A stretch of DNA of 64,000 nucleotides from Promethearchaeota archaeon (GTDB taxonomy: Archaea > Asgardarchaeota > Lokiarchaeia > Sigyniarchaeales > SOKP01): NCBI GenBank assembly GCA_048940605.1, contig JBHLOJ010000005.1, positions 8,254-72,253 on the forward strand, in the 5' to 3' direction. Numbering within the stretch: position 1 is the stretch's first letter; each line of letters begins with the position of its first letter. The notes under the pieces are model-generated. The model did no database searches. It saw nothing but the letters and a program-made list of their open reading frames with translations, and had not been told where the DNA came from. Shown piece by piece: positions 1 through 64,000 of this stretch. Position numbers and translations under genes: made by a program.

Positions 1-36
1 ATAAATGATCTTAAATATGTTTTAAGTAAAGAACCT

Positions 37-564
37 ATGAACTCTTTAGATTTTGTTATAATTCCATTTGGTTATTTTAAAGATGAGCATAAATTTAGAT
101 TAGTAGTTCATAATGAAAGAATTGAATCCAGTTTTGATATTCATTCTTGGGCACCATCCAACCTCTATAAAAATGTGAAATCTGTTATCAAAATAGCTAA
201 TAAATTTTTAGAATTAATACCAATAGATGATTATAAAGGATATTATTATCAGGTAGACAGTTCTTTTAAGGGAAATGAAACAGGACGACTATTTGATTTA
301 ATAAATCATCTGGTTGAGTTAGATAAAAGTATTAATGAAGTAACTGGAAAATCTATGTTCGATCCTATGGATTCAAGTATCAAGCAGATTATCACAAAAA
401 CAAATGAATACTTATTTGAATTGTGTCATAATCCTGTTCCTTTAGATATAAAGAATTTATTGCGAGAATTAGACAGATTAAAATTCAATGTTGATAATCT
501 ATCTAAGGAAGAAATCTTTAATTGGCTTGATGATTTAATTGCGTTTTATTCAAGAGGAGGATAA
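37..564 (+). CDS. hypothetical protein
   Basis: Uninterrupted 175-codon ATG ORF with no competing ORF. No motif recognised. Confidence 0.45.
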   Translation: MNSLDFVIIPFGYFKDEHKFRLVVHNERIESSFDIHSWAPSNLYKNVKSVIKIANKFLELIPIDDYKGYYYQVDSSFKGNETGRLFDLINHLVELDKSINEVTGKSMFDPMDSSIKQIITKTNEYLFELCHNPVPLDIKNLLRELDRLKFNVDNLSKEEIFNWLDDLIAFYSRGG

Positions 565-609
565 AAACACTAAAATTAGCACATTGAAAAGCCCCGATTT
601 ATTATTGTA

Positions 610-1155
610 CTATTTCCTAATCTTATTAATCACTATGGATATTATCGTGATTACGAAATAAATAATACCAATGAATAAAAATCCAAACTTTAGTGTTGCA
701 CTTAAGGAGGCTATTAATGGAAATGGATCTGAAACAGAGGTAGGGGTATTAGTCATCAATATTAAAAATAGATTTTCAATCATATCTAAAAAACCTGTTA
801 AAAATGGTGTTATTGTTATAATAGTTCCGATTTTCTGAATTTTCCCCTCCGATTTTCTGAATGCGAGAACAATTAAACCAAATGCGAGTGATACATAACC
901 GACTATAAATAAGAAATCCCAATATATTGCGGTAATTTGTTCGTCTATTCCACTAGATCCCCATATATTAAAAATAATTTCGACTTGGTATGAGGTCCAA
1001 GCAAATTCATAATCCAAGATTCCATATCCAGGAACAGAAGCTTCAACAGAGATAAATACGAATATTTCTACTAATAGAATAATCAAAAAACCTGCTAATG
1101 TAATAAGATATAAGACTCTATTTTTAGGAAATTCTCTAAATTTGTCAAGGAACAT
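610..1155 (-). CDS. multi-pass membrane protein, function unknown
   Basis: 181-aa ORF with several hydrophobic helices (VLYLITLAGFLIILLVEIFVFI, FLFIVGYVSLAFGLIVLAF, FGFLFIGIIYFVITIISIVI). Confidence 0.55.
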   Translation of the reverse strand: MFLDKFREFPKNRVLYLITLAGFLIILLVEIFVFISVEASVPGYGILDYEFAWTSYQVEIIFNIWGSSGIDEQITAIYWDFLFIVGYVSLAFGLIVLAFRKSEGKIQKIGTIITITPFLTGFLDMIENLFLILMTNTPTSVSDPFPLIASLSATLKFGFLFIGIIYFVITIISIVINKIRK

Positions 1156-1322
1156 TTTTCTTCACAGATTTATATAAGAAAATTTTTTTCTATTTTATTA
1201 GAAATATATTATTTTGATTATACTTAAAAATAAATGACTCTCCTTCGAAAATGAATCAATAATTTTATTTGGTTTTATATATTATCAAATGTGTATACAA
1301 TTAAGTTCCCAATTGATTTATT

Positions 1323-1565
1323 ATGTGTTTAGCTATACCAGGAAAAATCTTGAATATTGAGGGAAATTCTGCAATAGTAGATTTTGATGGGATTAAACAA
1401 AAAGTTATTATAGCCCTAATTCAAAATCCAGAGGTTGGAAAATTCGTGATCGTTCATGCAGGGTATGCAATTGAGCAAATGGATGAAAAGGATGCTTTAG
1501 AGGCAATAGAACAATGGAAGGAACTTGCTGAAGAACAAAATCTGGATTTATCAGATGTGTTATAA
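1323..1565 (+). CDS. hypC: HypC/HupF-family [NiFe]-hydrogenase maturation chaperone
   Basis: 80 aa. Begins MCLAIPGKI, the signature HypC N-terminus with the essential Cys2. The size is typical for the family. Confidence 0.85.
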   Translation: MCLAIPGKILNIEGNSAIVDFDGIKQKVIIALIQNPEVGKFVIVHAGYAIEQMDEKDALEAIEQWKELAEEQNLDLSDVL

Positions 1566-1595
1566 TAAATTTCTCTAAAACTATTATAAATATTC

Positions 1596-2399
1596 CTATA
1601 AATCAAAAATTTCTGTTTTTAATTGCTTTAGTTTCAAGTAGAGACTTTTGATTGCTTGGACACCTTTAGAAGCTTGATTAAAATCAATAGGAGAGTCTCC
1701 ATTTAAATCAGCTTTCCCTATTTCGGGATCGAAAGGGATAGAATGATAAAGAGGCACTTCCCACTCTTTAATACGATTATTGATAATTTCCTTCTCGGAT
1801 TCATCAAATAATTTATTAGCAATCAAGTAGATATTGATTACTCCTAATTTCTTAGAAAGATCTATTATTTTTTTACATAAATCTAATGATTTTTGGGAAG
1901 GTTCTGTAACTACTAACATCACATCAATACCTTTAGCAGTCCCTCGTCCTAAATGTTCTATACCAGCCTCAAAATCAACAACTATTACTTCATCTCTTTT
2001 CACAAATAAATTGTATAAAAGTGTTCTTATCAATGCGTTTTCAGGACATAGACATCCAGTGGCTGGTTCTTCAATTCCACCTAAAACCAGCAATTGTAAG
2101 CCATCCGGGCCCGATACCTTAAATCTATCAGGGATATCAGAGACTTCAGGATTTATGTTATAAACTCCGGCACCGGCACCTTTTACAACTGTTCTTTCTT
2201 CAATCATCGATTTCATTTCTTTAATTGGAACAATTTTATTCTTAGTACTCTCATCCAGGCCCAAAGTGTAACTTAGATTCATTGCTGAATCATTATCTAT
2301 TGCAAGAACTTTAAATCCATCTTTGGCAAATAATCTTGCTAAAGTACCTGCTATTAGAGTTTTTCCAACTCCTCCCTTTCCTGAGACGGCTATTTTCAT
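1596..2399 (-). CDS. cooC: CooC/AcsF-type nickel-insertion ATPase (MinD/ParA superfamily)
   Basis: Deviant Walker A MKIAVSGKGGVGKT and the CooC-type CxC metal motif (ATGCLCPENA). The ORF track starts 3 codons earlier (2408). I prefer the Met in MKIAVSGKGG. Confidence 0.75.
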   Translation of the reverse strand: MKIAVSGKGGVGKTLIAGTLARLFAKDGFKVLAIDNDSAMNLSYTLGLDESTKNKIVPIKEMKSMIEERTVVKGAGAGVYNINPEVSDIPDRFKVSGPDGLQLLVLGGIEEPATGCLCPENALIRTLLYNLFVKRDEVIVVDFEAGIEHLGRGTAKGIDVMLVVTEPSQKSLDLCKKIIDLSKKLGVINIYLIANKLFDESEKEIINNRIKEWEVPLYHSIPFDPEIGKADLNGDSPIDFNQASKGVQAIKSLYLKLKQLKTEIFDL

Positions 2400-2680
2400 T
2401 GATATCAAAAATGAATTTTTTTGTTTAATTCATTTAGGAATTTCTATGATATGAATTTCACGATTATTTATCAGAATTAGATTCTCAAATATTATAACAA
2501 AAATAAAGATATCAACCTAATTAATTTTTAAAAGTTAAAAAATAATTTATGTATAGATATTTTTGAATTACTATGCAAAGTAATAAAGAAACCTTTAGTA
2601 GTGGTAAGGTAATTTAAATACCATGATAACAATTTTTGGAATCAACAAATCCTCTAACACTAATAAAATTATTGACTTAG

Positions 2681-3421
2681 ATGACATATAAAGAAGAATT
2701 ATTAAGGAATAACTACTCATTTGAACAAGCAGAATTACTTCAAAACAAATATCAAAATAGAATTAGTAATTTAAAGAAAGATGATATTCACAGTATTAAG
2801 TCAATAAGGACTATAGCTGGAGTAGATATTTCATACTTTACTAAAGGAAATAAAGAAAATGGTGTCGCATGTGCCGTACTTTGGAATTTAGAAAAAAATT
2901 CAATAGAGGAATATTTTTTCGCACATGATTTTATTACTTTTCCATACAAACCAGGTTTTCTAGGTTTCCGAGAATGTAATTTATTATTCAATGTAGTTTC
3001 AAAGTTACCGAATACTCCAGATCTAATTATGTGTGACGGACACGGGATTATTCATCCTAGGAGGTTTGGTGAAGCTGTACATCTTGGTTTCCTTTTGGAT
3101 ATTCCTACCATAGGTATTGCCAAGAATCCTTATATTGGATATTATAAAAAGAATGAAATTAAGAAAATAAGAGGTAGTAAAGTACCAATATGGGCAAAAA
3201 ACCCTGAAAATATTGACAAAAGTGCTATAAATGAAATATTGGGTTATGCTATTTGTTTAAATAACGGTTCAAAGGTAGTCTTTATAAGTGTAGGTTATAA
3301 AACTACTATTGAAATTGCCCTCAAAATAAGTTTAATTACAACGAAAGGGCATCGACAACCAGAACCGCTTTACTTAGCAGATTTATTATCTAGAGAGAAG
3401 GCAAAGATTTTTAAGATTTGA
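2681..3421 (+). CDS. nfi: endonuclease V
   Basis: AGVDISY, PYKPGFLGFRE and CDGHGIIHPRRFGEAVHLGFLLDIPTIGIAK match the Nfi catalytic core. Confidence 0.8.
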   Translation: MTYKEELLRNNYSFEQAELLQNKYQNRISNLKKDDIHSIKSIRTIAGVDISYFTKGNKENGVACAVLWNLEKNSIEEYFFAHDFITFPYKPGFLGFRECNLLFNVVSKLPNTPDLIMCDGHGIIHPRRFGEAVHLGFLLDIPTIGIAKNPYIGYYKKNEIKKIRGSKVPIWAKNPENIDKSAINEILGYAICLNNGSKVVFISVGYKTTIEIALKISLITTKGHRQPEPLYLADLLSREKAKIFKI

Positions 3422-3444
3422 TATAAAAAAGCAAAAATTTCATA

Positions 3445-4920
3445 TTATTTAGTTATTTCATTAAGCATTTTTGCTGCAAGCTCTCTTACGTCTACATCTG
3501 AATCTTTTAATAGGTTCTTCAGCAACTCTCTAAATTCTTCTGACTCAAAATCAAATTTACTCAATGCTTTAATAAGGTTATATCTAATAAGCCAATCTTC
3601 GTCATGAATTAATTCTAAAAATGTATCATAAACTCTTTTATCTTTTATCTCACTTAATAATTTTATAGAAGTTCTTCTAATTTGATTGTTTTTATTGTTT
3701 AAATCTTTGATAAGTCCGTTAATAACAACTTGTTTCTCGTTATCATCTAAAAGACTATACATTCTTTTAAAAAGAGAAATTTGAAAGTGTTCTGGAAAAT
3801 CATAAGCTATTGATTTAGTAGATTTTTTAATGTCAATTAATTTATTGTTTTGAGTCTCTAATTTAGACAAATAATTCTTCAAGAGAGTATTTTCTTCTTG
3901 ATATTTTAATAATTCAGATTTTGTATTTTCATATTGATCCCGCATTTTAGCATACTCTAATGCTTCTTCTGTGGAAATTATCGCAGGTTCAGCTTGAGTC
4001 TCTAATTCTTTTTGTAAAAACTTTAATTGGGCATCATAATCGTCTATTTCTAAGCTTAAAGCTTCAATCTTTCTATTGGCTAATTCTAATTCTTCTGAAG
4101 TTGCTGATTCGATTTTTTCTTCCATTTGAGCTTTTAAAACCTCTAATTCTGAAGTTAGGTCTTCTATTTTTTTATTAGCTAAATCTAATTCTTGTATACT
4201 TACAGTTTCGGGTTTTTCTGCCAATTTAATATTTAAAGTTTCCATTTCTGTAGTTAATTCTCTAATTTTTTTGTTGGCTAGTTCTAATTCTTCTGATTTT
4301 AAAGCTTCGACCTTTTCCTGCATTTTCGCTTTAAGTGATTCTATCTCAACGCGCAACAAACCATTTTGTTCCATTAATTGAAAATTCAATCGTTTTAAAT
4401 TCACTATTTCTGCGTTTTCATCTGTCGGTGTCTTTTTGGCTTCTTCAAGTTCACTCTTCTCTGATTTTAAAGATTCAACTTGATTCTTTAAATCCTCAAT
4501 TTGATTTCTATATTCTTCACTTTCTTCAGAAAATTTCAATATTAGCTCTTGTGCTTCAATTAGTTCATTATTTTGGCTCTCAACAGATTTATATTTATCT
4601 TGTTCTTCATGCGAAGTCAACTCATCTATCTTACCATATAATCTTTCGATATTCTCATCTCTTTTTATTAAATCTTTCCTTTGAGATGCAATCATTTCTT
4701 TTAAAATATTAATTTCGCTTGGAAGATCACTTTGAGCAAAACTAATTTGATCTCCTTGTTCTTCAATTAATAAGTGTTGTTCTTTTATTGTAAATTTCAA
4801 ACGATTTATCTCTTCTTTCATGGACTTGATTTGAGACTCCAGTTGAGCTCTTGTCTTGGTCTCTATTTCAATAGTGTCAATTAAATCCTTTAAATCTTTA
4901 TCCATGGCACTAGTATCCAA
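3445..4920 (-). CDS. long coiled-coil protein with C-terminal HEAT-like repeats
   Basis: About 380 aa of E/K/L-rich heptad-like sequence. The C-terminus has repeats of the PBS-lyase HEAT type (DEDWLIRYNLIKAL, DSDVDVRELAAKML). Confidence 0.6.
   Translation of the reverse strand: MDTSAMDKDLKDLIDTIEIETKTRAQLESQIKSMKEEINRLKFTIKEQHLLIEEQGDQISFAQSDLPSEINILKEMIASQRKDLIKRDENIERLYGKIDELTSHEEQDKYKSVESQNNELIEAQELILKFSEESEEYRNQIEDLKNQVESLKSEKSELEEAKKTPTDENAEIVNLKRLNFQLMEQNGLLRVEIESLKAKMQEKVEALKSEELELANKKIRELTTEMETLNIKLAEKPETVSIQELDLANKKIEDLTSELEVLKAQMEEKIESATSEELELANRKIEALSLEIDDYDAQLKFLQKELETQAEPAIISTEEALEYAKMRDQYENTKSELLKYQEENTLLKNYLSKLETQNNKLIDIKKSTKSIAYDFPEHFQISLFKRMYSLLDDNEKQVVINGLIKDLNNKNNQIRRTSIKLLSEIKDKRVYDTFLELIHDEDWLIRYNLIKALSKFDFESEEFRELLKNLLKDSDVDVRELAAKMLNEITK
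4020..4305 (-). repeat. three tandem intragenic repeats of about 30-35 codons inside the coiled-coil gene
   Basis: Protein repeats SEELELANKKIRELTTEMETLNIKLAEK, QELDLANKKIEDLTSELEVLKAQMEEK and SEELELANRKIEALSLEIDDYDAQLK. The DNA copies are visibly similar (ctaattctaattcttctga...). Confidence 0.6.
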
Positions 4921-5069
4921 TTAGTTTAATTTAATTAGAAAATTCATTTTTTCAAATATATTAATGTTGTTTGATGCTTTAAACTTTTAGTTTCTAGGTT
5001 GAGTTTAATGCTGAAAACCGTGCTTCTCCTTCGAAAAAAAAGGATTAGAATAATTTTTTAGATTAAAAG

Positions 5070-5570
5070 TTACAAAATCTTAATTTCTTTAATGGTATCT
5101 CCTTGAGTTATTGAGTTTACAATTTTTTGGTCAGCAATTGGGTCTACCACCTCTCCAAATATCGTGTGATTATTATTAAGATGTGGAGTAGGAACGTGGG
5201 TAATAAAGAATTGAGAACCATTCGTATTTTTTCCTGCATTTGCCATGGCTAATATCCCTGGCTTATCAAATTTTCTCCCTGATTGAAATTCATCTGCAAA
5301 AGGATAGTTAATATTCTTTCCTTGAAATGGAAATGAATTAATACCTTTTTTTGTAGGACCATGATATCCAGTACCAGTTGGGCATCCACCTTGTATCATA
5401 AAATCTTTTATAACTCGATGAAATTTTAGACCATTATAATAACCCTGTTTAGCTAAAAACAAAAAACTAGCAACAGTCATAGGAGCATCTTCATCAAATA
5501 AATTAAGATTTATCTCTCCTTTACTTGTAATCATTACAATTCTAGTCATACTACAAAAAAGATTTAACAA
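5070..5570 (-). CDS. cyclophilin-type peptidyl-prolyl cis-trans isomerase
   Basis: [35 protein letters not shown] and HTIFGEVV are canonical cyclophilin motifs. The start may be an internal Met. Confidence 0.85.
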
Positions 5571-5705
5571 TTTTTAATCGTTATGCTTTAATCCATTTTT
5601 GGTAGATTTTTTGATTGTGTATAGCAAAAATTGGTCTACAGAAGTAATTTATTCAAACTAATTATGATTATAAATATGAATGTATCAATAAAAGAAAAAA
5701 CACAA

Positions 5706-6686
5706 ATGGAAAATACACATCCTAATCAATTCTATGAGAATAACCATTTGGATGAATATATAATCGAAGTTCGAGAACTTGCAAAATCATTCAATGGTCT
5801 TAAAGCAGTTGATGGGATTAATCTGAAAATTCGTAAAGGTGAATTATTTTCACTTTTAGGTCCTAATGGTGCAGGGAAATCTACAACAATTAGAATGCTT
5901 ACTACAGTATTAAAACCTTCAAATGGTGACGCAAGGATCAAAGATTATAGCCTAATAAAAGAAAAGGATAAAATTAAACCTCTTATTGGAGTATGTCCTC
6001 AAGAGAATGTGGTTTTTGAAGCCTTAACAGCAGAAGATAATGTAGAATTTGTTGGTCGTATGCATGGAATGAATCCTGCTGACTTAAAGGAACGTACAAA
6101 TGCTTTATTAAAGAAAATGAATATTGCAGGACGTAAAAAGGCAGCTAAAACTTTTTCTGGGGGAATGAAAAGACGACTAAATCTTGTAATGAGCCTTATT
6201 CATAACCCACAAATTCTTTTTCTTGATGAACCAAGTGCTGGTCTAGATCCTCAAGCAAGACGCCTTGTATGGGATTTTATCAAGGAACTAAAAAATACAG
6301 GAATGACAATTGTCCTTACTACTCATGATATGATAGAAGCTGACGCATTAAGTGATCATATTGCCATCATGGATAGGGGCAAAATTATCGCTTTTGGAAC
6401 CTTAGACGAATTGAAAAGTAGTTCAAGCAATGGTAATATTCTTGAGTTTAGTTTTTCTACAAGGAAAGCACTTATTAAAGCGAAGAATAAACTAGGACAA
6501 ATAAAGAATGTGAAACGTATTACAGAAATGCAAAATAATAAGTTAACCATCTCCTTTTCTGGAGGAATTGAAACCTTTAAACGAGAAATTTTGCCAAATG
6601 TAGATTCATTTAAAACATTACATTTTAGGGAAGATTCTCTTGAAGATATATTTTTAAAATTAACTGGTAGGGGGTTACGTGATTAA
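5706..6686 (+). CDS. ABC transporter ATP-binding protein (ABC-2/DrrA-like)
   Basis: Walker A GPNGAGKST, signature FSGGMKRRLN, Walker B ILFLDEPSAGLD, H-loop TTHDM. The track ORF starts at a TTG at 5631. In-frame ATGs at 5664, 5676 and 5706 are alternatives. Confidence 0.85.
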   Translation: MENTHPNQFYENNHLDEYIIEVRELAKSFNGLKAVDGINLKIRKGELFSLLGPNGAGKSTTIRMLTTVLKPSNGDARIKDYSLIKEKDKIKPLIGVCPQENVVFEALTAEDNVEFVGRMHGMNPADLKERTNALLKKMNIAGRKKAAKTFSGGMKRRLNLVMSLIHNPQILFLDEPSAGLDPQARRLVWDFIKELKNTGMTIVLTTHDMIEADALSDHIAIMDRGKIIAFGTLDELKSSSSNGNILEFSFSTRKALIKAKNKLGQIKNVKRITEMQNNKLTISFSGGIETFKREILPNVDSFKTLHFREDSLEDIFLKLTGRGLRD

Positions 6687-7492
6687 TGTATTCAATCGAT
6701 GTAAAAGCATGGTATATCGCTAAAAAGAATATAAAAGAAAAGCTTAAGAATTTAGGTTCAATGTTCTGGACAGTTGCTTTTCCAATTATGATGCTACTTG
6801 TTTACAAATTAGCCTTTAGTGAAGGTGATGCAGAGCCTATGATAAATGGGTTAACCGTATTTGATGTAGAATTTCCGGGGATAGTGGTTTATACAATAGG
6901 TATGTCCACAGTAACAAGTGCAGTAATGTTTGCTATGAGCAAAGTAGACGGAACATTAGAGAGAATAGATTCGATGCCTGTAAGTCGTGGAAATGTATTT
7001 TTAGGAGCTGTTATCTCCGAGACTATTTTTATGAATCTACAACTCATTTTAGTATTTGCATTTGGTTATGGAGTTTTAGGGGCTCACTTTGAACTTGCAA
7101 TGTTGCCACTTGGATACTTAATTGCCATGATTTTTGGTATTGGATGTATCGGATTGGGTCTAATTATTGCAAGCTTTCTCGGTTCTCCTGAAGGAGCAAA
7201 TGGGATTGCCATGTTATCTCATATGGCGCTAATGTTCGTATCTGGATCATTTTTTCCATTGGACAATGCTGGTGTGTTCTTCACTCCACAATATTGGGTT
7301 AAACAAGTCTACCTGCAACTGACTGTAGTTGGGGATTTATTTACAGATTTTCTATATAGTGGAACTATAATTTTACCTACATCTACAGCGTCTATTTTTC
7401 CTATTTGGAGTGGACTCTTAATCATATTAGCATTCACTTCAACATTTATCATCTTAGGAGTAAAAATTTTTCAGAAAAAGACATCACTTTAA
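6686..7492 (+). CDS. ABC-2 type transporter permease
   Basis: Six hydrophobic segments. The start overlaps the ATPase stop in a TAATG junction, implying translational coupling. Confidence 0.75.
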   Translation: MYSIDVKAWYIAKKNIKEKLKNLGSMFWTVAFPIMMLLVYKLAFSEGDAEPMINGLTVFDVEFPGIVVYTIGMSTVTSAVMFAMSKVDGTLERIDSMPVSRGNVFLGAVISETIFMNLQLILVFAFGYGVLGAHFELAMLPLGYLIAMIFGIGCIGLGLIIASFLGSPEGANGIAMLSHMALMFVSGSFFPLDNAGVFFTPQYWVKQVYLQLTVVGDLFTDFLYSGTIILPTSTASIFPIWSGLLIILAFTSTFIILGVKIFQKKTSL

Positions 7493-7493
7493 A

Positions 7494-7570
7494 TTTTTTT
7501 TTAATTAATTTTTTTTTTTAATTTTTATTTTTTTATCAATTAAAAATAGATCCTTTTGGATTTTTTTTTT
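7494..7570 (+). terminator. oligo-T tracts (archaeal-type terminator signals)
   Basis: Several T9-T11 runs immediately after the permease stop codon. Confidence 0.4.
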
Positions 7571-7681
7571 ACTCAGATACGTATTGTACATGACTGTTGT
7601 AATGCTGTGAAAAATTTAAAAAGTATTACAATTATAGATTTTAATATACCTTTTTTAAATTAATTAAAAATAGATACAAAA

Positions 7682-9832
7682 ATGGCTAATAACGACATCT
7701 CATTTTTCTTCAATCCAAAGACTATTGCAGTCATAGGGGCAAGTACGACTAAAGGAAAAGTAGGAAATACTGTTTTAAATAATATTTTAAATTCAGGGTA
7801 TAAAGGTAAAATTTTTCCGATAAATCCTAATGCAGATAAAATTAATGGTATACCATGTTTTCGGAGTATTTTAGACGTAAAAGACATAATAGATATAGCG
7901 ATTTTTGTTATCCCCAGTAAGTTTGTAAATAAAGCAGCGGAAGAATGTGGGAAAAAAAAGGTAAAAGGTTTAATTGTTATTTCAGCGGGTTTTAAAGAAA
8001 TTGGTGGAGAAGGCGTAGAAAGAGAAGAAGAACTCATCGAAATTGGTAAAAAATATAATATGAGAATCTTAGGTCCAAATTGCTTAGGATTTATTGGGCT
8101 CAATTATAATGGTTCTTTTGCAGCAGAGACTCCAAAAAAGGGTGGAATTGCTATGATATCTCAATCAGGTGCTATGCTTACTGCAATGATGGATGCTAGT
8201 ATGTTATTTCCATATGGATTCTCTTGTAATATAAGCTTGGGCAATAAAGCTGATTTAGGGGCTGTAGATTTCATAGAATATTTAGCAGATGATAAGGATA
8301 CAAAAGTTATTTTATGCTATTTAGAAAGTATTAAAGATGGAAATAGATTTCTCAAAGTTCTACCAAAAGCAACCCGAAAGAAACCGATTATAATATTGAA
8401 ATCTGGAATAAGCGAAGCAGGAGCAAGAGCTGCCTCAAGTCATACAGGAGCTTTAGCAGGAGCAGATCTCGCTTACGATTTGGCTTTTAGTAAATGCGGC
8501 GTAATTAGAGCAAAAACAATTGAAGATCTATTCGATTACGGTGAAATTTTTCTTTATCAACCAATTCCTAAAGAAAATTCATTTGCTATAATAACTAATG
8601 CTGGTGGCCCTGGAATTGTAGCCACAGATGCATTTGAGCGTGAAAATTTAAAGTTTTCAAGTTTTTCAGAGACGATCCTCCATGCATTAAGGGAAAAATT
8701 GCCTATAGAAGCAGCCATATTCAATCCGATAGATATTGTAGGAGATGCTGCTCCTGATAGATATGAATTTACATTAAATACAATTTTTGGTCTAAATGGT
8801 AAAGCTGATTCTGATGATATTACTACAGAAGGTGCATTAATTATAGTAACTCCTCAAGCTCAGACTAACGCTTCTGAAGTTGCTCGACTTATTTATAAGA
8901 TATCATCTAAACATTTAACGGAAAAACCTATTGTATGCTCCTTCATAGGGGGAAAGAATATTTCTGAAGGTAGGGAATATCTAAAGCAAAATCATATCCC
9001 ATGTTATGATTTTCCAGATCGAGCAGCTCATTCCTTAAAAACACTTGTAAAACGGGCTGAATATTTAAAAAGCACTCCTCTATATGATTTAGAAATTCCT
9101 AGTTTTAAGGTAGAAAAAGGAAGAGTTAAAGAAATATTTACTAAAGTTAGAGAAGATGGGAGAACAGTTTTGTTGAGTTACGAGACAAGTGAAGTTTTTG
9201 ATTGCTACGGAATAAAGTCTCCTAAATCTAGGTTGGCCCAAACTCCCAGACATGCAATGGACTTGCAGTCTGAAATTGGGAAATCTGTTATGAAAATTGT
9301 GAGCCCACATATTATACATAAGACTGATGTAGGAGGAATCCTGTTAAATATTGAAACAGCACAGGATGCTTTTGAAGCTTACATACAAATTGTGAATAAT
9401 GCCAAGAAGTTCGGTCCTCAAAATGCTAAAATATACGGTGTAGAAGTACAAGAAATGATTGATTTTAAAGCAGAGCCGAAAGTAAATGAACTTATTATTG
9501 GAATGTCAAAAGATCCTCAATTTGGACCACTTTTGATGTTTGGAACAGGAGGGATTTATGCTAATTTTATGCAAGACGTAGCTTTTGCTTTATCTTATAA
9601 ATTCACTAGAGAAGAAGCAAAAAGGTTGATAGAAAGCACAAAAATTTACAATCTATTGCATGGAGTCAGAGGAGAATCACCATCTGACATTGAATCAATC
9701 ATTAACGTTTTATTAAGACTTTCCCAACTTGTTAACGATTTTCCAGAAATTGTAGAATTAGATATTAATCCGCTTTTAGCTTTTGTTAAAGGATATAGTG
9801 CAGTAGATATAAAAATAACAATTAAAAGATGA
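7682..9832 (+). CDS. ADP-forming acetyl-CoA synthetase (acetate--CoA ligase), fused alpha-beta
   Basis: The N-terminal CoA-binding domain (IAVIGASTTKGKVGN, RILGPNCLG, SQSGA, SSHTGALAG) is followed by an ATP-grasp beta domain. 716 aa, typical for fused ACD. Confidence 0.85.
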   Translation: MANNDISFFFNPKTIAVIGASTTKGKVGNTVLNNILNSGYKGKIFPINPNADKINGIPCFRSILDVKDIIDIAIFVIPSKFVNKAAEECGKKKVKGLIVISAGFKEIGGEGVEREEELIEIGKKYNMRILGPNCLGFIGLNYNGSFAAETPKKGGIAMISQSGAMLTAMMDASMLFPYGFSCNISLGNKADLGAVDFIEYLADDKDTKVILCYLESIKDGNRFLKVLPKATRKKPIIILKSGISEAGARAASSHTGALAGADLAYDLAFSKCGVIRAKTIEDLFDYGEIFLYQPIPKENSFAIITNAGGPGIVATDAFERENLKFSSFSETILHALREKLPIEAAIFNPIDIVGDAAPDRYEFTLNTIFGLNGKADSDDITTEGALIIVTPQAQTNASEVARLIYKISSKHLTEKPIVCSFIGGKNISEGREYLKQNHIPCYDFPDRAAHSLKTLVKRAEYLKSTPLYDLEIPSFKVEKGRVKEIFTKVREDGRTVLLSYETSEVFDCYGIKSPKSRLAQTPRHAMDLQSEIGKSVMKIVSPHIIHKTDVGGILLNIETAQDAFEAYIQIVNNAKKFGPQNAKIYGVEVQEMIDFKAEPKVNELIIGMSKDPQFGPLLMFGTGGIYANFMQDVAFALSYKFTREEAKRLIESTKIYNLLHGVRGESPSDIESIINVLLRLSQLVNDFPEIVELDINPLLAFVKGYSAVDIKITIKR

Positions 9833-9885
9833 AATGAATAAATTAACTATAATAAAGTTCAAATAAATAAGAAAAGGGAAAAAAA

Positions 9886-10947
9886 ATGGTAAAAGCATTT
9901 TATTTGTGTTCATTCAGGGAACGTGCAGGAAAAAGTTTTCTCTCAATTGGATTTATTCAGAAATTAAAAAAGGAAGGAAAAAGATTTGCTTATTTTAAAC
10001 CAATTGGAATACCAAAAGCAACATTTACTAATAAAGCTGATCCAGATGTAGGATTTATTTTAAATACGGTTTATAAGACTGACCATCCTTACGATCATGT
10101 CTCTCCAGTTTCGATTCCAGACGCATATTATGTCGATTTGATTGATGTAAACAAGAAAGGTGAATATCTTCAAAGAATTAAGAATGCATATGATGAGATC
10201 GTTAAGGATGTAGATTATATTATAATTGAAGGAAACCCAAGTATAAGAAAATTCATAAGGACAGGATTAGATGATGTGTCTATAGCACAAACGTTAGAAA
10301 TTAATGAATTAATTTACGTTTCTATCGAATCCTCGGATAGTTGTATTGATAACTTCTTTTTTACAAAAAACTATTTTGAGTTTCGCAATGTAAAAATTCT
10401 TGGAGTTCTTTTTAATAAAATAGATTTCGATTATATAGCGAGGATAAGAGAACTTTCGGAAGATCATATCACTAGATATAAAATTCCGATACTGGGAGTT
10501 ATAGAAAAAAGTGTTGAGTTATTTTCTCCTCGTGTAAATGAAATAAAGGAGCAAATCGGGGGAGAATTAATTAATGAACAAGCATCAACAGGTTTAAATA
10601 ATCTGGTAGAAACATTTCTGATAGGGGCTATGAATGCTCAAAGTGCTTTAAAATATTTAAGACAAGTTAAGCGCGCAGCTTTTATTACTGGAGGGGATCG
10701 AACAGATCTAGCAATGGCTGCTTTAGATCAGAATGTCTCAACATTAATATTAACAGGCTTCATTCAACCTGATATGGGTGTAATTACTACTGCGAATAAA
10801 AAAGGCATACCTATAATATTAAGTCCATCTGATACATACACAACTATGAGAAATTTAGAGCGTTTAAGACCTGGGATTCAAGAAGATGAAATGGATAAAG
10901 TTCTCAGTTTAATTGAAAAAGAAATTGATTGGAATTTACTTTTATAA
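9886..10947 (+). CDS. stand-alone PtaN-like protein (BioD-like P-loop domain + DRTGG domain)
   Basis: The N-terminus resembles the phosphotransacetylase N-domain (SFLSIGFIQKLKKEGKRFAYFKPIG). DRTGG motif FITGGDRTDLAMAAL. There is no PTA_PTB catalytic domain. Confidence 0.6.
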   Translation: MVKAFYLCSFRERAGKSFLSIGFIQKLKKEGKRFAYFKPIGIPKATFTNKADPDVGFILNTVYKTDHPYDHVSPVSIPDAYYVDLIDVNKKGEYLQRIKNAYDEIVKDVDYIIIEGNPSIRKFIRTGLDDVSIAQTLEINELIYVSIESSDSCIDNFFFTKNYFEFRNVKILGVLFNKIDFDYIARIRELSEDHITRYKIPILGVIEKSVELFSPRVNEIKEQIGGELINEQASTGLNNLVETFLIGAMNAQSALKYLRQVKRAAFITGGDRTDLAMAALDQNVSTLILTGFIQPDMGVITTANKKGIPIILSPSDTYTTMRNLERLRPGIQEDEMDKVLSLIEKEIDWNLLL

Positions 10948-10957
10948 GTGAACAATT

Positions 10958-12148
10958 GTGGTTTCCCAACGAATTAAAGAAATTTCATATGCAATTCGCG
11001 AGATAGCTGCAGTCGCTACTAAAGTTGCTAAAAGCGGAAAAAAAGTATATCATTTAAATATAGGAGACCCTGTCATTTATGATTTTAATACTCCTCATTA
11101 TATATCGCAAGCATTAGCAGATGCTTCTTTTCAAGGCAAAAATTTTTATGTTGATTCGTTAGGTGCCCCAGAACTTAGAGAAGAGTTAAGTAAGTCTTTA
11201 TTGAGGAATTATAATCTCAATATAAATCCAAATGATATTTTAGTTACCGCAGGGGTAACTGAAGCAATTTTTTTTCTCATAGCTGCAATGATAGAAAATA
11301 AGAAGGAACTATTAATTCCAGGACCAAGTTATCCTCTATACATAAATTATACTAATTTCTTTGATGGGGTTCCTGTAGAATATGAATTAGATGAAAATAA
11401 TGATTGGGAACCAGATATCGATGATTTAAGGAAAAAAATAAATGCAAAAACTCAAGCTATCTTAATTTGTTCTCCTAATAATCCTACTGGCGTTATGTTC
11501 AGTGAAAAAATGATAAAAGAAATAATAGATATTGCTGGGGAATATGACATACCTATTTTGTCAGACGAAATCTATGATCAAATCATATATGAAAAACCCT
11601 TTACATGTCCAGCAACCCTTAGTAAGGATGTCCCCATAATTGGATTAAATGGTTTTTCAAAAACTCATCTTGCCACAGGATGGCGTTTAGGTTATATGTA
11701 TTATCATGATCCTGAAAATAAATTAGAAGAATTAAAAGAAGGTATTGCCAAAATGGCAAGGGCACGATTATCTGCAAGTTCAATTGCTCAATATGCTGCT
11801 ATTGAAATTTTAAAAAACCCTGGAACACATACAAAGGAGATGGTAGCAAAATTAAAGGAGAGAAGAGATTATTCATATAACCGATTAAAAAAAATTGAAG
11901 GGATTACATGTGTAAAAGCCAACGGGGCATTCTACTTATTCCCCAAATTTGATTTTACAGAAATAGGAAAATGGAAAGATGATAAGGAGTTTGTCATAGA
12001 CTTACTTGAAACGACAGGAATTTGTACTGTATATGGCTCTGGTTTTGGTGAATATGGAAAAGATCATGTTAGATTTACATTTTTACCAGATTTAAATCTT
12101 TTAGAAACGGTATATAATAAACTTGAAAATTTTATTAAACATTCATAA
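10958..12148 (+). CDS. alanine aminotransferase (class I PLP aminotransferase)
   Basis: GTG start. Close motif-for-motif resemblance to archaeal AlaAT (LNIGDPV, NPNNPTG, SDEIYD, SKTHLATGWRLGYMY, KLKERRDY, GSGFGEYG). Confidence 0.85.
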   Translation: MVSQRIKEISYAIREIAAVATKVAKSGKKVYHLNIGDPVIYDFNTPHYISQALADASFQGKNFYVDSLGAPELREELSKSLLRNYNLNINPNDILVTAGVTEAIFFLIAAMIENKKELLIPGPSYPLYINYTNFFDGVPVEYELDENNDWEPDIDDLRKKINAKTQAILICSPNNPTGVMFSEKMIKEIIDIAGEYDIPILSDEIYDQIIYEKPFTCPATLSKDVPIIGLNGFSKTHLATGWRLGYMYYHDPENKLEELKEGIAKMARARLSASSIAQYAAIEILKNPGTHTKEMVAKLKERRDYSYNRLKKIEGITCVKANGAFYLFPKFDFTEIGKWKDDKEFVIDLLETTGICTVYGSGFGEYGKDHVRFTFLPDLNLLETVYNKLENFIKHS

Positions 12149-12438
12149 TGTCTCAAAATGATAAGATAAAAAGCGAAAGAAAGAGTCTATATTTTGATCT
12201 AATTTGTGGTATAATTAACTCAACATTTGCAATATCTACCATCATTTTCGTAACAATAGAGTACGGGTTTAGAAATACTCCAGGGTTTTACGTTGGACTT
12301 ACTTTTTGTATTATTTATTTAGGAGTTTCGATATTTTTGATTATTATTGGTATTTATACTGGACGAATAGAAAAAAAATATGGTATTGTTGGGAGGAAAA
12401 AGAAGAAAAGAGAGCTTAAACCTCCAATAGTTTCTTAA
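12148..12438 (+). CDS. small two-helix membrane protein with a Lys-rich tail
   Basis: 96 aa with two hydrophobic helices. The start overlaps the aminotransferase stop in a TAATG junction. Confidence 0.5.
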   Translation: MSQNDKIKSERKSLYFDLICGIINSTFAISTIIFVTIEYGFRNTPGFYVGLTFCIIYLGVSIFLIIIGIYTGRIEKKYGIVGRKKKKRELKPPIVS

Positions 12439-12524
12439 TATTATAAAAAAATAAGGAAAAGCTTTATATACACTTTTGTCTTATTATTTCTGTACAGCAA
12501 TATTTCATCACATCTATTAAAAAT

Positions 12525-12667
12525 GGGGTGATATATAGAACTATTCGTATCTTTACTGTACTATAAAGGAAAATGATTTCATTTGCCTTAACAGAAGTAC
12601 ACGTGATACACAGGACAGGAAAACAACCAATATTCCAATAAAAAAATATTGATTCTATATACACCCC
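12525..12667. repeat. 143-bp element bounded by 15-16 nt inverted repeats
   Basis: GGGGTGATATATAGAA (12525-12540) pairs with TTCTATATACACCCC (12653-12667), with one indel. These are the only G/C-rich words in a convergent intergenic region. Confidence 0.5.
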
Positions 12668-12702
12668 ACCTTAAGAATCTAGCCTCATTAAAATTAGAAT
12701 TT

Positions 12703-13350
12703 TTATTTAAGAATCTTTCCAGTTTCCATATACCACATATAAAGGTCAAGTTCAGCGAGATTAAGGTTTAAGGTTTCTGCAATTTTTCTTATCATTTCCT
12801 CTATCTCTAAATATTTTGATTTAGTTAAAGATCTTGGTTTTTTAATCACGTTAAATCTCACTAAGAGGTCTAGTATATGAAAATCTATTATTGCATAGTC
12901 AGTGAACCCTATATTCCTTAAAAAATGACTAGCTTCTTTATATCCTAATCCTTTAATATTATTAACAATCCACTCCCTTAATTTATGGGGATCTTTCTGT
13001 GTTTTAATATTACTTTTTAATTCATCTCTAATTTGTCTTGCTTGTGCAATATATTTTGCTCTAATATTCGGAAACCTATAACCGTATAGTTTCAAGTTAC
13101 GAGCTAGTTCCTCCTCAGATAAATGGAGGAATCCATCACCTATTAACTCTTGAACTTCTATACATTTATCAGCACTACAATTTGCTGTCATAATGCAAAA
13201 GCAGAGCTCCTCGAATAATTTATTATGAGCTTTACTTTTAACTTTATCAAATTCGTTAATTCTGTTATCTACTAATTTTTTAATTTCACTATTCTTAAGA
13301 TCGTTTATATCATTGAACAAATCTTCCATGTTCTCTAAGGAATTAAACAT
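12703..13350 (-). CDS. ogg: Ogg2-type 8-oxoguanine DNA glycosylase/AP lyase
   Basis: HhH-GPD element KGLGYKEASHFLRNIGFTDYAIIDFH. About 210 aa, as in archaeal Ogg. Confidence 0.7.
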   Translation of the reverse strand: MFNSLENMEDLFNDINDLKNSEIKKLVDNRINEFDKVKSKAHNKLFEELCFCIMTANCSADKCIEVQELIGDGFLHLSEEELARNLKLYGYRFPNIRAKYIAQARQIRDELKSNIKTQKDPHKLREWIVNNIKGLGYKEASHFLRNIGFTDYAIIDFHILDLLVRFNVIKKPRSLTKSKYLEIEEMIRKIAETLNLNLAELDLYMWYMETGKILK

Positions 13351-13649
13351 AGTTTTTATGTTAAACTCTTTAATAAAATAAGTCTAAATTCAATCTACCA
13401 AACATGAATGATATCTACGTATTATATTAGAAAATAAAAAAGCATAAAAATTTATAAACTAAATATAGAAAGGTTTTTACACACAAATTAGAATTCATAA
13501 AATTAGCGCTGTACAGTGTTTAAATAAGCATTAAAGCGAAGACGACCTAATAATGTGAGGATTATTATAACAAAAAACCAAACAAAAAACCTGACTTAAA
13601 AGCATGTGTTATCATTAAATTATTAGAAGCGAATTTTTGTTTACAAAAG

Positions 13650-13964
13650 ATGAAAATTAACAATAATACTGAAGATTTTGAGTTAGATTGCTATTTGAAG
13701 ATACTTGAGTATTTTCAAACTGAAAAAGTAAATCGGGAACAAACTGAGATTTGGAAAGACCATTCCTTAATAGAATTGATGAAATTGCTTGATAAGAAAA
13801 AAAATCGGGTTCTGGTTACTAATGCTCTAATTCTAATGTTGTCTTTATTTGAAGATATCCCTCCTGATATATATAATAATCGTGGAGTTGATATCAATCT
13901 TATATCTCGTAGAGATAGAGAATCTTTAATAGCTGATTTGAAAGAAGAATTTTTGCCTAATTAA
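13650..13964 (+). CDS. hypothetical protein
   Basis: 104-aa ORF after a 300-bp intergenic region. No motif recognised. Confidence 0.4.
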   Translation: MKINNNTEDFELDCYLKILEYFQTEKVNREQTEIWKDHSLIELMKLLDKKKNRVLVTNALILMLSLFEDIPPDIYNNRGVDINLISRRDRESLIADLKEEFLPN

Positions 13965-14075
13965 TATTTAGATCTATTTTTAATAATTTGGTCAAAACAT
14001 TTATTTAAATTTATGAAATTTCATTTTTATTACATAGGAATATAGGTTAACTTCTTTTAACTAAAGGGGAATTAA

Positions 14076-17000
14076 ATGAATCAAGAGAAAAGGTTTTCTT
14101 CTATAAAGAAGAAAGTAAACAGTTTAGGTATTATAGCATTGATATTCTTTTCATTGTTGTTTTTTAATTGTATGTCAAATAAAACCTTCCAATCTGATGA
14201 TAATATTAGTTTTGATGATCAGGAAGAATTTAGACAAGAATTAAAGAATGCTAATGGTGAATCTATAATATTTCAGGGGAATGAACAACCTATTAATATT
14301 ACTGATACTGGAATTCTTAATAAGCAAAATCAAGAGATATCACTATCAAATGAAGAGGTTTTGAACCTTACTTATTTCTTAGATTCTGAACACAATTGGG
14401 AAGCTTCAAAAATTGACACATCTATTAAAAACCTCCAAGATACAAGAAATTGGATAAATAATTCAGGATTCAAATCACCAACTATTTTCAGAAAATATCA
14501 AGTCTCTCAAACAGGGCATCCATACACACAACCTCATAATCCTAATAATGTTATAGATACTATTACTGAAACGGGTGCCACCTACATAAGAGCACATTTT
14601 GTTGAAATAGGATTCGAACGTACTTGGGATTATTTTTTTGTACGCGATGGAAGCAATAATGACCACTTAATAACAGATACCTACAATATAACTAACGTAT
14701 ATAGTCCTTGGATTCCAGGAGATACAATTAAATTTACTTATGAAGCTGATGCTGCAGATCCTTACTATGGTTATTACATGGATTATTACGAATTTCTAAA
14801 CGCTAGTTCAGATTATGATATTAATTCTGATACTTGGGGTTTCAATTATGCTGAAAATGGGGTAAGTGGAACCAATGTTTATGGTGCTGGTGAAACTGGA
14901 AATGCAACTGGTATGTATGTAGGATTATACGGAGAATATGTCAGTCATGAGGAATTTGATTATACAGAAGGTGCATTTTCAGAGCTTTATCAAAATATAA
15001 CTATTCCTCGGGGCCCTATTAAAGACGCTTATTTTAGTTTTGATTATAACGTTCCATTTGGATTGAAATCAAATGATAACTATATGTATTTGAAAATAAA
15101 TAATGAAAAAGTATATTCTAAAGGAATGCGAGATATAATTGAAGCGGGAAAAGGAATTTGGTACAATACGGGTAAAATATATATGGATCTATGGACAAAT
15201 ACATCAGAAATCTTTGATGGTCCATTGAATGAACAGCAATTTAATATATCGGTTGGGATTATGAGTGGAAGTTCCGTGAGTCTCACTTATTTTGAAGAGG
15301 CTTATCAAAATATATTATGGTTTGATAATGTTTCTCTAGTTTTAACTACAACAGCTAATTCTTCTCAAACCGATATAGATCTAAAATTCGATAATACTAG
15401 CTTAATTGAAGAGGATAACTGGGGATCTTCGGTTTTAAATATTACGAAGAGTTGGACTTCAAATCCTATAACATTAGCTATCACCACGACATCACCCTCT
15501 TTAAGCTTCGATATGAATACCACTATATTTGGATATCATAATACTACATCTAAGATTAATCAACAGAATGATAATGGAATATCTTATAAAATATTAGAAA
15601 ACAATACTGTATATTGGGAATTTTTTCATAATTTCTATATGCCCTCACAATATTCAGATTTTGAAATTACCATTTATAAACCTTATAATTGGGAAATCTT
15701 ATCCGTTCTAGATCCTACATATCAATCACGGGAGTTTGAAGAAGGAAATTTTGGAGATCTTTACTTAAAAATAAATCAAACTTCTGCACTATTCCCTGGT
15801 TGGTGGTCTTTCATAGCAACTTCTCCTAACTACATAAATATTTCAAACACAGAAATGTATAAACAAGGTCAATGGGTAGAATCATCATTTACTACAGGTG
15901 AATCTACAAGAATTAGGACCCAGATTAATAATAGTAATGAAATTCCTTCAAATTTATTTTTAACTACAGCAAATTTAACCATCTATGATCCAACGGGTTC
16001 AATTTGGTTTGAAGAGGCTATAACACCTCTATCTAATGGAACAGTACTATTTTCTGAGATTACCTTCACGGCCTTAAATTCTATAGGTGGTCAATATAAT
16101 TATACGATATTTTGGAGTAATGGAACTGACATTGGTGGAGTTAAATCCGACTTTATTGTAAACCATCAAACCTTACTAACTTTATTAAAGCCAGATGACG
16201 CAGTATTAGACTTAAGAACTGAAGGATTTGTAGGTGATATTATTCCAGTAAGAATTCTATTAAAAGATGACGAAAATAATTTTACAATACCTGATGCGAT
16301 TCTATCATATAACTGGTCTGATGGGACTCGATATTTTTCAGATTCAGGCTTAGGTATTTATGAAACAACGTTATTTACTGCGGACTTAGCAATACGAGGA
16401 TTACATAATATAATTATTAATTCTTCAAAACTTGGTTTTATTACTAGTAATATTACTTTGGAAATTAACTTAGGTGAAGAAACAAATATTCAGGTTCTTG
16501 AGTCAGATTATAATATTGAACTGCATGCCAATAGTACAATTAAATTTAAATTCTCCAATTATAATGGTACTGGAATCGATGGAGCATTAGTAAATGTTAG
16601 TATCAGTAACAGTTCGTTATATTCTATTGCTAATCTTGGTGGAGGGATTTATGATGTTGAATTTAGTACTCTTTATATCGATGAAATTGGTATCTATCAG
16701 TTAAATTTTAATTTTTCTGCTGTTGCTTATGAACCTCAATATTATACTCATCAATTTACGATTATAAAGCAATCAGTAAATTTATCAGTTTATATTAATT
16801 CTCAACAGATTAATGAAGATGAGTTAAAAGTAACAGTCTTCAACGAAGAATTTAATATATCTGCACGGGCACGCTCAAGTATAGACGGAGAATATTTAAC
16901 TGGTGGTACAATAACTTGCTGCCACATAAGTGGTAATTTCCAAAAAAATTTAACTATAAACCCAAATTTCTGGTATAATACGACAATAACGTGTTCACCT

Positions 17001-18251
17001 GATAATTTTACTTTATTAAATAACTTAATTTATCTCCAATTTGAACACCCTAATTACAAAACTGCAACATTCGGTTTTCAACTTTTTATAGATCAGATTG
17101 AGATGGAGGTAGAGACAATTAACTTTGAAGACACAATTAATGCAGAAAAAGGAGAAACAATAAATATTCAAATTCAATTGATCGATAATAAAACATCAAA
17201 TCTCATTGAAGATGCGACTATAAAATATATATGGGAGTATGGAATAGGCACTATCAATCAGACAGTTCCGGGAACTTATGAAGCAGATATTAAATTACCA
17301 GAAGGAGTAGACGGAAGCTTTAAATTTGATTTAATAATAACACCTAATAGTTCAATCTACAAATCAACTTTGTACTCTTTTGTTGTTGTAATCGGTGAAC
17401 CTATTGTTAACGGTGGAAGTGAATTTTCAAGCTTGTTATTATGGATAATAATAGGTGTATTAGTAAGTATAGTGAGTGTATTAGGAGTTTTAAGTATGAG
17501 ATCTTATGTTATCTTACCTCGAAAAAGGAAGAAAGAAGCAGAATTGTTAGCAGAAACACAAAGATTTAAGGACCTTAGAAATATCCAGGCTATTGTAATT
17601 GTACATAAATTAAGTGGGATACCTCTTTATTCGAGGAGCTATTCGATTTTAGAAAGACATAAGAAGGAGTTATTCTCAGGTTTTATTCAAGCAATAACAA
17701 CTGTTGGCGAAGAATTTTCTGAAAGAGAAGAAAGTACAGAAGAGTCTGAGGATTCACCAAAAACCTATGGTGTTGAGAAGATTATTGAGTTGGATTTCAA
17801 ATATTTCTACTGTTTAATCGCTGATAAAGATGATGTAAGAGCTGTATTTATTCTTAGAGAAAAATCTTCTGAAAGGTTAAAAAGCCAAATATCTAATTTA
17901 ATTTTAGCCTTAAATTTAAAATTGTCAATGGAATTAGAAAATTGGGATGGCTCTTTAGACAAATTTGAGGAACTAGTTCCTACAATAATAAATGAATATT
18001 TTGAATTACACTATAAAGGCTCTTTTAGATTATCAGAAAAGATGGATCTTCTTAAAATGCGAAAGGAAAAAGATTTAGATAAACTAGAGATCCGCACATT
18101 AAATGTAATCCAATCAGCAGCAAAAAGAAACAATAATGTTGTTAATTTGGATAATATCATTGAATTAGTTAGTGAAGAAAATAAAGATCTCATAATTGTT
18201 GCTATTGAAAGGTTGATTGAGAAAAAATTAATCTCCCCGATTAACTCATAA
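14076..18251 (+). CDS. giant single-pass surface protein: signal peptide, sequon-rich ectodomain, TM helix, cytoplasmic longin-like + winged-helix tail
   Basis: AGGGGA Shine-Dalgarno-like word before the ATG. N-terminal hydrophobic signal (LGIIALIFFSLLFF). About 40 N-x-S/T sequons. TM helix LLLWIIIGVLVSIVSVLGVL followed by PRKRKK (about 17439-17530). The 244-aa tail is homologous to ORF 22908..23423. Confidence 0.8.
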   Translation: MNQEKRFSSIKKKVNSLGIIALIFFSLLFFNCMSNKTFQSDDNISFDDQEEFRQELKNANGESIIFQGNEQPINITDTGILNKQNQEISLSNEEVLNLTYFLDSEHNWEASKIDTSIKNLQDTRNWINNSGFKSPTIFRKYQVSQTGHPYTQPHNPNNVIDTITETGATYIRAHFVEIGFERTWDYFFVRDGSNNDHLITDTYNITNVYSPWIPGDTIKFTYEADAADPYYGYYMDYYEFLNASSDYDINSDTWGFNYAENGVSGTNVYGAGETGNATGMYVGLYGEYVSHEEFDYTEGAFSELYQNITIPRGPIKDAYFSFDYNVPFGLKSNDNYMYLKINNEKVYSKGMRDIIEAGKGIWYNTGKIYMDLWTNTSEIFDGPLNEQQFNISVGIMSGSSVSLTYFEEAYQNILWFDNVSLVLTTTANSSQTDIDLKFDNTSLIEEDNWGSSVLNITKSWTSNPITLAITTTSPSLSFDMNTTIFGYHNTTSKINQQNDNGISYKILENNTVYWEFFHNFYMPSQYSDFEITIYKPYNWEILSVLDPTYQSREFEEGNFGDLYLKINQTSALFPGWWSFIATSPNYINISNTEMYKQGQWVESSFTTGESTRIRTQINNSNEIPSNLFLTTANLTIYDPTGSIWFEEAITPLSNGTVLFSEITFTALNSIGGQYNYTIFWSNGTDIGGVKSDFIVNHQTLLTLLKPDDAVLDLRTEGFVGDIIPVRILLKDDENNFTIPDAILSYNWSDGTRYFSDSGLGIYETTLFTADLAIRGLHNIIINSSKLGFITSNITLEINLGEETNIQVLESDYNIELHANSTIKFKFSNYNGTGIDGALVNVSISNSSLYSIANLGGGIYDVEFSTLYIDEIGIYQLNFNFSAVAYEPQYYTHQFTIIKQSVNLSVYINSQQINEDELKVTVFNEEFNISARARSSIDGEYLTGGTITCCHISGNFQKNLTINPNFWYNTTITCSPDNFTLLNNLIYLQFEHPNYKTATFGFQLFIDQIEMEVETINFEDTINAEKGETINIQIQLIDNKTSNLIEDATIKYIWEYGIGTINQTVPGTYEADIKLPEGVDGSFKFDLIITPNSSIYKSTLYSFVVVIGEPIVNGGSEFSSLLLWIIIGVLVSIVSVLGVLSMRSYVILPRKRKKEAELLAETQRFKDLRNIQAIVIVHKLSGIPLYSRSYSILERHKKELFSGFIQAITTVGEEFSEREESTEESEDSPKTYGVEKIIELDFKYFYCLIADKDDVRAVFILREKSSERLKSQISNLILALNLKLSMELENWDGSLDKFEELVPTIINEYFELHYKGSFRLSEKMDLLKMRKEKDLDKLEIRTLNVIQSAAKRNNNVVNLDNIIELVSEENKDLIIVAIERLIEKKLISPINS

Positions 18252-18299
18252 ACTTATAACAAAAAAATTCAAATTTTACTCTTCTTTTTTTTTATTTTG

Positions 18300-18920
18300 A
18301 TGCTAAATCCGAAGAACTTAAAATTCGTCTGTACTCGTTGTGGAAATTGCTGTACAGATCGAAATACCCTTGTCAATGTTACTTATCTGGATATATTAAG
18401 AATAGTTAAAGGATTAAAATTATCATTGGAAGAATCACTTGAAATTTTCGGATTTTATGTCTATACTGAAACTTTAGACAACAATATTCTTAAAAAAATG
18501 GTAATTTCACCAATAGAAACTGAAAGAGGATTAGCATTCATTGGGCTCATGAAGAAAGATAATTTTGAGTGTTATTTTTATGATGCTGAAAATAAGATGT
18601 GTTTAATTCATAGCTTAAGACCTATGTTTTGTAGGTCTTTCCCCTTTTCTTTCATACCTTTTAGGGATAAAGATAATATTAGTGAAGAAAAAATTGAGAT
18701 TATTTATACAGAGAAAGCTATAGAATATTGTCTGGGAATAGGATATGATGCACCTCTAATCGATACAGATTATTGGTTTAATTTAGCAAATAATACCCTA
18801 AGTGAATTAAAGGATAATTATACTTTTAATAAAAAGTGGAATAATAGTATTAAGAATAAAGATATTCTTCCTTTAGCAAAGAATTATATTAAAAAAATTT
18901 TTAAATTGATTGAAGACTAA
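18300..18920 (+). CDS. YkgJ/UPF0153-family Cys-cluster (Zn/Fe-binding) protein
   Basis: CTRCGNCC N-terminal motif plus the downstream C..Y......C.I......P..CR.FP pattern. Confidence 0.6.
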   Translation: MLNPKNLKFVCTRCGNCCTDRNTLVNVTYLDILRIVKGLKLSLEESLEIFGFYVYTETLDNNILKKMVISPIETERGLAFIGLMKKDNFECYFYDAENKMCLIHSLRPMFCRSFPFSFIPFRDKDNISEEKIEIIYTEKAIEYCLGIGYDAPLIDTDYWFNLANNTLSELKDNYTFNKKWNNSIKNKDILPLAKNYIKKIFKLIED

Positions 18921-18962
18921 GAAATCAGGCAAGATAAGACATTATTTATTCTTTTCATCAAT

Positions 18963-20717
18963 TTAAAGATTTAATAAATTATCAGGAGAATATTGAGAGC
19001 ATGCTAATAAAGCCCAAAATAACATTCTTAATTCTATTTTATATGCTATTTTATCAATACGCCAATTAAAATCTTTATCAAGATTTTCTAGCGAAAAGAA
19101 TTCTGTAGATTTTATAATGTAATTAAGTAACCTACTACATAATATTGATTCTTGTTCTTTTAAATCGAGTATATCTAGAATTAATAACACCTTGGCAGAT
19201 TCTGTTATTGAATCATCGATAGATCCTTTAGAAGTTAATAATTTTTTAAGTTCATTCATATAAGGCACAAAAAATCTAGCAAGATCAACTTTTTTTTCCA
19301 GACAATTAATTATAGATAACTGACTATAAATATCTAAAGTTGGGTTAAAATTCTTCCTATTTAAGATATCTAAATTTAATACCTGATTTAGTATGTTATT
19401 TTTAAATGACGAAATTACTTCGCTTTTTGCTAGCAGCCTAAAACAAAGAAGAACATAATAAGTCATTTTTAATTTCTCAGGCAGAAACTCCTCCAATTCT
19501 ATTTTAAGAAATTCCTCAGTAGCATTCAGGTTTATAATGTTAGTTCTATGAATTAAATTTAATTCAGTAACAATTGAAAGACCATAAAATATACTAATTG
19601 GATCTGGCATTATATTTTTTGTTATGCTAAAAACCATTTCAGTTGTGTGATTCCTAAGAAAATCTAATATTTCAATTGCTGTGAAAGGAAATTCTATGTT
19701 TGCCATTTTTAAAATAGATATATAGTAGAAGAGATTTTCTAAATCTATAAAATCTGGATTAACCACTCTTGAATTTAAAAAATTACCAATGTTAATTTTG
19801 AATTTATTTAAAATATCTTGATGTACAATGGGTAAATTACCGAATTGGTCAAGAAAATTCACTTTTTGAGACTCAAGAATTAATTCTCTTGGGATAGTTT
19901 TCAAGTTAGTTGAATTTAAAGAAGACAGTTGATTAACTCCTTCTATAGAATCTAGAGGTTTTTTTTCAGAAATCGTGTTTTCAAATTGATCTATTGAAGG
20001 TTTTATCAGTTCTTTTTTTGGTGTTTTTAAAGTTTCAATAAAATCTTTCTTAGCTTCTTGTAATTGTTCAAGTATATTTGGTTCTCCACTGCTTTTCTGT
20101 TCAAGTTTTTCTGTTCCTTTCTCTTTTTTCATGGGGGAGTCGGCTTTTTTTGGATTCATATTGTATGTTTTTATATTAATAGATAAATCTGAAAAATTTA
20201 AATGTTCTTCAATACCCGGGAAAGTAATATAAGATTTAGCTTTGGAATTTAGATATGTTTTTTTAAATTCATCTAATTTATCCTCGAAACTTTGCGTAAT
20301 TAATTTAAATAGCTTCAAAGTTTCTATTTTGTGTGTATCTAAATCCAGTAAATATTCAATTAAGATTTCAAATAGTAGTTTATTGATGTAATCTGCAAAA
20401 TAGAAATTGAAATAAGAATAATAATCATGCAACTCTGGTTTTATTATCCTTTCTGCTTTCAAATAATTATTTTGAATTTTAGATAATTTGTTAATTGGTA
20501 CTCCAATCGTATTTAATCCTGTTTTTATTGCCTTTGACATCTTCAAAAGTGTATTCTTTACATTTTCCTTGCTCTCTTTAGAAGGATCTTCTCTTAAATC
20601 AACATTTTTATACGAAATGAGGTCTCTTAAATATAAATGAGTTTTACCATAATAATCTAACACTTCATTCCTCAAAAATTGTGAGAATTTTGTAAGAAAA
20701 ATAACAATTTCTTCCAT
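18963..20717 (-). CDS. hypothetical protein with a C-terminal alpha-helical repeat region
   Basis: 584-aa ORF. The central part is a K/E/P-rich, probably disordered linker. The C-terminal half has recurring amphipathic helices of about 45 aa (FYYISILKM, FYGLSIVTEL, TYYVLLCFRLL, IYSQLSIINCL, LFWALLACSQY). Confidence 0.55.
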   Translation of the reverse strand: MEEIVIFLTKFSQFLRNEVLDYYGKTHLYLRDLISYKNVDLREDPSKESKENVKNTLLKMSKAIKTGLNTIGVPINKLSKIQNNYLKAERIIKPELHDYYSYFNFYFADYINKLLFEILIEYLLDLDTHKIETLKLFKLITQSFEDKLDEFKKTYLNSKAKSYITFPGIEEHLNFSDLSINIKTYNMNPKKADSPMKKEKGTEKLEQKSSGEPNILEQLQEAKKDFIETLKTPKKELIKPSIDQFENTISEKKPLDSIEGVNQLSSLNSTNLKTIPRELILESQKVNFLDQFGNLPIVHQDILNKFKINIGNFLNSRVVNPDFIDLENLFYYISILKMANIEFPFTAIEILDFLRNHTTEMVFSITKNIMPDPISIFYGLSIVTELNLIHRTNIINLNATEEFLKIELEEFLPEKLKMTYYVLLCFRLLAKSEVISSFKNNILNQVLNLDILNRKNFNPTLDIYSQLSIINCLEKKVDLARFFVPYMNELKKLLTSKGSIDDSITESAKVLLILDILDLKEQESILCSRLLNYIIKSTEFFSLENLDKDFNWRIDKIAYKIELRMLFWALLACSQYSPDNLLNL

Positions 20718-20812
20718 TTCCTAATTTCCTAATATATTCACTAATATATATTGAAAATTATATAACCATATTAACATTTATATGTCATAAAAACATAAAA
20801 CGTTTTCATTTC

Positions 20813-21574
20813 ATGGAGGGTTATAACTATAACCACATTGCAAAAGACTATCATTCAAAAAGAAGAAAACCATGGAGACCGCTTGAGTTCTTTTTAGATT
20901 TTCTGAATAAAAAGAAGTATGAATTCAATGGGATTTGTTTAGATTTAGGATGTGCTAATGGTAGAAACTTTAAAATATTAGGAACTTATCCAAAAAAAGT
21001 AATAGGGATTGATCTATCACTTGAATTCTTAAAGATTGCTCGTGGTGATTTAAGAAATTCTGATCGTTATTCTAAACTTGAAGCAAATCTCATTCAGGTT
21101 CTTCATGCTGATATAAAATATCTTCCCATTAGACCAAATTCAGTCCAAAATATATACTCAATTGCTACAATTCATCATATAAAAAATAAATCCGATAGAA
21201 AAGATTTAATAACACAAATCAATGATATCATTAAGAAAGATGGTAATTTAGTTATTACTGTATGGCGAAAATGGCAAAAAAAATACAGAAGCTATTTTCT
21301 TTTAGATGGCATTAAAAGAAAGCTTAGTTATAATCATGATGAGAAACAAAAAATGGTGGGATTGGAGGAACCGGGTGATAAATTTATCCCATGGAGACTT
21401 ACTGGAGAAGATAAAGCATATTATAGATTTTATCATTTTTTCTCCAAGCGTGAGATAAAGAAATTACTAAAGATCTTTGAGATTAAAGAATTTAAAATAA
21501 TGGGTGGTCCTAATAATAACGATAACTTTTTTATACTTGCTCAAAAAAGAATAAAATTTAATGACATTCAATAG
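20813..21574 (+). CDS. class I SAM-dependent methyltransferase, Trm9/ALKBH8-like
   Basis: Motif I LDLGCANGRN. SIATIHHI, the post-motif VITVWRKWQ, and PW....YYRFYHFFSKREI resemble tRNA mcm5U methyltransferase Trm9. Confidence 0.55.
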   Translation: MEGYNYNHIAKDYHSKRRKPWRPLEFFLDFLNKKKYEFNGICLDLGCANGRNFKILGTYPKKVIGIDLSLEFLKIARGDLRNSDRYSKLEANLIQVLHADIKYLPIRPNSVQNIYSIATIHHIKNKSDRKDLITQINDIIKKDGNLVITVWRKWQKKYRSYFLLDGIKRKLSYNHDEKQKMVGLEEPGDKFIPWRLTGEDKAYYRFYHFFSKREIKKLLKIFEIKEFKIMGGPNNNDNFFILAQKRIKFNDIQ

Positions 21575-22088
21575 AATTATATGATTTTATAATATATGGT
21601 TGATAATTTTCATTCATGTTTTCTATTATGGAAGTGTGAATATCAAATAGTCGTTCAGAAATGTCACAATAGAAAATCCCATGTACAACTTTTTCAACAT
21701 AATATCTCTTTCTTATCATTTTTCTACGCTGACCAAACCAAAACGTAAATTCGTGGCTCATTAACCAATCTCTCTCTTTTTTAGTAACAACAATGCCAAT
21801 TGCATTATAAGTATCAATACTCTTTTCTATTTCTTTATAATAGAAAAGATTCAATCTTTCTCTTTTTTCCCATTTTATTTCAAGTTTGGCATTTGGTCCC
21901 CAAATCTCATCATAATCTGTTTGAGAATGTAAGATAATGTATCCATTATTCTCATCCCCTTTATATTCTATCTCTTTAAACCAAATGGGCATCTTATTAA
22001 TATTTAATTTACATTCTGGCTTATTATATATGTAAAAATTATATTCCATTTTTATGCTCGTTATAAATGATTTAAGTTTTGCAAACAA
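21558..22088 (-). CDS. hypothetical protein
   Basis: 176-aa ORF. Its 3' end overlaps the convergent methyltransferase gene by 17 nt. No motif recognised. Confidence 0.45.
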   Translation of the reverse strand: MFAKLKSFITSIKMEYNFYIYNKPECKLNINKMPIWFKEIEYKGDENNGYIILHSQTDYDEIWGPNAKLEIKWEKRERLNLFYYKEIEKSIDTYNAIGIVVTKKERDWLMSHEFTFWFGQRRKMIRKRYYVEKVVHGIFYCDISERLFDIHTSIIENMNENYQPYIIKSYNSIECH

Positions 22089-22194
22089 ACTTATTTCTAA
22101 AATAAATTATAAATTTATAAAATTTCTGATGTTTGAAAAGACCTTTAATCCAAAAGGATAATAAAAGACTGAAGTAATAAAAGAATTTATAACA

Positions 22195-22803
22195 TTATTT
22201 TATCAAATCTTTACCGTATTCAATCCAATCTTTTAATCTGTCAATAGATACTCCTTTGATTAAAGTCGCTAATTCATCTGGATTTTCTTTACATAGCTCT
22301 TCTATTGTATTAACTCCAAGTTCAATGAATTTTTTTGCTGTTGCAACACCTAATCCGGGTAAATCGGTTAGAGGAGTCCCTTTCACTTCAGCTTTGATTT
22401 TTTCCGCTTTTATAGGTTTTATTTTCTCCTTTTTTATTGTTTTTGGTTTTTCTTTGGATATAGGTGCTTTAGGTGCCTTCTTAACAACCTTTCGTGGTAC
22501 TGCTTTGGGTTTTTCTTTTTTAGGTAGGAAAGGGGTTCGTTTTTTCTCCTTTTGGACAAATGGTTTTCTCTTTTCGACTTCCTTTTTGGCGATTTTTATG
22601 TTCTTAAGTAATTCAATATTCTCACGATAAGCAGATTTTCTAAAATAATCTATGTTAATTTTCATATCTTTCAATTGATTGATATTTCTTCCTGATTCCT
22701 TTATTTCCTTTAAAGAAAAACCTTTAGCTTGCCTCCAATGTGAATCTTTAGCGGGACTTTTTATAGTAGCAGTGATTTCTGTATTACTCTTCATAATTAT
22801 CAC
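22195..22803 (-). CDS. ribosomal protein L13e-like domain fused to a Lys-rich linker and a helix-hairpin-helix domain
   Basis: QAKGFSLKEIKESG...INIDYFRKS...ENIELLK parallels eukaryotic RPL13 GRGFSLEELRVAGI...ISVDPRRRN...ANVQRLK. C-terminal HhH: LTDLPGLGVATAKKFIELGVNTIEEL. Confidence 0.45.
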   Translation of the reverse strand: MIIMKSNTEITATIKSPAKDSHWRQAKGFSLKEIKESGRNINQLKDMKINIDYFRKSAYRENIELLKNIKIAKKEVEKRKPFVQKEKKRTPFLPKKEKPKAVPRKVVKKAPKAPISKEKPKTIKKEKIKPIKAEKIKAEVKGTPLTDLPGLGVATAKKFIELGVNTIEELCKENPDELATLIKGVSIDRLKDWIEYGKDLIK

Positions 22804-22907
22804 ATTGTTATGATGTAGTTTTTATAAACTAAGAAAACTTTTATTTTTTTCTATTTAGATGAAATCGAGTTAAAATTTTGAATTTATTTCCTAGTTTAAT
22901 CTAATTC

Positions 22908-23423
22908 TCAAGATATATTTACTAGCCTAATAATGTCCAGCTTTTCTAATTTCTTAAGGGCATCATTAATATCATTTCTTTTTCTATTTAAAGTTCTTGA
23001 AATCTTCAATGGAGAGGTTTTCCCCGAGCATAATAATGCGATTTGAAATTCAAAATTATCAATCATTCCCATGGTCAATACTTTTTCTAATACATTTTTA
23101 GCAATAAGTAATTTTGGGAATACCTCTGCTATTTTCCCTCCTATAGTCAGATTCTCAATATCTGCATTTAACGTTTGGAACCTACTTTTTTCGGTTGTAG
23201 TTCGGAATACTTTAAGATCAGATTGGTGTTTTTTCCAAAAACGATTAGCAATTTTATGAATAACTTCTTTTATTTTTTCAGTATCATCATCCGCATCTGA
23301 AATTGAACAGAAAAGAATTCTAGATAAAGGATGATAATATATAAAAATTGTTGAATCTTCAGACTCAACTACTCTATTCATCTCATTTACTCGTCTTCCT
23401 TTTTTCATTGATTCTTGTATCAT
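22908..23423 (-). CDS. soluble longin-like + winged-helix protein (annotated part; the homologous frame continues upstream to 23579)
   Basis: Homologous to the cytoplasmic tail of the 1391-aa protein. The C-terminal wHTH-like segment is KTSPLKISRTLNRKRNDINDALKKLEKLDIIRLV. See the finding on the in-frame TAA. Confidence 0.55.
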   Translation of the reverse strand: MIQESMKKGRRVNEMNRVVESEDSTIFIYYHPLSRILFCSISDADDDTEKIKEVIHKIANRFWKKHQSDLKVFRTTTEKSRFQTLNADIENLTIGGKIAEVFPKLLIAKNVLEKVLTMGMIDNFEFQIALLCSGKTSPLKISRTLNRKRNDINDALKKLEKLDIIRLVNIS

Positions 23424-23757
23424 ATCAATTGTTTTATTAATAGCATTAAAAAATCCAGTTAAAGATCTATCTTGAATTTTCTTTAATTCTTTAAATGTTG
23501 TTTCAAAAATTGAGATTCCGTTATCTGCATCGATTAAATATGTTTTATATATAATAGAATCCTCAACCTGACTTTTTCGTTAAGAGATGTAAAAGTTAAA
23601 ATTTGCTTCTATCATTAAACACATAAAAATTTACTATAATAAACGTATCCGAACAAAAACTAAGATATCCATTTCATCTAATAACTAAAGAAATAAAATT
23701 ATAAGTTGAGAGTTTTATACATTTTATAATAAAAATTAATATCCTACAATTTTAACA

Positions 23758-24951
23758 ATGAAAGATAAGGCTAAGTACATTGTAATATATTTACTTTTTT
23801 TCCCTATTGTATTTTCAGCTTATTCAACAAGCCCATTGCTTTCTATGGCATCGTATACTAATCCCTCCATTGCATCACCGATTTTTGGTGTTTCTAATTT
23901 TGAAATAACTCAAAATGTAACATACCAAGTTGAAATCAATTTTACACTGACACAAACCATAGGATCTGGAAATTATTATTTTAAATTTTCTAGAATAAAT
24001 AGTTCATTAGATTTTATGTATACACCACCATATCAAGATAGCGAACTTCTATATAACAATATAACGGGATACGATACGATCCTTATGAATGTTAAAGATA
24101 AATTTAACAATACTCATGATTGGTTTAATGCTACGTTAGGTGCTGGAGAAAATGTTTCAATAAGTCAAAAATATATTGTCGGATTGAATGCAATTAAATT
24201 TTCTGGGATCAGCGAATCTGAGATTGGGATGTATGACACTGCAGATGAAATGTTTGAATTATACTGTAATAAATCAGAACCTTATTATGAAAGGAATGAC
24301 ACGTCTTTAATTTCGTTATCAAATAGTATTGTAAATCCTAGCGATAATCCTATAGAAAAAGCAAAAAAGATTTGTAATTGGGTTTCTGATAATATTGAAT
24401 ATACCGGGGATCTACCTAACGAGATGGGAGCTTTTTGGGCATATAATAATTCAAAAGGTGATTGTAGTGAGTTTTCAAGCTTAATGATTACATTATTGCG
24501 AATTCAAAATATCCCTGCTCGTAAAGTAACAGGTTATTTAGTATCGAATAATCCTTCATTACGCCCAAAACCAGGGGATACGTGGAGTTTTAATGCCAAT
24601 GAAATTATGGGACATGCATGGATGGAATATTATGTTCCTGATATAGGATGGATAGCTTGTGATCCCTTATGGGGATATTTTAATAGAATCGATTATCTTC
24701 GCTTTAATTTAAATGTGGGTGCGAATTTTTTCTTTCCACCTAGTTATATTATAAGTGAATTCGATACATTATTCTATGCAACTTCAGGATTCCATAATTA
24801 TGATTACAACATTACCATTACTGTTATAGAATCTAATCTCGCTCCTTTAGATTCAGTTCCATTGATGTTTTATTTGTTTATTGGAATTGGGTTAGCTGCA
24901 GTATTAATCACTGTTCTTCTTATAATACGAATTAAGAGACACAAAGGATAA
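23758..24951 (+). CDS. secreted, C-terminally anchored transglutaminase-like cysteine protease-fold protein
   Basis: N-terminal signal (YIVIYLLFFPIVFSAYS). Transglutaminase core Cys-His-Asp (GDCSEFSSLM, GHAWMEYY, ACDP). C-terminal TM helix plus RIKRHKG. Confidence 0.75.
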   Translation: MKDKAKYIVIYLLFFPIVFSAYSTSPLLSMASYTNPSIASPIFGVSNFEITQNVTYQVEINFTLTQTIGSGNYYFKFSRINSSLDFMYTPPYQDSELLYNNITGYDTILMNVKDKFNNTHDWFNATLGAGENVSISQKYIVGLNAIKFSGISESEIGMYDTADEMFELYCNKSEPYYERNDTSLISLSNSIVNPSDNPIEKAKKICNWVSDNIEYTGDLPNEMGAFWAYNNSKGDCSEFSSLMITLLRIQNIPARKVTGYLVSNNPSLRPKPGDTWSFNANEIMGHAWMEYYVPDIGWIACDPLWGYFNRIDYLRFNLNVGANFFFPPSYIISEFDTLFYATSGFHNYDYNITITVIESNLAPLDSVPLMFYLFIGIGLAAVLITVLLIIRIKRHKG

Positions 24952-24984
24952 TATTAGTGAATATTAAATTATTTTATTTTTTTT

Positions 24985-26451
24985 TTAAATATACGTATGA
25001 ATTAAATCTACAAGGTTTTTAGAAAAATCTGGTAAATTCTTTTCAATTTTTTCGATTTGGAGAGATTTTTCAATAAATAATAGCAAGTATAGATTATACT
25101 TATCAACCTGGATTTTTTTAAATATTATTTTTTTCGATTCATCTGCTATTCCTGAAGATACTAGAAAATCCTGTTGTAAAATCTTGAACTCTTTGAATGT
25201 TTTATACAGTTCTTGAAAATGAGGAGCAGAAATTTCAAATACTTTTTCAGAAATTTCATCTTTAGAAAAATTAGATAAAATAATTCCATTTTCATTTAAT
25301 AATAATATTGCATCTGAATTGGTTTTTTTAGCAAACTTTTTTAATTGATTTCTAAATAGTTCCCGATTAGGACTCAATTGTGAAAGCCCAAAGGAATATG
25401 CTGTTATTAGACTCCAGTGATCGAAAATACTAGTTTGGAAAATCTTAATTAAGAATCTATCAGAATTCTTCTCTATCTCATCAGCAATTATCTCTAAATT
25501 CTTAAAAATTTCTTTTGAGCCTTTTAAATCTGGATCAAATTTATTTAAGCAAATTACGATAGGAGGGAATTCCTCCAAATCAATTAAGGAGTCTATAATC
25601 TTTCTGAAAAGCTTTAAAGCTTCTCCAATCCTATCAACGTCTTGAATATCAATAAAGAAGTAAATTAGATCAACATTATATAGATAAACTTTACTTTGTT
25701 CAAGGAATCTCTCTCGGTATTGTTTTTGACCAGCTAAATCCCATAGTGTGATCACAGAATTTTGCTCTTCAAAAATATGTTCTTCAGATCTTTCGACTCC
25801 CCTAGTAGGTAAAGCTTTTATAATTTCTGAATACCTTCTTCTTATCCCTAATAGAAAACTTGATTTCCCTGCTTTATCTAATCCTGTTAATAGTACTTTG
25901 ATTTGACGCCTTACAGAGAATGGATCTTTTAGATCTTTTGTGAACTCAAACAATTCCTCTCTAATTTCATCCATAATTCTTTTATGATCGTCCAGTTCTT
26001 TATCTGTTTGTATCTGTGTAGCTGCTTTATCAATCATTATTCTCAAATATTTCATGTTTTCATAAAAAAAGACTCTATCATCCTCATTGATTAATATAGT
26101 AATAGTAGCGGCTAGAGCTTGACCACGTGCAGTTTCTTCAGGAATGAGAAAAAAATATGTTAAACCATTTAATTTCAAATCTGGAAATGGTAAGATACCG
26201 AAATAGTTAACTCCTACATCTGAACCTTGTGAGTCTTGATAAACTGAATCACCCATAAGCAAACTTATAGTTTTCATAGCAATTAAAAGTCCAGATTTCT
26301 CATCTAAATCAATGGGCCAAACAACTCTAGGTGTTGGACCTCTTTCATCGAATATACTTAAAACAATTGCTTTTATTAAGTCAGAGTTGTCAATCTCTGC
26401 ATTTTCTTTATTAACTTGTTTCCCATTCAATTTAGATTCGTTATTAGTCAA
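24985..26451 (-). CDS. three-domain GTPase: novel N-terminal longin-like domain + Rag/Gtr1-like G domain + C-terminal roadblock domain
   Basis: G1 GLDKAGKS, G3 WDLAGQ, G4 NKFD. The G5 region and junction QTSIFDHWSLITAYSFGLSQLSPNRELFRNQLKKFA resemble RagA [34 protein letters not shown]. About 130 aa follow with a roadblock-like alpha-beta-beta-alpha-beta-beta-alpha pattern. Confidence 0.7.
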   Translation of the reverse strand: MTNNESKLNGKQVNKENAEIDNSDLIKAIVLSIFDERGPTPRVVWPIDLDEKSGLLIAMKTISLLMGDSVYQDSQGSDVGVNYFGILPFPDLKLNGLTYFFLIPEETARGQALAATITILINEDDRVFFYENMKYLRIMIDKAATQIQTDKELDDHKRIMDEIREELFEFTKDLKDPFSVRRQIKVLLTGLDKAGKSSFLLGIRRRYSEIIKALPTRGVERSEEHIFEEQNSVITLWDLAGQKQYRERFLEQSKVYLYNVDLIYFFIDIQDVDRIGEALKLFRKIIDSLIDLEEFPPIVICLNKFDPDLKGSKEIFKNLEIIADEIEKNSDRFLIKIFQTSIFDHWSLITAYSFGLSQLSPNRELFRNQLKKFAKKTNSDAILLLNENGIILSNFSKDEISEKVFEISAPHFQELYKTFKEFKILQQDFLVSSGIADESKKIIFKKIQVDKYNLYLLLFIEKSLQIEKIEKNLPDFSKNLVDLIHTYI

Positions 26452-26616
26452 TTTATCCCCATAACTTTGGTCATAAAGTAATAATTTTGAAACTAACTTA
26501 TTCTCTTCTTTAGAGTATAATATGATAAAATCAATATATTACTTTAATATACTCAAAATAATAATTACTATTAAATAATTACTTTTATCTCCCAAAAATC
26601 TAGTTATTTTAATCTT

Positions 26617-28416
26617 TCATGAAATAAATTTCAATCTTACAAGTTTAGATGGTAAAAATGCCTTATTTATAAAATCTACCAAAGTGAGATTATTTCTTTT
26701 AATATCATTCAATGAGATATATTCTATTGCTCCGTTTTGGATGAAAAATTGGTATTCTTCTTGTTTTTTAACCCTTTCTAACAGGTTAATTTCTGCGTTT
26801 TTTTTAAAATGAGTAGAATTAGTATAGTAAAAGGTACCTCCACTAGCTTGAGGTATCGCAATTTTAGGAAAATGCTTTAAATCTAAATTAGCAAAACGAA
26901 AGGGTGCCTTCTTTGAGACATTTTCACTTAATACATATAACTTATTATATTTTCTTGAGAATTCTAAACATAACTGATTCATCTTATTTAGTATTCTTTT
27001 CCCTAAATTGAAAGCATCTGTATGTTCATGTAAGTCAAAATCAGTCAAAAATTTAACTGCTTCATTTAATCCTATAAAACTTATTGATAATTGTTGATCA
27101 TTTAGATTGTATAACAATTTTTCATTAATTACGCCACCACATAATGGTAAATGTTTTGATTTCACCCTTTTCTTTATTATTTCATATTTTTTCAATAAAA
27201 TCTGGGAAGATATTTCCATGTGAATAGCAATAATCTCTAAGAAATTTCCCTCATCTTTACTTATATAAGCATATCGTGGGAGGTTCAAACATACTTCTTG
27301 AAGGATTCCTGAGTTAATATAACCAGCTGAAGTTATTAACTCAATTTCTTTATTTGTTAATGGTTTTATACTGGAATTAACAAGTATGGGTGTTCTCATA
27401 GTGTTAATCTCATTCCAAATATTCGAATACACTTCGTTGAACTCATCTAACCATTTTTTATTTAACAATACCTCATGCTTTGGAGTATTAAACGGATGGT
27501 TGTTGTCGTCCCCTTTATTGAAAGCGATTGTAAGTGCATTAAACAATTTTAGACATTCTTCACTATAGTCTCCATACTTACCTCTAGTATTACTAATAAT
27601 TGGAGCTTGTAAAAACGGTTCAAAAACAGTAGGCCCCGTTTGGATGGAACTCGAAGAAATTGTACTTCCTGTTAAAAAAGATAAATGGTTTAATTCATAG
27701 AGAAAGTTTTTCATTGCAGAAATTAGATCTGAGTCTTTTACATCTTTAATGTAAGGTGATAAACATATTATTAAATGTTTATATCCTTGATTTCCACAAA
27801 ACTCATTTTGCGTTAATGCTAGCCATTTAACTAGATGATGAATTGCTTGTTTTAAATTGTTAGCTGGTTTTAATTTACAGCAAGGGATGAAATTTTTAAT
27901 AGGTGGTATTCCATTCTCTAATATCATACGAGGATCCCAAATTTGGGTCAAAGGTCTTAAATCAAAATATCTTAGTTTATGAATATGGAGATCTCCAGAT
28001 AAATGGGCAGCTGATTCTTCGCTCGTTAAAATTTTTAAATGAGCATATTCTTCAGAAATTCGATTCGCAGCCCTATTATGAATTTTTTCAGGATTAATAA
28101 TTTTTTTTGGATGCTCATCAAATCCACTCTCAAGAATTTTTTCATAGTCCATTAAAGGAATCCCGATTCTTGTGTATAATTTGCGTTCATTTTCAAAGTG
28201 TTGTTCAGAAAGAATTGAACATACAATTTCCCTTATATGTGGCCCTGAGAGAAATTTTATCCCAGAACTAATAATCCTTCTAACTACGAGTTCTGTTATT
28301 TTATTAGCATTCGCTTCGCTCATTCCAGTTTCTTTTATAATACTCTCAAAAATTCTCGATGATTCAAATTCTGCTAGATCCCCTTCAGTTCTAAAAACTT
28401 TTGGAAATAAGTCCAT
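26617..28416 (-). CDS. class III ribonucleotide reductase (NrdD)-like protein lacking the glycyl-radical C-terminus
   Basis: ATP-cone-like N-terminus. GDLHIHKLRY (NrdD GDIHYHDLDY), LNLPRYAY (NrdD LNLPRIAL), FYYTNSTHF (NrdD GYYTNSFHL). The ORF ends soon after, with no Zn-ribbon and no RVCGY motif. Confidence 0.6.
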   Translation of the reverse strand: MDLFPKVFRTEGDLAEFESSRIFESIIKETGMSEANANKITELVVRRIISSGIKFLSGPHIREIVCSILSEQHFENERKLYTRIGIPLMDYEKILESGFDEHPKKIINPEKIHNRAANRISEEYAHLKILTSEESAAHLSGDLHIHKLRYFDLRPLTQIWDPRMILENGIPPIKNFIPCCKLKPANNLKQAIHHLVKWLALTQNEFCGNQGYKHLIICLSPYIKDVKDSDLISAMKNFLYELNHLSFLTGSTISSSSIQTGPTVFEPFLQAPIISNTRGKYGDYSEECLKLFNALTIAFNKGDDNNHPFNTPKHEVLLNKKWLDEFNEVYSNIWNEINTMRTPILVNSSIKPLTNKEIELITSAGYINSGILQEVCLNLPRYAYISKDEGNFLEIIAIHMEISSQILLKKYEIIKKRVKSKHLPLCGGVINEKLLYNLNDQQLSISFIGLNEAVKFLTDFDLHEHTDAFNLGKRILNKMNQLCLEFSRKYNKLYVLSENVSKKAPFRFANLDLKHFPKIAIPQASGGTFYYTNSTHFKKNAEINLLERVKKQEEYQFFIQNGAIEYISLNDIKRNNLTLVDFINKAFLPSKLVRLKFIS

Positions 28417-28571
28417 GGTGGGTATATAAGAAGTTTGTTATATAGAATTAAAAAATATCTATTGAATTATTATATTCAAGAGATTTAAAAAACTCAATTA
28501 TTAATGGATTAAATAGAAGTCTTTTTTAGAATTTCAATACGCCCTATGGTTTATTTTATGAAGTTGATAAT

Positions 28572-29402
28572 GTGGAATATATGTTAAATTCATATTCTGA
28601 ATCTTCTCTTCATGATTTTTTTACTGAGATTCACAACATTTTGAGAGAAACAAATCCTAAAATAATTGAGATATGGTGTGAAATATCAAAAATTTCCTTT
28701 TTTAATAGATTGGAAAAGACAGAGTTTTATGAATTTATAGATAAATTTGATTTTATATCTCTCAGAAAGGGGAATTATATCTATTATATCGTAATTAATA
28801 AGATTTTATTTATTATTGATTGTATGAGCTTCCTGAAATATGACATCATCTATCTTTCTGAAATTTTAGACTATAATGGATTTGAGGTTTTAATAAAGGA
28901 GATTTTATTAAGAAATAATTATAAGGCAATAACTAATTTTAGATTTTCTGTGAACCCAAAGTTAAAGTTAAAATCAAACATTCATCATAAGAGATATGAG
29001 ATTGATGTTATTGGAATTTATTTAAAATATGTTATAATCATTGATGCAAAACAATGGAGGCGTAAAGATTCCTATGGATCACTAAATAGGGCAGCAAATC
29101 TACAATATAACCGTATTATGGCGTTAACACAAAATCCAGAAGCTTTTTTAAGACTTATTATTTCAATCTTAGGTGAAAGGTTCGATGTAGGGGGGCGTTT
29201 CTCTTTCATTCTTCTGCCTATAATGGTTACTCTCGAAGATAACAGCATAAAGTTAAATGAAAATCAGATACCACTGGTGTCAATACACGAATTGAATGCT
29301 TTTTTACAAGAGATCCCTAATAATCTAAATTATTTTAAAACTCTTCAAATTGATAAAGAAATTCTTAATAAGAATATAAATTATTTTTCTAAGCCCAAGT
29401 AG
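28572..29402 (+). CDS. hypothetical protein with a putative PD-(D/E)xK (Mrr-cat/NERD-like) nuclease core
   Basis: GFEVLIKEILLRNNY ... YEIDVIG ... VIIIDAKQW fits the FE..v..ll / D / (D/E)xK pattern of restriction-endonuclease-fold proteins. Confidence 0.4.
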   Translation: MEYMLNSYSESSLHDFFTEIHNILRETNPKIIEIWCEISKISFFNRLEKTEFYEFIDKFDFISLRKGNYIYYIVINKILFIIDCMSFLKYDIIYLSEILDYNGFEVLIKEILLRNNYKAITNFRFSVNPKLKLKSNIHHKRYEIDVIGIYLKYVIIIDAKQWRRKDSYGSLNRAANLQYNRIMALTQNPEAFLRLIISILGERFDVGGRFSFILLPIMVTLEDNSIKLNENQIPLVSIHELNAFLQEIPNNLNYFKTLQIDKEILNKNINYFSKPK

Positions 29403-30421
29403 TATTTTATTTGCTTTTTTATGAGATTAATAGCAATAGAAATAATCCCACTTTTCACTTTGGGATGAGAAAATAGAATTAATATCATATCTTTTAAATT
29501 TGGATTTTCTCTATCGATGGGTGCCAAATCTAATATACCTTCACTTCCTTTAACACTTATGGATTTAAGGTTTCCTGCACTTAATCCATGAATAATATCA
29601 GAACCAATCATTGAAAGATTCATTCCAATTGTACTAAACAATGATTCAGAAATCCTACTTGAAATAGCTGAAGCTAACATTGTTCCATCTGTTTTTATAA
29701 TCGCTGAAGCTTCAATTCGAGAATCAAGTGTAATTAATTCGTTTAAAATTTCATTCATGTTGGCGGGAGGTATTTTTTTCTCAGGCTCTATTTTAGCTTT
29801 TGATTCGGTTACATGTGGTTCTAATTTCTTTACCGAAATTTTTTTTGATAAGAAACTTAAAACCTCAGTCATATCTTTTTCTAGTCTTTTTTGTTTTAAT
29901 AAAGAAACCTCGGTTTCATCCGTCCTGGAAGGAATAGGTTCTAATGAAGGTTTTAGTTCTTCTTTCTCCTCTTCGAGCATTGATTGTTTAAGTTCTGAAA
30001 ATGCATCAGAAATGGGATCTTTTCTATTTGGTATTAGTGAACTCTGGAATGGTTTTGGTGGTATTTCTTGTAGTGCTTGGCTATTATCTCTTTCTATTTC
30101 TCGTTCAGTTTCGCTTAAACCATCATTAAAAGAATCGATTTCACCCATCTTGCTGTCTTCTGATGGGATTTCATCAAGATTTAATTCTATATCTTTTGGA
30201 ATTTCCTGTAATTTAACCTTTTCTTCCTTTTCATCTATAGTTTCAATTGATATCTCAATCCTTTCACGAGGAGATAATTCTTGATCTATTTTTTCCGATT
30301 TCTTTTTCTTGGATTTTTTTCTATCAGACTTGGAAGAGATTGGGAGTAAAGCCCCACATTTTCTACACGTACGGCTCACTGCTTCGTTATTTGTTGTACC
30401 ACAGTTCTGGCATATGATCAT
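29381..30421 (-). CDS. Zn-ribbon + disordered K/E-rich linker + Roadblock/LC7 (MglB-like) domain protein
   Basis: N-terminal CQNCG...CRKCG. C-terminal EASAIIKTDGTMLASAISS...LFSTIGMNLSMIGSDII...LKSISVKGSEGILDLAPI is a typical Roadblock/LC7 pattern. Strong SD GGAGGGGAG lies 8 nt upstream of the ATG. Confidence 0.75.
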   Translation of the reverse strand: MIICQNCGTTNNEAVSRTCRKCGALLPISSKSDRKKSKKKKSEKIDQELSPRERIEISIETIDEKEEKVKLQEIPKDIELNLDEIPSEDSKMGEIDSFNDGLSETEREIERDNSQALQEIPPKPFQSSLIPNRKDPISDAFSELKQSMLEEEKEELKPSLEPIPSRTDETEVSLLKQKRLEKDMTEVLSFLSKKISVKKLEPHVTESKAKIEPEKKIPPANMNEILNELITLDSRIEASAIIKTDGTMLASAISSRISESLFSTIGMNLSMIGSDIIHGLSAGNLKSISVKGSEGILDLAPIDRENPNLKDMILILFSHPKVKSGIISIAINLIKKQIKYYLGLEK

Positions 30422-30657
30422 AGCTTTATCTCCCCTCCATGAATTTAGATTACTAAAAAATTATAATAGGTATATATTCTCACAAAATTTAAGCATGAAT
30501 CTTTAATATATTTATAGTAAATTTATCAATTTTTTGTTTTTAGTTTTTACTGTATAATTTATTAATGAAAATTTGATTTTATTAATATTAGCTACAAAAA
30601 ATTAAGTGTTTAATATGTGCTTATAGAGTAGATTTAAGAGAAATATAGGAATTTTTC

Positions 30658-31635
30658 CTACTTATAAATAATCTCTTTAATTATATTTGCAAAAGTTTCA
30701 AAATCTTCTTTTTGAAAAACGGGATCATCCTTAAGTAACAATAAATAATAGGGAGTTGACTCTTTTTTCAATGTTATCTGTTTAAATATAAAATTTTTTC
30801 CAAATCTTTGGAGTAGCATCCTATCTTCGTATCTATTTTCTTGTACTCCCGTATATTGGAGTGAATCTGAAAGGGTAAGAAAATAAGGTGTCGAAGCGGT
30901 GAGTAAATGCTTAGTTTCTTCATTCTTATAATATGCACCAATCACTAGAGAGTTATCATCAATAACCACCACTCCTTCTGAGTCAATTTTCTTGGCAAAC
31001 TCGATTATTGTTTTTTCAATGAGTTCCGATTTTGGATATAAGCTTAGTAGAATTTCTGACATTGCCCTTATAATAGTTCCAAAATCATAAATGGAAGTCT
31101 CATAAAAATATATTTCCTTATAATCAGTAGCGCTTTTTACTTTCTCTTTTAAATCTATGATGAGATTTTCCATTTCATTTCGTGCTCCTCTTCGTAAGGC
31201 AGGATCATATTTATGAAGAAATACATATATGGGAGGTTCAATTTCTAATTCATAAAATTGTTTAATTACATCCTTAAAATAGCTAATAGCTTCAGGGATT
31301 CTGGGTTTATTTTGAACATCGATAACATAGATTGCAATTTCAGTACCCTCGAAAAATTTACCTGGATTCTTTAAATATGAGATTCTATAGCTAATTTGTC
31401 CACCTAAATCCCATTCTGAGATTTCTTTTCCTAGAAAATCGAAAACCCTTCTTTGGGCACCTCTAGTTGGAGATAATACAGCAATTTTTGAAAATTCTCT
31501 TTGAAGAGACAGTATAATGCTGGTCTTCCCCGCATCATCCAATCCAGTGAATAATAATTTTGAGGGCTCTGGTTTCTGTGGCTCTTCCTTTTTCAAATAC
31601 ATTATTGATTGTTTTAGATCTTTCTCCAAAGTCAA
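30658..31635 (-). CDS. Rag/Gtr1-family GTPase (G domain + C-terminal roadblock domain)
   Basis: 325 aa (human RagA is 313 aa). G1 GLDDAGKTS, G3 WDLGGQ. G4 is HKYD, which matches the Rag-type HKxD rather than NKxD. AIYVIDV (RagA LIYVFDV). ETSIYDFGTIIRAMSEILLSLYPKS (RagA [23 protein letters not shown]). Roadblock-like C-terminal 125 aa. Confidence 0.75.
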   Translation of the reverse strand: MTLEKDLKQSIMYLKKEEPQKPEPSKLLFTGLDDAGKTSIILSLQREFSKIAVLSPTRGAQRRVFDFLGKEISEWDLGGQISYRISYLKNPGKFFEGTEIAIYVIDVQNKPRIPEAISYFKDVIKQFYELEIEPPIYVFLHKYDPALRRGARNEMENLIIDLKEKVKSATDYKEIYFYETSIYDFGTIIRAMSEILLSLYPKSELIEKTIIEFAKKIDSEGVVVIDDNSLVIGAYYKNEETKHLLTASTPYFLTLSDSLQYTGVQENRYEDRMLLQRFGKNFIFKQITLKKESTPYYLLLLKDDPVFQKEDFETFANIIKEIIYK

Positions 31636-31725
31636 ATTTCACCTTTACACTTATAAAAAGCAATTTATTAATATATATTCTTTTGTAAGATAAAATATGA
31701 TCTTATCGTTTATTTAAATTACGGA

Positions 31726-33093
31726 TTATAAATTATTAGTAATAAATAATTTAAAATCTTCATATTCCTTAATTTCTATTGGATTAGGGAATTCCTTTCT
31801 ATTTTGAATGATCTCCAGTGCATTAGGTAGTTTTGGTTTAACTTTTATTAATGAGATAATTTCATCTGGAAATTTTGCGGGATCAGCAGTTTCAAAGGTA
31901 ATAGATTTAATTTGTTTATGAGAAGAATAATTTTTACGATAGGTTTGAAGAGCTGCCCATCCTACAGCACCATGTGGTTCGATAATTTTTTTATATCTTC
32001 TATAAAAATCTATTATTGTTTCTCTTGTTAAATTATCACTTATAGAATAAGAAATTATATTATCTCTTAGTTTTTCCATATCTGGACTTTTTAAAATAGA
32101 TCCATTTTCATCAATTTGACCCTGATATAAATCAAAGATACGGGCTAAATTGCTGGGGTTCCCAACATTCATAGCAGATGATAAGCAATTTCTTGATGGT
32201 TCAATTTTGTTGTAAATTCCAGAACTTAAAAATTTCGGAAACTCGTCATTCTCATTCACAGCCGAGACAAATTTACCTAGAGGCAATTCCATTCTAGATG
32301 CTATAATACCAGCTGTAAGATTGCCAAAATTACCTGAGGGTACTGAAAAAATGACTTTTTCATTTGGGTGTTGGATAATTCGTGAATAACTCCAAAAGTA
32401 ATAAATAGTTTGAGGAATAAGACGACCAATGTTAATAGAATTTGCAGATGACAAGTTAAAATCCTGTAAATCTTTATCTGCAAAAGCAGTTTTAATAATT
32501 CTTTGGCAATCATCAAATTTTCCATTTATGCCTATTGCTGTAACATTTTTTCCTAAGGTGGTCATTTGTTTTCTTTGAAGTAGACTAATTTCATCTTTCG
32601 GATAGAGAACAACAACTCTAATTCTTGACATTTCATGAAATGCCTGTGCAACTGCGCCTCCCGTATCACCTGAAGTTGCTGTTAATATTATTATTTCTTT
32701 ATCTTCAGTTGAGAGGAAATATTCCATTATTCTTGCTAAGACTCTTGCTCCAAAATCCTTGAAACTACAAGTAGGACCTTTACTTAGATAGCAAAGATAA
32801 TCAAATTTTTCAATTTTTTCCAATCCAATTTCAAAATTTAGAGCATTATGTATAATTTTTCTTAAAGACTGTTCTGGTATTTGCTCTTTAAGAATTTTAG
32901 ATAAGACCTTAAACGCAATTTCTTGTAAATTTAAATCTCCAAAACTAAATATCTCTTGATGTTCCAGAGTTGGAATTCTATTTAACATGTACAAACCTTT
33001 ATCTGAAGCTTGGCCTTTTAAGATGGCAGTCTTAAAGTCGACATCTGGAGCGCTGTAATTTGTTGAGTGAAATTTTATCATAACCGATCTCAT
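31726..33093 (-). CDS. thrC: threonine synthase
   Basis: PLP-lysine motif TCSFKDFGARV, TATSGDTGGAV and SGNFGN, with threonine synthase length and order. Confidence 0.85.
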   Translation of the reverse strand: MRSVMIKFHSTNYSAPDVDFKTAILKGQASDKGLYMLNRIPTLEHQEIFSFGDLNLQEIAFKVLSKILKEQIPEQSLRKIIHNALNFEIGLEKIEKFDYLCYLSKGPTCSFKDFGARVLARIMEYFLSTEDKEIIILTATSGDTGGAVAQAFHEMSRIRVVVLYPKDEISLLQRKQMTTLGKNVTAIGINGKFDDCQRIIKTAFADKDLQDFNLSSANSINIGRLIPQTIYYFWSYSRIIQHPNEKVIFSVPSGNFGNLTAGIIASRMELPLGKFVSAVNENDEFPKFLSSGIYNKIEPSRNCLSSAMNVGNPSNLARIFDLYQGQIDENGSILKSPDMEKLRDNIISYSISDNLTRETIIDFYRRYKKIIEPHGAVGWAALQTYRKNYSSHKQIKSITFETADPAKFPDEIISLIKVKPKLPNALEIIQNRKEFPNPIEIKEYEDFKLFITNNL

Positions 33094-33099
33094 TTATAT

Positions 33100-33642
33100 C
33101 TATTTTAATAATTCGTTGATTTTGTTGATTGCTTCTAGTGGAGAACTTACACCATATATCATGTCATTTCTTCTATTATCTAACTTTTGATTAGCCATCT
33201 TAGAAGACCAACCTTGAACAGATGATAAGGCAACTAAAGGTTTATCATATATCCAGGCAAAACAAATCTCAGATAAAGTTCCTGCTTTACCACTAATGGC
33301 TAAACATAAATCACCTGTAAGAACGACAACAATATTTCTAGCTTGGGAAAAGGGACAAGGTATTACAAGATCTACGTATTTATTAGCATAGTTTTTTTCT
33401 GTATGAGGAATAATACCGATAGTAAAACCGCCCTCTTCTTTAGCACCTTTACATATTGCTTCCATTACGCCAGAAAGTCCCCCACATGCCACAGCATAAT
33501 TATTTTTTGCGATTAATCTACCAATTTCTATAGTAATATTTTCTATCTCTTTATCAATTTCACTAGCTCCAATAACAGAAATTACCGCTTTAAACTTATT
33601 TTTAAAATTAAAACTCATAAAGTCATATCCCCATCTTGTCAA
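33100..33642 (-). CDS. TIGR00725/LOG-like Rossmann-fold nucleotide-binding protein
   Basis: VIGAS....., GGLSGVMEAICKGAKEEGGFTIGIIP, SGKAGTLSE. Confidence 0.65.
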   Translation of the reverse strand: MTRWGYDFMSFNFKNKFKAVISVIGASEIDKEIENITIEIGRLIAKNNYAVACGGLSGVMEAICKGAKEEGGFTIGIIPHTEKNYANKYVDLVIPCPFSQARNIVVVLTGDLCLAISGKAGTLSEICFAWIYDKPLVALSSVQGWSSKMANQKLDNRRNDMIYGVSSPLEAINKINELLK

Positions 33643-33653
33643 TTAAAAATCAA

Positions 33654-34685
33654 CTAAGTTGTATAACCTCTTTTTATTGATATAGCAATTAAATCGTTTA
33701 TAATAGCAGATGCTGCTTCAAAGCTTCCTGCACCTCTCCCCATTAAAAGTATTGGTCCTGCATATTTAGTTTCTAATTCCACTATATTAAAGGTTCCGTT
33801 AATATTAAGAGGAGAACTTTTATCAATTAAACGAGGTTCAACTGATAATTCACCATTTTCTGCTATTGCTAAATGTTTGATAACATAACCATCTGGTTTA
33901 ACTAATTCAATCGCGTGAGTAGTTACTTTCGAAATGCCTTCAACTTTAACGTCAGTAATAGTTTTTGACCATCCTAACAATTCATTTGCTAATATAACTA
34001 ACTTTCCAGCAGCATCATATCCATCGATATCTAAAGTAGGATCTGATTCAGCATATCCCAGTTCCTGCGCCTCTTTTAAAGCTAAAGGAAAATCAACGCC
34101 TTCTGCAGTCATTCTGCTTAAAATAAAGTTGGAAGTACCATTTAATATCGCTCTAATACTGAGAATTTCATTACCAATTAAATCTTCTTTAATCCCTAAT
34201 GAAGGAACACAACTTGCCACGGTTGCTTCAAATTTCACATAGCAATTATTTTGTTTAGCTAAATTCTTAATTTTATCATATTCCAGATAGAATGGTCCTT
34301 TATTTGAAGAAATTACATCAATACCATTATTGAGGGCTTCAATAATATGAGATAAACCAGGTTCTCCGGTTTTAGGGTTTGTAGGGGTAGTTTCTATGCA
34401 AATGGATATATCTAATTTAGAAATTAAATCAATAGCTTTTACATTTTTCCTCCAATAAGGCAAATTTCTAAAATTGTCACCGACATCTAGTACTTCTTTT
34501 AGATCAATTCCATTTTCATTAATAAGTGCTCCATCTATTTCAAAAATGGAATTCACTATAACGTTTAAATTAAATTTTTGTTCGAGAAACTGATTCTTTT
34601 CATATAATAATTGAATTAAACTAGTTCCAACTATACCTTTTCCAATTAGACAAATATTGACGTTCATCATTTTTATTAAATTCAA
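33654..34685 (-). CDS. hom: homoserine dehydrogenase
   Basis: N-terminal Rossmann motif LIGKGIVGT. SSNKGP, FEATVASCVP, ILNGTSNFILSRM, AQELGYAESDPTLDIDGYDAAGKL. Confidence 0.85.
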   Translation of the reverse strand: MNLIKMMNVNICLIGKGIVGTSLIQLLYEKNQFLEQKFNLNVIVNSIFEIDGALINENGIDLKEVLDVGDNFRNLPYWRKNVKAIDLISKLDISICIETTPTNPKTGEPGLSHIIEALNNGIDVISSNKGPFYLEYDKIKNLAKQNNCYVKFEATVASCVPSLGIKEDLIGNEILSIRAILNGTSNFILSRMTAEGVDFPLALKEAQELGYAESDPTLDIDGYDAAGKLVILANELLGWSKTITDVKVEGISKVTTHAIELVKPDGYVIKHLAIAENGELSVEPRLIDKSSPLNINGTFNIVELETKYAGPILLMGRGAGSFEAASAIINDLIAISIKRGYTT

Positions 34686-34765
34686 TTTAATATTATTCTG
34701 GATTTAGAGTAATTTTTGTCGGCAATTCGTCGTTTAATTTATTAAATCTAATAATCATTCTTTCA

Positions 34766-35257
34766 TCAGCTAGTAATTAAGAATAACTTTTTCTCCTCAC
34801 AAATTTTTCTTAGTTCATTATTAAGCTCCTTCTTATTCATATCTTCTGGGAATTCGATTTTTAGCTTAACATTACTCACTTCTTCTAATTCTGTAAACTT
34901 AGCTTGTAATTCTAACACATTTATATTTTTTGAAGCTAATCTTTTTATTGTATCCATCACATCTGTGTCAAATACGTGACCTGTTAAAATAATGGTAATT
35001 AGCTTCTTTTCAATCTCGTAATTTATATTCTCAATTTGAATATTTTTTTCTTTTAACTCTCTTTTTATATTTTTTATACTAATTTCTTGAATTTCCTCAT
35101 TCAATTCGAAAGTTACATTTACAGGGATTAAATTATTGATTTTTCTATCATGGAAGTGAAGTATCCCATAAATGTTTCCACCATTTTTAGAAATAGGTTT
35201 AATTAACTCAATTAAACTTCCAGGAGTATCTGGCAACTTTACTTCCAAATTTATCAT
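34766..35257 (-). CDS. ACT-domain protein (probable amino-acid-binding regulatory subunit)
   Basis: LEVKLPDTPGSLIELIKPISKNGGNI is an ACT-type beta-alpha start. A second ACT-like half follows. The gene lies directly upstream of hom. Confidence 0.55.
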   Translation of the reverse strand: MINLEVKLPDTPGSLIELIKPISKNGGNIYGILHFHDRKINNLIPVNVTFELNEEIQEISIKNIKRELKEKNIQIENINYEIEKKLITIILTGHVFDTDVMDTIKRLASKNINVLELQAKFTELEEVSNVKLKIEFPEDMNKKELNNELRKICEEKKLFLITS

Positions 35258-35352
35258 GATCTTTCTCCTCTATTTGAATATTCAAATCGGAACTTAAGAT
35301 TTTTGGATTATCGACTTGTGTACAATTCTATTAATAATTTTCAATATAAATT

Positions 35353-36318
35353 TTAAAATTTTATTACATCAATAGACTCTTCCTTTCCGTTATTTATTCT
35401 CAGAAGATTTGGATCTTTAATAATGTTACCTATAATATTAGTATTTAACCCATATTCTTGAAATGTCTCTGCTATTTCTTTACAGTTTGCTTTAGGAGCA
35501 GTTAATATAAATGAAGTTGTTAAATACATTTTAATGTAGGTTTCTAAATCGTAACCATCATCTAATAATTTTCGAGGAATTTTAATTTTAGAAATATTCA
35601 CGTCAGCACCGACTTTCGAATAATTAATCATTTGACACAAAGTACCAAAAATTCCTCCATTGGATACATCTTTGGACGCATTAACTATATGTTTTTGCGC
35701 AATTACGTTCATAGATTTTCTCTTTCTCAATATTTCTTCGGAATTTTTAAATGTAGTGGTATCATAATATAATTTACTTGCCTTACCTGGTTTTCCATCA
35801 AAATCAACAGCTAATATAATATTATCTCCTACTTGTGCATTACCCGCAGATATATAATCTTCCTTTTTAATTTCACCTATCATTGTAGAACTTAGCTCAT
35901 AATATTTTCCATTTACATTAGTATGCCCTCTAATAATCGGAACTTTAAATTTCTGGGAACCTTCACATATTCCTTCAAGCAAATCATTACAGATATCTGG
36001 TTCTTTTACAGAAATAATTATACTTGCAGCTAATGGAATCCCGCCACATGCGTAGATGTCATCTACACTAACTAAGATTGAACTAAAACCTGCTCCGAAA
36101 GGAAAATTTTCTATGAAGGTGGTTTTTATTCTGTCAGTAGTAACCAGTATATATTTATCATCATTTTTGATAGTAGCAGCATCTTCCCCTATATCTGAAT
36201 AAATTCTTGCACTTTTAAACGATTTTTTATCAATAAATTGAACAATTGGACTTATTTGTTTCTTTTCTTGAATGTATTGATTGTTCTTAATACTATTAGC
36301 TATCTTTTTAAGTGTCAT
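35353..36318 (-). CDS. AIR synthase-related (PurM/ThiL/HypE superfamily) protein
   Basis: IGEDAATI...ILVTTDRI N-domain pattern and the DVSNGGIFGTL C-domain pattern. Confidence 0.6.
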   Translation of the reverse strand: MTLKKIANSIKNNQYIQEKKQISPIVQFIDKKSFKSARIYSDIGEDAATIKNDDKYILVTTDRIKTTFIENFPFGAGFSSILVSVDDIYACGGIPLAASIIISVKEPDICNDLLEGICEGSQKFKVPIIRGHTNVNGKYYELSSTMIGEIKKEDYISAGNAQVGDNIILAVDFDGKPGKASKLYYDTTTFKNSEEILRKRKSMNVIAQKHIVNASKDVSNGGIFGTLCQMINYSKVGADVNISKIKIPRKLLDDGYDLETYIKMYLTTSFILTAPKANCKEIAETFQEYGLNTNIIGNIIKDPNLLRINNGKEESIDVIKF

Positions 36319-36454
36319 CTATGAATTTAATATATAGATATTAATAATTATTTTTGCTTATTCTATAGTTAATGAATGATAAAGTTATTAATAGTTAATC
36401 TTGCTTAATTACTTTAAGAAATTTAAAATTTAACACAAAAAAAAATTTTAAACA

Positions 36455-37960
36455 ATGGAGGAATTATTTGAAACCTCAATTATAAAGGGGTTAATTTTCA
36501 GTTCATATGGAGACTTAGGTCCGCAACCAATTTATGTATGGCCTAAATATTATACTGAAAAAGAATTAGAAAAGATTAAAGAGGAAAGGCAAAGACAAAA
36601 CCTTCTTACATTAACAACCAGAGATGTAACCCAAATCTCTATAAAAAACCTTAGTTTATTTATTAGCGATAAGGTATTTACACCAGATATTGATACTCAA
36701 AATTTAACGTATTTCGCCATATTACCTTATCCAGATTTCAGTGTAACCTCTTTAACATATTTTCATTATATTAATATTAATTCTTCTAACTCTCAGATCC
36801 CTACTGCTTTTTCAATATTAGTTGAAGAAAATAGTAGAAGTTTTTTATATAATAATATAAACAGAATTAAACCTATTGTGATTGAATTTTTCAGATCATT
36901 TGATAATAATTTGATAGATAATTATCCACCTCAAGAGAAAATAGAGCCTGCTTTTTATGAATTATTCAAAAAGATAGTTGAAATTGAGAGAAGTCCATCA
37001 ACACCTATTACAACCCATAGAAAAATGAAGATTCTATTTGCTGGATTAGATGACAGTGGAAAAACTAGTTTTTTACTTTCTGTAGATCGCAAATATAGTA
37101 AGTTAATAGGTTTAAAACCAACAACAGGGGCAAGTATCAAATCAATTGAGGCTTTGGGAGCAACAATATTTTTATGGGATCTGGGAGGTCAACTTACTTT
37201 TAGAAAGAAATATATTACTAAAGCAGAAATTTATTTATATGAAGCAGATTTGTTGTTTTATTTTATTGATATCAGAAACAAAATTAGGTTTGAAGAAAGC
37301 ATTGAATATCTTTTAGATTTGAAAAAAGTATTGAAGCAGTTTAATCAAAATACTCCAATCATTTACATTTTATCAAAGGGAGATTCGGATATAATTAAAA
37401 CTGGAGAAATTATAGAAAATATCGAAATTGTGAAAAATAGATTAAATGAAATTTCACCAGAAGAATCCCCTGAGATATATGTGACTAGTATCTTTCAAAT
37501 ATTTACCATATTGAGAGCATTCTCATCTGGAATCTCAAAATTGAGCCCTAATAGAAATTTAATCAATCATAATCTTAGAAACTTCTCGATAAAAACAAGT
37601 TCATATCTTACACTGTTGTTAAGTGTAGATGGTTTAGTTTTGGCAGATTTTTATTCCCCTAAAGCGAGTAAATTAACAAAGATAACTGAATCAGAAGAAA
37701 TAATTAACGTGTTTGAGGTAACAGCACCGCAATTCGCCATGTTATTTAAAATATTCTCTAGATTTAAAGCGTTGCAACAAGAAGAAGCGGTATTTAAAGT
37801 TGCAGACTCAGTGATACTTTTCAAAAAGATTAAAGTAGCAGAGAACGACATGTTCATCTTATTTCTGATTGATAGTGAAAAAAGAAAAGAAAAAATAAAT
37901 ACTAAATTAACCACTTTCCTCGATCAAACAAATGATCTACTCTTAAGATATATATCTTAA
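36455..37960 (+). CDS. three-domain GTPase, paralog of 24985..26451 (N-terminal longin-like domain + Rag-like G domain + roadblock domain)
   Basis: G1 GLDDSGKTS, G3 WDLGGQ, degenerate G4 SKGD. VTSIFQIFTILRAFSSGISKLSPNRNLINHNLRNFS junction. The N-terminal domain aligns with ORFs at 24985, 50014 and 51220. Confidence 0.7.
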   Translation: MEELFETSIIKGLIFSSYGDLGPQPIYVWPKYYTEKELEKIKEERQRQNLLTLTTRDVTQISIKNLSLFISDKVFTPDIDTQNLTYFAILPYPDFSVTSLTYFHYININSSNSQIPTAFSILVEENSRSFLYNNINRIKPIVIEFFRSFDNNLIDNYPPQEKIEPAFYELFKKIVEIERSPSTPITTHRKMKILFAGLDDSGKTSFLLSVDRKYSKLIGLKPTTGASIKSIEALGATIFLWDLGGQLTFRKKYITKAEIYLYEADLLFYFIDIRNKIRFEESIEYLLDLKKVLKQFNQNTPIIYILSKGDSDIIKTGEIIENIEIVKNRLNEISPEESPEIYVTSIFQIFTILRAFSSGISKLSPNRNLINHNLRNFSIKTSSYLTLLLSVDGLVLADFYSPKASKLTKITESEEIINVFEVTAPQFAMLFKIFSRFKALQQEEAVFKVADSVILFKKIKVAENDMFILFLIDSEKRKEKINTKLTTFLDQTNDLLLRYIS

Positions 37961-37978
37961 ATAACACGTTATATGTGG

Positions 37979-38881
37979 TTAAAAAAGAACATTTAAAGGA
38001 CTTTTTTCAGATATTTTTTTCCTTAGGATTCTTTTTCTAAAGTAGGAATTTACCGCAGAGATCAAAGCAACTGCAGGTACGATACATTTTGCAAACTTTA
38101 CGGGTCCAAATAATATAAAATCACTTGGTGCATTAGCACAATAAGTCATAATAGAAGCGATTGCCCCACATCTTGGAATATCACCATACTTCTTTACAAA
38201 ATCCCATCCATAAATAGCATTCGCGGGAGCAAATCCAGTAGGCAAACCTAATTCACTTTTAACCATATGAGTGGTTTCAAAATTTATTGAGATTGAAGGT
38301 AAATCTAAAACTGCTGTATCGATTATTACATTTTCGATATTTGCTTTTTCAGCTTTAGGAATTAATGTTTCTTTTAACATCTTTAGTTTTTGATGAGGGA
38401 AAATATATTTACTTCCAAAAGTTAGTAATACTGCGTTTCTAACACCAATTTCTCTAATTTTCTCGAGATTTTCTTCACTGGTTGCCTCATCTATGCTATT
38501 TAAAATAGCTCTATTGATTAATCCTATTTCTTTTAGTCCTTCCATAGCAGGAATTCGAGATGAATCGTTTAATCCGTCCACCAAAAAAGGATAATCTATA
38601 ATATCTGCCACAAATTCACATTCTTTCAATAAGGCATCTGAATATGCCCCAACAACATCGATAATCCCTTGCATTTTAGTATCTTCTATAATTTCAGTAT
38701 ACTCATTTAATTCTTTTTCAACAAGAGGTTTATCTATTTCACCAGTTTTTTCATTTAATAAAGCAGCATGTTTGGTATAAAAAACGGTACCAATCATTAC
38801 AATTGGATTTTCTCCTGGTTGACCACCTACTCTAACCTCACCAATTTGGGCTATTTTTTGCTCAGATTCAAAATTTAACAT
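37979..38881 (-). CDS. mtrH: MtrH-family methyltransferase (tetrahydromethanopterin S-methyltransferase subunit H homolog)
   Basis: The N-terminus FESEQKIAQIGEVRVGGQPGENP mirrors MtrH FDKEQEVFEIGGVKFGGQPGENP. AILNSI, LGLPTG and FILFGPV...PAVA are also conserved. Confidence 0.75.
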   Translation of the reverse strand: MLNFESEQKIAQIGEVRVGGQPGENPIVMIGTVFYTKHAALLNEKTGEIDKPLVEKELNEYTEIIEDTKMQGIIDVVGAYSDALLKECEFVADIIDYPFLVDGLNDSSRIPAMEGLKEIGLINRAILNSIDEATSEENLEKIREIGVRNAVLLTFGSKYIFPHQKLKMLKETLIPKAEKANIENVIIDTAVLDLPSISINFETTHMVKSELGLPTGFAPANAIYGWDFVKKYGDIPRCGAIASIMTYCANAPSDFILFGPVKFAKCIVPAVALISAVNSYFRKRILRKKISEKSPLNVLF

Positions 38882-38959
38882 AATTCAATACAGGATTTCT
38901 TACTTATTTATTTGATTAATAATAAGCTAGTAAATTTTAATTACTCTACTAATGTTAGT

Positions 38960-39853
38960 TCAAGCTTTCTTTTTTGCAAATGGCTTGTCCTGCATGAGTA
39001 ATTCAATAAATTTAGAAATTTCATTATCAGGAATTAGTAGGAAATCTCCTTCTATTGTGTATCCATATTCCTTAGACCATTCGATAATTTCTTTCATATA
39101 CGTTTTCTTATCCATTCTCAGTATCTTTCTCATTAAACTTAACTCAACTTTATTTGTGCTTTTTACACTTTCCTGGACTTTTTTTTTTCTAGCTTGCTTA
39201 ACTGGTTCACTTACAAGTGTTCCCACATATATTATTGATATGATAAATTCTGGGATCCATTTATGCATTAAAAGGACAATTATTGCTGCAATGAACGAGC
39301 TAGCTGCACTTATTGAGAAATGGATATCTTCCCATGCATACCCTATATTATACAACTCGATTTGGATCAACATTCTAATTATGTTAACAACATAAAAAAT
39401 TACAGATGAAATAACGAGAGATTTAGTTTTCCTCCATATAATATCTCTTTTTGTGTTTGGATCTTGACTATGTGGTGTGAAAATGATCACACCTGCAAAT
39501 ACACATATAGCTTGAATCCCAGTACAAAATGTTTCAAATGAAATACTATCCTTTCCAGGGATAACAAAATCCCAATAATATTTTCCTACAGGATTATATT
39601 CCGCTTTTGCACCCATATCAAAAAATAAATTTAGAAAATAGACAGTTTGTTTAACTACAATCTCATGAAGCCAGTAATTCATCTTCGTATCAAAAAATAA
39701 ATAAATTAACCATGCTGAAAGGGGTGCTCCGATAGCAAATAAAACTAAAGATCTAATAGAAAAAATGTACTTTCTTTCATCATATTCTATTATTGGTTTC
39801 TTAATTTTCTTTAATTCTTTAATCTTTAACATTGATCTTTTCCCTTTTATCAT
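38960..39853 (-). CDS. archaeosortase/exosortase-like membrane protein with an extra C-terminal soluble domain
   Basis: Multi-TM protein. FETFCTGIQAICVF resembles the exosortase CSG active-site motif. A downstream NIIRM (Asn/Arg) and EDIHF (His) lie in successive helices. A cytosolic tail of about 75 aa follows. Confidence 0.45.
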   Translation of the reverse strand: MIKGKRSMLKIKELKKIKKPIIEYDERKYIFSIRSLVLFAIGAPLSAWLIYLFFDTKMNYWLHEIVVKQTVYFLNLFFDMGAKAEYNPVGKYYWDFVIPGKDSISFETFCTGIQAICVFAGVIIFTPHSQDPNTKRDIIWRKTKSLVISSVIFYVVNIIRMLIQIELYNIGYAWEDIHFSISAASSFIAAIIVLLMHKWIPEFIISIIYVGTLVSEPVKQARKKKVQESVKSTNKVELSLMRKILRMDKKTYMKEIIEWSKEYGYTIEGDFLLIPDNEISKFIELLMQDKPFAKKKA

Positions 39854-40052
39854 TAAGCTGGTTAATTATATAATGAAATCTATCTATTATAATATAATTT
39901 AAGATAATTAGCAAAGGAATCATTACTAATCCGAACATATAGCTATTTTTGGTTTCCAATATTGGAATAGTGAAACCAATAATAAAAGCAAACAGTAAAT
40001 TTAAAGTTAGAAGGGCCCAAAAATACAATTTCTTTAGAGTTATTTGTTCCAT
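39819..40052 (-). CDS. small two-helix membrane protein
   Basis: 77 aa, hydrophobic. Its 3' end overlaps the start of the archaeosortase-like gene by 35 nt on the same strand. Confidence 0.4.
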   Translation of the reverse strand: MEQITLKKLYFWALLTLNLLFAFIIGFTIPILETKNSYMFGLVMIPLLIILNYIIIDRFHYIINQLNDKREKINVKD

Positions 40053-40366
40053 GATCTAGATAATAACTGTGTTAATAATAAAAAATCAAATTAATCATTG
40101 ATAAAAAACCTTTATTAGAATGAGAAAATATCGTTCTTATTTATTTTTATGTCTTATATTTTTATCTCAAATTGCTCGAAAGAGTTAAAATTTACTTATT
40201 CTAAATTTTTTATTCATAATATTTTTGTAGATATTTCGATTTTCTCATAATGGATTCCAAAATCCTATTGTAAGCAAATTTTGGTCAAAATAGTATAATT
40301 AAATAGAATGGTATCTTAATAAGTCTATAAAATTTTAACGTTGTTACTAATCTTCGGAGTCCATTA

Positions 40367-40966
40367 ATGGTACTTGAAATTAAATCTAGGGAAGATAAAA
40401 GTAGTTTAACTTATATCATTCAAAACATCGTTGTTAAATCAATTTTAAAAATTAAAAAAGATTTAGATTTAATGTTATTATCAAAAGAATTAAAAAACTC
40501 ACAATATGATAAAAATCGCTTTCCTGGACTATTTGTAAAGTTTAGTCATCCTAAAAGTGCCATTATAATTTTTAGTAATGGTAAGATTATATTAACAGGA
40601 TTAAAAGCATTCTCCCACATTAATATAATAATTAAAAGGCTAATTTTAAGATTAAATGATATCATATCCATTAATTTAAAAGATGTCCTAGTTGAGACAC
40701 AAATCGTAAATATAGTGGTAACTGCTGATTTTTCTAAACCAATTAATTTAGATGCTGCTTCAATCAAATTAGAAAATTCTATTTATGAGCCAGAGGTATT
40801 TCCTGGATTAACTTATAACTCGTTTTCTCCCGTAAAATGTGTATTTTTATTATTCAGTACAGGGAAAGTTGTTCTTACAGGGATTAGAGAGAAAAAATTA
40901 ATTGAGCCTGTTTTAGTTAATCTTGGAGGATTATTGAAAAAAGAGAACTTGTTTAGGAGTGTTTAA
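40367..40966 (+). CDS. tbp: TATA-box binding protein, divergent paralog
   Basis: Two TBP repeats: IQNIVVKS...RFPGLFVKFSHPKSAIIIFSNGKIILTG and IVNIVVTADF...VFPGLTYNSFSPVKCVFLLFSTGKVVLTG. Confidence 0.75.
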   Translation: MVLEIKSREDKSSLTYIIQNIVVKSILKIKKDLDLMLLSKELKNSQYDKNRFPGLFVKFSHPKSAIIIFSNGKIILTGLKAFSHINIIIKRLILRLNDIISINLKDVLVETQIVNIVVTADFSKPINLDAASIKLENSIYEPEVFPGLTYNSFSPVKCVFLLFSTGKVVLTGIREKKLIEPVLVNLGGLLKKENLFRSV

Positions 40967-41072
40967 AATTCTATTTAAATTAAGTTTATAAGAATAAAAA
41001 AAAAAATTTTTTTTCAAAGAAATATTGTAATGTATGACAAATCAAGATAAATAACTTTAAGGTAAAAGGAAA

Positions 41073-41816
41073 ATGTCAGAAAATAACCCTGAAAACCAAA
41101 ATTCAGAAAAAAAAGAAGATTCTGAAATAAAAGAGGCAGAAAAAGAAGAAATTCTTGAAGCGGAAAAAGAGGCTAAAACTAAATTTACATTTAAATGTAC
41201 TCGCTGCGATGAATGTTGTATTAGTCGAGGTCCCATTCCAATAACTTTTTGGGATTTAGAAATATGGGCAAAAAATGGTGTTGTCGCAAACTTTATGCCA
41301 TATTTAGATATTTACCAAAAACCAGATGGTACTATTGATTTAATATTAAAACCTTTACCACCTGTTGAAGAAAAAGCAGAAACCCCTCCAAGGGATCCAT
41401 TTGATTCTGTACCAATTGAAGAGTTACTTGAAGTTAAATGTCCTTTATATAATAAGGATGATAAGAAATGTCTTATTTATGATAACCGCCCATTAAGTTG
41501 TAGAACGTATCCGTTAGAATTTGATGGAAAGAATTTCATAGTGGTTGATGCTGATTGCCCAGGTATAGGTGAAGAAGGTATGACAAAAGAGGATCTTGCG
41601 GAGATGAGGGAAACTGCTAAAACAATGCATTATGAATTAACTCGTATGAGGATTGCTCTACCAGTCCTAAATCAAATCATATCGAGTAATTTCATGAAGA
41701 TGCTAATGAAGCAACAGATGGAAGCAATGAGTAAAATGTCTGATGATGACAAAGCCAAATTAGATGAAATATTCAAGAAACAAGCGCAATCTAATGATCA
41801 TGAGTATGAAGATTAA
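41073..41816 (+). CDS. YkgJ/UPF0153-family Cys-cluster protein with an acidic N-terminal extension
   Basis: CTRCDECC, then C.LY......C.IYD.RP..CR.YP. Paralog of 18300..18920. Confidence 0.6.
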   Translation: MSENNPENQNSEKKEDSEIKEAEKEEILEAEKEAKTKFTFKCTRCDECCISRGPIPITFWDLEIWAKNGVVANFMPYLDIYQKPDGTIDLILKPLPPVEEKAETPPRDPFDSVPIEELLEVKCPLYNKDDKKCLIYDNRPLSCRTYPLEFDGKNFIVVDADCPGIGEEGMTKEDLAEMRETAKTMHYELTRMRIALPVLNQIISSNFMKMLMKQQMEAMSKMSDDDKAKLDEIFKKQAQSNDHEYED

Positions 41817-41886
41817 CTCTTTTTATTTCTTCTATATAATTTTTAAAAAACCTTTCTACTTATATTATATCTGAGAATAATAATTA

Positions 41887-42417
41887 ATGTGTATTTCTAT
41901 GAATGAAATTATAGTAAAAAATTCTAAAATCAGACTTGTCCATGGAGATATAACAGATTTGGAAACAGATGTAATTGTCAATGCAGCAAATGCTCAACTC
42001 ATTTTAGGCGGAGGTGTAGCAGGAGCAATTAGAAAGAAAGGTGGTCCTACTATTCAAGAAGAATGTAATAAAATTGGTGGTACTTTTGTGGGTGGAGCTG
42101 TTATTACAACCGGAGGAAATTTGAAAGCAAAATACGTTATTCACGCAGTAGGACCTAGAATGGGAGAAGGAAATGAAGATGAAAAGCTAAAAAATGCAAC
42201 CATAAACAGTTTAAAATTAATAGATGAGCACAAATTAAAATCTATTGCTTTTCCTGCAATATCTACTGGAATTTTTGGATATCCCATCGAACGATGTTCA
42301 AAAATTATGATAGATACAACAAAAGAATATTTAGGTGGTAATACTCAAATTGATGAAGTTGTTTTTTGCCTTTTTACTAAATCTGATTTTGACATCTTCT
42401 TCAAAGAGTTAAAATGA
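41887..42417 (+). CDS. macro-domain protein (ADP-ribose binding/hydrolase, Af1521-like)
   Basis: GDITDLETDVIVNAANAQLILGGGVAGAI, VIHAVGP, AFPAISTGIFGYP. Confidence 0.8.
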   Translation: MCISMNEIIVKNSKIRLVHGDITDLETDVIVNAANAQLILGGGVAGAIRKKGGPTIQEECNKIGGTFVGGAVITTGGNLKAKYVIHAVGPRMGEGNEDEKLKNATINSLKLIDEHKLKSIAFPAISTGIFGYPIERCSKIMIDTTKEYLGGNTQIDEVVFCLFTKSDFDIFFKELK

Positions 42418-42529
42418 TTTATTTTTGATGTTACTTTTTTTATTAACGTTTATTTTATAATTAGAATAATAATAATTTTTATTTAGAGAATACCTCATTA
42501 TTACTATAGTTTAAGAGTTTCTCTTAAAA

Positions 42530-45442
42530 ATGAGAGATTATAGATATATTAAGTTCTTTGAAGATTTAAGAGTTGGCGATGTACCTCTTGTAGGAGGTAA
42601 AAATGCGTCTCTTGGTGAATTATTAAGCTTTGGGATTGCTGTCCCCTTAGGATTTGCTGTTACTTCAAATGCTTTTGATTATGTTTTAGATACTAACTAT
42701 TATACAATTAAGGAGAAAGAGGTTTCCCTCCGGGAATTGATTTCCAGAGACATAAAAAAAATATCAAACGAATTAAAATCAGAAGATATCAAAGCGGTGG
42801 AAAAAGTCGATAAAATTTGTGCAAATATTCGGTATGTTATCGAACAATCTAAGATTCCAGATTCACTCGCAGATGAGGTCTTAGACGCTTATAATAAATT
42901 AATTGTAAAAATTGGAGAAGAATCTACATTTGCAGTAAGAAGTTCTGCTACAGCTGAAGATCTTCCTGATGCTTCATTTGCGGGACAACAAGATACACAC
43001 TTAAACATATCTGGAGAAAAAAAAATATTAGAATATATCCTAAAGGACATGGCATCTGTATTTACGACAAGGGCAACTATGTATCGGGAACGGGCGGGTT
43101 TTGATCATTTCTCTGTGAAATTATCAGTGGGAATTCAGGAGCTTGCTGGAGGATTAGAAGGTGTAAAGGCATCTGGTGTAATGTTCACGGAAGATCCTGA
43201 TTCTGGCAATCCGAATGTCGTTGTTATCAGAGGAACCTGGGGTTTAGGAGAATTAATTGTACAAGGTATAGAAAAAGGGGATGAATTTATTGTTTTTAAA
43301 CATGATCCCAAGGAACTCAGAATTATTCGTCGAGAACTAGTAAATAAAGAAAAGATGATGATTTTTTCAAGAGGAACTGAAAAGATTGGGACTGAAGTCG
43401 TCTCTGTACCACAAGATAAACAATTGCAATATTGTCTAACTAAAGAAGAAGTCCTAACTCTTGCTAAATATGCGCAAAAAATTAGAGAACATTACGGCAG
43501 ACCGATGGATATTGAATGGGCTGTTGGCAATAACGGAAAAGTTTATATTGTTCAAGCACGCCCCGAAACCGTCCATAGTATAAAAGGTGATGTCGAAGAA
43601 ATATTTTATCTTCTTGAAGACCCAGAAGAATTAACCAGTAATAAGCTATTAGTTGAAAACTCAGGTATCGCTATTGGAAGAAGAATTGGTTATGGAAAAG
43701 TAAAAGTAATAGAATCAATAAATGATGCCCATCTATTAAAAGAGGGTGATATTCTTATTACAGAAGAGACTAACCCAGATTGGACTTCTTACATGCAGAG
43801 CTTAGGTGGTGTAATTACTGAACATGGTGGACCAACTTGCCACGCAGCCATAGTCTCTAGAGAACTAAATATCGCTTCAATTGTTGGCGCCGATGATATA
43901 GTTCAAACTATGAAAGAAAAACAACGAGATGGGATTGAGTACATAACCATTGATTGTAGTGAAGGACAACCTAGAATATGGTTAAAAGATGTAGAATATG
44001 ATTTTGATACAATTGAATTTTCAAAACTTCCAAGTACAGAAACAAAAGTTCTAGTAAATTTAGGAATTCCAAAAGGAGCACTCTCATCTGGTAAACACCC
44101 AGATGGGACGGGATTAGCAAGATTGGAATTTATAATTAATGACGAGATTCAGATTCATCCCAATGCACTAATAGATTTCGCAGCTTTAAATTTGAGATAT
44201 AATATACTTCTAGATCAAAGAAATAAGATTGAAAATATCAAAAAAAGTGATTTGTATCCAAAAGATCCATTTAACCGAGAAATTTTTAGACTAAAGCAAA
44301 CTCTTAACAAAATCAGAGAAATAACAGTTGGTTACGATGATAAAGAAGAATTTTACGTTGACAAACTAGCTGAAGGGATAGCAACTATTGCTGCAGGGGT
44401 ATGGAAGAAAATGCCTGATGGAAACCTTGCTGAATGTGTGGTTAGACTTTCAGATTTTAAGACTAATGAATATGCTAACCTTATTGGAGGTTGGATTTAT
44501 GAAGGAGAAGAGAATAATCCTATGTTGGGCTTCAGAGGTTGCTCTCGATATGTACACGATGAATTTCAACAAGCTTTTATGTTAGAATTAAGAGCGATTA
44601 AAAAGGCTAGAGATTGGGGATTAAAGAATATTATACCCATGCTTCCGTTTTGTCGGTCACCTGAAGAGGCAAGAAAGATAATGGAGATCATGGAAAGTGA
44701 AGGATTGATACGAGGACAAGATGATCTCAAAGTGTATGTTATGGCAGAAATTCCATCAAATATCATTTGTGCTGATATTTTTAGCGAGTTATTTGACGGT
44801 TTTTCTATAGGTAGTAACGATTTAACCCAACTTACTTATGGAGTTGGTCGAGATAATGAAAAAATGATTCCTCTAATGAATGATTATAATTATAATACAA
44901 ATAGTGAATCAATAAGAAGATCAGTCAGTCATTTAATCAAAATTGCTCATGAATTTGGGAGAAAAGTAGGAATATGCGGTCAAGCTCCGAGTGATGACCC
45001 CGATTTCCTTCGATTCTTAGTAAGGGAAGGCATTGATTCAATTTCTCTTAATTTTGATACATTTGCTCGGGGTCGTATTAATTGCTATAGAACAGAAATA
45101 ATAGAAACAAAACTCAATGAAGAAGATAAAATTAAATCTTACAATTTTCTAAATGAATGCGATAAACTGATAGAAAGGATTAGAATCCCGAGAGGAAAAC
45201 TTCGAAATATGGTTAGAAAACAAGGTAAAGAAGTAAATTCAAAACTATTGGAATTAACTGATCAGTTCAACCAGATTTTTGATACTATTCAAGATTTGTC
45301 ATACCAATTTATAAAAGAAATTGATCAAGGTAAAATTGACAAATTCGATAAGTATTATGAGAATTATAATAAAGAAGTCAGAGAGTTTAAAGAAAAGATT
45401 CCATTAGTGAAACGTGAAATCCGGGAGTTTGGTATTTACTAA
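42530..45442 (+). CDS. ppsA: phosphoenolpyruvate synthase (pyruvate, water dikinase) with a C-terminal coiled-coil extension
   Basis: GGKNASLGEL, DIEWA....VYIVQARPET, phospho-His swivel GGPTCHAAIVSREL, and GSNDLTQL in the PEP/pyruvate domain. 970 aa. Confidence 0.8.
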   Translation: MRDYRYIKFFEDLRVGDVPLVGGKNASLGELLSFGIAVPLGFAVTSNAFDYVLDTNYYTIKEKEVSLRELISRDIKKISNELKSEDIKAVEKVDKICANIRYVIEQSKIPDSLADEVLDAYNKLIVKIGEESTFAVRSSATAEDLPDASFAGQQDTHLNISGEKKILEYILKDMASVFTTRATMYRERAGFDHFSVKLSVGIQELAGGLEGVKASGVMFTEDPDSGNPNVVVIRGTWGLGELIVQGIEKGDEFIVFKHDPKELRIIRRELVNKEKMMIFSRGTEKIGTEVVSVPQDKQLQYCLTKEEVLTLAKYAQKIREHYGRPMDIEWAVGNNGKVYIVQARPETVHSIKGDVEEIFYLLEDPEELTSNKLLVENSGIAIGRRIGYGKVKVIESINDAHLLKEGDILITEETNPDWTSYMQSLGGVITEHGGPTCHAAIVSRELNIASIVGADDIVQTMKEKQRDGIEYITIDCSEGQPRIWLKDVEYDFDTIEFSKLPSTETKVLVNLGIPKGALSSGKHPDGTGLARLEFIINDEIQIHPNALIDFAALNLRYNILLDQRNKIENIKKSDLYPKDPFNREIFRLKQTLNKIREITVGYDDKEEFYVDKLAEGIATIAAGVWKKMPDGNLAECVVRLSDFKTNEYANLIGGWIYEGEENNPMLGFRGCSRYVHDEFQQAFMLELRAIKKARDWGLKNIIPMLPFCRSPEEARKIMEIMESEGLIRGQDDLKVYVMAEIPSNIICADIFSELFDGFSIGSNDLTQLTYGVGRDNEKMIPLMNDYNYNTNSESIRRSVSHLIKIAHEFGRKVGICGQAPSDDPDFLRFLVREGIDSISLNFDTFARGRINCYRTEIIETKLNEEDKIKSYNFLNECDKLIERIRIPRGKLRNMVRKQGKEVNSKLLELTDQFNQIFDTIQDLSYQFIKEIDQGKIDKFDKYYENYNKEVREFKEKIPLVKREIREFGIY

Positions 45443-45468
45443 GAAGTACTTAAAATCAAAAAAATTAT

Positions 45469-45490
45469 ATTGAAAAAAATATTTTTCAAT
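45469..45490 (+). terminator. A/T hairpin after ppsA
   Basis: ATTGAAAAA-aata-TTTTTCAAT, a 9-bp stem with a 4-nt loop, 27 nt after the stop codon. Confidence 0.3.
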
Positions 45491-45538
45491 CTAAATTTCT
45501 CACTAATTAAATACACTATTTTTGGAGATTTCTGAACA

Positions 45539-45814
45539 ATGACAAATAGATTTAGTGATGAAGTTCAAAATGCTTTTGATACTGTTGAAGAACTATTAAA
45601 TGGAATGATAGGGGATAGAGGTGTCCCCCGAAATATAAAAAGGGTGGCTCAAAGGAGTATCGAGGAATTACATAATGAAGATGAGACACCCGGCATAATC
45701 TCTAGCAATGTAATGTATATGGTTGATGATCTTGCGCAGGATGCCAACATACCATTTCATGCCCGCACAACAGTTTACCGAATCATTTCAATATTAGAAA
45801 ATATCAAAGATTAA
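45539..45814 (+). CDS. UPF0147-family small archaeal protein
   Basis: 91 aa with VPRNIKRVAQ...L...........D.N.P.H.RT..Y.I.S.LE, the pattern of the archaeal UPF0147 family. Confidence 0.55.
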   Translation: MTNRFSDEVQNAFDTVEELLNGMIGDRGVPRNIKRVAQRSIEELHNEDETPGIISSNVMYMVDDLAQDANIPFHARTTVYRIISILENIKD

Positions 45815-45890
45815 ACTACTATTATATATCCTTTCAATACTTAAGGAAATTACAAATATATTGAAAATATTTCCCCTAATAATCTTTAAT

Positions 45891-46631
45891 TTATAAATCG
45901 AGAGTTTCTATAAGGTTTTCAATAACATTAGGAAGTTCATACATATTTTTGACATAGAACGGAAATTGAGGTTTATATTCTCCGGTAATGCAAGCTTGAA
46001 TAATATTAGCTCCTACATTTAATGCATTCTCAAGAAATCGGGGTTGATCTTCAATTATTATAGCTTTAGTTGCATCCATTTTTGAATGTATAAAAATTTC
46101 TGCATAAAATTCTGGCTCAGATTTCCACGTATTAATCAAATCGGGTCCATAGAATTCTTTAAAATATTGAATAACTCCCATTGCTTTTAAGTACATCTTC
46201 ATTTCAGTTGAGTCTGCCCCTGCTGCGGTATAAAGAATAAAATCTCTCGAATGTAATTCTTTAATACTGTCAATTACTCCAGGGATTGCAGATCTGACCT
46301 TTGGTATAACATATTGCGTTGTCGCATTGAAAACTTCGAAATAGTTTATATTTTCTGGAAGTCTGTTCCCTGTTTCTCTAAACATCCCTGTAACCATCTT
46401 TTTTTTGAAATCATTATAGAAAGAGTTATAATCTCCAAATTTCTCCTTTATATCTCTTGAGAATTCGTTAAAAATTGAATTAATAAGTTTTTGGTTTGCT
46501 TCTCCCCAAGTTTCTGGATCCCCACCAAATCTCTTGGAATAATATTCTCCAACAAATGTTTTCCAATGCTCTCCACGAATCTTATTATCATTTAAAACAC
46601 CTCCATCATCAAAGAAAATAGCAAATGACAA
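45891..46631 (-). CDS. HAD-superfamily-like hydrolase (tentative)
   Basis: N-terminal IFFDDGGVLND and C-terminal IIIEDQPRFLENALNVGANII resemble HAD motifs I and IV. Motif I is not canonical DxDxT. Confidence 0.4.
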   Translation of the reverse strand: MSFAIFFDDGGVLNDNKIRGEHWKTFVGEYYSKRFGGDPETWGEANQKLINSIFNEFSRDIKEKFGDYNSFYNDFKKKMVTGMFRETGNRLPENINYFEVFNATTQYVIPKVRSAIPGVIDSIKELHSRDFILYTAAGADSTEMKMYLKAMGVIQYFKEFYGPDLINTWKSEPEFYAEIFIHSKMDATKAIIIEDQPRFLENALNVGANIIQACITGEYKPQFPFYVKNMYELPNVIENLIETLDL

Positions 46632-47061
46632 TTCTTCAGGCCTGATCTTTATTTATTCCAATTATAAAATGATAGTATAATGGAGATTTTATATTTAAAT
46701 TTTTTATTTTTAATTATCTATTTTATTTTTATAAAAAGGTAAACTCGGTGGTTAAAATCAAGGAAAATTTAGTAAAAAGATGAAAAATATTATTAAAATG
46801 AAGAATTATTAACAAAAGAGGTTATAAGATAAAACTTCCTGTATCATTAGTTAAAACATGGAATTATTATCTTGTTTTATTGATTAGTTTTTCCGTAAAT
46901 TCTTAATTATCTACAAACTACTTGAATAATTTATATTTTCTCCACTTTATTGGATTATTTAATCTTAAGCGAAGCATAAACAAGAGAATAAGTAAAGATG
47001 AAAGAAATTTTATGATTTATAAAGATAAATATTATGTAATCAAGCGAACAGAAAGACATAA

Positions 47062-47904
47062 ATGTCATTAGAAAAATTTCTGCATTGTCTAAGTTGTGGG
47101 AGAATTCTTAGTGGAAAAGAGGAAGCACATCCTTATTGTTCAGAATGTATATTAGATTTGGATTTTAAAGCAGCAGATATTAACCATAAAGAATTAGATA
47201 AAAATCTTCAGAGGATTTTGGATTTTTTTATTTCTGATGTGAGGTCTGCTTTTACAAAAGATCCCGCCGCAAAATCTCTACTAGAGGTTCTTACGAGTTA
47301 CCCTGGAATAAAAGCTATACTTCTCCATCGAATTGCACATTTCTTTTGGAAAATTGGTATGCCTTATCTCCCAAGATATTTATCTGATATTGCACGAGAA
47401 ATGACTGGTATAGAGATTCATCCAGGAGCAGAGATCGGAACTGAATTCTTCATAGATCACGGTGCAGGTGTTGTTATCGGAGAAACTACCGAAATTGGGA
47501 ATAATGTAACTCTTTATGCTGGAGTTGTATTAGGAGGAACTTCTTTAGAGCAAATAAAGAGACACCCCACAATCGGTAATAATGTGGTTTTAGGTACAGG
47601 CGCAAAAGTTTTAGGTCCAATCCGAATTGGCGATAATGTGAAAGTTGGGGCGAATTCTGTTGTGGTCACTGATGTACCTCCTAATTCAGTTGTAGTTGGA
47701 GTTCCAGGAAAAATTATTGCGAGAGAAGGTGAAGTAATTAAAAAGATAGACTTAGCCCATGGGGATCTTCCAGATCCTTTGGCTATTACACTTTCAACGT
47801 TAAATTCAAGGCTTGATTATCTTGAAAATAAACTCTTAAATCAAGAAGATCGTAAAAAACGCAATATTGAGATTTATTTTGGTGAATATGGAGATGGAAT
47901 TTAA
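47062..47904 (+). CDS. cysE: serine O-acetyltransferase with an N-terminal Zn-ribbon-like extension
   Basis: DPAA.S..E.L..YPG..A...HR.AH, GIEIHPGAEIG..FFIDHG.GVVIGET and hexapeptide repeats. The extra N-terminus is CLSCG...CSEC. Confidence 0.8.
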   Translation: MSLEKFLHCLSCGRILSGKEEAHPYCSECILDLDFKAADINHKELDKNLQRILDFFISDVRSAFTKDPAAKSLLEVLTSYPGIKAILLHRIAHFFWKIGMPYLPRYLSDIAREMTGIEIHPGAEIGTEFFIDHGAGVVIGETTEIGNNVTLYAGVVLGGTSLEQIKRHPTIGNNVVLGTGAKVLGPIRIGDNVKVGANSVVVTDVPPNSVVVGVPGKIIAREGEVIKKIDLAHGDLPDPLAITLSTLNSRLDYLENKLLNQEDRKKRNIEIYFGEYGDGI

Positions 47905-47967
47905 AGTCTATAATCAAAAACCTCCTATAAAAATAATTATAATTTAATATAAAAAAAGGTGAGATGT

Positions 47968-48891
47968 ATGCAAAAAATATTTAATAACATTATAGAAACA
48001 ATTGGAAATACTCCATTGGTAAAATTAAATCGAATTACTGAAAATATCAAACCAAATATATATGCTAAGATCGAAGCTTTTAACCCTGGTTCAAGTGTTA
48101 AAGATAGAATTTGTATGGCAATGATCAATACCGCTGAGGAAGCAGGGATTTTATCTAAGGAAATAACCGTTGTTGAACCCACGTCAGGTAATACAGGAAT
48201 TGGTTTAGCTTTAGTTTGTGCTGTAAAAGGTTATAAACTAATTCTTACGATGCCTGAAAGTATGTCTCTTGAAAGAAGGAAGATTTTAAAAGCTTATGGA
48301 GCAAAATTGGTATTAACCCCTGCTTCTGAAGGTATGAAGGGCGCTATAGAAAAAGCAGAAGAACTTGGCAGGGAAAATGATAAAATATTCATTCCTCAAC
48401 AATTTAAGAATCAAGCTAACCCAGAAATTCATAGAAAAACAACTGCTGAAGAAATTATTAGAGATTTAGATGGAAAAATACACGGTTTTGTAGCTGGAAT
48501 TGGAACCGGAGGTACTATAACGGGTATAGGTGAAATCTTAAAAGAAAAAGTAGGAAATTATGTAAAAATTTATGCTGTGGAACCAAAAGATTCTCCAATA
48601 TTGTCAGAAGGTAAATCAGGACCACATAAGATTCAAGGTATTGGTGCGGGGTTTGTTCCTGATGTACTTAATACAAAAATATATGATAAAATCATACAAG
48701 TTGCTTATGAAGATGCAGTAGACACATCTAGACAATTAGCAAAATTGGAGGGTATCTTCGTAGGCGTTTCCGCTGGTGCTGCTGTTTGGTCTGCAATTAA
48801 TGTAGCATCAAAAGACTTTGAAGAAGGGCAAAATATTGTTGTAATTTTACCCGACACAGGGGAGAGATACTTAACAACAGATTTATTTTAA
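47968..48891 (+). CDS. cysK: cysteine synthase A (O-acetylserine sulfhydrylase)
   Basis: IGNTPLV, PLP-Lys NPGSSVKDR, EPTSGNTGIGLA, GIGTGGTITG. I prefer the ATG at 47968, which follows an AGGTGA SD-like word, over the GTG at 47959. Confidence 0.85.
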   Translation: MQKIFNNIIETIGNTPLVKLNRITENIKPNIYAKIEAFNPGSSVKDRICMAMINTAEEAGILSKEITVVEPTSGNTGIGLALVCAVKGYKLILTMPESMSLERRKILKAYGAKLVLTPASEGMKGAIEKAEELGRENDKIFIPQQFKNQANPEIHRKTTAEEIIRDLDGKIHGFVAGIGTGGTITGIGEILKEKVGNYVKIYAVEPKDSPILSEGKSGPHKIQGIGAGFVPDVLNTKIYDKIIQVAYEDAVDTSRQLAKLEGIFVGVSAGAAVWSAINVASKDFEEGQNIVVILPDTGERYLTTDLF

Positions 48892-49191
48892 ATTTAAAAA
48901 ATTGAGTTAATATTGAAATATTATTCAAATTTTTTGTAAAATTAGAAGGGAAAGGTAAATTCAGCGTCTGATTTCAATGAAAATTCCTTTGAGATGACAA
49001 AGGCTTTTAAATCGTAATTATAAGATATTCTTCTTAAATTAAAATCGGTTTCTGTTTTGATAATATTCTTTACAAGATCGTGTTTCAAATATATTTTGAC
49101 CAATTATTTATTAAACTGAAAGGTCATATATTAAGTTAAGATTATATCTTTTTCCAATAAATTAATTTATTCAATTTGGTGAACTCTACTT

Positions 49192-49902
49192 TTGGCTTTA
49201 AAATTAAATGGATGGATTGATGGAATCACCGCATCAGGGGTGGTTCTTCTAGGCATTATATTCGGTCTCTTCTTTATCTATAAATCGCGAAAAACAGGGG
49301 CAAAATTACTTCTTTATTTAGGCTTGGCAAATATGCTTGCAGGATTAATGTTTTTAGGTGTATTTTCAGATTTCTTATTTGCCGTTTTTCTAAAAGAGAA
49401 TATAAAAAACAATGGAACTGTGGCCATATTATCATACATCTGGTTTGCACCTGTTATTATTACCGCAATGTATATTGGAACAGAACTTTTAGTCCCCAAA
49501 ATAAAGAAACATATTCTTATCATAATCTTGGTTATCTCAATCATTTTTGAAACAATAATTTTTATGGATCCTCTAAACTCTTTCAATTTTGATCCTGAAC
49601 CACCTGATGCACCTGATAGGGTTTTAATTGATTATAATGTTAATCTATTTACTCTTGCAGGAATGTTAATGGGAGGATTGTTATTGCTTGTGATAATATT
49701 CCTCGGATTGGGATTTCTAATTAAAGGTCTAGAATCCTCAGGAGTAGTTAGAAAAAATTTCTTGTATTTATCAGCAGGTTCTTTATGCTTTTGTATATTT
49801 GGCTTATTAGAAGGATTAACAGCTCCTGGAATTCTTATGGTTATAGTAAGAATAGGTTATCTTAGTTCATTTTGGTTGATGTATTTTGGATTAAAAGGTT
49901 AA
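49192..49902 (+). CDS. multi-pass membrane protein, function unknown
   Basis: 236 aa with a TTG start and about 7 hydrophobic helices. Confidence 0.5.
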   Translation: MALKLNGWIDGITASGVVLLGIIFGLFFIYKSRKTGAKLLLYLGLANMLAGLMFLGVFSDFLFAVFLKENIKNNGTVAILSYIWFAPVIITAMYIGTELLVPKIKKHILIIILVISIIFETIIFMDPLNSFNFDPEPPDAPDRVLIDYNVNLFTLAGMLMGGLLLLVIIFLGLGFLIKGLESSGVVRKNFLYLSAGSLCFCIFGLLEGLTAPGILMVIVRIGYLSSFWLMYFGLKG

Positions 49903-50013
49903 TTCTTTTTTTTTCCTTATCGATTATTATTTATATTAAAAAATTTTATTATTAGTTATATCCGAATATTTTACAATTGAACAATTGAATATTACTATCA
50001 TCCTTCGACTATT

Positions 50014-51054
50014 ATGGAAAGACAAATAATTAGGGGCATTATATACAATACTCTAGATGAGCAGATTGGTCCTAATCCTAAAGTATACCTACCAGAGGAT
50101 TTTTCTCAATTAGATTTACTCCATATTAGTGTCAAAACTTTTGCGGTTCTTACAGGTGAGGGAGGACTTATACCTGAATCCTTGGTCGTATTACCATTTC
50201 CATCCTTACAATTAAAAGGATTGACTAAATATATGCAATGGGAAGATCCTGATAAACGAGGTGGCGTTGGTCATGCCAATATCACAGTTTTGTTTCAAGA
50301 AATGGATGATGTAATTTTTTATAAATATATAAAGGAAATTTCAGTTCCTTTTAATGAAATTGTTCAAAATATTACGTTCTTAGAAAAATCTAATGCAAAT
50401 GAAGACCAATTTTTAAATGAATTAATAAACCTTGAAAATGGAATTACTGAACTTTTAGAGTATCTGAGAAATCAAGAATTAAAAGAATCTAAAATCGAAG
50501 CTTTAGATCAAGCCATAGATCGAAGTATGATTGATTTTCAATTTAAGATAATTGTAGTTGGGGATCCGACCGTTGGAAAAACAAGTTTAGTCTTAAGATA
50601 TACGAATAATGCATTTAGGAGATCATATGTTTCTACGATGGGAGTTCATGTTTCTAATAAAATTTTTAGAGCTGATGATTCTACAATTATTCAACTTGTT
50701 TTATGGGATGTGGGAGGTCAAGAAAGATTTAAAATTATGAGAAAACAGTTTTATCAAGGATCCGATGCGGTATTTTTAGTTTTTGACTTAACAAATCCTG
50801 AAACATTCAGTAATATCCCCGTTTGGTTTTCGGACATTAAAAAACAAATGGAATTACGTGGCGAAGATCTTATAGGTTATGTCATTGGTAATAAAAAAGA
50901 TTTGGAGAATGAAAAGAAAATTACTAGTGAGGATGCTCAAAGATTAGCCCAAAAGTTTAATTTAGAGTATCTTGAAACGTCAGCTTTATCGGGAGAAAAT
51001 GTAGATTATGCCTTCACAACTCTCGCTAAAATACTTTACAAGTCTAGAATGTAA
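50014..51054 (+). CDS. two-domain GTPase: novel N-terminal longin-like domain + Rab/Ras-like G domain
   Basis: G1 GDPTVGKTS, switch I YVSTMG, G3 WDVGGQERF, G4 GNKKDL, G5 ETSALSG. The N-terminal 125 aa align with the N-domains of ORFs at 24985 and 36455. Confidence 0.75.
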   Translation: MERQIIRGIIYNTLDEQIGPNPKVYLPEDFSQLDLLHISVKTFAVLTGEGGLIPESLVVLPFPSLQLKGLTKYMQWEDPDKRGGVGHANITVLFQEMDDVIFYKYIKEISVPFNEIVQNITFLEKSNANEDQFLNELINLENGITELLEYLRNQELKESKIEALDQAIDRSMIDFQFKIIVVGDPTVGKTSLVLRYTNNAFRRSYVSTMGVHVSNKIFRADDSTIIQLVLWDVGGQERFKIMRKQFYQGSDAVFLVFDLTNPETFSNIPVWFSDIKKQMELRGEDLIGYVIGNKKDLENEKKITSEDAQRLAQKFNLEYLETSALSGENVDYAFTTLAKILYKSRM

Positions 51055-51069
51055 AAAACACTAAATTTC

Positions 51070-51093
51070 TTCGTGAAAGACTTCTTTCACGAA
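51070..51093 (+). terminator. hairpin between the tandem GTPase paralogs
   Basis: TTCGTGAAAG-actt-CTTTCACGAA, a perfect 10-bp stem 16 nt after the stop, followed by an A/T-rich tract. Confidence 0.4.
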
Positions 51094-51219
51094 AAATATA
51101 AAAATTGTGATTATACTTATAAGGATATATAGGATTCTGTATTCTATTATTTATATTCTTTAAGATAAACTATTAAACTCCTAAAAAACCATTGTGATAT
51201 ATTCACAAGTTCATTAACT

Positions 51220-52245
51220 ATGTCTCAAGAGATTATCAAAGCAATCATATATACTTCGCTTGATGAAAACCTCGGTCCGAATCCTGTTTTATGGATTCCA
51301 CTTGATTTACCAGAAAAGATTCGTATGGGTGTAAGTATTAAAACTATTACTATGCTTACCACTGATCAAGGAATAGTTCCTAATTCATTAGTAATAATGC
51401 CTTTCCCTGCCTTCAAATTAAAAGGAATTATAAAATATATTGAGAGAGAAGATGACTCTCGACGAGGAGGTGTAGCATTATCATCAATAGCCCTGTTGTT
51501 TAATGAGACGGATGATCCTATTTTTTATAAGTATATGGAATATCTTGAGCCCATATTTTCTGAATGTGCTAACAACCTTATTGTTTTAGAAAATGGGGAA
51601 GCAAAAAGTGATGAAATCTTTATTGAGATACATCATTTCCGTCAAAAATTAACTGAATTATTAGATGATTTATATCAAAAAGAAATAACATCTTCTGAAA
51701 TAGAAGCTTTTCCTGAGGAGGAAATTAAAGAAGAATTACTAGAGTATAATTTCAAATTGATCGTATGTGGTGATCCAGGAGTAGGAAAAACTAGTACAAT
51801 TTTAAGATTCACAGATAACGCTTTTATGCGAACTTATGTGCCTACCCTTGGTGTAAGCATTTCCGAAAGACTAGTATCATTAGGAGATAAACACATCAAT
51901 CTAATTTTGTGGGATATCGCAGGACAATCAAAATTTGAAATAATGAGAAGACACTTTTATAAAGGTACCGACGCCGTGATTCTAATATTTGATCTGACAA
52001 ACCGTAAATCATTTGAAAGTGTTTCTAATTGGATTAATGATATAAGAAAATATGAGCAGGAAATAATAGGGCTAATTTTAGGAAATAAGGAAGATCTAAT
52101 AGGTGAGCGAAAAATTCCTACTGAAGAAGCCTTAGAGATTGCTAAAACTTTTAATTTTGAATATGCTGAAACATCTGCATTAACAGGTAAAAATGTAGAG
52201 CAAAGTTTTTATAAAGTAGCAGAAACTTTATTTAAATCAAAATAA
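51220..52245 (+). CDS. two-domain GTPase, tandem paralog of 50014..51054
   Basis: G1 GDPGVGKTS, G3 WDIAGQSKF, G4 GNKEDL, G5 ETSALTG. Same N-terminal domain (IIKAIIYTSLDENLGPNPVLWIP, MPFPAFKLKG, LLFNETDDPIFYKYMEYL). Confidence 0.75.
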   Translation: MSQEIIKAIIYTSLDENLGPNPVLWIPLDLPEKIRMGVSIKTITMLTTDQGIVPNSLVIMPFPAFKLKGIIKYIEREDDSRRGGVALSSIALLFNETDDPIFYKYMEYLEPIFSECANNLIVLENGEAKSDEIFIEIHHFRQKLTELLDDLYQKEITSSEIEAFPEEEIKEELLEYNFKLIVCGDPGVGKTSTILRFTDNAFMRTYVPTLGVSISERLVSLGDKHINLILWDIAGQSKFEIMRRHFYKGTDAVILIFDLTNRKSFESVSNWINDIRKYEQEIIGLILGNKEDLIGERKIPTEEALEIAKTFNFEYAETSALTGKNVEQSFYKVAETLFKSK

Positions 52246-52266
52246 TAGTTTTAAATTTGAAATAAT

Positions 52267-52842
52267 ATGGATCTAGAAGAAATTATAAACAAAAGGAGGA
52301 CCATACGGAGATTTAAACAAGACCCACTCTCTTTAGATATATTAAAAAAATTAGTAGATTTTGCTCGTGTTGCTCCTGCGGCAAGGAATATTCAAGCGAT
52401 TGAATATATTATTGTTGAAAATATGGAAATGAGAAAAAAATTATTTCCATTGGTAAGATGGGCAGGATCACTACCTGAGGAACAGAGAACCCCAGAACCG
52501 GGAAGAGAACCTACTGCATATATAATAGTGCTTGTAAACACAAAAATTAAAAGACCATTTGTAGATTTTGATGTAGGAGCCGCTGTTGAGAATATATTAC
52601 TTGGTGCAATAAACTTTGGAATTGGAAGTTGTTGGATGGCTGCGATAGATTATAAAAAAATACCAGAATTATTAGAGATCCCTGAACATTATGATTTAAA
52701 GCAAGTCATTAGTTTAGGATATCCAGATGAAGAATCTGTCATGGAAACTTACAAAGATTCATTCAAATATTGGAAAGACTCTGACGGGAAAATGCATGTT
52801 CCTAAAAGAGATTTAGATGATATAATTCTTAAAATATACTAA
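52267..52842 (+). CDS. nitroreductase-family flavoprotein
   Basis: RRTIRRF, APAARNIQA, and the size and pattern of the NfnB/NADH-oxidase nitroreductase fold. Confidence 0.75.
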   Translation: MDLEEIINKRRTIRRFKQDPLSLDILKKLVDFARVAPAARNIQAIEYIIVENMEMRKKLFPLVRWAGSLPEEQRTPEPGREPTAYIIVLVNTKIKRPFVDFDVGAAVENILLGAINFGIGSCWMAAIDYKKIPELLEIPEHYDLKQVISLGYPDEESVMETYKDSFKYWKDSDGKMHVPKRDLDDIILKIY

Positions 52843-52989
52843 GAAGAAAACTATATTAAAGAAGTCATACCCTTGAAATGTTCTGCAGTTATGATTGCAT
52901 CTTTTATTTTAATTCCATCTTCATTATTTAAAATATCTAATAACTGCTTTGCATTTTCTACTATTACTTCTTTTAAAGAGAGGATGATT

Positions 52990-53559
52990 CTATTTTGAAT
53001 CCTTTAATTCATTAAGGGTCGCTTTAGATTCATGGTATAATTTTTTGATTATAGCTTGAAAGGCATCATATACACGTTCGCCTGTTTTCGCTGAGGTTAA
53101 ATAATAACCAAGAAGGTTTTTTTTCTTTACTAATCTTTCAATTTTAGCATTATCTATATTATCCTTATTAACAAGATCAACTTTATTAGCGAAAATTATA
53201 ATAGGTATGGCTCCACAAAATTGCTTTAAATCGTCATACCAATGTATAACATTCTTAAGACTTTCCTTACCAAGCTTATTTTCTTCAAGTGAATAAACAA
53301 TTATTCCTGCTCTACTGTCCTTATAAAAAGATGGACGTAAGAAATGAAACTCATCCTGACCAGCGATATCCCAAAAAAATAACAAGCATTGATCATTTTC
53401 TATTTCCTCTACATATTTCGAAAATTGGGCTCCTAATGTTTTTATATATTCTTTTTGGAAACTACCTTTAGTAAATTTTTGAATTAAACTAGTTTTTCCC
53501 ACCATACCATCTCCAACGACAGTAACTTTAAACTTAAATATATCTTGAGGTTTATTCAT
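52990..53559 (-). CDS. stand-alone Rab/Ras-like small GTPase
   Basis: G1 GDGMVGKTS, switch I YIKTLG, G3 WDIAGQDEF, G4 ANKVDL, G5 TSAKTG. 189 aa with no C-terminal Cys. Confidence 0.8.
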   Translation of the reverse strand: MNKPQDIFKFKVTVVGDGMVGKTSLIQKFTKGSFQKEYIKTLGAQFSKYVEEIENDQCLLFFWDIAGQDEFHFLRPSFYKDSRAGIIVYSLEENKLGKESLKNVIHWYDDLKQFCGAIPIIIFANKVDLVNKDNIDNAKIERLVKKKNLLGYYLTSAKTGERVYDAFQAIIKKLYHESKATLNELKDSK

Positions 53560-53753
53560 ATGTATAATCAGTAAAAATTATGTTTCTTAAAATTAAATTA
53601 TAGTAAATAACAAATATTCTTGAATATAAAAATTTGATTAATGTAATTTGATCTTAAAATAAATCGTTTAAATATTGATATTTCTTATAAAATATAATAA
53701 TCATATTCCTAATGAGAAAGTTTTAAAAGATAGATTTAGAGAGGACTAAAAAA

Positions 53754-54530
53754 TTGGCTATAATAGAACAAAAAATGGAAGTCTTATTCGGTTTGTTTGG
53801 AATATTAACTGCAACTACTCTTTTAATTCTAGCTGTTTTTTTTACTCCTGGATATAGTCCATTACTCAAACCTGTAAGTTCTTTAGGGAGAGGAGAAGCT
53901 AAATCATTATTTAGCATAAGTTTTGTAATTGCAGGTTCCTTAAGCATTCCTTTTTTTATTACTCTCGAAAGAGAATTAGTAAATATAAAAGAAAGTATTC
54001 GAAGACTTGCTACTGGCGTCTCTATATTTTCTTCAGTTTGTATTGCTTTAGTGGGAATAATTCCAGATGAGACTTATATTGATTTATTTCTCATGTTCCA
54101 TGGTTTCGTAGCGTGGGTTAGTTTTGTTGGTACATGTTTTTATATTGATCTCTATAGTGTTTTAATGTATAAAGGGCCTCAATCTAAACTATATTCAGGT
54201 CCAAAATTTAAAAAAGCTTTGTCGTATTTTGGATTTAGTGTATCTATTATATTAGTACTTTTTTTAATCACACGAGAACCATTGATTGAATGGATTTTAA
54301 CTTCTTTTATGGTAGTATGGATTCTAATAACAGCAATACAAATGATTTCATTCAAGTTTTTTAATATCGCCGGTGTATATTATAAGCGAACACAATTCCC
54401 AGAAGCCTTGAGAATGTTTGAAGAAGCTATGGAAATCTTACAGCGTCTTGAGTTGAGTCAAGAACCTATCACAGAAACTATTCAAGAAAATATCGAATAT
54501 TTGAAAAAAAAACTTGAAAGAGAAACTTAA
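53754..54530 (+). CDS. DUF998-like membrane protein with a C-terminal helical tail
   Basis: VSSLGRGEAKSLFSISFVIAGSLSIPFF parallels LSDLGNSSYNPNGAILYNLGCILTGIMLFPFF of ORF 55366. About 6 TM helices. Confidence 0.5.
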   Translation: MAIIEQKMEVLFGLFGILTATTLLILAVFFTPGYSPLLKPVSSLGRGEAKSLFSISFVIAGSLSIPFFITLERELVNIKESIRRLATGVSIFSSVCIALVGIIPDETYIDLFLMFHGFVAWVSFVGTCFYIDLYSVLMYKGPQSKLYSGPKFKKALSYFGFSVSIILVLFLITREPLIEWILTSFMVVWILITAIQMISFKFFNIAGVYYKRTQFPEALRMFEEAMEILQRLELSQEPITETIQENIEYLKKKLERET

Positions 54531-54556
54531 ATAAAAATAAAATATAATAATAAAAA

Positions 54557-55147
54557 TTATTTAATTTCGATTTTTTTCTTTTCCTTTCTCTCTTCTTTAT
54601 TTTTTGGTAATTTCAGAGTTAAAACTCCCTTATCAAGTTTAGCGTCAATATTCTCTTCATCGATGTTTTCAGGTATCGTAAAAGATCTATGATAACTTGA
54701 GCTATGAAATTCTCTCCTGACATACCCATCTTTTTTCTCTTCATGTTCATTTTTTTGCTCTCCTTTAATCTCTAGAATGCCATCATGAACTGAAATCTCT
54801 ATATCTCCCTTATCTAAACCAGGTATTTCAGCAGAAATACTATAATTATCACCATTATCAACTATATTTGTAAGAGGTGTTCGGAAAAACTCATCTTCAT
54901 CAAAAATTTTAAGATTGAAAGGCTCTAAATCCCATAATCTTGAAGGTCTCCAAAAATTACTGAAATATCTATCTAAATCATCGAACAAATGATCAAATTG
55001 TCTAAAAATTGAAAGTGGTCTATGTCGTCTTAACTGAATTGCACCTTTTTTAACTTTTTCTTTAGGAGTTTCTTCAATATTAGTTTTTTGCTCAGAAAGT
55101 TCCTCATTTTTTGTATTTACAGTTTCATTTTCTTTTGTATCTGACAT
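54557..55147 (-). CDS. Hsp20/alpha-crystallin small heat-shock protein
   Basis: Alpha-crystallin domain (YSISAEIPGLDKGDIEISVHDGILEIKGE...F.R.F.IPENID...I.AK.DKGVLTLKLPK). GGAGGT SD lies 8 nt upstream of the ATG. Confidence 0.85.
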   Translation of the reverse strand: MSDTKENETVNTKNEELSEQKTNIEETPKEKVKKGAIQLRRHRPLSIFRQFDHLFDDLDRYFSNFWRPSRLWDLEPFNLKIFDEDEFFRTPLTNIVDNGDNYSISAEIPGLDKGDIEISVHDGILEIKGEQKNEHEEKKDGYVRREFHSSSYHRSFTIPENIDEENIDAKLDKGVLTLKLPKNKEERKEKKKIEIK

Positions 55148-55180
55148 AATTTTTACCTCCTTATTTTTATTTATATGGTT

Positions 55181-55201
55181 TTGTCAATGTTTGATTGACA
55201 A
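55181..55201. promoter_or_regulatory. perfect palindrome in the hsp20 promoter region (candidate operator)
   Basis: TTGTCAAT-gtttg-ATTGACAA, centred about 45 nt upstream of the hsp20 ATG and next to an A/T-rich TATA-like block (ATATAAATAAAAATAA on the gene strand). Confidence 0.35.
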
Positions 55202-55365
55202 TTCACATTTAACATATATCAATTTACATATTTAAATGTTGTGTCTAGTTGTAATTAGCCGTGAAATCATTAGGAAGATATAGTTTGGAACACAGAACAA
55301 AAAAATATTTATTGAAATTGGTGTAAATTCTAATTACTCTATTATAGAAAAAAAATAGTGATCGG

Positions 55366-55968
55366 ATGAAACTAAATATTAAATTAAAATGGCCGATAAG
55401 CTGTTATACGGGAATACTTGTTATACTCCTTTATTGTATCTTTACTTTTACTTCGCTTGCTTTATTTCCACCACCATTTAGTACATTAGATAATTGGCTT
55501 AGTGATTTAGGGAATTCTAGCTATAACCCAAATGGGGCAATTCTTTATAACCTTGGTTGTATCTTAACAGGAATAATGTTATTTCCTTTTTTTTTAGGGT
55601 TGAATACGTGGTATACGGATGAATCCTGGTATAAAAATGCTATTAGAGTAATTCAAGGTATAGGTTGTTTTTCAGGATTTGCATTGATTATGATTGGGAT
55701 TTACTCTGAAGATTTTATAGCACCACACGTATTCTGGTCTGAAGTATTTTTTAATGCAAATCTCACAATCTTAATCCTATCGTCATTAGCTTTATATTTT
55801 CATCCCGATTTTATTAAATGGATTTTTATATATGGAATAATAGTAGCTATTATTAATCTATTGTTCGTATTCTTCTTAGAAACTCCAATTTTAGAGTGGT
55901 TTACCGTTTTTACTGCTCTTGGTTATGTAGGATTAATAGTTTTCAACATATATCAGAAATTTCGATAA
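55366..55968 (+). CDS. DUF998-family membrane protein
   Basis: Six hydrophobic helices and an LSDLG motif after TM1. Paralog of 53754..54530. Confidence 0.55.
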   Translation: MKLNIKLKWPISCYTGILVILLYCIFTFTSLALFPPPFSTLDNWLSDLGNSSYNPNGAILYNLGCILTGIMLFPFFLGLNTWYTDESWYKNAIRVIQGIGCFSGFALIMIGIYSEDFIAPHVFWSEVFFNANLTILILSSLALYFHPDFIKWIFIYGIIVAIINLLFVFFLETPILEWFTVFTALGYVGLIVFNIYQKFR

Positions 55969-55995
55969 TTCAGGCAAAATGTTTATGTTTTACAA

Positions 55996-56736
55996 TTATT
56001 CTAAAATCTTTCCATTTGGTAATATAAAATCGTATTCCGCATAAAAACCCCCTAAATCCTTAACGGCACCCTCTAATACTTCATATGAAATATCATATTG
56101 AGATTTTTGACTTTTTAAGTAATTAACTAAAGCACCATTTTGAGTATATACCTTTTCTATTGTTATAGATGTCTCAGTTAACTGTCGAAGTGCTGGTTTT
56201 GTATTATCTGCAACATCTGGGATTATTTTCAAATTGTAAAAAGGTAAACTTTCAAACATATCCCTGGGATTTAAACCTGGTTCAGAGTCTAAAATTTCAG
56301 CACTAGCATCAAAAATTTTTTTCCCTTTTCTTGAAACTGTTCCATTTATTTTATTTTTTTTGATTTTAGATAGACTAATTTCAGCGATTTTCTTAGGAAT
56401 TCCCCATATTTCTCTCCCTGCTGCTAATGCTACGTCGTCATCCACATATATGCTATAAATGAATACTCCCGGTTTATTTTGATATGTACAGCTTAATATA
56501 AGTAAGGCCTCATTATAAGGACCGATTGAAGTATCAGGATACTCCAATATAAGAAGAGTGTCAAGGCTTCCTTCTATAGATTTTAATTCCTTAGGTAAAT
56601 AGAATTTCTTTTTGTTTGGTACACATTGAAATACTAACGCGAGAGCTCGTGCCTTCTTATATTCAATTGGAGGAGGAGGATACAAGCCACATTGACGTGG
56701 CATGGAATAGTCTACATTTTGATTATTTTCTATCAT
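55996..56736 (-). CDS. acetoacetate decarboxylase-family protein
   Basis: YPPPPIEY N-terminus, IGPYNEA, and AAGREIWGIPKK, which are characteristic ADC-family motifs. Confidence 0.55.
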   Translation of the reverse strand: MIENNQNVDYSMPRQCGLYPPPPIEYKKARALALVFQCVPNKKKFYLPKELKSIEGSLDTLLILEYPDTSIGPYNEALLILSCTYQNKPGVFIYSIYVDDDVALAAGREIWGIPKKIAEISLSKIKKNKINGTVSRKGKKIFDASAEILDSEPGLNPRDMFESLPFYNLKIIPDVADNTKPALRQLTETSITIEKVYTQNGALVNYLKSQKSQYDISYEVLEGAVKDLGGFYAEYDFILPNGKILE

Positions 56737-56759
56737 TTTCTAACACCTTTCAATTATTA

Positions 56760-56993
56760 TTAAAGCGGCACTACAATATGAGTTTGTGTTCTATCGATGC
56801 CTTCGATTTTATGAATTTTGGCTAAAATGGTTTTAGCGATGGTCTCTACATCTTTACCCTCTACTTTTGTTATGATATCGATACCTCCTGTTACGGGATA
56901 TGTTTCTTTTACTTCTGATATTTTCTCTAATTCGTTGACAACTGATACTACAAACCCAGCTTTAACTTTCATTAACACAAAACATAATGTCAT
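56760..56993 (-). CDS. stand-alone Lrp/AsnC-type ligand-binding (RAM) domain protein
   Basis: 77 aa with a beta-alpha-beta-beta-alpha-beta pattern (FVLMKVKAG....V...L......V.E.Y.VTG..DI). Confidence 0.6.
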   Translation of the reverse strand: MTLCFVLMKVKAGFVVSVVNELEKISEVKETYPVTGGIDIITKVEGKDVETIAKTILAKIHKIEGIDRTQTHIVVPL

Positions 56994-57287
56994 ATTATTA
57001 ACTCGCCTTGTTAAAATTATTATATCTATTGTTTAAATTATCATGAATATTTAAAAGGTTTACAGTTATGATGGAGAGATTATTTTTTCAATTAAAAATT
57101 AGAAGATAACGTCAATACCCAAGTATAAAATCATTACAATTAAAGTTAAAGCAATTTTATACCAGCATCAATGTTTCTACCACATCCGTACAATTAAAAT
57201 CAGAAAATCATTGAAATTTTTTATAAAAAAGTTAATTGTTGTATTACCTTTAATTCATTTAAAGAAAATTTTTCCAAGATTTTAGTT

Positions 57288-58049
57288 ATGCAAGAAGAAA
57301 TTAAGGACCTCATTAATGGTTTTATTGAAGATTTTAAGGTTGTAAATAATATTGAGACCAAATGGGGTGAATCCATTATAGCTTTTGCTAACGCTAAAGA
57401 TCCTATTTTTCTACAATTAAAGCAAGTAGTTGACGAAGATCATAAGTTACCGCATGAATTACTTAAGAATGCTAACAGTATTATTAGCTTTTTTATCCCA
57501 TTTAATGAAGATGTTGTATTTAGCAATTCTAATGGTATGAATGCTTCAAAAAAGTGGGCAATTGCATACATCGAGACAAATCAATTAATAGTAAATTTAA
57601 CGAAGTTTCTTGGTAAATCTTTAAAAGAAAAAAATTATGATTATTTTGAAATTCCTCCAACAAACGATTTTGATAAGAATAAATTAATGTGCTATTGGTC
57701 TCATAAGCATATTGGTTATATCGCTGGATTAGGAAAATTTGGTTTACATAATTTGTTGATAACTGAAAAAGGATGTTGTGGGAGATTAGGAAGCTTAATA
57801 ACTTCAGCCAAAATTGAAGCTACTGAAAGAAACGAGGACGAAAATTGTCTTTATTTTCAGGATGGAAGCTGTACTCAATGTGTTGATAAATGTGCATTTG
57901 ACGCTTTATATTTAGATTCTTTTGATCGTCATAGGTGTTATGAAATTTGTTTAAAAAATGGTAGACGGTATTCTGAATTAGGGTCGTCGGATATGTGTGG
58001 AAAATGCGCATGTGGAGTTCCTTGTTCTTTAAAAAATCCTTGTAAATAA
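57288..58049 (+). CDS. QueG/reductive-dehalogenase-superfamily Fe-S protein (epoxyqueuosine reductase-like)
   Basis: IAGLGKFGLHNLLITEKGCCGRLGSLIT resembles the QueG core. CTQCVDKC and the C-terminal CGKCACGVPC are Cys clusters. Confidence 0.45.
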   Translation: MQEEIKDLINGFIEDFKVVNNIETKWGESIIAFANAKDPIFLQLKQVVDEDHKLPHELLKNANSIISFFIPFNEDVVFSNSNGMNASKKWAIAYIETNQLIVNLTKFLGKSLKEKNYDYFEIPPTNDFDKNKLMCYWSHKHIGYIAGLGKFGLHNLLITEKGCCGRLGSLITSAKIEATERNEDENCLYFQDGSCTQCVDKCAFDALYLDSFDRHRCYEICLKNGRRYSELGSSDMCGKCACGVPCSLKNPCK

Positions 58050-58121
58050 ACTAATTCTTATTTTTTTTCTAAGAAAAAATAGGGATTAAAACTTTAAATT
58101 AATATAATAAAAGAAAAATTT

Positions 58122-60218
58122 TTATATTGAAATTGAAGTTAATACCGCAGGATGATCTGCCGCTGAACCACCGAAATAAGTTACTTCAACATAATTACTT
58201 AAAGCAGTTAAATCAGGTGAAATGAACACATGATCTATTCTTTCAGCAGGAAGTCGAGTCACCCAATCATTTGGAACATCACCAATTAAAGTTGAATTTG
58301 CGATTTGCCAACAATCATCTAAAGGGTGCACTATAGTAATATTGTACTGTTCAGTGTAAGGTTGAAAATTAAAATCTCCCATTAAAATAACATTTGTTTT
58401 TGACCCAATTCTTTCTAATAATTGTTCTTGCTGAATAATTTGAGATCTATCAAATGGAGGGATAGTTGGGTCTATAAAATTCCCAAGATGAGTAACAAAT
58501 ACATTGTAGGTAATAGTTCCAATTATTATTTTAGCTTCGATAGTTGCTGTTTGTTCTCCTTCACTTTCCATATAAAATGTTTTTGCGTTTTTAATAGGAT
58601 ATCTTGATAAAAGAGCAATACCATAAGTACCAGTGATTGTCTTTGGACCGAAATATGAATAATATTTTAATCGATTATTGATATATCTTACGATATCTGC
58701 ATTTCCACTAGATATTCTACATGTATCGGACTCTTGTAATCCAATTATTGAAGCATTAGCATTTTTTATAACTTCATATTGTCCTTCAAAATTTTTATCA
58801 CCATTTTCATCAAAACCTTGCTGAATATTATAAGATAAAATCCGTATTGGATTGTCTATATCATCTTCTTTATCTGTTTTTTCAAGCACTGCTACACCTA
58901 AAATAGTACCAATACATATGATGAATATTAATCCTGAAATCTTGAGCCTGGATTTGAACTTATTTCTTGACTGTTTTGTAAATAATAGTGAATCCTTTCT
59001 AACTAATAAAATTGGTAAAGCTATTACTAATCCGACAACTAGAAATACAAACCAGATCATATCTCTGAAGAAGGCTCCAACATAAGGCACATAATCCCAA
59101 ACTATAGTAAATACAGCGGAAAAAATCATTAGCAAAAGATATACTGATGATATAAAAAAACTTACACCAATCTTTCGAATAGAGGGTTTACTCCTAAATA
59201 ATTCTCTTGTTAACAATGTAAAATCTATTAATATTATTGGTGAAAGAATAAGCATAATATATAGTGGAATATGATGTAGTAAAGTAGTAGTAGGAGCATA
59301 TACTGGGTATGATGATATAAACAAGAAAGGAATTTGATGGACTCCTATTGTTAACACAAGCATAAGAACAAAAAGACCATTCCAGAATAAAATTCCCCTA
59401 AATGTAATTATATTGATTATATCAGGCTTAAAGGCTACAAGAAAAATAAAGGCTGTTATTGCGATAATTGTAAATATCGTGATTGCGGTGTAGTTACCTT
59501 CAGTCCATCTTGAAATTACAACTGGACTACTAAAAGCGAAATAAATGAGTACTAAAATACTTGTAATACCAAGACTTAAGCCAAGAATTTTCCATTTACT
59601 TCCCTTTTTCTCTTGAATGTGTGAAGGATCAGAAGAATTAATTCGTTCTCCAAAAATTTTTGTCATCCGATCAGTATTTAAAAAATTTATCAGCATGATT
59701 CCTGCAATTGCAGCAAGAACCCATCCAATCCATAAAAACCAAAAATGGTATGTCAGATCAAGTGTAGAACCTAAAGTTCTGAAAAGAATTGCCATTCCTA
59801 ATCCTATACTTAATTCAATTCCTATTAATAAACTGTTTTTCTCTTCATTTCCTTTTGATTTTGATTGGAGAAAAGCAGGGAAGAATAGCATAAAGCAGAA
59901 AACACCCATACCAGTAAAGATCATCTTTATTTGAGTATTAAATATTGGTTCTAAAATTCTACAGATTACCATTACTTCTCCGATAATTACCAATCCTTTA
60001 TCTGGGAATTCTTTTTTAAATATTGGTATAACTAATATAATTGGACTTAATAAGAAAAGGGCAGCAGCTATATTCTCATTTAGTTCAACTTCAATAAGGT
60101 TCAACGCATAAATCGACTCAATAAAATCCGATATCAACTGGAAAAAGAATAGAAATAGTATGCTAACAAGAATTAATTCTGAATAATACTTTCTAATATA
60201 TTTATTATAGATTTCCAT
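58122..60218 (-). CDS. polytopic membrane domain fused to a C-terminal endonuclease/exonuclease/phosphatase (EEP) domain
   Basis: About 12 TM helices, then ILSYNIQQG, IIGLQESD, GIALLSRYPI, MGDFNF, DH....SDHPAV. Confidence 0.7.
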   Translation of the reverse strand: MEIYNKYIRKYYSELILVSILFLFFFQLISDFIESIYALNLIEVELNENIAAALFLLSPIILVIPIFKKEFPDKGLVIIGEVMVICRILEPIFNTQIKMIFTGMGVFCFMLFFPAFLQSKSKGNEEKNSLLIGIELSIGLGMAILFRTLGSTLDLTYHFWFLWIGWVLAAIAGIMLINFLNTDRMTKIFGERINSSDPSHIQEKKGSKWKILGLSLGITSILVLIYFAFSSPVVISRWTEGNYTAITIFTIIAITAFIFLVAFKPDIINIITFRGILFWNGLFVLMLVLTIGVHQIPFLFISSYPVYAPTTTLLHHIPLYIMLILSPIILIDFTLLTRELFRSKPSIRKIGVSFFISSVYLLLMIFSAVFTIVWDYVPYVGAFFRDMIWFVFLVVGLVIALPILLVRKDSLLFTKQSRNKFKSRLKISGLIFIICIGTILGVAVLEKTDKEDDIDNPIRILSYNIQQGFDENGDKNFEGQYEVIKNANASIIGLQESDTCRISSGNADIVRYINNRLKYYSYFGPKTITGTYGIALLSRYPIKNAKTFYMESEGEQTATIEAKIIIGTITYNVFVTHLGNFIDPTIPPFDRSQIIQQEQLLERIGSKTNVILMGDFNFQPYTEQYNITIVHPLDDCWQIANSTLIGDVPNDWVTRLPAERIDHVFISPDLTALSNYVEVTYFGGSAADHPAVLTSISI

Positions 60219-60331
60219 ATAATTACTTTGAAATCTCCTTATATATAAATTTTAAATTGATATATAAAATAATAATCGAAATAGAAAAAAAAATAATGTC
60301 TATAGATTAAGTCTATTTGATTCTACTTTAA

Positions 60332-60424
60332 TTACTTGTACTTTATTCAAGATGGGATCCTTCAGACATGTGTGAGATATATGCTTGTGGGATTCCTTGT
60401 TCATTATGTAATCCTTGCAAATAA
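60332..60424 (+). pseudogene. relic 3'-terminal fragment of a QueG-like paralog
   Basis: The frame reads LLVLYSRWDPSDMCEIYACGIPCSLCNPCK-stop. The intact gene ends YSELGSSDMCGKCACGVPCSLKNPCK-stop (57288..58049). The DNA is visibly similar over about 65 nt, and a stop codon lies immediately upstream. Confidence 0.5.
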
Positions 60425-60454
60425 ATTGAGAAAAAATAAAAATAAAGAATAAAA

Positions 60455-61909
60455 TTATTTTAATTTTAATTCGGGATGTTCTTTTAATTCTGTTCTCATT
60501 TTTTTTAAAGTATCACCATGCAATTCATAAGATTTGAATAAAAGAATTGAACCAACAAGAGCTAAAGATGGAAATACAAACACTAGAAGTTTTATGCCAA
60601 TCTCTCTTAGAACAGGGTTATCAACAATCGGTGCGTATTCACTCCAACCAGTTCCAGAAAATATTATATAAATAGTTGTAATTCCAAGTATCATTGAAAA
60701 TCGGTGTATAAATGCATTTACACCATAATAACTAGCAGCTCTCCTCACCCCAAATTTAAGGGCATCCTGATCAATTACATCACCATGAATTAAATCGATA
60801 AAAAATAGTACAGCAGACAATCCAAATCCTATTGATGCAAAAACTACAAATGATAATATTCTACTTATATCATTATTTGATAAAAGTATCAAAGGAAATA
60901 ATGTAATTATCCAAATTCCCATACCTATCATTAATCCCTTACGTGTGCCTAGTTTTTTTCGAATCCATGCTTGAAGGGGCATAAAAAAGGCAGCAAAAAG
61001 AAGTGCTATCGCTAAAGTTACTCCAATTAATAAAGATCCTTGATCCCTTCCAAGCACATAAACTGCATAGAGAGGGAATACTGTTAACAACACATTAAAA
61101 CAATACCAAATTAACATATTTCCAAATGTAAATTTAATAAAGGTTCTATTTGAAAATGTTATTTTTAATGATTTAAAGAAGCCTGGCCTCTTTTCAAAAT
61201 CACTCAGTTGTTCTTCTTTTTCTTTTACACCAAAAAATATAAATAATACTGCCATAATTAAAACTATAGCACCCAAAATTATGCCTGATATAATATACTC
61301 AGATCGTATTTTATCAACTTGGGTAGCATATCCTAGTGGGTCAATTTTAGGATCTATCGTTGGAACTAAAGGCGTAATAATAATTGTGGGAATAAAAGAA
61401 GCCAATATTACTGCAATCATAGTAAAGCTTTTTATAAATATATTTACACTCCCTCTCTGCTTTTCGGTAGGAAACATTTCGGGAAAGATGGCATTTGTAT
61501 TTACTGAAAACATCGTATAAAATAGCTCAAATGTAAAGATTATTCCTAGAAAATACCAGAATTCAAAATCAAACATTTTATTGCTTAATGGGTTTCTCAA
61601 GCTTACTGTAAAAAGAAATATCATAATTAATGATAGCGGAATAAAGGAAATTATTAAATAAAATTTGCGTTTTCCTAATTTACCTTTCTGTTTTGTTTTT
61701 TCGCTTAATGTACCTAAAAGAGGATCATTAAACATATTCCAAATGCCCCATAAAACAAATCCGATCCACATTTCAAGCATACTAAGATGTACAACGGCAA
61801 AGTAATATGTAAAAACATAGATAGTAAACGCTTGATATGTTAACTGATCGGGAAAAGCATTTGTGCCAAATAATACTCTTTCCTTCAAAGATATTTTTCT
61901 TTCACTCAT
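60455..61909 (-). CDS. MFS transporter, glycoside-pentoside-hexuronide (GPH/MelB-like) family
   Basis: 12 hydrophobic segments. N-terminal YGTNAFPDQL, D-P-L-L-G-x-L-S-E and GKRKFYL resemble GPH signatures. Confidence 0.65.
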   Translation of the reverse strand: MSERKISLKERVLFGTNAFPDQLTYQAFTIYVFTYYFAVVHLSMLEMWIGFVLWGIWNMFNDPLLGTLSEKTKQKGKLGKRKFYLIISFIPLSLIMIFLFTVSLRNPLSNKMFDFEFWYFLGIIFTFELFYTMFSVNTNAIFPEMFPTEKQRGSVNIFIKSFTMIAVILASFIPTIIITPLVPTIDPKIDPLGYATQVDKIRSEYIISGIILGAIVLIMAVLFIFFGVKEKEEQLSDFEKRPGFFKSLKITFSNRTFIKFTFGNMLIWYCFNVLLTVFPLYAVYVLGRDQGSLLIGVTLAIALLFAAFFMPLQAWIRKKLGTRKGLMIGMGIWIITLFPLILLSNNDISRILSFVVFASIGFGLSAVLFFIDLIHGDVIDQDALKFGVRRAASYYGVNAFIHRFSMILGITTIYIIFSGTGWSEYAPIVDNPVLREIGIKLLVFVFPSLALVGSILLFKSYELHGDTLKKMRTELKEHPELKLK

Positions 61910-62089
61910 ATAAATATCACATAATTGTAGTTAAATTTGTATTAATTAACAATTAAATGTATTTAGATTTTTACCCTTTTAAAACTATATCAATCTATTT
62001 AAAACATCAACCATCTTAATAAAATTCATTTAACTAAAATCACTTAAGAAAAGAAATTTTATTTATAATATTAAAGAATAAGAAATTTG

Positions 62090-62680
62090 ATGAACATGGC
62101 TGATTTAAATCTTGAAGTAATGTATTTTGAAAATGGAGGTCCTAGTAATACAGAAAAAGCCTTAGAGATCGCTAAAAAATATGCTGATCAATTTAAAATT
62201 AAAGATATTATAATGGCTAGCACCACAGGTACAACAGCAGAAAAATCTCTTGAATATTTTAGCCCAAATGAATATAATTTGGTAGTTATTACACATTCAT
62301 ATTACTTTGTAGGAGTAAAAAATAGACAAGAATTCCCTGAAGAGAAAATGGCAAATCTAAAAAATGCGGGATTGAAATTCTTTATAGGCACGCATGCTTT
62401 TGCCGGTCCGGAGAGGAGTATGAGAATTTCGTTAAAACAATGGGGTCCTGTTGAAATAATGGCCAAATATCTACGAACAAATTTTAGTCAAGGGATGAAA
62501 GTTTGTATGGAAATCGCAATTATGGCGGCTGATGCTGGTTTAATAGAAGATCTAGAAAGAGATATTATCTGTATAGGAGGAACTGGTCGAGGAGCAGATA
62601 CCGTATGCGTTATTAAACCTGCACCTACCAGCCTATTTGACACACTACGAGTTAAAATGATATTGTGTAAACCACTATAA
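62090..62680 (+). CDS. pyruvate kinase C-terminal (alpha/beta) domain-like protein
   Basis: YFENGGPSNTEKALEIA, ASTTGTTA, VVITH, KVCMEIAIMAADAGLI and GGTGRGADT match the conserved archaeal PK_C-like family. Confidence 0.5.
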   Translation: MNMADLNLEVMYFENGGPSNTEKALEIAKKYADQFKIKDIIMASTTGTTAEKSLEYFSPNEYNLVVITHSYYFVGVKNRQEFPEEKMANLKNAGLKFFIGTHAFAGPERSMRISLKQWGPVEIMAKYLRTNFSQGMKVCMEIAIMAADAGLIEDLERDIICIGGTGRGADTVCVIKPAPTSLFDTLRVKMILCKPL

Positions 62681-62720
62681 CTAATGAAAAGAATAGTAAG
62701 AAATGAAATAAAACTAGATT

Positions 62721-63908
62721 TTAAATAATTTTTAATTTTTTTCCAACTTTTTCAATCGCACTTAAAGCCATATTTAAGTCTTCTTTTGTTAACAACGCAT
62801 TCATCTGGACTCTGATTCTCGAGAGTTCTCTTGCTACCATTGGAAATACAATAGGAGTGCCGTATATATTTTCTTCTTCAAAAAGCACTCTGGCTAGCTC
62901 TTGGGCTTTACCAGGATCTCCAATTATTAATGGAATGATTGGTGTTTCCGAATTTCCTGTATTATAACCCATACTTTGAACTTCTTTTTTAAAGTAATTT
63001 GTATTTTCCCAAACATTTTTAACATGTTGTGGCTCATTCTCGACCACTTCAATAGATGCAATATTAGCAGCAACGACACCTGGTGGATGTGCCGTGCTGA
63101 GTAAATAGGTTCTGCTTTTATTCGCACAAAATTCGATTAAATTTTTTGAACCCGCAACAGTGCCACCAAAAACGCCAAAACCTTTACTCATTGATCCTCC
63201 TTCTACATGAACTTTTCCTTGTAGGTTGAAATGAGCAACAATTCCTCTACCTTCTCCTAGAACACCCTCTCCATGGCAATCATCTACAAAAATCATAGCC
63301 CCAAAGTCTTCTGCTACTTTTGCTATTCCCGGTAAAGGAGCCATATCTCCATCCATAGAGAAGACACCATCGGTTATTATACAAATTCGTCTTGCTCCCT
63401 CCTTTTCAGCTTCTTTTAATTGTCTTTCTAAATCCCCAACATCAGTGTGTTTATAAATTATTCTTTTTGCTCCAGACAGACGTACACCATCGATAATAGA
63501 TCCATGATTCAATTCATCAGACACTACGATATCAGGTTTTCCTACTAACATGGGGATTAATCCTGAATTAACTGCAAATCCAGTTTGACATAAAAGAGAG
63601 GCTTCTACTTCTTTAAACTTGGCAAATTTCTCTTGAAACTCTCGTGTTAAATCAAAACTTCCAGCAATAACAGGTACAGCTCCTGCACCAGCGCCATACT
63701 TTTTCGTAGCATCTATAGTAGCTTGTATAATTTTTGGATGGGTTGCGAGACCAAGATAATTGTTAGTATTTAACATCAGTACTTCTTTACCATCAACGGT
63801 AGAATGGGGTTTAGATCCTTGTTCTAAGTATCTAATTATCCACTCTAAGTTATTTTTTCTTAATTCAATCATATCCTCTTTAAGGAATGCGACAGGATCT
63901 CTTTTCAT
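62721..63908 (-). CDS. PLP-dependent alpha-oxoamine synthase (glycine C-acetyltransferase Kbl / 8-amino-7-oxononanoate synthase family)
   Basis: NNYLGLATHP, SDELNHGSIIDG, FVDDCHGEGVLG, PLP-Lys GSMSKGFG. Confidence 0.8.
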   Translation of the reverse strand: MKRDPVAFLKEDMIELRKNNLEWIIRYLEQGSKPHSTVDGKEVLMLNTNNYLGLATHPKIIQATIDATKKYGAGAGAVPVIAGSFDLTREFQEKFAKFKEVEASLLCQTGFAVNSGLIPMLVGKPDIVVSDELNHGSIIDGVRLSGAKRIIYKHTDVGDLERQLKEAEKEGARRICIITDGVFSMDGDMAPLPGIAKVAEDFGAMIFVDDCHGEGVLGEGRGIVAHFNLQGKVHVEGGSMSKGFGVFGGTVAGSKNLIEFCANKSRTYLLSTAHPPGVVAANIASIEVVENEPQHVKNVWENTNYFKKEVQSMGYNTGNSETPIIPLIIGDPGKAQELARVLFEEENIYGTPIVFPMVARELSRIRVQMNALLTKEDLNMALSAIEKVGKKLKII

Positions 63909-64000
63909 TATATCACCATAATTTTTTTATAAAACAAGTAAGTGAAATTATAAGTTATTGGTATTTTGAAAACTATTTTAGTTTTTCTCATTAGAACCAT

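Follow-up and report, generated by a model that had tools for sequence, protein, structure and literature searches.

The window analysed here is a 64,000-nucleotide stretch of DNA from an Asgard (Lokiarchaeia-type) archaeon. Near its middle, two genes that we call A and B lie next to each other on the minus strand, exactly where the original prediction had placed them. A encodes a small GTPase and B a protein in which a zinc ribbon is followed by a disordered linker and a roadblock domain. The features of the locus are collected in Table 1. The public gene call for A (P0001) is 323 aa long and thus starts at a TTG at 31629, not at 31635.

Table 1. Features of the A-B locus and its surroundings (positions in the window; residue numbers refer to the protein concerned)
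Feature	Position	Strand	Description	Basis
ORF A, RagGtr-family small GTPase	30658..31635	-	325 aa	Pfam, 8yl2_A match, gene block common with MK-D1
G domain of A	31039..31560	-	about aa 26-199	motifs, alignment to RagA and Gtr1
A, G1 motif	31522-31545	-	GLDDAGKT	direct reading
A, G3 motif	31396-31410	-	DLGGQ	direct reading
A, G4 motif	31204-31215	-	HKYD	direct reading
A, G5 motif	31084-31098	-	TSIYD	direct reading
A, G5 and G-to-C-domain junction	31027-31101	-	ETSIYDFGTIIRAMSEILLSLYPKS; includes TSIYD	
C-terminal domain of A, presumed roadblock-type	30661..31038	-	aa 200-325	AF2, Foldseek, profile
A-B spacer	30422..30657	-	236 bp, AT-rich; T6 run, TATA-like stretches	direct reading
Shine-Dalgarno-like element	within 30422..30657	-	GGAGGGGAG, just ahead of the ATG of B	
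ORF B, zinc-ribbon/disordered-linker/roadblock protein	29381..30421	-	346 aa	
Zinc ribbon of B	30332..30421	-	aa 1-30; C4, C7, C19, C22; CxxC-x11-CxxC	
Polybasic patch of B	30287..30331	-	aa 31-45, KSDRKKSKKKKSEKI; K/R-rich in aligned homologs too	
Short conserved motif in the linker of B	30029..30073	-	aa 117-131, LQEIPPKPFQSSLIP	alignment
Conserved helix preceding the roadblock domain of B	29840..29917	-	aa 169-194, LLKQKRLEKDMTEVLSFLSKKISVKK	AF2 helix, pLDDT 80-87
Roadblock domain of B	29384..29773	-	aa 217-346	AF2, Foldseek, profile
Longin-like/GTPase/C-terminal-domain Rag-like paralog	24985..26451	-	488 aa; ortholog of MK-D1 WP_147663355.1	Pfam Gtr1_RagA, 84.3 bits
Second longin-like/GTPase/C-terminal-domain Rag-like paralog	36455..37960	+	501 aa	Pfam Gtr1_RagA, 68.4 bits

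In an alignment of 37 orthologs of A, the residues H141, K142, D144 and Q80 are invariant, as is the P-loop. The latter, GLDDAGKT, is of the Arf type.

Pfam matched A to Gtr1_RagA with 94.9 bits (E 6.6e-27, cutoff 22; model positions 1-219 of 232) and to Arf with 57.2 bits; for the G domain alone, the scores were 69.0 and 56.9 bits, respectively. The Gtr1_RagA match spans the whole G domain, whereas that to Arf ends at G4. In HMMER alignments with human RagA (6ces_A) and yeast Gtr1 (3r7w_A), HKYD corresponds to HKMD, TSIYD to TSIWD and LYPK to LIPN, and the alignments run on to cover the first helix and the first strand of the C-terminal domain of Rag. The G4 motif, the G5 region and the junction, all previously described as Rag-like, thus align with the eukaryotic proteins residue by residue. 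When A was compared by BLAST with MK-D1 GTPases carrying published class labels, the RagGtr paralogs scored 75-184 bits (RagO, 184) against 33 for ArfR, 26 for MglA1 and 20 for ArfL. A neighbour-joining tree of 166 columns, small in sampling and moderate in support, grouped the Asgard RagGtr proteins with RagA/Gtr1 (83% bootstrap) and A with LokiRagO (100%), so that the G-domain phylogeny also placed A with Rag/Gtr and not with Arf/MglA.

It is very improbable that A is really an Arf-like GTPase whose likeness to Rag is superficial. The names of its homologs in databases, mostly 'ADP-ribosylation factor-like' or 'SAR1 family', point that way, as do the P-loop and a BLASTP search in which Arl3 reached 59 bits over 117 aa and Gtr1 48.5 bits over 163 aa; yet the higher-scoring and longer Pfam match is to Gtr1_RagA, the HKxD and TSI[WY]D motifs and the junction line up with RagA and Gtr1, and A carries a C-terminal domain that is absent from Arf proteins. 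Moreover, it clusters with RagGtr rather than with ArfR or ArfL, and its ortholog lies in the RagGtr clade of a published tree. Judged by sequence, A belongs to the Asgard family of RagGtr GTPases, in agreement with the original prediction.

The ortholog in question is already represented in the PDB. Chain 8yl2_A matched residues 5-320 of A with an E value of 5.9e-87; structure 8YL2 (2025) is WP_147663357.1 of Promethearchaeum syntrophicum MK-D1 and bears the title 'Homo Tetrameric RagA-like small GTPase from Asgard Lokiarchaeota (LokiRagO) in complex with GTP'. A is 45% identical to LokiRagO over its full length and 51% in the G domain, and both share the arrangement of N-terminal extension, GTPase and C-terminal domain, the PTR.AQR switch I and WDLGGQ; G4 reads HKFD in LokiRagO and HKYD in A. 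In MK-D1 the gene order is Rag508 (minus strand), AIRS, LDcluster4, further genes, RagO, a NERD/Mrr-like gene (minus strand), the longin-GTPase paralog and a transglutaminase-like gene (minus strand), and A is the positional ortholog of LokiRagO. What distinguishes the two loci is that MK-D1 has no zinc-ribbon/roadblock gene within 10 kb, whereas in the lineage of the window B lies directly downstream.

The novelty that the original prediction implied is not supported: Table S3 of bioRxiv 10.1101/2024.02.28.582541 assigns WP_147663357.1 to RagGtr, roadblock-fused Asgard Rag-like GTPases are in print (PMC10933270; bioRxiv 10.1101/2020.10.19.343400; bioRxiv 10.1101/2024.02.28.582541), and a crystal structure of the MK-D1 ortholog exists. 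The GTPase itself is therefore one more member of a known family and nothing new beyond that. By its PDB title, the ortholog of A is a homotetramer and not a Rag-like heterodimer. A literature search found no paper on the structures 8YL2, 8ZLA, 9M28 or 9JUE or on 'LokiRag', which are known by their PDB titles.

The AF2 model of A has a mean pLDDT of 60, its input alignment being too uniform (86% mean column identity). In the C-terminal domain (pLDDT 30-50) the elements follow the order alpha-beta-beta-alpha-beta-beta-beta-alpha. Full-length Foldseek alignments of A were obtained with 8yl2, Gtr1 and RagA, and a profile of the C-terminal domain found residues 217-342 of 8yl2 as its sole match. 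Neither profile search nor hhalign linked this domain by sequence to roadblock proteins, and hhalign detected no similarity to the roadblock domain of B (probability 0.1%). The MK-D1 ortholog is labelled X-GTPase-Roadblock (PMC10933270 supplement), and we presume that the domain is of the roadblock type, as in Rag GTPases.

The zinc ribbon of B matched Pfam Zn_Ribbon_1 at E 3.5e-4, which is under the cutoff, and was modelled by AF2 with a pLDDT of about 75; two relatives (P0351 and P0391) score above the cutoff. Nine of residues 31-50 are K or R. The polybasic patch is followed by an acidic, disordered linker of roughly 180 aa. In the short motif conserved within it, L117, E119, I120 and P124 are invariant in the alignment, and a related motif was recognised by eye in the distant members P0387 and P0412 as well as in the protein of locus L019. 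In the helix that precedes the roadblock domain, L180, E181, D183, M184, V187, L188, F190 and L191 are invariant.

The AF2 model of the C-terminal domain of B shows the order alpha-beta-beta-alpha-beta-beta-beta-alpha with a pLDDT above 90 for residues 222-342. Foldseek matched it with probability 1.0 to 7f8m, 9jue, 7yh1, 3kye, LAMTOR2 and MglB (target-normalised TM 0.65-0.77 to 7f8m, 9jue, 3kye, LAMTOR2 and MglB), and the domain profile found 7f8m among PDB sequences at E 2.9e-8. A profile of full-length B produced spurious matches to designed 'Cake' repeat proteins and a weakened roadblock match; the domain-only profile worked. Pfam Robl_LC7 misses the B of the window even when the domain is submitted alone, and distant members exceed its cutoff of 23 (P0391 with 25.8 bits and P0407 with 29.2 bits). 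According to the structural model, the C-terminal domain of B has a roadblock fold, and the earlier description of B as a zinc ribbon, an acidic/Lys-rich linker and a Roadblock domain is borne out by motif reading, AF2, Foldseek and the profile. The family is small: its profile reached E <= 1e-3 for no more than 120 cluster representatives among 1.84 billion, and all named members are from Promethearchaeota or Lokiarchaeota (Lokiarchaeia-type).

The adjacency of A and B, noted earlier for the window, is kept well beyond close relatives. A scan of genome contigs with a single protein yielded only 12 close relatives, and deeper lineages were reached through contigs encoding homologs. In 21 of the 25 distinct loci, the next gene downstream of A on the same strand is B (the window, L001-L006, L009-L014, L017, L018 and L020-L025; L008 is a duplicate of L002). 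They include the Loki's Castle metagenome as well as L020 and L021, in which A is about 50% identical to that of the window. In two loci, genes are inserted between A and B; one is L019, where there are three such genes and the longin-GTPase paralog follows B after 68 bp. In the remaining two, MK-D1 and JAIZWK010000001, the 10 kb around the A ortholog contain no B. Two look-ups that began from B likewise found A upstream. L001 retains the A-B junction, but other genes have taken the place of those that follow B.

Across 15 loci (the window and 14 others), the spacer ranges from 108 to 295 bp; by gene calls, L020 has a gap of 39 bp and L021 one of 240 bp. Its length, L020 excepted, together with the promoter-like and T-run elements makes co-transcription of A and B doubtful. 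A Rosetta-stone search revealed no A-B or B-GTPase fusion proteins, and we found no description of the A-B pairing in the literature.

Synteny extends over the whole block of about 15 kb around the pair and takes in unrelated genes, among them threonine synthase and NrdD. In many lineages, threonine-biosynthesis genes immediately precede the neighbourhood of A, B and the Rag-like paralogs on the same strand. Two such Rag-like paralogs are found nearby. The position of the 488-aa paralog is kept in most loci, and it is this conserved position that may link it to the A-B pair. Its N-terminal domain gave weak yet consistent Folliculin matches, and a profile of that domain matched no PDB sequence. 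The 501-aa paralog is divergent from the AIRS gene and occupies the same position in L002, L017, L022, L023, L015 and L016. Among the ORFs inspected between window positions 20000 and 42000, by reading or by scanning, there was no LAMTOR1-like protein and no second stand-alone roadblock subunit.

The retention of the B gene immediately downstream of A through substantial divergence suggests that B is most likely a dedicated partner of A. We therefore favour, by a little over an even chance, a reading in which A is a RagGtr GTP switch and B its putative dedicated roadblock-type partner. In such an arrangement, the presumed roadblock-type C-terminal domain of the GTP-binding switch would mediate oligomerisation, a roadblock dimer of B would dock on A, and the zinc ribbon, polybasic patch and linker may serve for localisation or for recruitment of other factors. 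B would then bind A physically, serving it as Ragulator-like scaffold, MglB-like GAP or GEF; its tether-like N-terminal half inclines us slightly towards a scaffold or adaptor. As the whole block is syntenic, this partnership is one that we infer. Nor can the pairing be obligatory, because B is missing beside the MK-D1 ortholog. That locus and JAIZWK010000001 indicate that A-type GTPases can work with no B next to them, and perhaps with no B at all.

Synteny of the block means that part of the A-B adjacency may be inherited gene order. A reading that goes further, in which B serves another GTPase (e.g., the longin-GTPase paralog a few kb distant, or one of the numerous other small GTPases that these genomes encode) or has a non-GTPase role, appears unlikely to us, though it deserves serious consideration. 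The same genomes keep the entire neighbourhood, metabolic genes included; B always lies between A and the 488-aa paralog, which it directly precedes in L019, and the MK-D1 locus lost B and retained both A and the paralog. The spacer resembles an independent promoter region, and MK-D1 GTPase genes are generally not in operons with roadblock genes (PMC10933270). Inherited order alone would, however, sit uneasily with L001, where the A-B junction outlasts the loss of the NERD-like gene, NrdD and the paralog, and with L010, L011, L014 and L017, where it outlasts that of the threonine genes. The junction also survives where A has diverged to about 50% identity, the gap in L020 being 39 bp.

A more specific role, in which a roadblock dimer of B sits on the switch regions of A and speeds GTP hydrolysis as MglB does for MglA, is in our estimate improbable. 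LAMTOR2 and Asgard roadblock proteins match B as well as or better than MglB does in Foldseek (E about 1e-6 and probability 1.0 for MglB), A is no MglA, and no sequence feature separates a GAP from a scaffold; what speaks for an MglB-type GAP is the MglB match itself, the layout of a GTPase gene beside a roadblock gene and the GTP-bound crystal of the A ortholog. The presence of GTP rather than an analogue in LokiRagO would agree with hydrolysis that is intrinsically slow and depends on a GAP, a role for which the nearby longin-GTPase paralog, with its folliculin/NPRL2-like GP motif and Arg finger, is an alternative candidate. Still more speculative, and in our view rather far-fetched, is a pre-eukaryotic Rag module comprising A, B as a Ragulator-like tether and the two longin-GTPase-roadblock paralogs, the fused longin domain acting as a folliculin-like GAP. 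If it were true, the proximity of threonine genes would hint at an ancestral tie of Rag-type GTPases to amino-acid status.

In summary, the zinc-ribbon/roadblock protein B is a candidate partner of A. Of the Rag-Ragulator-like module originally proposed, the Rag-type GTPase, the roadblock protein and the conserved pair stand, and the implied novelty does not. The role of Asgard Rag-like GTPases has been stated to be unknown, and regulators of MK-D1 GTPases could not be matched by gene layout (PMC10933270); the A-B locus offers a concrete conserved GTPase/roadblock match in uncultured Lokiarchaeia-type lineages. Since the locus sets B beside the ortholog of a crystallised GTPase, a binding or GAP/GEF experiment would be cheap to design.

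A comparable neighbourhood described in Asgard archaea is an operon that combines a LAMTOR1-like roadblock protein with a Rab-like GTPase and a DENN protein, its GTPase not belonging to the Rag family (bioRxiv 10.1101/2020.10.19.343400). It resembles the A-B locus in joining a roadblock-superfamily protein to a small GTPase in a conserved neighbourhood and differs from it in that the A-B locus has a RagGtr GTPase and no DENN gene. With MglA/MglB the pair shares the adjacency of a small GTPase gene and a roadblock-domain gene, and the domain of B matches MglB structurally. In contrast to that system, A is not of the MglA type (26 bits against MK-D1 MglA1) and carries its own C-terminal domain, B has an additional zinc ribbon and linker, and the two genes are usually more than 100 bp apart.

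The likeness to RagA/Gtr1 with Ragulator/EGO lies in the G domain and C-terminal domain of A, its HKxD and TSI[WY]D motifs, the junction and the Pfam family, and in the LAMTOR2 roadblock fold of the candidate partner B. The P-loop of A is nevertheless Arf-like, and its ortholog is a homotetramer by PDB title, whereas eukaryotic RagA/RagC form a heterodimer. Ragulator/EGO-TC has five LAMTOR subunits against a single roadblock gene here, no LAMTOR1-like lipidated tether was seen in window positions 20000-42000, and LAMTORs lack the zinc ribbon and long disordered linker of B. To our knowledge, archaea have no TOR kinase. The outcome of an A-B interaction assay would be relevant to the question whether partnerships between Rag and roadblock proteins are older than eukaryotes.

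Both genes of the original prediction were found on the minus strand: A, encoding a RagGtr-family GTPase, and B, encoding a zinc ribbon, a linker and a roadblock domain. The HKYD motif of A sits exactly where it had been placed. The window has a G+C content of ~29%, and its nearest relatives in the databases are proteins of Promethearchaeota/Lokiarchaeota metagenome-assembled genomes, which identifies the DNA as that of a Lokiarchaeia-type Asgard archaeon. In an alignment of 37 orthologs, the motif residues of A do not vary. The public gene call for A is 323 aa long, which implies a TTG at 31629 as its start.

Genes of the A-B region and other notable features of the window
Feature	Coordinates	Strand	Description
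ORF A	30658..31635	-	325 aa; G1 GLDDAGKT, G3 WDLGGQ, G4 HKYD at 31204-31215, stretch ETSIYDFGTIIRAMSEILLSLYPKS
ORF B	29381..30421	-	346 aa; CxxC-x11-CxxC zinc ribbon, then K/R-rich patch, then acidic linker
Rag-like paralog	24985..26451	-	488 aa; longin-like N-terminal, GTPase and C-terminal domains; ortholog of MK-D1 WP_147663355.1
Third Rag-like GTPase	36455..37960	+	501 aa; Gtr1_RagA 68.4 bits; longin-like N-terminus; G4 SKGD
AIRS-domain, ACT-domain, homoserine dehydrogenase, LDcluster4 and threonine synthase genes	31726..36318	-	directly upstream of A
NERD/UPF0102 (nuclease-fold) gene	28572..29402	+	276 aa; weak matches; convergent with B, 22-bp overlap
NrdD-like anaerobic ribonucleotide reductase	26617..28416	-	Pfam NRDD 217.8 bits
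Large ORF	14076..18251	+	1391 aa; no Pfam match at E <= 0.001
Large ORF	18963..20717	-	584 aa; no Pfam match at E <= 0.001
Transglutaminase-core protein	23758..24951	+	hydrophobic stretches at both ends

The protein encoded by A matches the Pfam Gtr1_RagA model over positions 1-219 of 232 (E 6.6e-27, 94.9 bits), compared with 57.2 bits for Arf, where the match ends at G4. For the G domain by itself, the two scores are 69.0 and 56.9 bits. HMMER alignments place HKYD, TSIYD and LYPK of A on HKMD, TSIWD and LIPN of human RagA and yeast Gtr1, and the aligned region continues through the opening helix and strand of the Rag C-terminal domain. A has an Arf-type P-loop, and in BLASTP its match to Arl3 is locally slightly stronger than that to Gtr1. 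The G domain is thus a mosaic, as noted for the same GTPase class in PMC10933270. In a comparison with class-labelled G domains of Promethearchaeum syntrophicum MK-D1, A reaches 184 bits for LokiRagO and 75-108 bits for five further RagGtr paralogs; ArfR, MglA1 and ArfL give 33, 26 and 20 bits, respectively. A small NJ tree joins A and LokiRagO with 100% bootstrap and groups Asgard RagGtr with RagA/Gtr1 (83%), with a separate Arl3/Arl8A/ArfR group (70%). This tree, of the kind proposed for deciding between Rag/Gtr and Arf/MglA, puts the G domain on the Rag/Gtr side with moderate support.

LokiRagO (WP_147663357.1) is also the top PDB match (8yl2_A, E 5.9e-87, residues 5-320), released on 2025-09-10 and titled in Foldseek 'Crystal Structure of Homo Tetrameric RagA-like small GTPase from Asgard Lokiarchaeota (LokiRagO) in complex with GTP'. 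In bioRxiv 10.1101/2024.02.28.582541 the protein is classed as 'RagGtr' and included in the tree; eukaryotic Rag sequences are reported there to be nested among Asgard relatives. In MK-D1 its gene lies in a block that matches that of the window. A longin-GTPase paralog, divergent from an AIRS gene, comes first, then LDcluster4 and the GTPase; next are an opposite-strand NERD/Mrr-like gene, another longin-GTPase paralog and a transglutaminase-like gene. Thus, A is the positional ortholog of LokiRagO, with 45% identity. The original interpretation is partly supported: the assignment to the Rag/Gtr family holds, whereas the implied novelty of the GTPase does not, as its kind was already known.

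The weakest point of the analysis is the C-terminal domain of A, which probably adopts a roadblock fold; the main basis is the label of its ortholog, X-GTPase-Roadblock, in the supplement of PMC10933270. The AF2 model of this domain has a pLDDT of 30-50, because the alignment is too uniform. Its predicted elements follow the roadblock order (alpha-beta-beta-alpha-beta-beta-beta-alpha), and Foldseek aligns the model over its full length with 8yl2, Gtr1 and RagA. By sequence, the domain matches 8yl2 only, and profile comparison gave no similarity to the roadblock domain of B.

For B, the AF2 model agrees with the predicted architecture. The zinc ribbon has a pLDDT of ~75, residues 32-134 are disordered, helices span 136-150 and 169-194, and the C-terminal domain has roadblock topology with a pLDDT >90. 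With this domain, Foldseek retrieved the Asgard roadblock proteins 7f8m, 9jue and 7yh1 as well as Streptomyces 3kye, LAMTOR2 and MglB, all with probability 1.0 and target-normalised TM of 0.65-0.77. Pfam Robl_LC7 did not match the window protein itself; the domain profile matched 7f8m (E 2.9e-8), and among distant family members the Pfam cutoffs of both Zn_Ribbon_1 and Robl_LC7 were passed. The family is small: at E <= 1e-3 the search yielded 120 cluster representatives out of 1.84 billion proteins, and all named members are Promethearchaeota or Lokiarchaeota. The linker differs among members in both length and composition and retains a short motif, LQEIxPxPF..., in which L117, E119, I120 and P124 are invariant, as well as the helix ahead of the roadblock domain.

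The database names of these proteins are mixed. P0335 and P0338, which share 90% clusters with A and B of the window, are filed under Thorarchaeota, another member under Promethearchaeota, and homologs with 50-90% identity under Odin-, Hod-, Hermod- or Heimdallarchaeota. The phylum given for these assemblies therefore seems unreliable.

The support for the pair comes from comparative genomics only. In 21 of the 25 distinct loci compared (window included), B follows directly 3' of A on the same strand; among them are two that were reached with B as the query, and contigs from the sediment metagenome of Loki's Castle. The pair is still adjacent in L020 (39-bp gap) and L021, where A is only ~50% identical to that of the window, and in L001 the junction is kept while the genes beyond B are replaced. 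One gene is inserted between A and B in L007 and three in L019, where 68 bp separate B from the longin-GTPase paralog downstream. Neither MK-D1 nor JAIZWK010000001 has B within 10 kb of the A ortholog. The main rival explanation holds that A and B are neighbours through inherited gene order and that B serves another GTPase, notably the neighbouring longin-GTPase paralog. Two observations favour it and count against over-reading the adjacency: synteny covers the whole block, threonine synthase and NrdD included, and the A-B spacer, 236 bp in the window, is usually 108-295 bp and promoter-like in appearance. Caution is also called for by the lack of A-B fusions among the matches examined.

The 488-aa paralog carries invariant 'F-D/E-x-x-GP-x-P' and 'ARG' motifs in the N-terminal domain of 10 orthologs, similar to the GP motif together with the arginine finger in folliculin/NPRL2-type GAP longins (PMC12290439). 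All 10 weakly match Pfam Folliculin (best E 1.2e-4, below cutoff), and the domain had no match among PDB sequences. The 501-aa GTPase has a GP motif ('YGDLGPQP') without ARG; its gene is divergent from the AIRS gene and adjoins an MtrH gene, a position kept down to MK-D1, as is the convergent pairing of the transglutaminase-core gene with the 488-aa paralog. Gaps in the gene run upstream of A are 95, 80, 11, 6 and 90 bp. In the distant lineages L018, L019 and L020, too, the gene immediately before the GTPase is threonine synthase; a Rag-type GTPase beside amino-acid biosynthesis genes is an intriguing coincidence. The NERD/UPF0102 gene keeps its position in most loci, with a Mrr_cat-like gene instead in MK-D1. 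With a score of 206.5 against an NCBIfam equivalog cutoff of 326, the NrdD-like protein falls well short, which makes it a divergent member.

Most likely, A is a GTP switch that oligomerises like its ortholog, and B is most plausibly a roadblock-type partner docking on it. The tether or adaptor would be formed by B's zinc ribbon, its polybasic patch and the linker that carries the short motif. Both the binding and the choice among scaffold, GAP and GEF are inferred.

Roadblock genes are generally not found beside MK-D1 GTPase genes, which makes matching them hard (PMC10933270). The GTPase itself is known; the candidate partner B is a useful, testable lead. No account of a RagGtr/zinc-ribbon-roadblock pair that is conserved turned up in the literature. 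Roadblock- and longin-fused Asgard Rag-like GTPases have been published, and the structure of LokiRagO, the ortholog of A, is already solved (8YL2). A conserved Asgard roadblock/Rab-like/DENN operon has been published as well, but its GTPase is explicitly non-Rag.

What the first reader, a model, noticed from the sequence alone, without database searches (positions are those of the whole stretch)
36455..37960. Second three-domain Rag-like GTPase with a degenerate G4 motif: candidate heterodimer partner
It has the same architecture as 24985..26451, but G4 is SKGD instead of NKxD/HKxD. It lies on the opposite strand, about 10 kb away, and the two genes flank the Rag-like/roadblock pair and the threonine operon. 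Eukaryotic Rags work as obligate heterodimers of two diverged paralogs (A/B with C/D) held together by their roadblock domains. Two diverged paralogs with roadblock C-termini in one locus invite the same hypothesis. A degenerate G4 could change nucleotide specificity or affinity.
Basis: inference. Interest (0 to 1): 0.7.

Follow-up and report, generated by a model that had tools for sequence, protein, structure and literature searches.

The report
Second Asgard longin–Rag-like GTPase–roadblock paralog
This is an intact, strongly conserved Lokiarchaeial GTPase of a published three-domain kind (longin, Rag-like GTPase, roadblock); its SKGD motif is a normal family variant, and its real difference from its neighbour paralog is the lack of a folliculin-like arginine in the longin domain, which leaves the heterodimer idea open but unproven.

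Summary
ORF 36455..37960 (+, 501 aa) is a full-length paralog (31% identity) of 24985..26451 (−). It has three domains: longin, Rag/Arf-like GTPase and Rag-type roadblock. Its G4 motif is SKGD.

SKGD is not degenerate. It is fixed in the ortholog clade (S 67/68, K and D 68/68). The gene is under strong purifying selection (dN/dS 0.04–0.10). Among 138 representative relatives, the first G4 residue is H 91, S 15, N 15, T 8. The guanine-specifying Lys and Asp and motifs G1–G3 and G5 are intact.

This domain architecture is already published for Lokiarchaeia. What I did not find in the papers searched is an asymmetry in the longin domain:
- Both paralogs carry the GP motif of FLCN/NPRL2-type GAP longins.
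- Only the A-type (24985..26451) keeps an invariant loop "ARG" motif. This aligns weakly with FLCN A163-R164-G165.
- The B-type (this gene) has lost it.

The two types stay in one cluster with a LokiRagO ortholog and a Zn-ribbon–roadblock gene in every locus long enough to show it. The whole neighbourhood is collinear, and the genes are not in an operon.

The A:B heterodimer could not be tested here (about 0.4). A B:B homodimer is nearly as likely.

The parts
36455..37960 (+). B-type LGR gene (longin–Rag-like GTPase–roadblock), 501 aa, the gene of the finding
   Evidence: ORF. Translation. Pfam Gtr1_RagA 68.4 bits, Arf 58.4 bits. 120 full-length orthologs at 60-96% identity. dN/dS 0.04-0.10 and no stop codons in 10 orthologs.
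36455..37000 (+). N-terminal longin domain (residues 1-182), FLCN/NPRL2-class
   Evidence: AF2 of the domain alone: pLDDT 89.4, pTM 0.88, ββαβββαα. Foldseek top hits: Lokiarchaeota longin 8yqg (E 3.5e-7), then Lst4, NPRL2/3, SMCR8/C9orf72 and FLCN/FNIP2 longins. Family profile vs PDB: 8yqg 'Longin domain', E 0.0025.
36518..36523 (+). GP motif (G22-P23) at the end of the β1-β2 loop
   Evidence: Invariant in all 22 diverse family members and in 110 A and B orthologs. The position matches the GP motif defined for GAP longins in PMC12290439, section 2.4. It locally aligns to NPRL2 residues 7-29 (weak).
36776..36793 (+). β4-β5 loop of the longin domain (residues 108-113, INSSNS); no Arg here, and the loop is variable across the B clade
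   Evidence: Loop position from AF2. Per-column Arg frequency in 68 B orthologs versus 42 A orthologs.
37019..37537 (+). Rag/Arf-like G domain (residues 189-361)
   Evidence: Pfam. PDB sequence hits: LokiRagO 8yl2 E 1.8e-27, RagA E 2e-11. Foldseek hits to 8yl2, RagA/C and Gtr1/2.
37043..37066 (+). G1 / P-loop GLDDSGKT
   Evidence: G, G, K and T are invariant in 68 B orthologs.
37178..37192 (+). G3 / switch II DLGGQ, with the catalytic-position Gln
   Evidence: W-D-x-G-G-Q is conserved in 67-68 of 68 orthologs.
37373..37384 (+). G4 SKGD (S307 K308 G309 D310)
   Evidence: B clade: S 67 / T 1, K 68, G 65, D 68 of 68. More distant B-type clades have SK[AV]D, SKID or TK[FV]D. Family-wide first residue: H 91, S 15, N 15, T 8.
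37541..37957 (+). C-terminal Rag-type roadblock domain (residues 363-501), beginning with the conserved LSPNR motif
   Evidence: AF2 αββαβββα topology. Family profile vs PDB: LokiRagO C-terminal domain E 8.5e-5, RagA C-terminal domain E 0.015, Gtr1 E 0.025.
24985..26451 (-). A-type LGR paralog (488 aa; G4 NKFD); candidate partner or trans-acting GAP subunit
   Evidence: Orthologs at 75-100% identity. Eighteen of the contig lengths in that list also appear in the B list.
26122..26130 (-). A-type longin β4-β5 loop motif A108-R109-G110: candidate arginine finger
   Evidence: Arg in 42/42 A orthologs and in all 9 A-supergroup representatives. Pfam Folliculin profile positions 49-105 match this segment, below threshold, in A-type sequences only. 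The A-type profile places ARG on FLCN A163-R164-G165 (hhalign E 0.026, hmmsearch E 7e-4).
30658..31635 (-). Two-domain Rag-like GTPase (G domain + roadblock, G4 HKYD); ortholog of LokiRagO
   Evidence: PDB 8yl2, E 5.9e-87 over residues 5-320. 8yl2 is titled 'Homo Tetrameric RagA-like small GTPase from Asgard Lokiarchaeota'.
29381..30421 (-). Zn-ribbon, long acidic linker and roadblock/LC7 domain protein, immediately downstream of the LokiRagO ortholog
   Evidence: Pfam zinc-ribbon hits are below the gathering score (best 20.7 bits against a cut-off of 25). Robl_LC7 structure 7f8m, E 2.5e-4, residues 221-303. Adjacency is conserved in the loci examined.

Best explanation
Shown: the gene encodes a functional, conserved B-type member of the Lokiarchaeial LGR family. 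LGR means an N-terminal FLCN/NPRL2-class longin domain, a Rag/Arf-like G domain and a Rag-type roadblock domain. All nucleotide-binding motifs are intact. SKGD is a lineage-fixed, conservative variant of [N/T/H]KxD that keeps the guanine-specifying Lys and Asp.

Inferred: the protein is an ordinary guanine-nucleotide switch, not a protein with altered specificity. Like other roadblock and longin proteins, it acts as a dimer built on roadblock:roadblock and longin:longin platforms.

Shown at sequence level: its longin domain keeps the GP motif but has lost the loop arginine. A-type LGRs, and the longin–GTPase pair at 50014..52245, keep that arginine. In A-type it aligns with the folliculin Arg164 finger.

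Inferred, about 0.4: B therefore cannot supply an arginine finger itself and depends on an Arg-bearing longin acting in trans. The prime candidate is the co-retained A-type paralog 24985..26451, in an asymmetric A:B complex. That complex would resemble a RagA/C heterodimer and an FLCN–FNIP, NPRL2–NPRL3 or SMCR8–C9orf72 longin heterodimer at the same time.

The core statement (functional switch GTPase of a known architecture with a normal G4) has about 0.85 confidence. The stated confidence of 0.4 is for the whole statement, including the A:B trans mechanism.
For: Function and conservation:
- 120 full-length orthologs.
- dN/dS 0.04-0.10.
- G1-G5 conserved.

Domains:
- AF2 models.
- Foldseek hits to LokiRagO, RagA/C and Gtr1/2.
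- Foldseek hits of the longin domain to a Loki longin, Lst4, NPRL2/3, SMCR8/C9orf72 and FLCN/FNIP2.
- Profile hits to PDB.

G4 variability.

Longin asymmetry:
- GP is invariant in both types.
- ARG is present in 42/42 A orthologs and absent from B.
- Pfam Folliculin is the only recurrent family (9 of 22 domains), and the individual scans put it in A-type sequences over the ARG segment.
- ARG aligns with FLCN R164.
- Two A-supergroup representatives with broken G1/G3 (P0287, P0309) still keep ARG, which suggests the Arg serves something other than its own G domain.

Co-retention and linkage:
- 18 contig lengths appear in both ortholog lists.
- The cluster A–NERD–ZnRB–Rag325–LOG–AIRS–B is present in 9 species genomes.
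- It is also present in a lineage where B is only 43% identical.
- It is present in 6 of 6 metagenome loci that reach far enough.

Literature:
- In SMCR8:C9orf72 both longins have GP and only SMCR8 has the finger (PMC12290439 section 2.4; PMC8213707).
Against: - No dimer was modelled or measured here.
- A and B are on opposite strands, 5-11 kb apart and in separate transcription units.
- The whole neighbourhood, including metabolic genes, is collinear, so linkage is not specific evidence.
- In one more distant lineage the A-type gene keeps its NERD and transglutaminase neighbours but has no Rag-like or B-type gene within 10 kb.
- By PDB title, the solved Lokiarchaeial Rag-like GTPases are a homotetramer (LokiRagO) and a monomer (LokiRagM).
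- Published AF2 models show homodimers for longin-containing MK-D1 GTPases (PMC10933270, Supplementary Fig. 8).
- A crude rate-covariation test gave A–B r = 0.32, lower than B–Rag325 at 0.74.
- The ARG–R164 equivalence rests on a short alignment with weak statistics. Pfam hits are below the gathering score, and no structural superposition was done.
- Other Arg-bearing longins in the same genome could be the GAP instead, for example the LG pair at 50014..52245.
Confidence: 0.4

Rival explanations
1. B and A are independent switches that each form homodimers (B:B and A:A) through their roadblock and longin domains. They are paralogs with separate clients. B's GTPase activity is intrinsic or is stimulated by some other GAP.
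For: - Prokaryotic roadblock and longin proteins solved so far are homo-oligomers: Thor-RB, MKD1-RB and Odin-RBLC7 homodimers (PMC10933270), the dimeric Loki longin 8yqg and the homotetrameric LokiRagO 8yl2.
- AF2 homodimers have been published for longin-containing MK-D1 GTPases.
- A and B are separate transcription units on opposite strands.
- The cluster is broken in locus L020.
- A–B rate covariation is weak.
Against: - It does not explain why the Arg-less B-type and the Arg-bearing A-type are both kept, and kept linked, over a divergence where B falls to 42-44% identity.
- A B:B dimer would have two GP longins and no finger. No known longin GAP complex is built that way (PMC12290439).
Confidence: 0.35
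2. B works as a monomer. Its own longin and roadblock domains pack against each other as an intramolecular pseudo-dimer platform that holds its own G domain, so no partner is needed.
For: - Longin and roadblock folds are related and both form two-fold platforms for GTPases (PMC3747258, abstract).
- A monomeric Lokiarchaeial Rag-like GTPase exists: LokiRagM, 8zla/9m28.
Against: - The full-length AF2 model has good domains but a low pTM of 0.54, while the longin domain alone reaches 0.88. AF2 therefore finds no confident fixed inter-domain packing.
- The nearest solved longin (8yqg) is a homodimer.
- I could not inspect PAE or coordinates.
Confidence: 0.12
3. The Ser in G4 changes nucleotide specificity or greatly weakens affinity, so B is a nucleotide-free or non-guanine 'pseudo-switch' subunit.
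For: - In classical GTPases the G4 Asn contacts the base and braces the P-loop (own knowledge). Replacing it could lower affinity.
- B evolves about 1.4 times faster than A: mean distance 0.42 versus 0.29.
Against: - Asp310 and Lys308, the specificity determinants, are invariant.
- [N/T]KxD is the textbook G4 consensus (own knowledge), and Ser is a conservative stand-in for Thr.
- S and T together are as common as N in this family, and H dominates. The HKFD-bearing LokiRagO was crystallised with GTP.
- G1, G2, G3 and G5 are all intact, unlike the truly degenerate LGR clades such as P0259, P0264, P0267 and P0274.
Confidence: 0.05
4. The ORF is a decaying duplicate (pseudogene) and SKGD is a chance lesion.
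For: None found.
Against: - Intact in all 10 orthologous loci examined, with dN/dS 0.04-0.10.
- 120 full-length orthologs and 74 metagenome loci.
- SKxD is fixed in the clade.
Confidence: 0.01

Closest known systems
Lokiarchaeial LGR (longin–GTPase–roadblock) Rag-like GTPases of 'Ca. Prometheoarchaeum syntrophicum' MK-D1 (Tran et al. 2024, PMC10933270, e.g. WP_147663355, WP_147663364); also the longin–Rag fusions noted by Liu et al. (bioRxiv 10.1101/2020.10.19.343400)
   Same: - Same three-domain order.
- Same Rag/Arf-like G domain.
- The LokiRagO gene (WP_147663357) has an accession number close to the two LGR genes, which hints at the same cluster.
   Different: - Those papers describe the architecture and AF2 homodimers only.
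- They do not separate an Arg-bearing A-type from an Arg-less B-type with [S/T]KxD.
- They do not report the conserved A…RagO–ZnRB…B neighbourhood.
- Orthology of the MK-D1 proteins to A and B was not verified here.
LokiRagO (PDB 8yl2) and LokiRagM (PDB 8zla/9m28), solved Lokiarchaeial Rag-like GTPases
   Same: - Best sequence and fold matches of B's G domain plus roadblock part (E 1.8e-27; Foldseek E 2e-16).
- The window's own 325-aa gene is the LokiRagO ortholog.
   Different: - They have two domains and no longin.
- LokiRagO's G4 is HKFD.
- By PDB title they are a homotetramer and a monomer, not heterodimers.
- No paper describing them was found.
Eukaryotic Rag/Gtr GTPases (RagA/B–RagC/D, Gtr1–Gtr2)
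   Same: - G domain of the Gtr1_RagA family followed by a C-terminal roadblock domain.
- Two diverged paralogs in one genome.
- A non-Asn first residue in G4 (HKxD in Rags).
   Different: - Eukaryotic Rags have no N-terminal longin domain.
- Their obligate heterodimer, Ragulator anchoring and TORC1 output have no demonstrated counterpart here.
- Identity is only 15-20%.
Longin-domain GAP heterodimers: FLCN–FNIP, NPRL2–NPRL3 (GATOR1) and SMCR8–C9orf72
   Same: - The longin domain is structurally closest to this group.
- The GP motif precedes β2.
- The A-type loop ARG aligns with FLCN A163-R164-G165.
- One Arg-bearing and one Arg-less paralog, as in each of these pairs.
   Different: - No DENN or NPRL C-terminal domains. 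Here the longin is fused to the GTPase itself.
- Sequence similarity is limited to two short motifs, with sub-threshold statistics.
- GAP activity is untested.
- B itself fails the Arg-finger criterion.
MglA–MglB (bacterial Ras-like GTPase with a roadblock-dimer GAP)
   Same: A small GTPase working on a roadblock-fold dimer platform, which is the prokaryotic precedent for roadblock/longin regulation of GTPases (PMC10933270 introduction).
   Different: - MglB is a separate homodimeric protein with no arginine finger.
- MglA is a different GTPase family.
- There is no fusion and no longin domain.

Membership tests
P-loop small GTPase (TRAFAC class) with functional G1-G5 | G1 GxxxxGK[ST], G2 Thr, G3 DxxG(Q), G4 [NTH..]KxD and G5 present and conserved | tested here: met
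   GLDDSGKT, PTT, DLGGQ, SKGD and TSI are present. They are conserved in 68 orthologs.
Rag/Gtr family (Pfam PF04670 Gtr1_RagA) | G domain scores above the family's curated threshold | tested here: met
   68.4 bits against a gathering score of 22, covering profile positions 1-227 of 232. Arf (PF00025) also passes at 58.4 bits, so the domain sits between the Rag and Arf families.
Rag/Gtr family | C-terminal roadblock domain directly after the G domain | tested here: met
   AF2 αββαβββα topology, residues 367-500. Foldseek alignments of about 300-330 columns to RagA/C and Gtr1/2. C-terminal profile against RagA residues 179-263, E 0.015, and against LokiRagO, E 8.5e-5.
Rag/Gtr family | Obligate heterodimer of two diverged paralogs joined through the roadblock domains | not testable with these tools
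   No multimer prediction or coordinates were available. Only indirect evidence exists: co-retention, linkage and longin asymmetry.
Rag/Gtr family | Two-domain architecture (G domain + roadblock) with no further domains | tested here: not met
   There is an extra 182-residue N-terminal longin domain.
Asgard LGR architecture (Tran et al. 2024) | Longin – Rag/Arf-like GTPase – roadblock in one chain, in Lokiarchaeia | tested here: met
   Description in PMC10933270. Taxon labels of orthologs and related loci are Promethearchaeota/Lokiarchaeia.
Longin domain | ββαβββαα fold | tested here: met
   AF2 of the domain: pLDDT 89.4, pTM 0.88. Foldseek hit to 8yqg: TM 0.62/0.71, E 3.5e-7. Profile hit to 8yqg: E 0.0025.
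FLCN/NPRL2/SMCR8-type GAP longin | GP motif at the end of the loop before β2 | tested here: met
   G22-P23 is invariant in 22 diverse LGR domains and in 110 orthologs. β2 starts at residue 23. The motif is defined in PMC12290439, section 2.4.
FLCN/NPRL2/SMCR8-type GAP longin | Catalytic arginine finger in the longin loop next to the GP motif | tested here: not met
   There is no conserved Arg in B's β4-β5 loop (INSSNS, variable across the clade). It is met in the A-type paralog: ARG in 42/42 orthologs, aligned to FLCN R164. B therefore resembles the non-catalytic subunit (C9orf72 or FNIP), not the GAP subunit.
FLCN/NPRL2/SMCR8-type GAP longin | Sequence membership in Pfam Folliculin (PF11704) above threshold | tested here: not met
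   B's N-terminal domain gives no hit. The A-type domains scanned individually score 12.4-19.9 bits; the best of the nine matching members has E 1.1e-4. All scores seen are below the 23.3-bit cut-off.
FLCN/FNIP/SMCR8/C9orf72 (longin-DENN proteins) | C-terminal DENN domain | tested here: not met
   The region after the longin domain is a G domain plus a roadblock domain.
Pseudogene / pseudoGTPase | Frameshifts or stop codons, relaxed selection, or loss of catalytic motifs | tested here: not met
   No stop codons and dN/dS 0.04-0.10. Motifs are intact. By contrast, the degenerate LGR clades have broken G1/G3.

The most novel reading that the evidence does not exclude
A-type and B-type LGR proteins form an asymmetric heterodimer that combines two eukaryotic modules in two chains: the Rag heterodimer (two G domains on a roadblock dimer) and its longin GAP (one Arg-bearing FLCN/NPRL2/SMCR8-like longin paired with one Arg-less FNIP/NPRL3/C9orf72-like longin). 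The A-type Arg109 would act in trans on the G domain of B. This would be a fused archaeal counterpart, and possibly a precursor, of the Rag–folliculin/GATOR1 system. It would sit in a conserved cluster with a LokiRagO-type GTPase and a Zn-ribbon–roadblock protein.
Probability: 0.25. Interest if true: 0.85.

Novelty: new variant of a known kind. Interest (0 to 1): 0.55.

Why it matters
Rag GTPases and their longin-domain GAPs (folliculin, GATOR1) are the core of eukaryotic amino-acid sensing. How this two-GTPase, two-longin machinery arose is an open question.

This locus shows that Lokiarchaeia keep two ancient paralogs in which a Rag-like GTPase is fused to a folliculin/NPRL2-class longin domain. 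Only one paralog type retains the folliculin-like arginine.

If the two pair up, the characteristic asymmetry of both the Rag heterodimer and its GAP would predate eukaryotes. It could then be studied in a compact two-protein system.

If they do not pair, the gene is simply one more well-conserved member of a published Asgard GTPase architecture. Either way, the 'degenerate G4' feature that drew attention is ordinary.

Tried and rejected
1. Pseudogene or strain-specific SKGD: rejected.
2. SKGD as a specificity change: rejected as unsupported. K and D are invariant, and the family-wide first residue is H/S/N/T.
3. A functional link to the threonine operon, on the analogy of Rag amino-acid sensing: rejected. 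ACT, HomDH and ThrC, and also NrdD, are variably present inside the cluster (absent in L008, L009, L012, L013 and many metagenome loci), while the GTPase genes stay.
4. Heterodimer test by structure prediction: not possible.
5. Rate covariation among 10 genomes: A–B r = 0.32, B–Rag325 0.74, A–Rag325 0.50. There are too few, non-independent points, so this is inconclusive.
6. Profile-profile alignment of the longin family to NPRL2: only the β1–GP–β2 segment aligns (E 0.019, probability 2.5%). Global modes gave nonsense, so the NPRL2 R78 equivalence is not established by sequence.
7. The Pfam Folliculin hits are sub-threshold and restricted to A-type sequences; B gives none.
8. A paper on LokiRagO/LokiRagM or on PDB 8yl2/8zla/9m28: none found.
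9. Expression evidence: only DNA metagenome runs hold the gene, no RNA runs.
10. L043 looked like a locus lacking A, but it is cut by a transposase-like ORF and a truncated NrdD at the contig end.
Full report
**1. The observation**

The window is low-GC DNA, about 29%. Its closest relatives are Promethearchaeia/Lokiarchaeia metagenome-assembled genomes.

ORF 36455..37960 (+) encodes 501 aa. I call it B. It aligns over its whole length with the 488-aa product of 24985..26451 (−), which I call A: 31% identity, E 1e-78. Both exceed the Pfam gathering scores for Gtr1_RagA and Arf.

AlphaFold2 on an alignment of 110 orthologs gave mean pLDDT 78.8 and pTM 0.54, with three units:
- residues 10-179, ββαβββαα, which is the longin topology;
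- a G domain, residues 189-361;
- residues 367-500, αββαβββα, which is the roadblock topology.

G4 is S307-K308-G309-D310. A has NKFD. The 325-aa Rag-like gene between them (30658..31635) has HKYD.

Between A and B lie:
- an NrdD-like gene and a NERD-like gene;
- a Zn-ribbon–roadblock gene (29381..30421);
- the 325-aa Rag-like gene;
- ThrC, a SLOG/LOG-like gene, homoserine dehydrogenase and an ACT-domain gene;
- an AIR-synthase-related gene.

**2. Is the gene real and working?**

Yes.
- 120 listed cluster representatives cover the query fully at 60-96% identity.
- Ten orthologous loci have no stop codons, and pairwise dN/dS against the window is 0.04-0.10. That is the same range as A (0.04-0.07) and the 325-aa Rag-like gene (0.03-0.08).
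- In 68 B orthologs the motifs are conserved: G1 GLDDSGKT, the switch-I Thr, G3 WDLGGQ and G5 TSI. G4 is S 67 / T 1, K 68, G 65, D 68.

SKGD is therefore a fixed clade character, not a lesion.

Across 138 representatives (50% identity clusters) of the wider family, the first G4 residue is H 91, S 15, N 15, T 8. Among three-domain proteins it is S 9, T 6, H 6, N 4.

The textbook consensus is [N/T]KxD and eukaryotic Rags use HKxD (own knowledge). LokiRagO, which has HKFD, was crystallised with GTP.

I find no basis for calling this G4 degenerate or for expecting a changed specificity. At most it might modulate affinity.

**3. What the domains are**

*G domain plus C-terminal domain.*
- The best PDB matches are 8yl2, 'Homo Tetrameric RagA-like small GTPase from Asgard Lokiarchaeota (LokiRagO)', followed by RagA/RagC and Gtr1/Gtr2. 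8zla/9m28, 'monomeric Rag-like small GTPase (LokiRagM)', also appears.
- A profile of the C-terminal domain alone finds the C-terminal domains of LokiRagO (E 8.5e-5), RagA (0.015) and Gtr1 (0.025).

*N-terminal domain.*
- Folded alone it gives pLDDT 89.4 and pTM 0.88.
- Its structural neighbours are a dimeric Lokiarchaeota longin domain (8yqg, E 3.5e-7), then Lst4 (the yeast FNIP), chains of the GATOR1 and SEA complexes (NPRL2/NPRL3, Npr2/Npr3), C9orf72:SMCR8 and FLCN–FNIP2.
- This is the longin group that acts as GAPs for Rag and Arf GTPases. SNARE, TRAPP and adaptin longins are not among the hits.

The three-domain architecture is already in the literature:
- Tran et al. [quoted passage not shown] They show AF2 homodimers for longin-containing ones and a heterodimer for a two-gene operon pair (PMC10933270).
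- Liu et al. noted longin–Rag fusions and NPRL2-like longins in Asgard archaea.

**4. A difference between A and B that matters more than G4**

Both paralogs, and all 22 diverse family members I aligned, have an invariant Gly-Pro at the end of the β1-β2 loop (G22-P23 in B).

A 2025 survey defines exactly this 'GP motif'. It is specific to the GAP longins FLCN, NPRL2, SMCR8 and C9orf72 and to some Asgard longins, and it lies next to the arginine finger (PMC12290439, sections 2.4 and 2.6).

In the β4-β5 loop the two types differ:
- The A clade reads GLTYFFLIPdxxARGxALAaTITvLId, with Arg in 42 of 42 orthologs.
- All nine representatives of the wider A-type group have [A/V]RG.
- The B clade, its more distant positional orthologs and a clade of degenerate LGRs have a variable loop with no conserved Arg (B: INSSNS).

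Evidence that this Arg corresponds to the folliculin finger:
- Pfam Folliculin (PF11704) is the only family hit recurrently by these domains: 9 of 22, best E 1.1e-4, always below the gathering score.
- In the individual scans, the hits are in A-type sequences only and cover profile positions 49-105, the segment that holds ARG.
- I confirmed from PDB 6ulg_L that human FLCN residues 153-178 read SHTFFIKDSLA-R164-GFQRWYSIITIMMD.
- The A-type profile aligns TyFFLIpDE~ARG~Ak-AaTItiLV onto this segment with Arg on R164 (hhalign E 0.026, hmmsearch E 7e-4). The B-type profile does not align there.

These statistics are weak and the stretch is short. Alignment to NPRL2 works only around the GP motif. 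I did no structural superposition, so the equivalence is a well-motivated inference, not a demonstration.

Two further observations fit a trans-acting role:
- Two A-type representatives with broken G1/G3 motifs still keep ARG.
- The window's tandem longin–Rab-like genes (50014..51054 and 51220..52245) carry GP plus KRGG/RRGG in the same loop. This suggests the Arg is ancestral and B lost it.

**5. Genomic context**

With the 325-aa gene as anchor, 12 species-level genomes were fetched. In all nine that have enough flank on both sides the order is:

orf38960 – MtrH – B – AIRS – [ACT – HomDH] – LOG – [ThrC] – Rag325 – ZnRB – NERD – [NrdD] – A – transglutaminase.

The bracketed genes are absent in some genomes.

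Deeper and broader sampling:
- A lineage in which B is only 43% identical (A 59%, Rag325 56%) has the same order in a compact 11 kb without the thr genes or NrdD.
- A metagenome scan gave 74 B-type loci at 42-91% identity.
- The AIRS-like gene is divergently adjacent in 44 of 45 loci with enough upstream sequence.
- MtrH is convergent in 44 of 51 loci with enough downstream sequence.
- A is present in 6 of 6 loci that extend at least 2.9 kb past NERD.
- The one apparent exception ends in a transposase-like ORF.
- Proteins 36% identical to B, with [S/T]KxD, sit in the same AIRS/orf38960 frame and so are positional orthologs of B.

Limits of this evidence:
- In one more distant lineage an A-type gene (43% identity) keeps its NERD and transglutaminase neighbours but has no Rag-like or B-type gene within 10 kb.
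- A and B are co-retained and linked over a long divergence. However, the whole neighbourhood is collinear and the two genes are separate transcription units on opposite strands. Linkage alone is weak evidence of physical pairing.
- The threonine genes are a variable insertion, not a conserved associate.

**6. How it most likely works**

*Shown.*
- B is a conserved, selected, motif-complete Rag/Arf-like GTPase.
- It carries a Rag-type roadblock domain and an FLCN/NPRL2-class longin domain.
- That longin domain has the GP motif but no loop arginine.

*Inferred.*
- B binds guanine nucleotides and cycles as a switch.
- It dimerises through roadblock and longin platforms, as these folds do elsewhere.
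- Since its own longin lacks the finger, GTP hydrolysis on B, if stimulated at all, needs an Arg-bearing longin in trans.

The most economical candidate is the A-type paralog, in an A:B complex. Its roadblock pair would resemble RagA/C. Its longin pair would resemble SMCR8:C9orf72, where both longins have GP and only one has the finger (PMC8213707; PMC12290439).

My probabilities:
- A:B trans mechanism: about 0.4.
- Separate B:B and A:A homodimers: about 0.35. Supporting this, solved prokaryotic roadblock, longin and Loki Rag-like proteins are homo-oligomers or monomers, and published AF2 models show homodimers.
- Monomer with an intramolecular longin–roadblock platform: about 0.12. The low pTM of the full-length model argues weakly against a fixed intramolecular arrangement.
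- A crude rate-covariation test did not single out the A–B pair.

**7. Comparison and novelty**

B is a member of the published Asgard LGR architecture and of the Gtr1_RagA/Arf sequence families.

It is not a eukaryote-type Rag:
- it has an extra longin domain;
- heterodimerisation is untested.

It is not a folliculin-type GAP subunit:
- it has no finger;
- it has no DENN domain;
- it has no Pfam membership in the Folliculin family.

I did not find the following in the papers searched:
- the split of LGR proteins into an Arg-bearing A-type ([N/H]KxD in most) and an Arg-less B-type ([S/T]KxD);
- their conserved neighbourhood with the LokiRagO ortholog and a Zn-ribbon–roadblock protein.

I therefore rate it a new variant of a known kind, of moderate interest. 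It would be of high interest if the asymmetric A:B complex is confirmed.

**8. Verdict**

- The 'degenerate G4' reading is not supported.
- The heterodimer hypothesis remains open. It now has one new, specific, testable argument in its favour: the longin Arg asymmetry.
- The decisive tests are multimer modelling and simple biochemistry, listed in the next-steps field.

Noticed in passing
window 50014..51054 (+) and 51220..52245 (+); also 52990..53559 (−): A tandem pair of 346-aa and 341-aa genes. Each has the same GP-motif longin domain (local HMM E about 1e-18), with KRGG or RRGG in the β4-β5 loop, fused to a Rab-like G domain (GDPxVGKTS, WDxxGQ, GNKxD, ETSA). There is no roadblock domain. 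A 189-aa Rab-like small GTPase lies just downstream on the other strand. As adjacent same-strand paralogs, these two are a more operon-like heterodimer candidate than A/B, and they are possible alternative GAPs for B.
   Followed up: partly
window 30658..31635 (−): The 325-aa Rag-like gene is the ortholog of the crystallised LokiRagO (PDB 8yl2, E 5.9e-87), which is titled a homotetramer with GTP bound. Its sequence matches the MK-D1 protein WP_147663357 in Tran et al.'s Supplementary Fig. 6. That accession number lies between those of two MK-D1 LGR proteins, which hints at the same cluster in the cultured strain.
   Followed up: partly
window 29381..30421 (−): A protein with an N-terminal zinc ribbon (Pfam hits below the gathering score), a roughly 200-residue acidic, Lys/Glu-rich linker and a C-terminal roadblock/LC7 domain. 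It always sits next to the LokiRagO ortholog and evolves fast: 33-75% identity where Rag325 is 56-94%.
   Followed up: partly
window 31726..35257 (−) and 26617..28416 (−); loci L008, L009, L012, L013, L027, L028 and others: The threonine-pathway genes (ThrC, homoserine dehydrogenase, ACT-domain protein) and the NrdD-like gene are present in some lineages and absent in others inside the otherwise fixed GTPase cluster. Their position between the Rag-like genes is therefore not a conserved association.
   Followed up: yes
window 35353..36318 (−) and 37979..38881 (−): B is flanked almost invariably by a divergently transcribed AIR-synthase-related gene and a convergent MtrH/MtgA-like methyltransferase gene. 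The AIRS-like gene resembles 'methanogenesis marker 2' but scores below the cut-off. The AIRS pairing persists even for B-type proteins only 36% identical: 44 of 45 and 44 of 51 loci respectively. No functional link is evident.
   Followed up: partly
proteins P0259, P0264, P0267, P0272, P0274, P0275, P0287, P0309 (relatives): Several three-domain LGR clades have broken G1 and/or G3 motifs, for example GLKNSGRTS / WDLNINE and GLPKAGKKS / WNIKENE, while the longin GP motif is kept. In P0287 and P0309 the ARG loop is kept too. These are likely pseudoGTPases that retain a longin function.
   Followed up: partly
locus L043 1..2307: A 568-aa transposase-like ORF and a truncated NrdD N-terminal fragment interrupt the cluster upstream of the NERD-like gene in one metagenome contig.
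   Followed up: no
window 36455..37960 versus 24985..26451 and 30658..31635 across 10 genomes: B evolves about 1.4-1.5 times faster than A and Rag325: mean corrected distances 0.42 versus 0.29 and 0.28. After removing the shared trend, B's distances covary more with Rag325 (r = 0.74) than with A (r = 0.32). The sample is small and non-independent.
   Followed up: partly

Follow-up and report, generated by a model that had tools for sequence, protein, structure and literature searches.

What does a domain fused to the N terminus of a Rab-like GTPase do for the GTPase that it carries? The question is raised by two adjacent genes, here called RabA and RabB, in a stretch of 64,000 nucleotides from a Promethearchaeota archaeon that was analyzed as a whole (the window). 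An earlier note, made from the letters of this DNA, had described the two as same-strand paralogs in which an N-terminal region shared with Rag-like proteins is joined to a Rab/Ras-type G domain, and had proposed that this region is a generic GTPase-coupled module. It did not identify the N-domain as a longin of the folliculin/NPRL2 class. In eukaryotes, longins of the folliculin/NPRL2 type switch GTPases off. The clients are RagC/D for FLCN-FNIP, RagA/B for the NPRL2-NPRL3 pair of GATOR1, and Arf1 and Rab8a/11a for C9orf72-SMCR8. Longin-based GAPs are involved in nutrient signaling, in Birt-Hogg-Dube syndrome and in ALS/FTD.

The RabA-RabB gene pair

The two genes corresponded exactly to open reading frames on the same strand (Table 1), and over their full length the proteins were 44% identical and 69% similar (E 6e-111), as expected for paralogs. 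Both followed the same plan: the N-domain spans about 160 aa and is connected to the Ras/Rab-type G domain by a short linker. They are lineage-specific paralogs within a widespread Asgard protein family.

A hairpin between the genes had also been pointed out. The element found behind the RabA stop codon, TTCGTGAAAG-actt-CTTTCACGAA, had a dG of -12.7 kcal/mol and a z score of -4.0, with 1 of 200 shuffled controls folding as well, and it was kept behind the stop codon of the RabA ortholog in a related MAG, L001. It is likely a 3'-end or terminator element. The TATA-like 12-mer ATTATTTATATT was observed three times in the window, compared with 0.34 copies expected, and one copy preceded each of the two genes. 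In L001, an LRR gene on the opposite strand sat between the RabA and RabB orthologs. In view of the kept hairpin, the 12-mer before each gene and this intervening gene, a RabA-RabB operon was rejected. Tandem pairing as a family-wide trait was likewise rejected, since the Helarchaeota member stands alone. The synteny comparison was based on one related locus from a scan of genome contigs and on three exact-protein look-ups.

Table 1. Features of the RabA-RabB locus and of related genes in the window (positions are those of the window)
Feature	Position	Strand	Description	Basis
TATA-like 12-mer	49926..49937	+	ATTATTTATATT, 77 nt 5' of RabA start codon	
RabA	50014..51054	+	Longin + Ras/Rab-type GTPase fusion, 346 aa	ORF; Pfam Ras; AF2
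RabA longin domain	50014..50499	+	aa 1-162	AF2, Foldseek, PDB sequence search
RabA GP motif	50068..50073	+	G19-P20, β1-β2 turn	Alignment
RabA R82-G83	50257..50262	+	β4-β5 loop, candidate arginine finger	Alignment
RabA G domain	50530..51051	+	aa 173-346	PDB sequence search, Foldseek, motifs
Hairpin	51071..51094	+	Perfect, 10 bp, 17 nt 3' of RabA stop codon	Folding vs shuffles
TATA-like 12-mer, second copy	51146..51157	+	ATTATTTATATT, 63 nt 5' of RabB start codon	
RabB	51220..52245	+	RabA paralog, 341 aa, identical architecture	ORF, Pfam, pairwise alignment
RabB GP motif	51274..51279	+		
RabB R82-G83	51463..51468	+		
RabB G domain	from ~51739	+		
RagN1	24985..26451	-	488 aa: longin at aa 20-176 with the Arg ("ARG"), then Gtr1/RagA-type G domain and C-terminal region	
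Rag2	30658..31635	-	Rag-like GTPase without longin, 325 aa	Pfam Gtr1_RagA, aa 26-242, E 7e-27
RagN2	36455..37960	+	501 aa: longin at aa 1-178 with GP but no Arg and with an insertion before α1, then Rag-type G domain and C-terminal region	
Plain GTPase	52990..53559	-	Ras/Rab-type GTPase without longin, 189 aa	Pfam Ras, E 4e-39

The G domain of RabA and RabB

All of the Rab/Ras motifs quoted earlier were present in RabA and RabB (GDPTVGKTS/GDPGVGKTS, WDVGGQ/WDIAGQ, GNKKDL/GNKEDL and ETSALSG/ETSALTG, respectively), and the Pfam Ras family matched RabA at aa 178-341 with an E value of 3e-47. The best PDB sequence matches of the RabA G domain were Rab26, Rab8A, Rab4B and Rab1B (E 1e-33 to 1e-36), and Foldseek returned Rab8 and Rab1b with TM scores of about 0.88-0.90 (normalized to the target). 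Among 52 proteins, the G1 to G5 columns, from the P-loop through switch I Thr, DxxGQ and NKxD to SA(K/L), were invariant or nearly so, the switch I Thr being found in 49, the switch II Gln in 47 and NKxD in all. Judged by these residues, the active site of the G domain is intact and compatible with an arginine-finger GAP.

RabA ended in ...ILYKSRM and RabB in ...TLFKSK, neither with a C-terminal prenylation Cys, and a Cys within the last six residues was found in 1 of the 52 family members. A true Rab identity was rejected because this Cys is absent. Read from its sequence, the G domain of RabA and RabB is that of a soluble, non-prenylated member of the Ras superfamily, Rab-like by best match. 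Published phylogenies place the Asgard "RasL" proteins outside a specific Rab clade (bioRxiv 10.1101/2024.02.28.582541). The AF2 model of full-length RabA had a pLDDT of 92 and a pTM of 0.82, and the latter suggests a defined arrangement of the longin relative to the G domain. A PDB search with this model gave matches to Rab G domains only and no chain spanning both domains.

One N-domain joined to two kinds of G domain

The motifs LIKAIVLSIFDE, LPFPDLKLNGLT and ITILINEDDRVFFYENM, with which the N-domain had been compared, belong to the RagN1 reading frame. The N-terminal region of RagN1 was 31% identical to that of RabA (E 1e-16 to 2e-16) and 31% identical to that of RabB (E 1e-20 to 3e-21), where the ranges reflect domain trimming and the E values were computed with composition-based statistics. 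Pairwise BLAST of RabA against RagN2 gave no match; an HMM of three N-domain sequences detected RagN2 at E 1.4e-12. A single HMM recovered all four copies, RagN2 being the fourth, which upholds both the proposed family and the count of four N-domains. The longin HMM gave no match to Rag2.

In RagN1, Pfam Gtr1_RagA (PF04670) matched aa 185-397 (E 1e-23; profile positions 1-214 of 232). The PDB matches were 8yl2_A, 8zla_A (LokiRagM), Gtr1 and RagA, with alignments extending to RagN1 aa 424-434; the alignment with RagA reached RagA residue 240-263 and RagN1 residue 424. RagN1 and RagN2 were 36% identical in the G domain and 40% identical in the C-terminal region. No Pfam roadblock family was found in the C termini of RagN1 and RagN2 or in other segments of the window that look roadblock-like.

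The nearest relative of the RabA and RabB G domains in the window was the plain GTPase at 52990-53559, with a score of about 100 bits, whereas they scored only 28-36 bits against the Rag-type G domains. The N-domain of RagN1 scored 60-72 bits against the Rab-fused N-domains and 64 bits against the RagN2 copy. These scores support the view that one domain was recombined with two G-domain families.

Fold and class of the N-domain

Structure prediction, which the earlier note had suggested, was run on the N-domain and gave a longin fold. The AF2 model of the RabA domain had a pLDDT of 91 and a pTM of 0.86, and DSSP assigned β1 to residues 6-15, β2 to 19-26, α1 to 32-46, β3 to 58-62, β4 to 67-77, β5 to 85-95, α2 to 96-125 and α3 to 130-154; in the domain as delimited in Table 1, α3 is taken to residue 162. 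This order, β-β-α-β-β-β-α-α without an N-terminal helix, is the longin topology, and the missing N-terminal helix sets a longin apart from a roadblock (PMC10933270). A roadblock identity was rejected, as the model lacks that helix.

The best Foldseek match was the crystal structure of a longin from Lokiarchaeota, 8yqg (TM 0.77, E 7e-7), and chain 8yqg_A was also the match in the PDB sequence search (E 2.7e-4). Next came NPRL2-containing GATOR1 entries (E 2e-5) and yeast Npr2 (8adl_S, E 1e-4), whose chain identities were confirmed separately. Further matches were DENND10, Lst4 (longin 4zy8, TM 0.51-0.57) and chains of the FLCN-FNIP2 and C9orf72-SMCR8 complexes.

Scans of the window proteins with Pfam and NCBIfam gave no match for the N-domain (RabA aa 1-170), and none of these proteins scored above the gathering score of Pfam Folliculin (PF11704) or NPR2 (PF06218). 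Among the wider family, Folliculin was the sole recurrent Pfam family, found at E≤5 in 11 of 36 family domains (best 2e-4) and at E≤1e-3 in 7 of 104 full-length proteins (best 4e-6). The member P0081, the only one with its score shown, reached 21.2 bits, which is below the cut-off of 23.3. The Folliculin signal emerged only from scanning many family members. The earlier note had named a defined Pfam family of unrelated function as an argument against its reading; this does not apply, because the related family, Folliculin, has a related function.

Profile-profile alignment of the N-domain with an NPRL2 family profile covered 129-136 columns at E 7e-4 to 2e-3, a modest value because the profile was built from mostly metazoan homologs. 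With single FLCN or NPRL2 sequences, hhalign gave short and statistically weak alignments. No window copy had a DENN or NPRL-specific domain C-terminal to the longin; what follows there is a helical linker and then a G domain of the Ras or Rag type. In identity and architecture, the N-domain is very probably a longin of the folliculin/NPRL2/SMCR8 ("GAP-longin") class joined to a G domain. It is not a new domain but an already established, GTPase-regulating fold.

Distribution and partners of the longin family

A search of 1.84 billion proteins returned 286 cluster representatives of this longin family at E≤1e-3, and all of the named matches were Asgard. A small-GTPase domain was present in 81 of 104 long representatives (about 80%), and the partners were of both the Rag type and the Ras/Rab type, the latter in at least 50 representative clusters. 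The family strongly prefers small-GTPase partners, and the proposal of a generic GTPase-coupled module held at this scale. Other fusion partners, a TrmB-type HTH and TIR, were seen occasionally.

The GP motif and the loop arginine

A GP motif, as defined in PMC12290439, was found at the β1-β2 turn in all four window copies. Across 36 aligned domains the Gly (RabA G19) was invariant and the Pro (P20) was conserved in at least 90%, and the motif of RabA was in register with G20-P21 of NPRL2. Among longins, the motif is confined to GAP longins, and TRAPP, adaptin and DENND longins lack it; together with an arginine finger, it is present in one class of Asgard longins (PMC12290439).

By alignment, R82 of RabA is a candidate arginine finger, at or near the position of the catalytic one in GTPase-activating longins. 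Among the window copies, the loop Arg was present in RabA, RabB and RagN1 and absent from RagN2. It was conserved in 59 of 66 Ras-fused domains and in 46 of 52 proteins of the RabA/RabB architecture, and RG was found in 30 of 60 Rag-fused domains, which were split about evenly between Arg-containing and Arg-less forms. Members without it include all 13 RagN2-like sequences of the alignment and 8yqg; because these belong to the longin family of RabA and RabB, the Arg is dispensable for the fold. R82-G83 aligned with R164-G165 of FLCN at an equal spacing to β5, with an E value of 0.37 against the single FLCN sequence that is not significant alone, and profile-profile alignment placed R82 one residue out of register with R78 of NPRL2. 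At the sequence level, the case for equivalence to the FLCN/NPRL2 finger is therefore weak.

What the longin may do

Could the N-terminal similarity reflect composition or chance, with no shared domain behind it? The genome is AT-rich (30% GC), and RabA and RagN2 had no pairwise BLAST match. However, pairwise E values of 1e-16 to 1e-21 under composition-based statistics, the HMM match to RagN2, the size of the family and the confident fold prediction already refute this explanation, which is exceedingly improbable. A more serious competitor is a non-catalytic platform, in which the longin serves dimerization or offers an exchange or stabilizing surface, as in Mon1-Ccz1, TRAPP, DENN and Ragulator, and the Arg and GP serve binding. 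Longin and roadblock modules are mostly GEFs or scaffolds (PMC10933270), the nearest solved structure, 8yqg, is a dimer without the Arg, half of the Rag-fused domains lack this residue, and a DENN-family protein, DENND10, is among the fold matches. The specificity of GP for GAP longins speaks against a platform, as do the retention of the Arg in most Ras-fused copies and the fact that the best eukaryotic fold matches are to the catalytic subunit NPRL2/Npr2. We regard a platform of this kind as possible but rather unlikely.

The longin could also be a module for localization, effector binding or autoinhibition that brings the soluble GTPase, which has no lipid anchor, to a membrane or a binding partner, or keeps its switch regions masked until release, like SNARE longins or SRX-SRbeta. 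The missing prenylation motif would call for another targeting device, the high pTM of the full-length model suggests packing of the longin against the G domain, and the HTH and TIR fusions would fit such a role. However, the conserved combination of GP and Arg, specific to GAP longins, and the nearly even Arg split of the Rag-fused class would be left unexplained, and we consider this reading improbable. The most probable, still putative, role of the longin is that of an arginine-finger GAP built into the protein, or of a platform that regulates the G domain fused to it. The best overall explanation, a built-in regulator or GAP of that domain, has about an even chance of being correct, and an arginine-finger GAP mechanism in particular is plausible, though somewhat short of even.

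In the proposed mechanism, the longin would regulate its own G domain, to which it is connected by a long helix together with a linker that is short and flexible. It would most likely dimerize through the edge of its β-sheet, as longin domains do, and R82 would enter as an arginine finger beside the switch II Gln. This would speed up GTP hydrolysis either in cis or between the two chains of a dimer, and the protein would act as a self-timing switch. Among the Rag-type proteins, Arg-containing RagN1 may pair with Arg-less RagN2, like FLCN/FNIP, NPRL2/NPRL3 and SMCR8/C9orf72. As a counterpoint, eukaryotic GAP longins work in trans, as heterodimers with DENN or other domains that are missing here, and a GAP that never leaves its substrate would need a further regulatory layer to be useful as a switch.

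A doubtful extension of this model is that these proteins, each a single-chain GTPase with its own GAP, preserve the state from which the eukaryotic Rag-GAP systems arose. A RagN1(Arg+)/RagN2(Arg-) heterodimer would then carry an asymmetric longin pair with a single arginine finger, equivalent to FLCN-FNIP or NPRL2-NPRL3, and eukaryotes would later have detached this pair and turned it into a GAP complex of its own, open to regulation. In RabA and RabB, the same invention would have been applied to a Rab-like switch, so that GAP longins would have served both Ras-type and Rag/Arf-type GTPases before eukaryogenesis.

Should the longin prove catalytic, the fusions, being small and soluble, would offer tractable models of how longin GAPs arose and how they work. 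If it is not catalytic, longin-GTPase coupling still predates eukaryotes, a point already accepted. The architecture is already known, yet it is informative on the evolution of GTPase switches.

Comparison with known systems

Fusions of longins to Asgard GTPases are as such already in the literature: longin-GTPase fusions in Lokiarchaeota (Klinger et al. 2016, as summarized in PMC4917890), Rag GTPases with a fused longin (Liu et al., bioRxiv 10.1101/2020.10.19.343400) and the "L-G" and "L-G-RB" architectures of MK-D1 (Tran et al. 2024, PMC10933270). RabA, RabB and the Rag-type proteins share with them the organism group (Lokiarchaeia/Promethearchaeia) and the order of an N-terminal longin followed by a small GTPase, with an extra C-terminal domain in the Rag type. 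They differ in that earlier reports, the 2016 work in its summary, give longins Arf-like or Rag-like partners and Ras-like partners a roadblock, whereas here a longin is joined to a Ras/Rab-type domain; the assignment to the GP/Arg GAP-longin class is made here and not in those papers.

With eukaryotic Rabs, RabA and RabB share intact G1 to G5, their closest G-domain matches being Rab26/8/4/1, but they lack the C-terminal prenylation Cys and carry the N-terminal longin extension. The structure 8yqg, the longin of a Lokiarchaeota "Roadblock-Longin" protein, is the best match in both structure and sequence, has GP and is dimeric; its partner is a roadblock instead of a GTPase, and EPEK replaces xRG, without the loop Arg.

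FLCN-FNIP, NPRL2-NPRL3 and C9orf72-SMCR8 have in common with the window longins the fold, GP at the β1-β2 turn and, putatively, the Arg that the Arg-containing copies have in the β4-β5 loop, and likewise combine Arg-containing and Arg-less paralogs with Rag and Ras-superfamily clients (PMC12290439). The Arg+/Arg- split of the Rag-fused longins mirrors these asymmetric heterodimers. The eukaryotic proteins are, however, separate polypeptides with DENN or other domains at the C terminus, and they work in trans, whereas the fusions here are covalent and lack DENN; sequence similarity between the two groups is marginal, and GAP activity here is putative.

A 2025 study proposed that the GP-motif Asgard longins ("Folliculin/SMCR8 longin domain-containing" proteins) are related to the GAP longins of eukaryotes (PMC12290439). 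That study asks on which Asgard GTPases the GP/Arg longins act and states that the partners are unknown. Its longins share GP and a candidate arginine finger with those described here, but it does not mention fusions, whereas here the GTPase partner lies in the same polypeptide. The fusions thus offer a "Rosetta-stone" answer to the question of which Asgard GTPases the GP/Arg longins serve.

The RabA/RabB gene pair

The window is archaeal, with a GC content of about 30%, and its nearest genomic relatives are Promethearchaeia (Lokiarchaeia) MAGs. An earlier note, made from the sequence alone, had described two adjacent same-strand Rab-like paralogs separated by a hairpin and sharing their N-terminal domain with Rag-like proteins. 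The two ORFs, here RabA and RabB, were found exactly so, with 44% identity and 69% positives over the full length (BLASTP, E = 6e-111). The hairpin between them has a perfect 10-bp stem and a 4-nt loop (dG of -12.7 kcal/mol; z = -4.0 versus shuffles). It is also kept 3' of RabA in L001, a related Promethearchaeia MAG locus, which has a RabA ortholog with 88% identity and shares with the window the gene order membrane protein-RabA-RabB-nitroreductase. In L001, the RabA and RabB orthologs are separated by a 265-aa leucine-rich-repeat gene (2194-2991, minus strand) that lies on the other strand and is absent from the window. The 12-mer ATTATTTATATT, present in three copies in the window versus 0.34 expected, is probably a duplicated TATA-box/promoter element upstream of RabA and RabB, and a copy before each gene argues for their separate transcription. 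Together with the intervening gene in L001 and the kept hairpin, it indicates that RabA and RabB are, as judged from sequence, separate transcription units, and we consider them products of a lineage-specific duplication. A Helarchaeota member of the family is solitary, with no tandem partner.

Positions of the genes and sequence elements in the window
Feature	Position	Strand	Remarks
14076-18251 ORF	14076-18251	+	1391 aa
22908-23423 ORF	22908-23423	-	171 aa
RagN1	24985-26451	-	488 aa; Gtr1/RagA-type by Pfam; source of the Rag-like motifs in the earlier note
29381-30421 ORF	29381-30421	-	346 aa; 237 nt downstream of Rag2
Rag2, third Rag-like ORF	30658-31635	-	no longin domain
RagN2	36455-37960	+	501 aa; longin HMM match, E = 1.4e-12
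ATTATTTATATT	49926-49937	+	77 nt upstream of RabA start codon
RabA	50014-51054	+	346 aa
RabA P-loop	50560-50583	+	Pro at Ras G12 equivalent
Hairpin	51071-51094		between RabA and RabB
ATTATTTATATT, identical copy	51146-51157	+	63 nt upstream of RabB start codon
RabB	51220-52245	+	341 aa
RabB P-loop	51763-51786	+	Pro at Ras G12 equivalent
Plain Ras-type GTPase	52990-53559	-	no longin domain
ATTATTTATATT, third copy	61236-61247	-	outside the RabA/RabB pair

The shared N-terminal domain

No Pfam or NCBIfam family covers residues 1 to 170 of RabA or RabB. The N-terminal region of RagN1 matched that of RabA at E values of 1e-16 to 2e-16 and that of RabB at 1e-20 to 3e-21, with about 31% identity in both cases, which excludes a chance origin of the similarity. 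An HMM built from these three regions found one further copy among all ORFs of the window, in RagN2. The structure of RabA 1-155 was predicted by AlphaFold2 with A2, a 36-sequence alignment of the domain, as input. The model was confident (pLDDT 91, pTM 0.86), with the order b1-b2-a1-b3-b4-b5-a2-a3. The predicted topology is that of a longin, and a roadblock reading of the domain was thereby ruled out.

In a Foldseek search against the PDB, the top match was 8yqg, the longin of a Lokiarchaeota "Roadblock-Longin" protein (E = 7e-7, TM 0.77), followed by NPRL2-size chains of GATOR1 complexes (E = 2e-5) and yeast Npr2 (8adl_S, E = 1e-4); the presence of NPRL2 in the GATOR1 entries and the identity of 8adl_S were both checked. 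Further matches were DENND10, the Lst4 longin and chains of the FLCN-FNIP2 and C9orf72-SMCR8 complexes. The A2 profile had 8yqg_A as its sole match among PDB sequences (E = 2.7e-4). When members were scanned singly, Folliculin (PF11704) was the only recurring Pfam family, in 11 of 36 domains at E <= 5 (best 2e-4) and 7 of 104 full-length proteins at E <= 1e-3 (best 4e-6); one member touched the C9orf72-like family. From the structural ranking, the 8yqg_A match and the recurrent Folliculin matches, the N-terminal domain is assigned to the longins of the folliculin/NPRL2/SMCR8 class, divergent beyond Pfam annotation in the window's own proteins.

One longin family with two families of G domains

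RagN1, Rag2 and RagN2 all lie within 13 kb (24985-37960), interspersed with unrelated NRDD, AIRS and MtrH genes. L002, a locus (1362-10849) in the complete 2.27-Mb Promethearchaeota chromosome CP070805.1, has the same order of Rag-like genes, with 69 to 82% protein identity. The RagN2 G domain is 36% identical to that of RagN1, and the RagN2 ortholog of L002 has Arf and Gtr1_RagA matches. The RagN1 ortholog of L002 (78% identical) breaks off near residue 288, where there is a synteny breakpoint, so the second half of its G domain is missing, as is the C-terminal region.

Next to Rag2, on the same strand, the 29381-30421 protein begins with a zinc ribbon (sub-threshold in Pfam), followed by an acidic low-complexity middle; its last 120 or so residues look roadblock/LC7-like by eye only, with no Pfam recognition of that part. 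This neighbor is kept in L002 (56% identity).

The G domains of RabA and RabB scored about 100 bits against the longin-less Ras-type GTPase but 28 to 36 bits against Rag-type G domains, and the three Rag-type G domains scored 114 to 146 bits among themselves. The RagN1 longin scored 60 to 72 bits against the RabA and RabB longins and 64 bits against that of RagN2. Since the G domains split by type and the longin scores are comparable across types, a single longin family has been combined with two G-domain families that evolved separately. The earlier observation is thus confirmed in all details, with a longin in RabA, RabB, RagN1 and RagN2, and its interpretation as domain shuffling is supported; its "accessory domain" is an already known fold within a known type of Asgard fusion.

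Distribution and partners of the longin family

The four-copy profile retrieved 80 proteins from an index of 5.8 billion; the named matches were all Asgard (Promethearchaeota/Lokiarchaeia, Hermod-, Odin- and Thorarchaeota), and the precomputed Pfam labels fell into Arf/Gtr1_RagA or Ras/Roc classes. When 1.84 billion cluster representatives were searched exhaustively with HMMER, 286 matched at E <= 1e-3, 186 of them at E <= 1e-10. Further named members of the family are from Hel-, Sigyn- and Hodarchaeota, and none of the named matches is from outside Asgard. Both word-indexed homolog searches gave nothing longer than about 312 aa, with many proteins labeled partial, and the exhaustive search returned full-length proteins of 340 to 680 aa; lengths from the word-indexed searches should not be taken as biological.

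Lengths and partners were drawn from the best 150 of the 286. Four length clusters were seen: 336 to 364 aa, longin plus Ras-type G domain, as in RabA and RabB; 460 to 680 aa, longin, Rag-type G domain and C-terminal region; 150 to 190 aa, stand-alone or fragmentary longins; and about 280 aa, a longin after an N-terminal domain of about 105 aa. The last, with ARG in the longin (P0167, P0175, P0185, P0202, P0211 and P0221), is probably the roadblock-longin form crystallized as 8yqg. Other architectures of the family include representative P0157 (409 aa) and a Sigynarchaeota protein with a C-terminal longin (residues 245 to 407). An Arf/Ras-superfamily domain was present in 81 of the 104 representatives of at least 230 aa among the matches listed, as Ras (63) and Gtr1_RagA (49), which overlap; rarer partners were TrmB-type HTH (2) and TIR (1).

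The 22908-23423 protein of the window has an N-terminal domain of about 120 aa and a C-terminal TrmB-type HTH (22.5 bits, below the cutoff of 25.6). It has no longin-HMM match, but a TrmB-type HTH is the fusion partner in two longin-family representatives elsewhere. The 14076-18251 protein has a signal/TM-like N terminus, a long Asn/Ser/Thr-rich, presumably extracellular region and a late TM segment; the start of its cytoplasmic tail of about 240 aa (RNIQAIVIVHKLSGIPLYSRSY) is roadblock/longin-like by eye only, and neither the whole protein nor the tail has a Pfam match.

The GP motif and the loop arginine

A GP motif in the b1-b2 turn and an arginine finger are specific to the GAP longins FLCN, NPRL2, SMCR8 and C9orf72, and both occur in one class of Asgard longins (PMC12290439, 2025). 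GP is present in all four window copies (G19-P20 in RabA); in A2, its Gly is invariant and its Pro at least 90% conserved. The b4-b5 loop has RG in RabA (R82-G83), RabB and RagN1, and a one-residue deletion without Arg in RagN2 and all 13 RagN2-like A2 sequences. Among 198 domains spanning both motifs, Arg was found in 59 of 66 Ras-fused copies; Rag-fused copies had GP in 59/60, RG in 30/60 and the Arg-less deletion in 28/60. Full-length Rag-type representatives measured 462 to 486 aa with the Arg (n = 9) and 479 to 682 aa without it (n = 14). Since some relatives lack the loop Arg, it is not required for the fold.

Human NPRL2 and FLCN sequences were verified against the PDB; R78 of NPRL2 lies in KKYS-R-NALLFN and R164 of FLCN in DSLA-R-GFQRWYSIITIMMD. 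Both hhalign and HMMER aligned RabA R82-G83 with FLCN R164-G165 (pairwise E = 0.37, not significant), with the b5 strand, and the acidic residue that ends it, at the same distance from RG in both. Alignment to a 14-sequence NPRL2 profile (129 to 136 columns, E = 7e-4 to 2e-3) put the GP motifs in register and R82 one residue off R78. An equivalence of R82 to the FLCN/NPRL2 arginine is therefore consistent with topology and position, but the sequence statistics do not prove it.

The G domain and the full-length model

RabA residues 178 to 341 belong to the Ras family (Pfam, E = 3e-47), with weaker overlapping Roc and Arf matches. The closest solved relatives are Rab26, Rab8A, Rab4B and Rab1B (E = 1e-33 to 1e-36), and Foldseek gave TM values of about 0.88 to 0.90 to Rabs, target-normalized. 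In A4, the 52 proteins of this architecture, the P-loop Lys, DxxG and NKxD are invariant, and the switch I Thr and switch II Gln are present in 49 and 47, respectively. Pro occupies the Ras G12 equivalent in 39/52 (GDPxVGKT), and the longin-less neighbor has GDGMVGKT; the Pro may be a signature co-evolved with the fused longin. An identity as prenylated Rabs was rejected, since only 1 of the 52 has a Cys among its last six residues. Such Asgard proteins have been named "RasL," and trees gave no specific sister relation to Rabs (bioRxiv 10.1101/2024.02.28.582541). The full-length RabA model (pLDDT 92, pTM 0.82) had low confidence only in the linker (residues 161 to 172) and around switch I, which argues for a defined arrangement in which the covalently linked longin and G domain are probably packed.

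Possible role of the fused longin

The Ras-type active site is intact, catalytic Gln included, and the longin family strongly prefers small-GTPase partners, family-wide. The longin may regulate its own G domain, and the most likely route would be for R82 to act as an arginine finger, either in cis or between the partners of a dimer formed through the longins. Analogues are FLCN R164 on RagC, NPRL2 R78 on RagA and SMCR8 R147 on Arf1 (PMC12290439, PMC8213707, PMC9473554). We regard the arginine-finger reading as a tentative one, somewhat short of probable. A longin serving as a non-catalytic platform or in a GEF-like role is rather unlikely, and a role in localization or autoinhibition is more doubtful still. 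With an arginine finger, the Rag-fused forms with and without Arg would correspond to the asymmetric FLCN/FNIP, NPRL2/NPRL3 and SMCR8/C9orf72 pairs; the shortened RagN1 ortholog in L002 speaks against RagN1 and RagN2 being a strictly obligate pair, barring a substitute paralog.

Comparison with known longin-GTPase systems

This type of locus is already known from earlier reports. A 2016 count, as summarized in PMC4917890, had 5 of 41 Lokiarchaeum longins fused to "Arf-like" GTPases; Liu et al. noted longins fused to Rag GTPases, as well as abundant NPRL2-like longins that occur in fusions with many partners (bioRxiv 10.1101/2020.10.19.343400); and Tran et al. (2024) found longin-G and longin-G-roadblock architectures among 74 MK-D1 small GTPases, with AF2 models (PMC10933270). 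The paper that described Asgard longins with GP and Arg did not settle which GTPases they partner, and fusions go unmentioned in its main text (PMC12290439). In the literature searched, there was no explicit statement that GTPase-fused longins are GAP-type longins, nor of a large longin subfamily with Ras/Rab-type partners or a roughly even split of Rag-fused longins with and without the Arg. A longin-GTPase pair will not surprise specialists, yet it gives a direct and testable approach to how longin-based GAPs originated.
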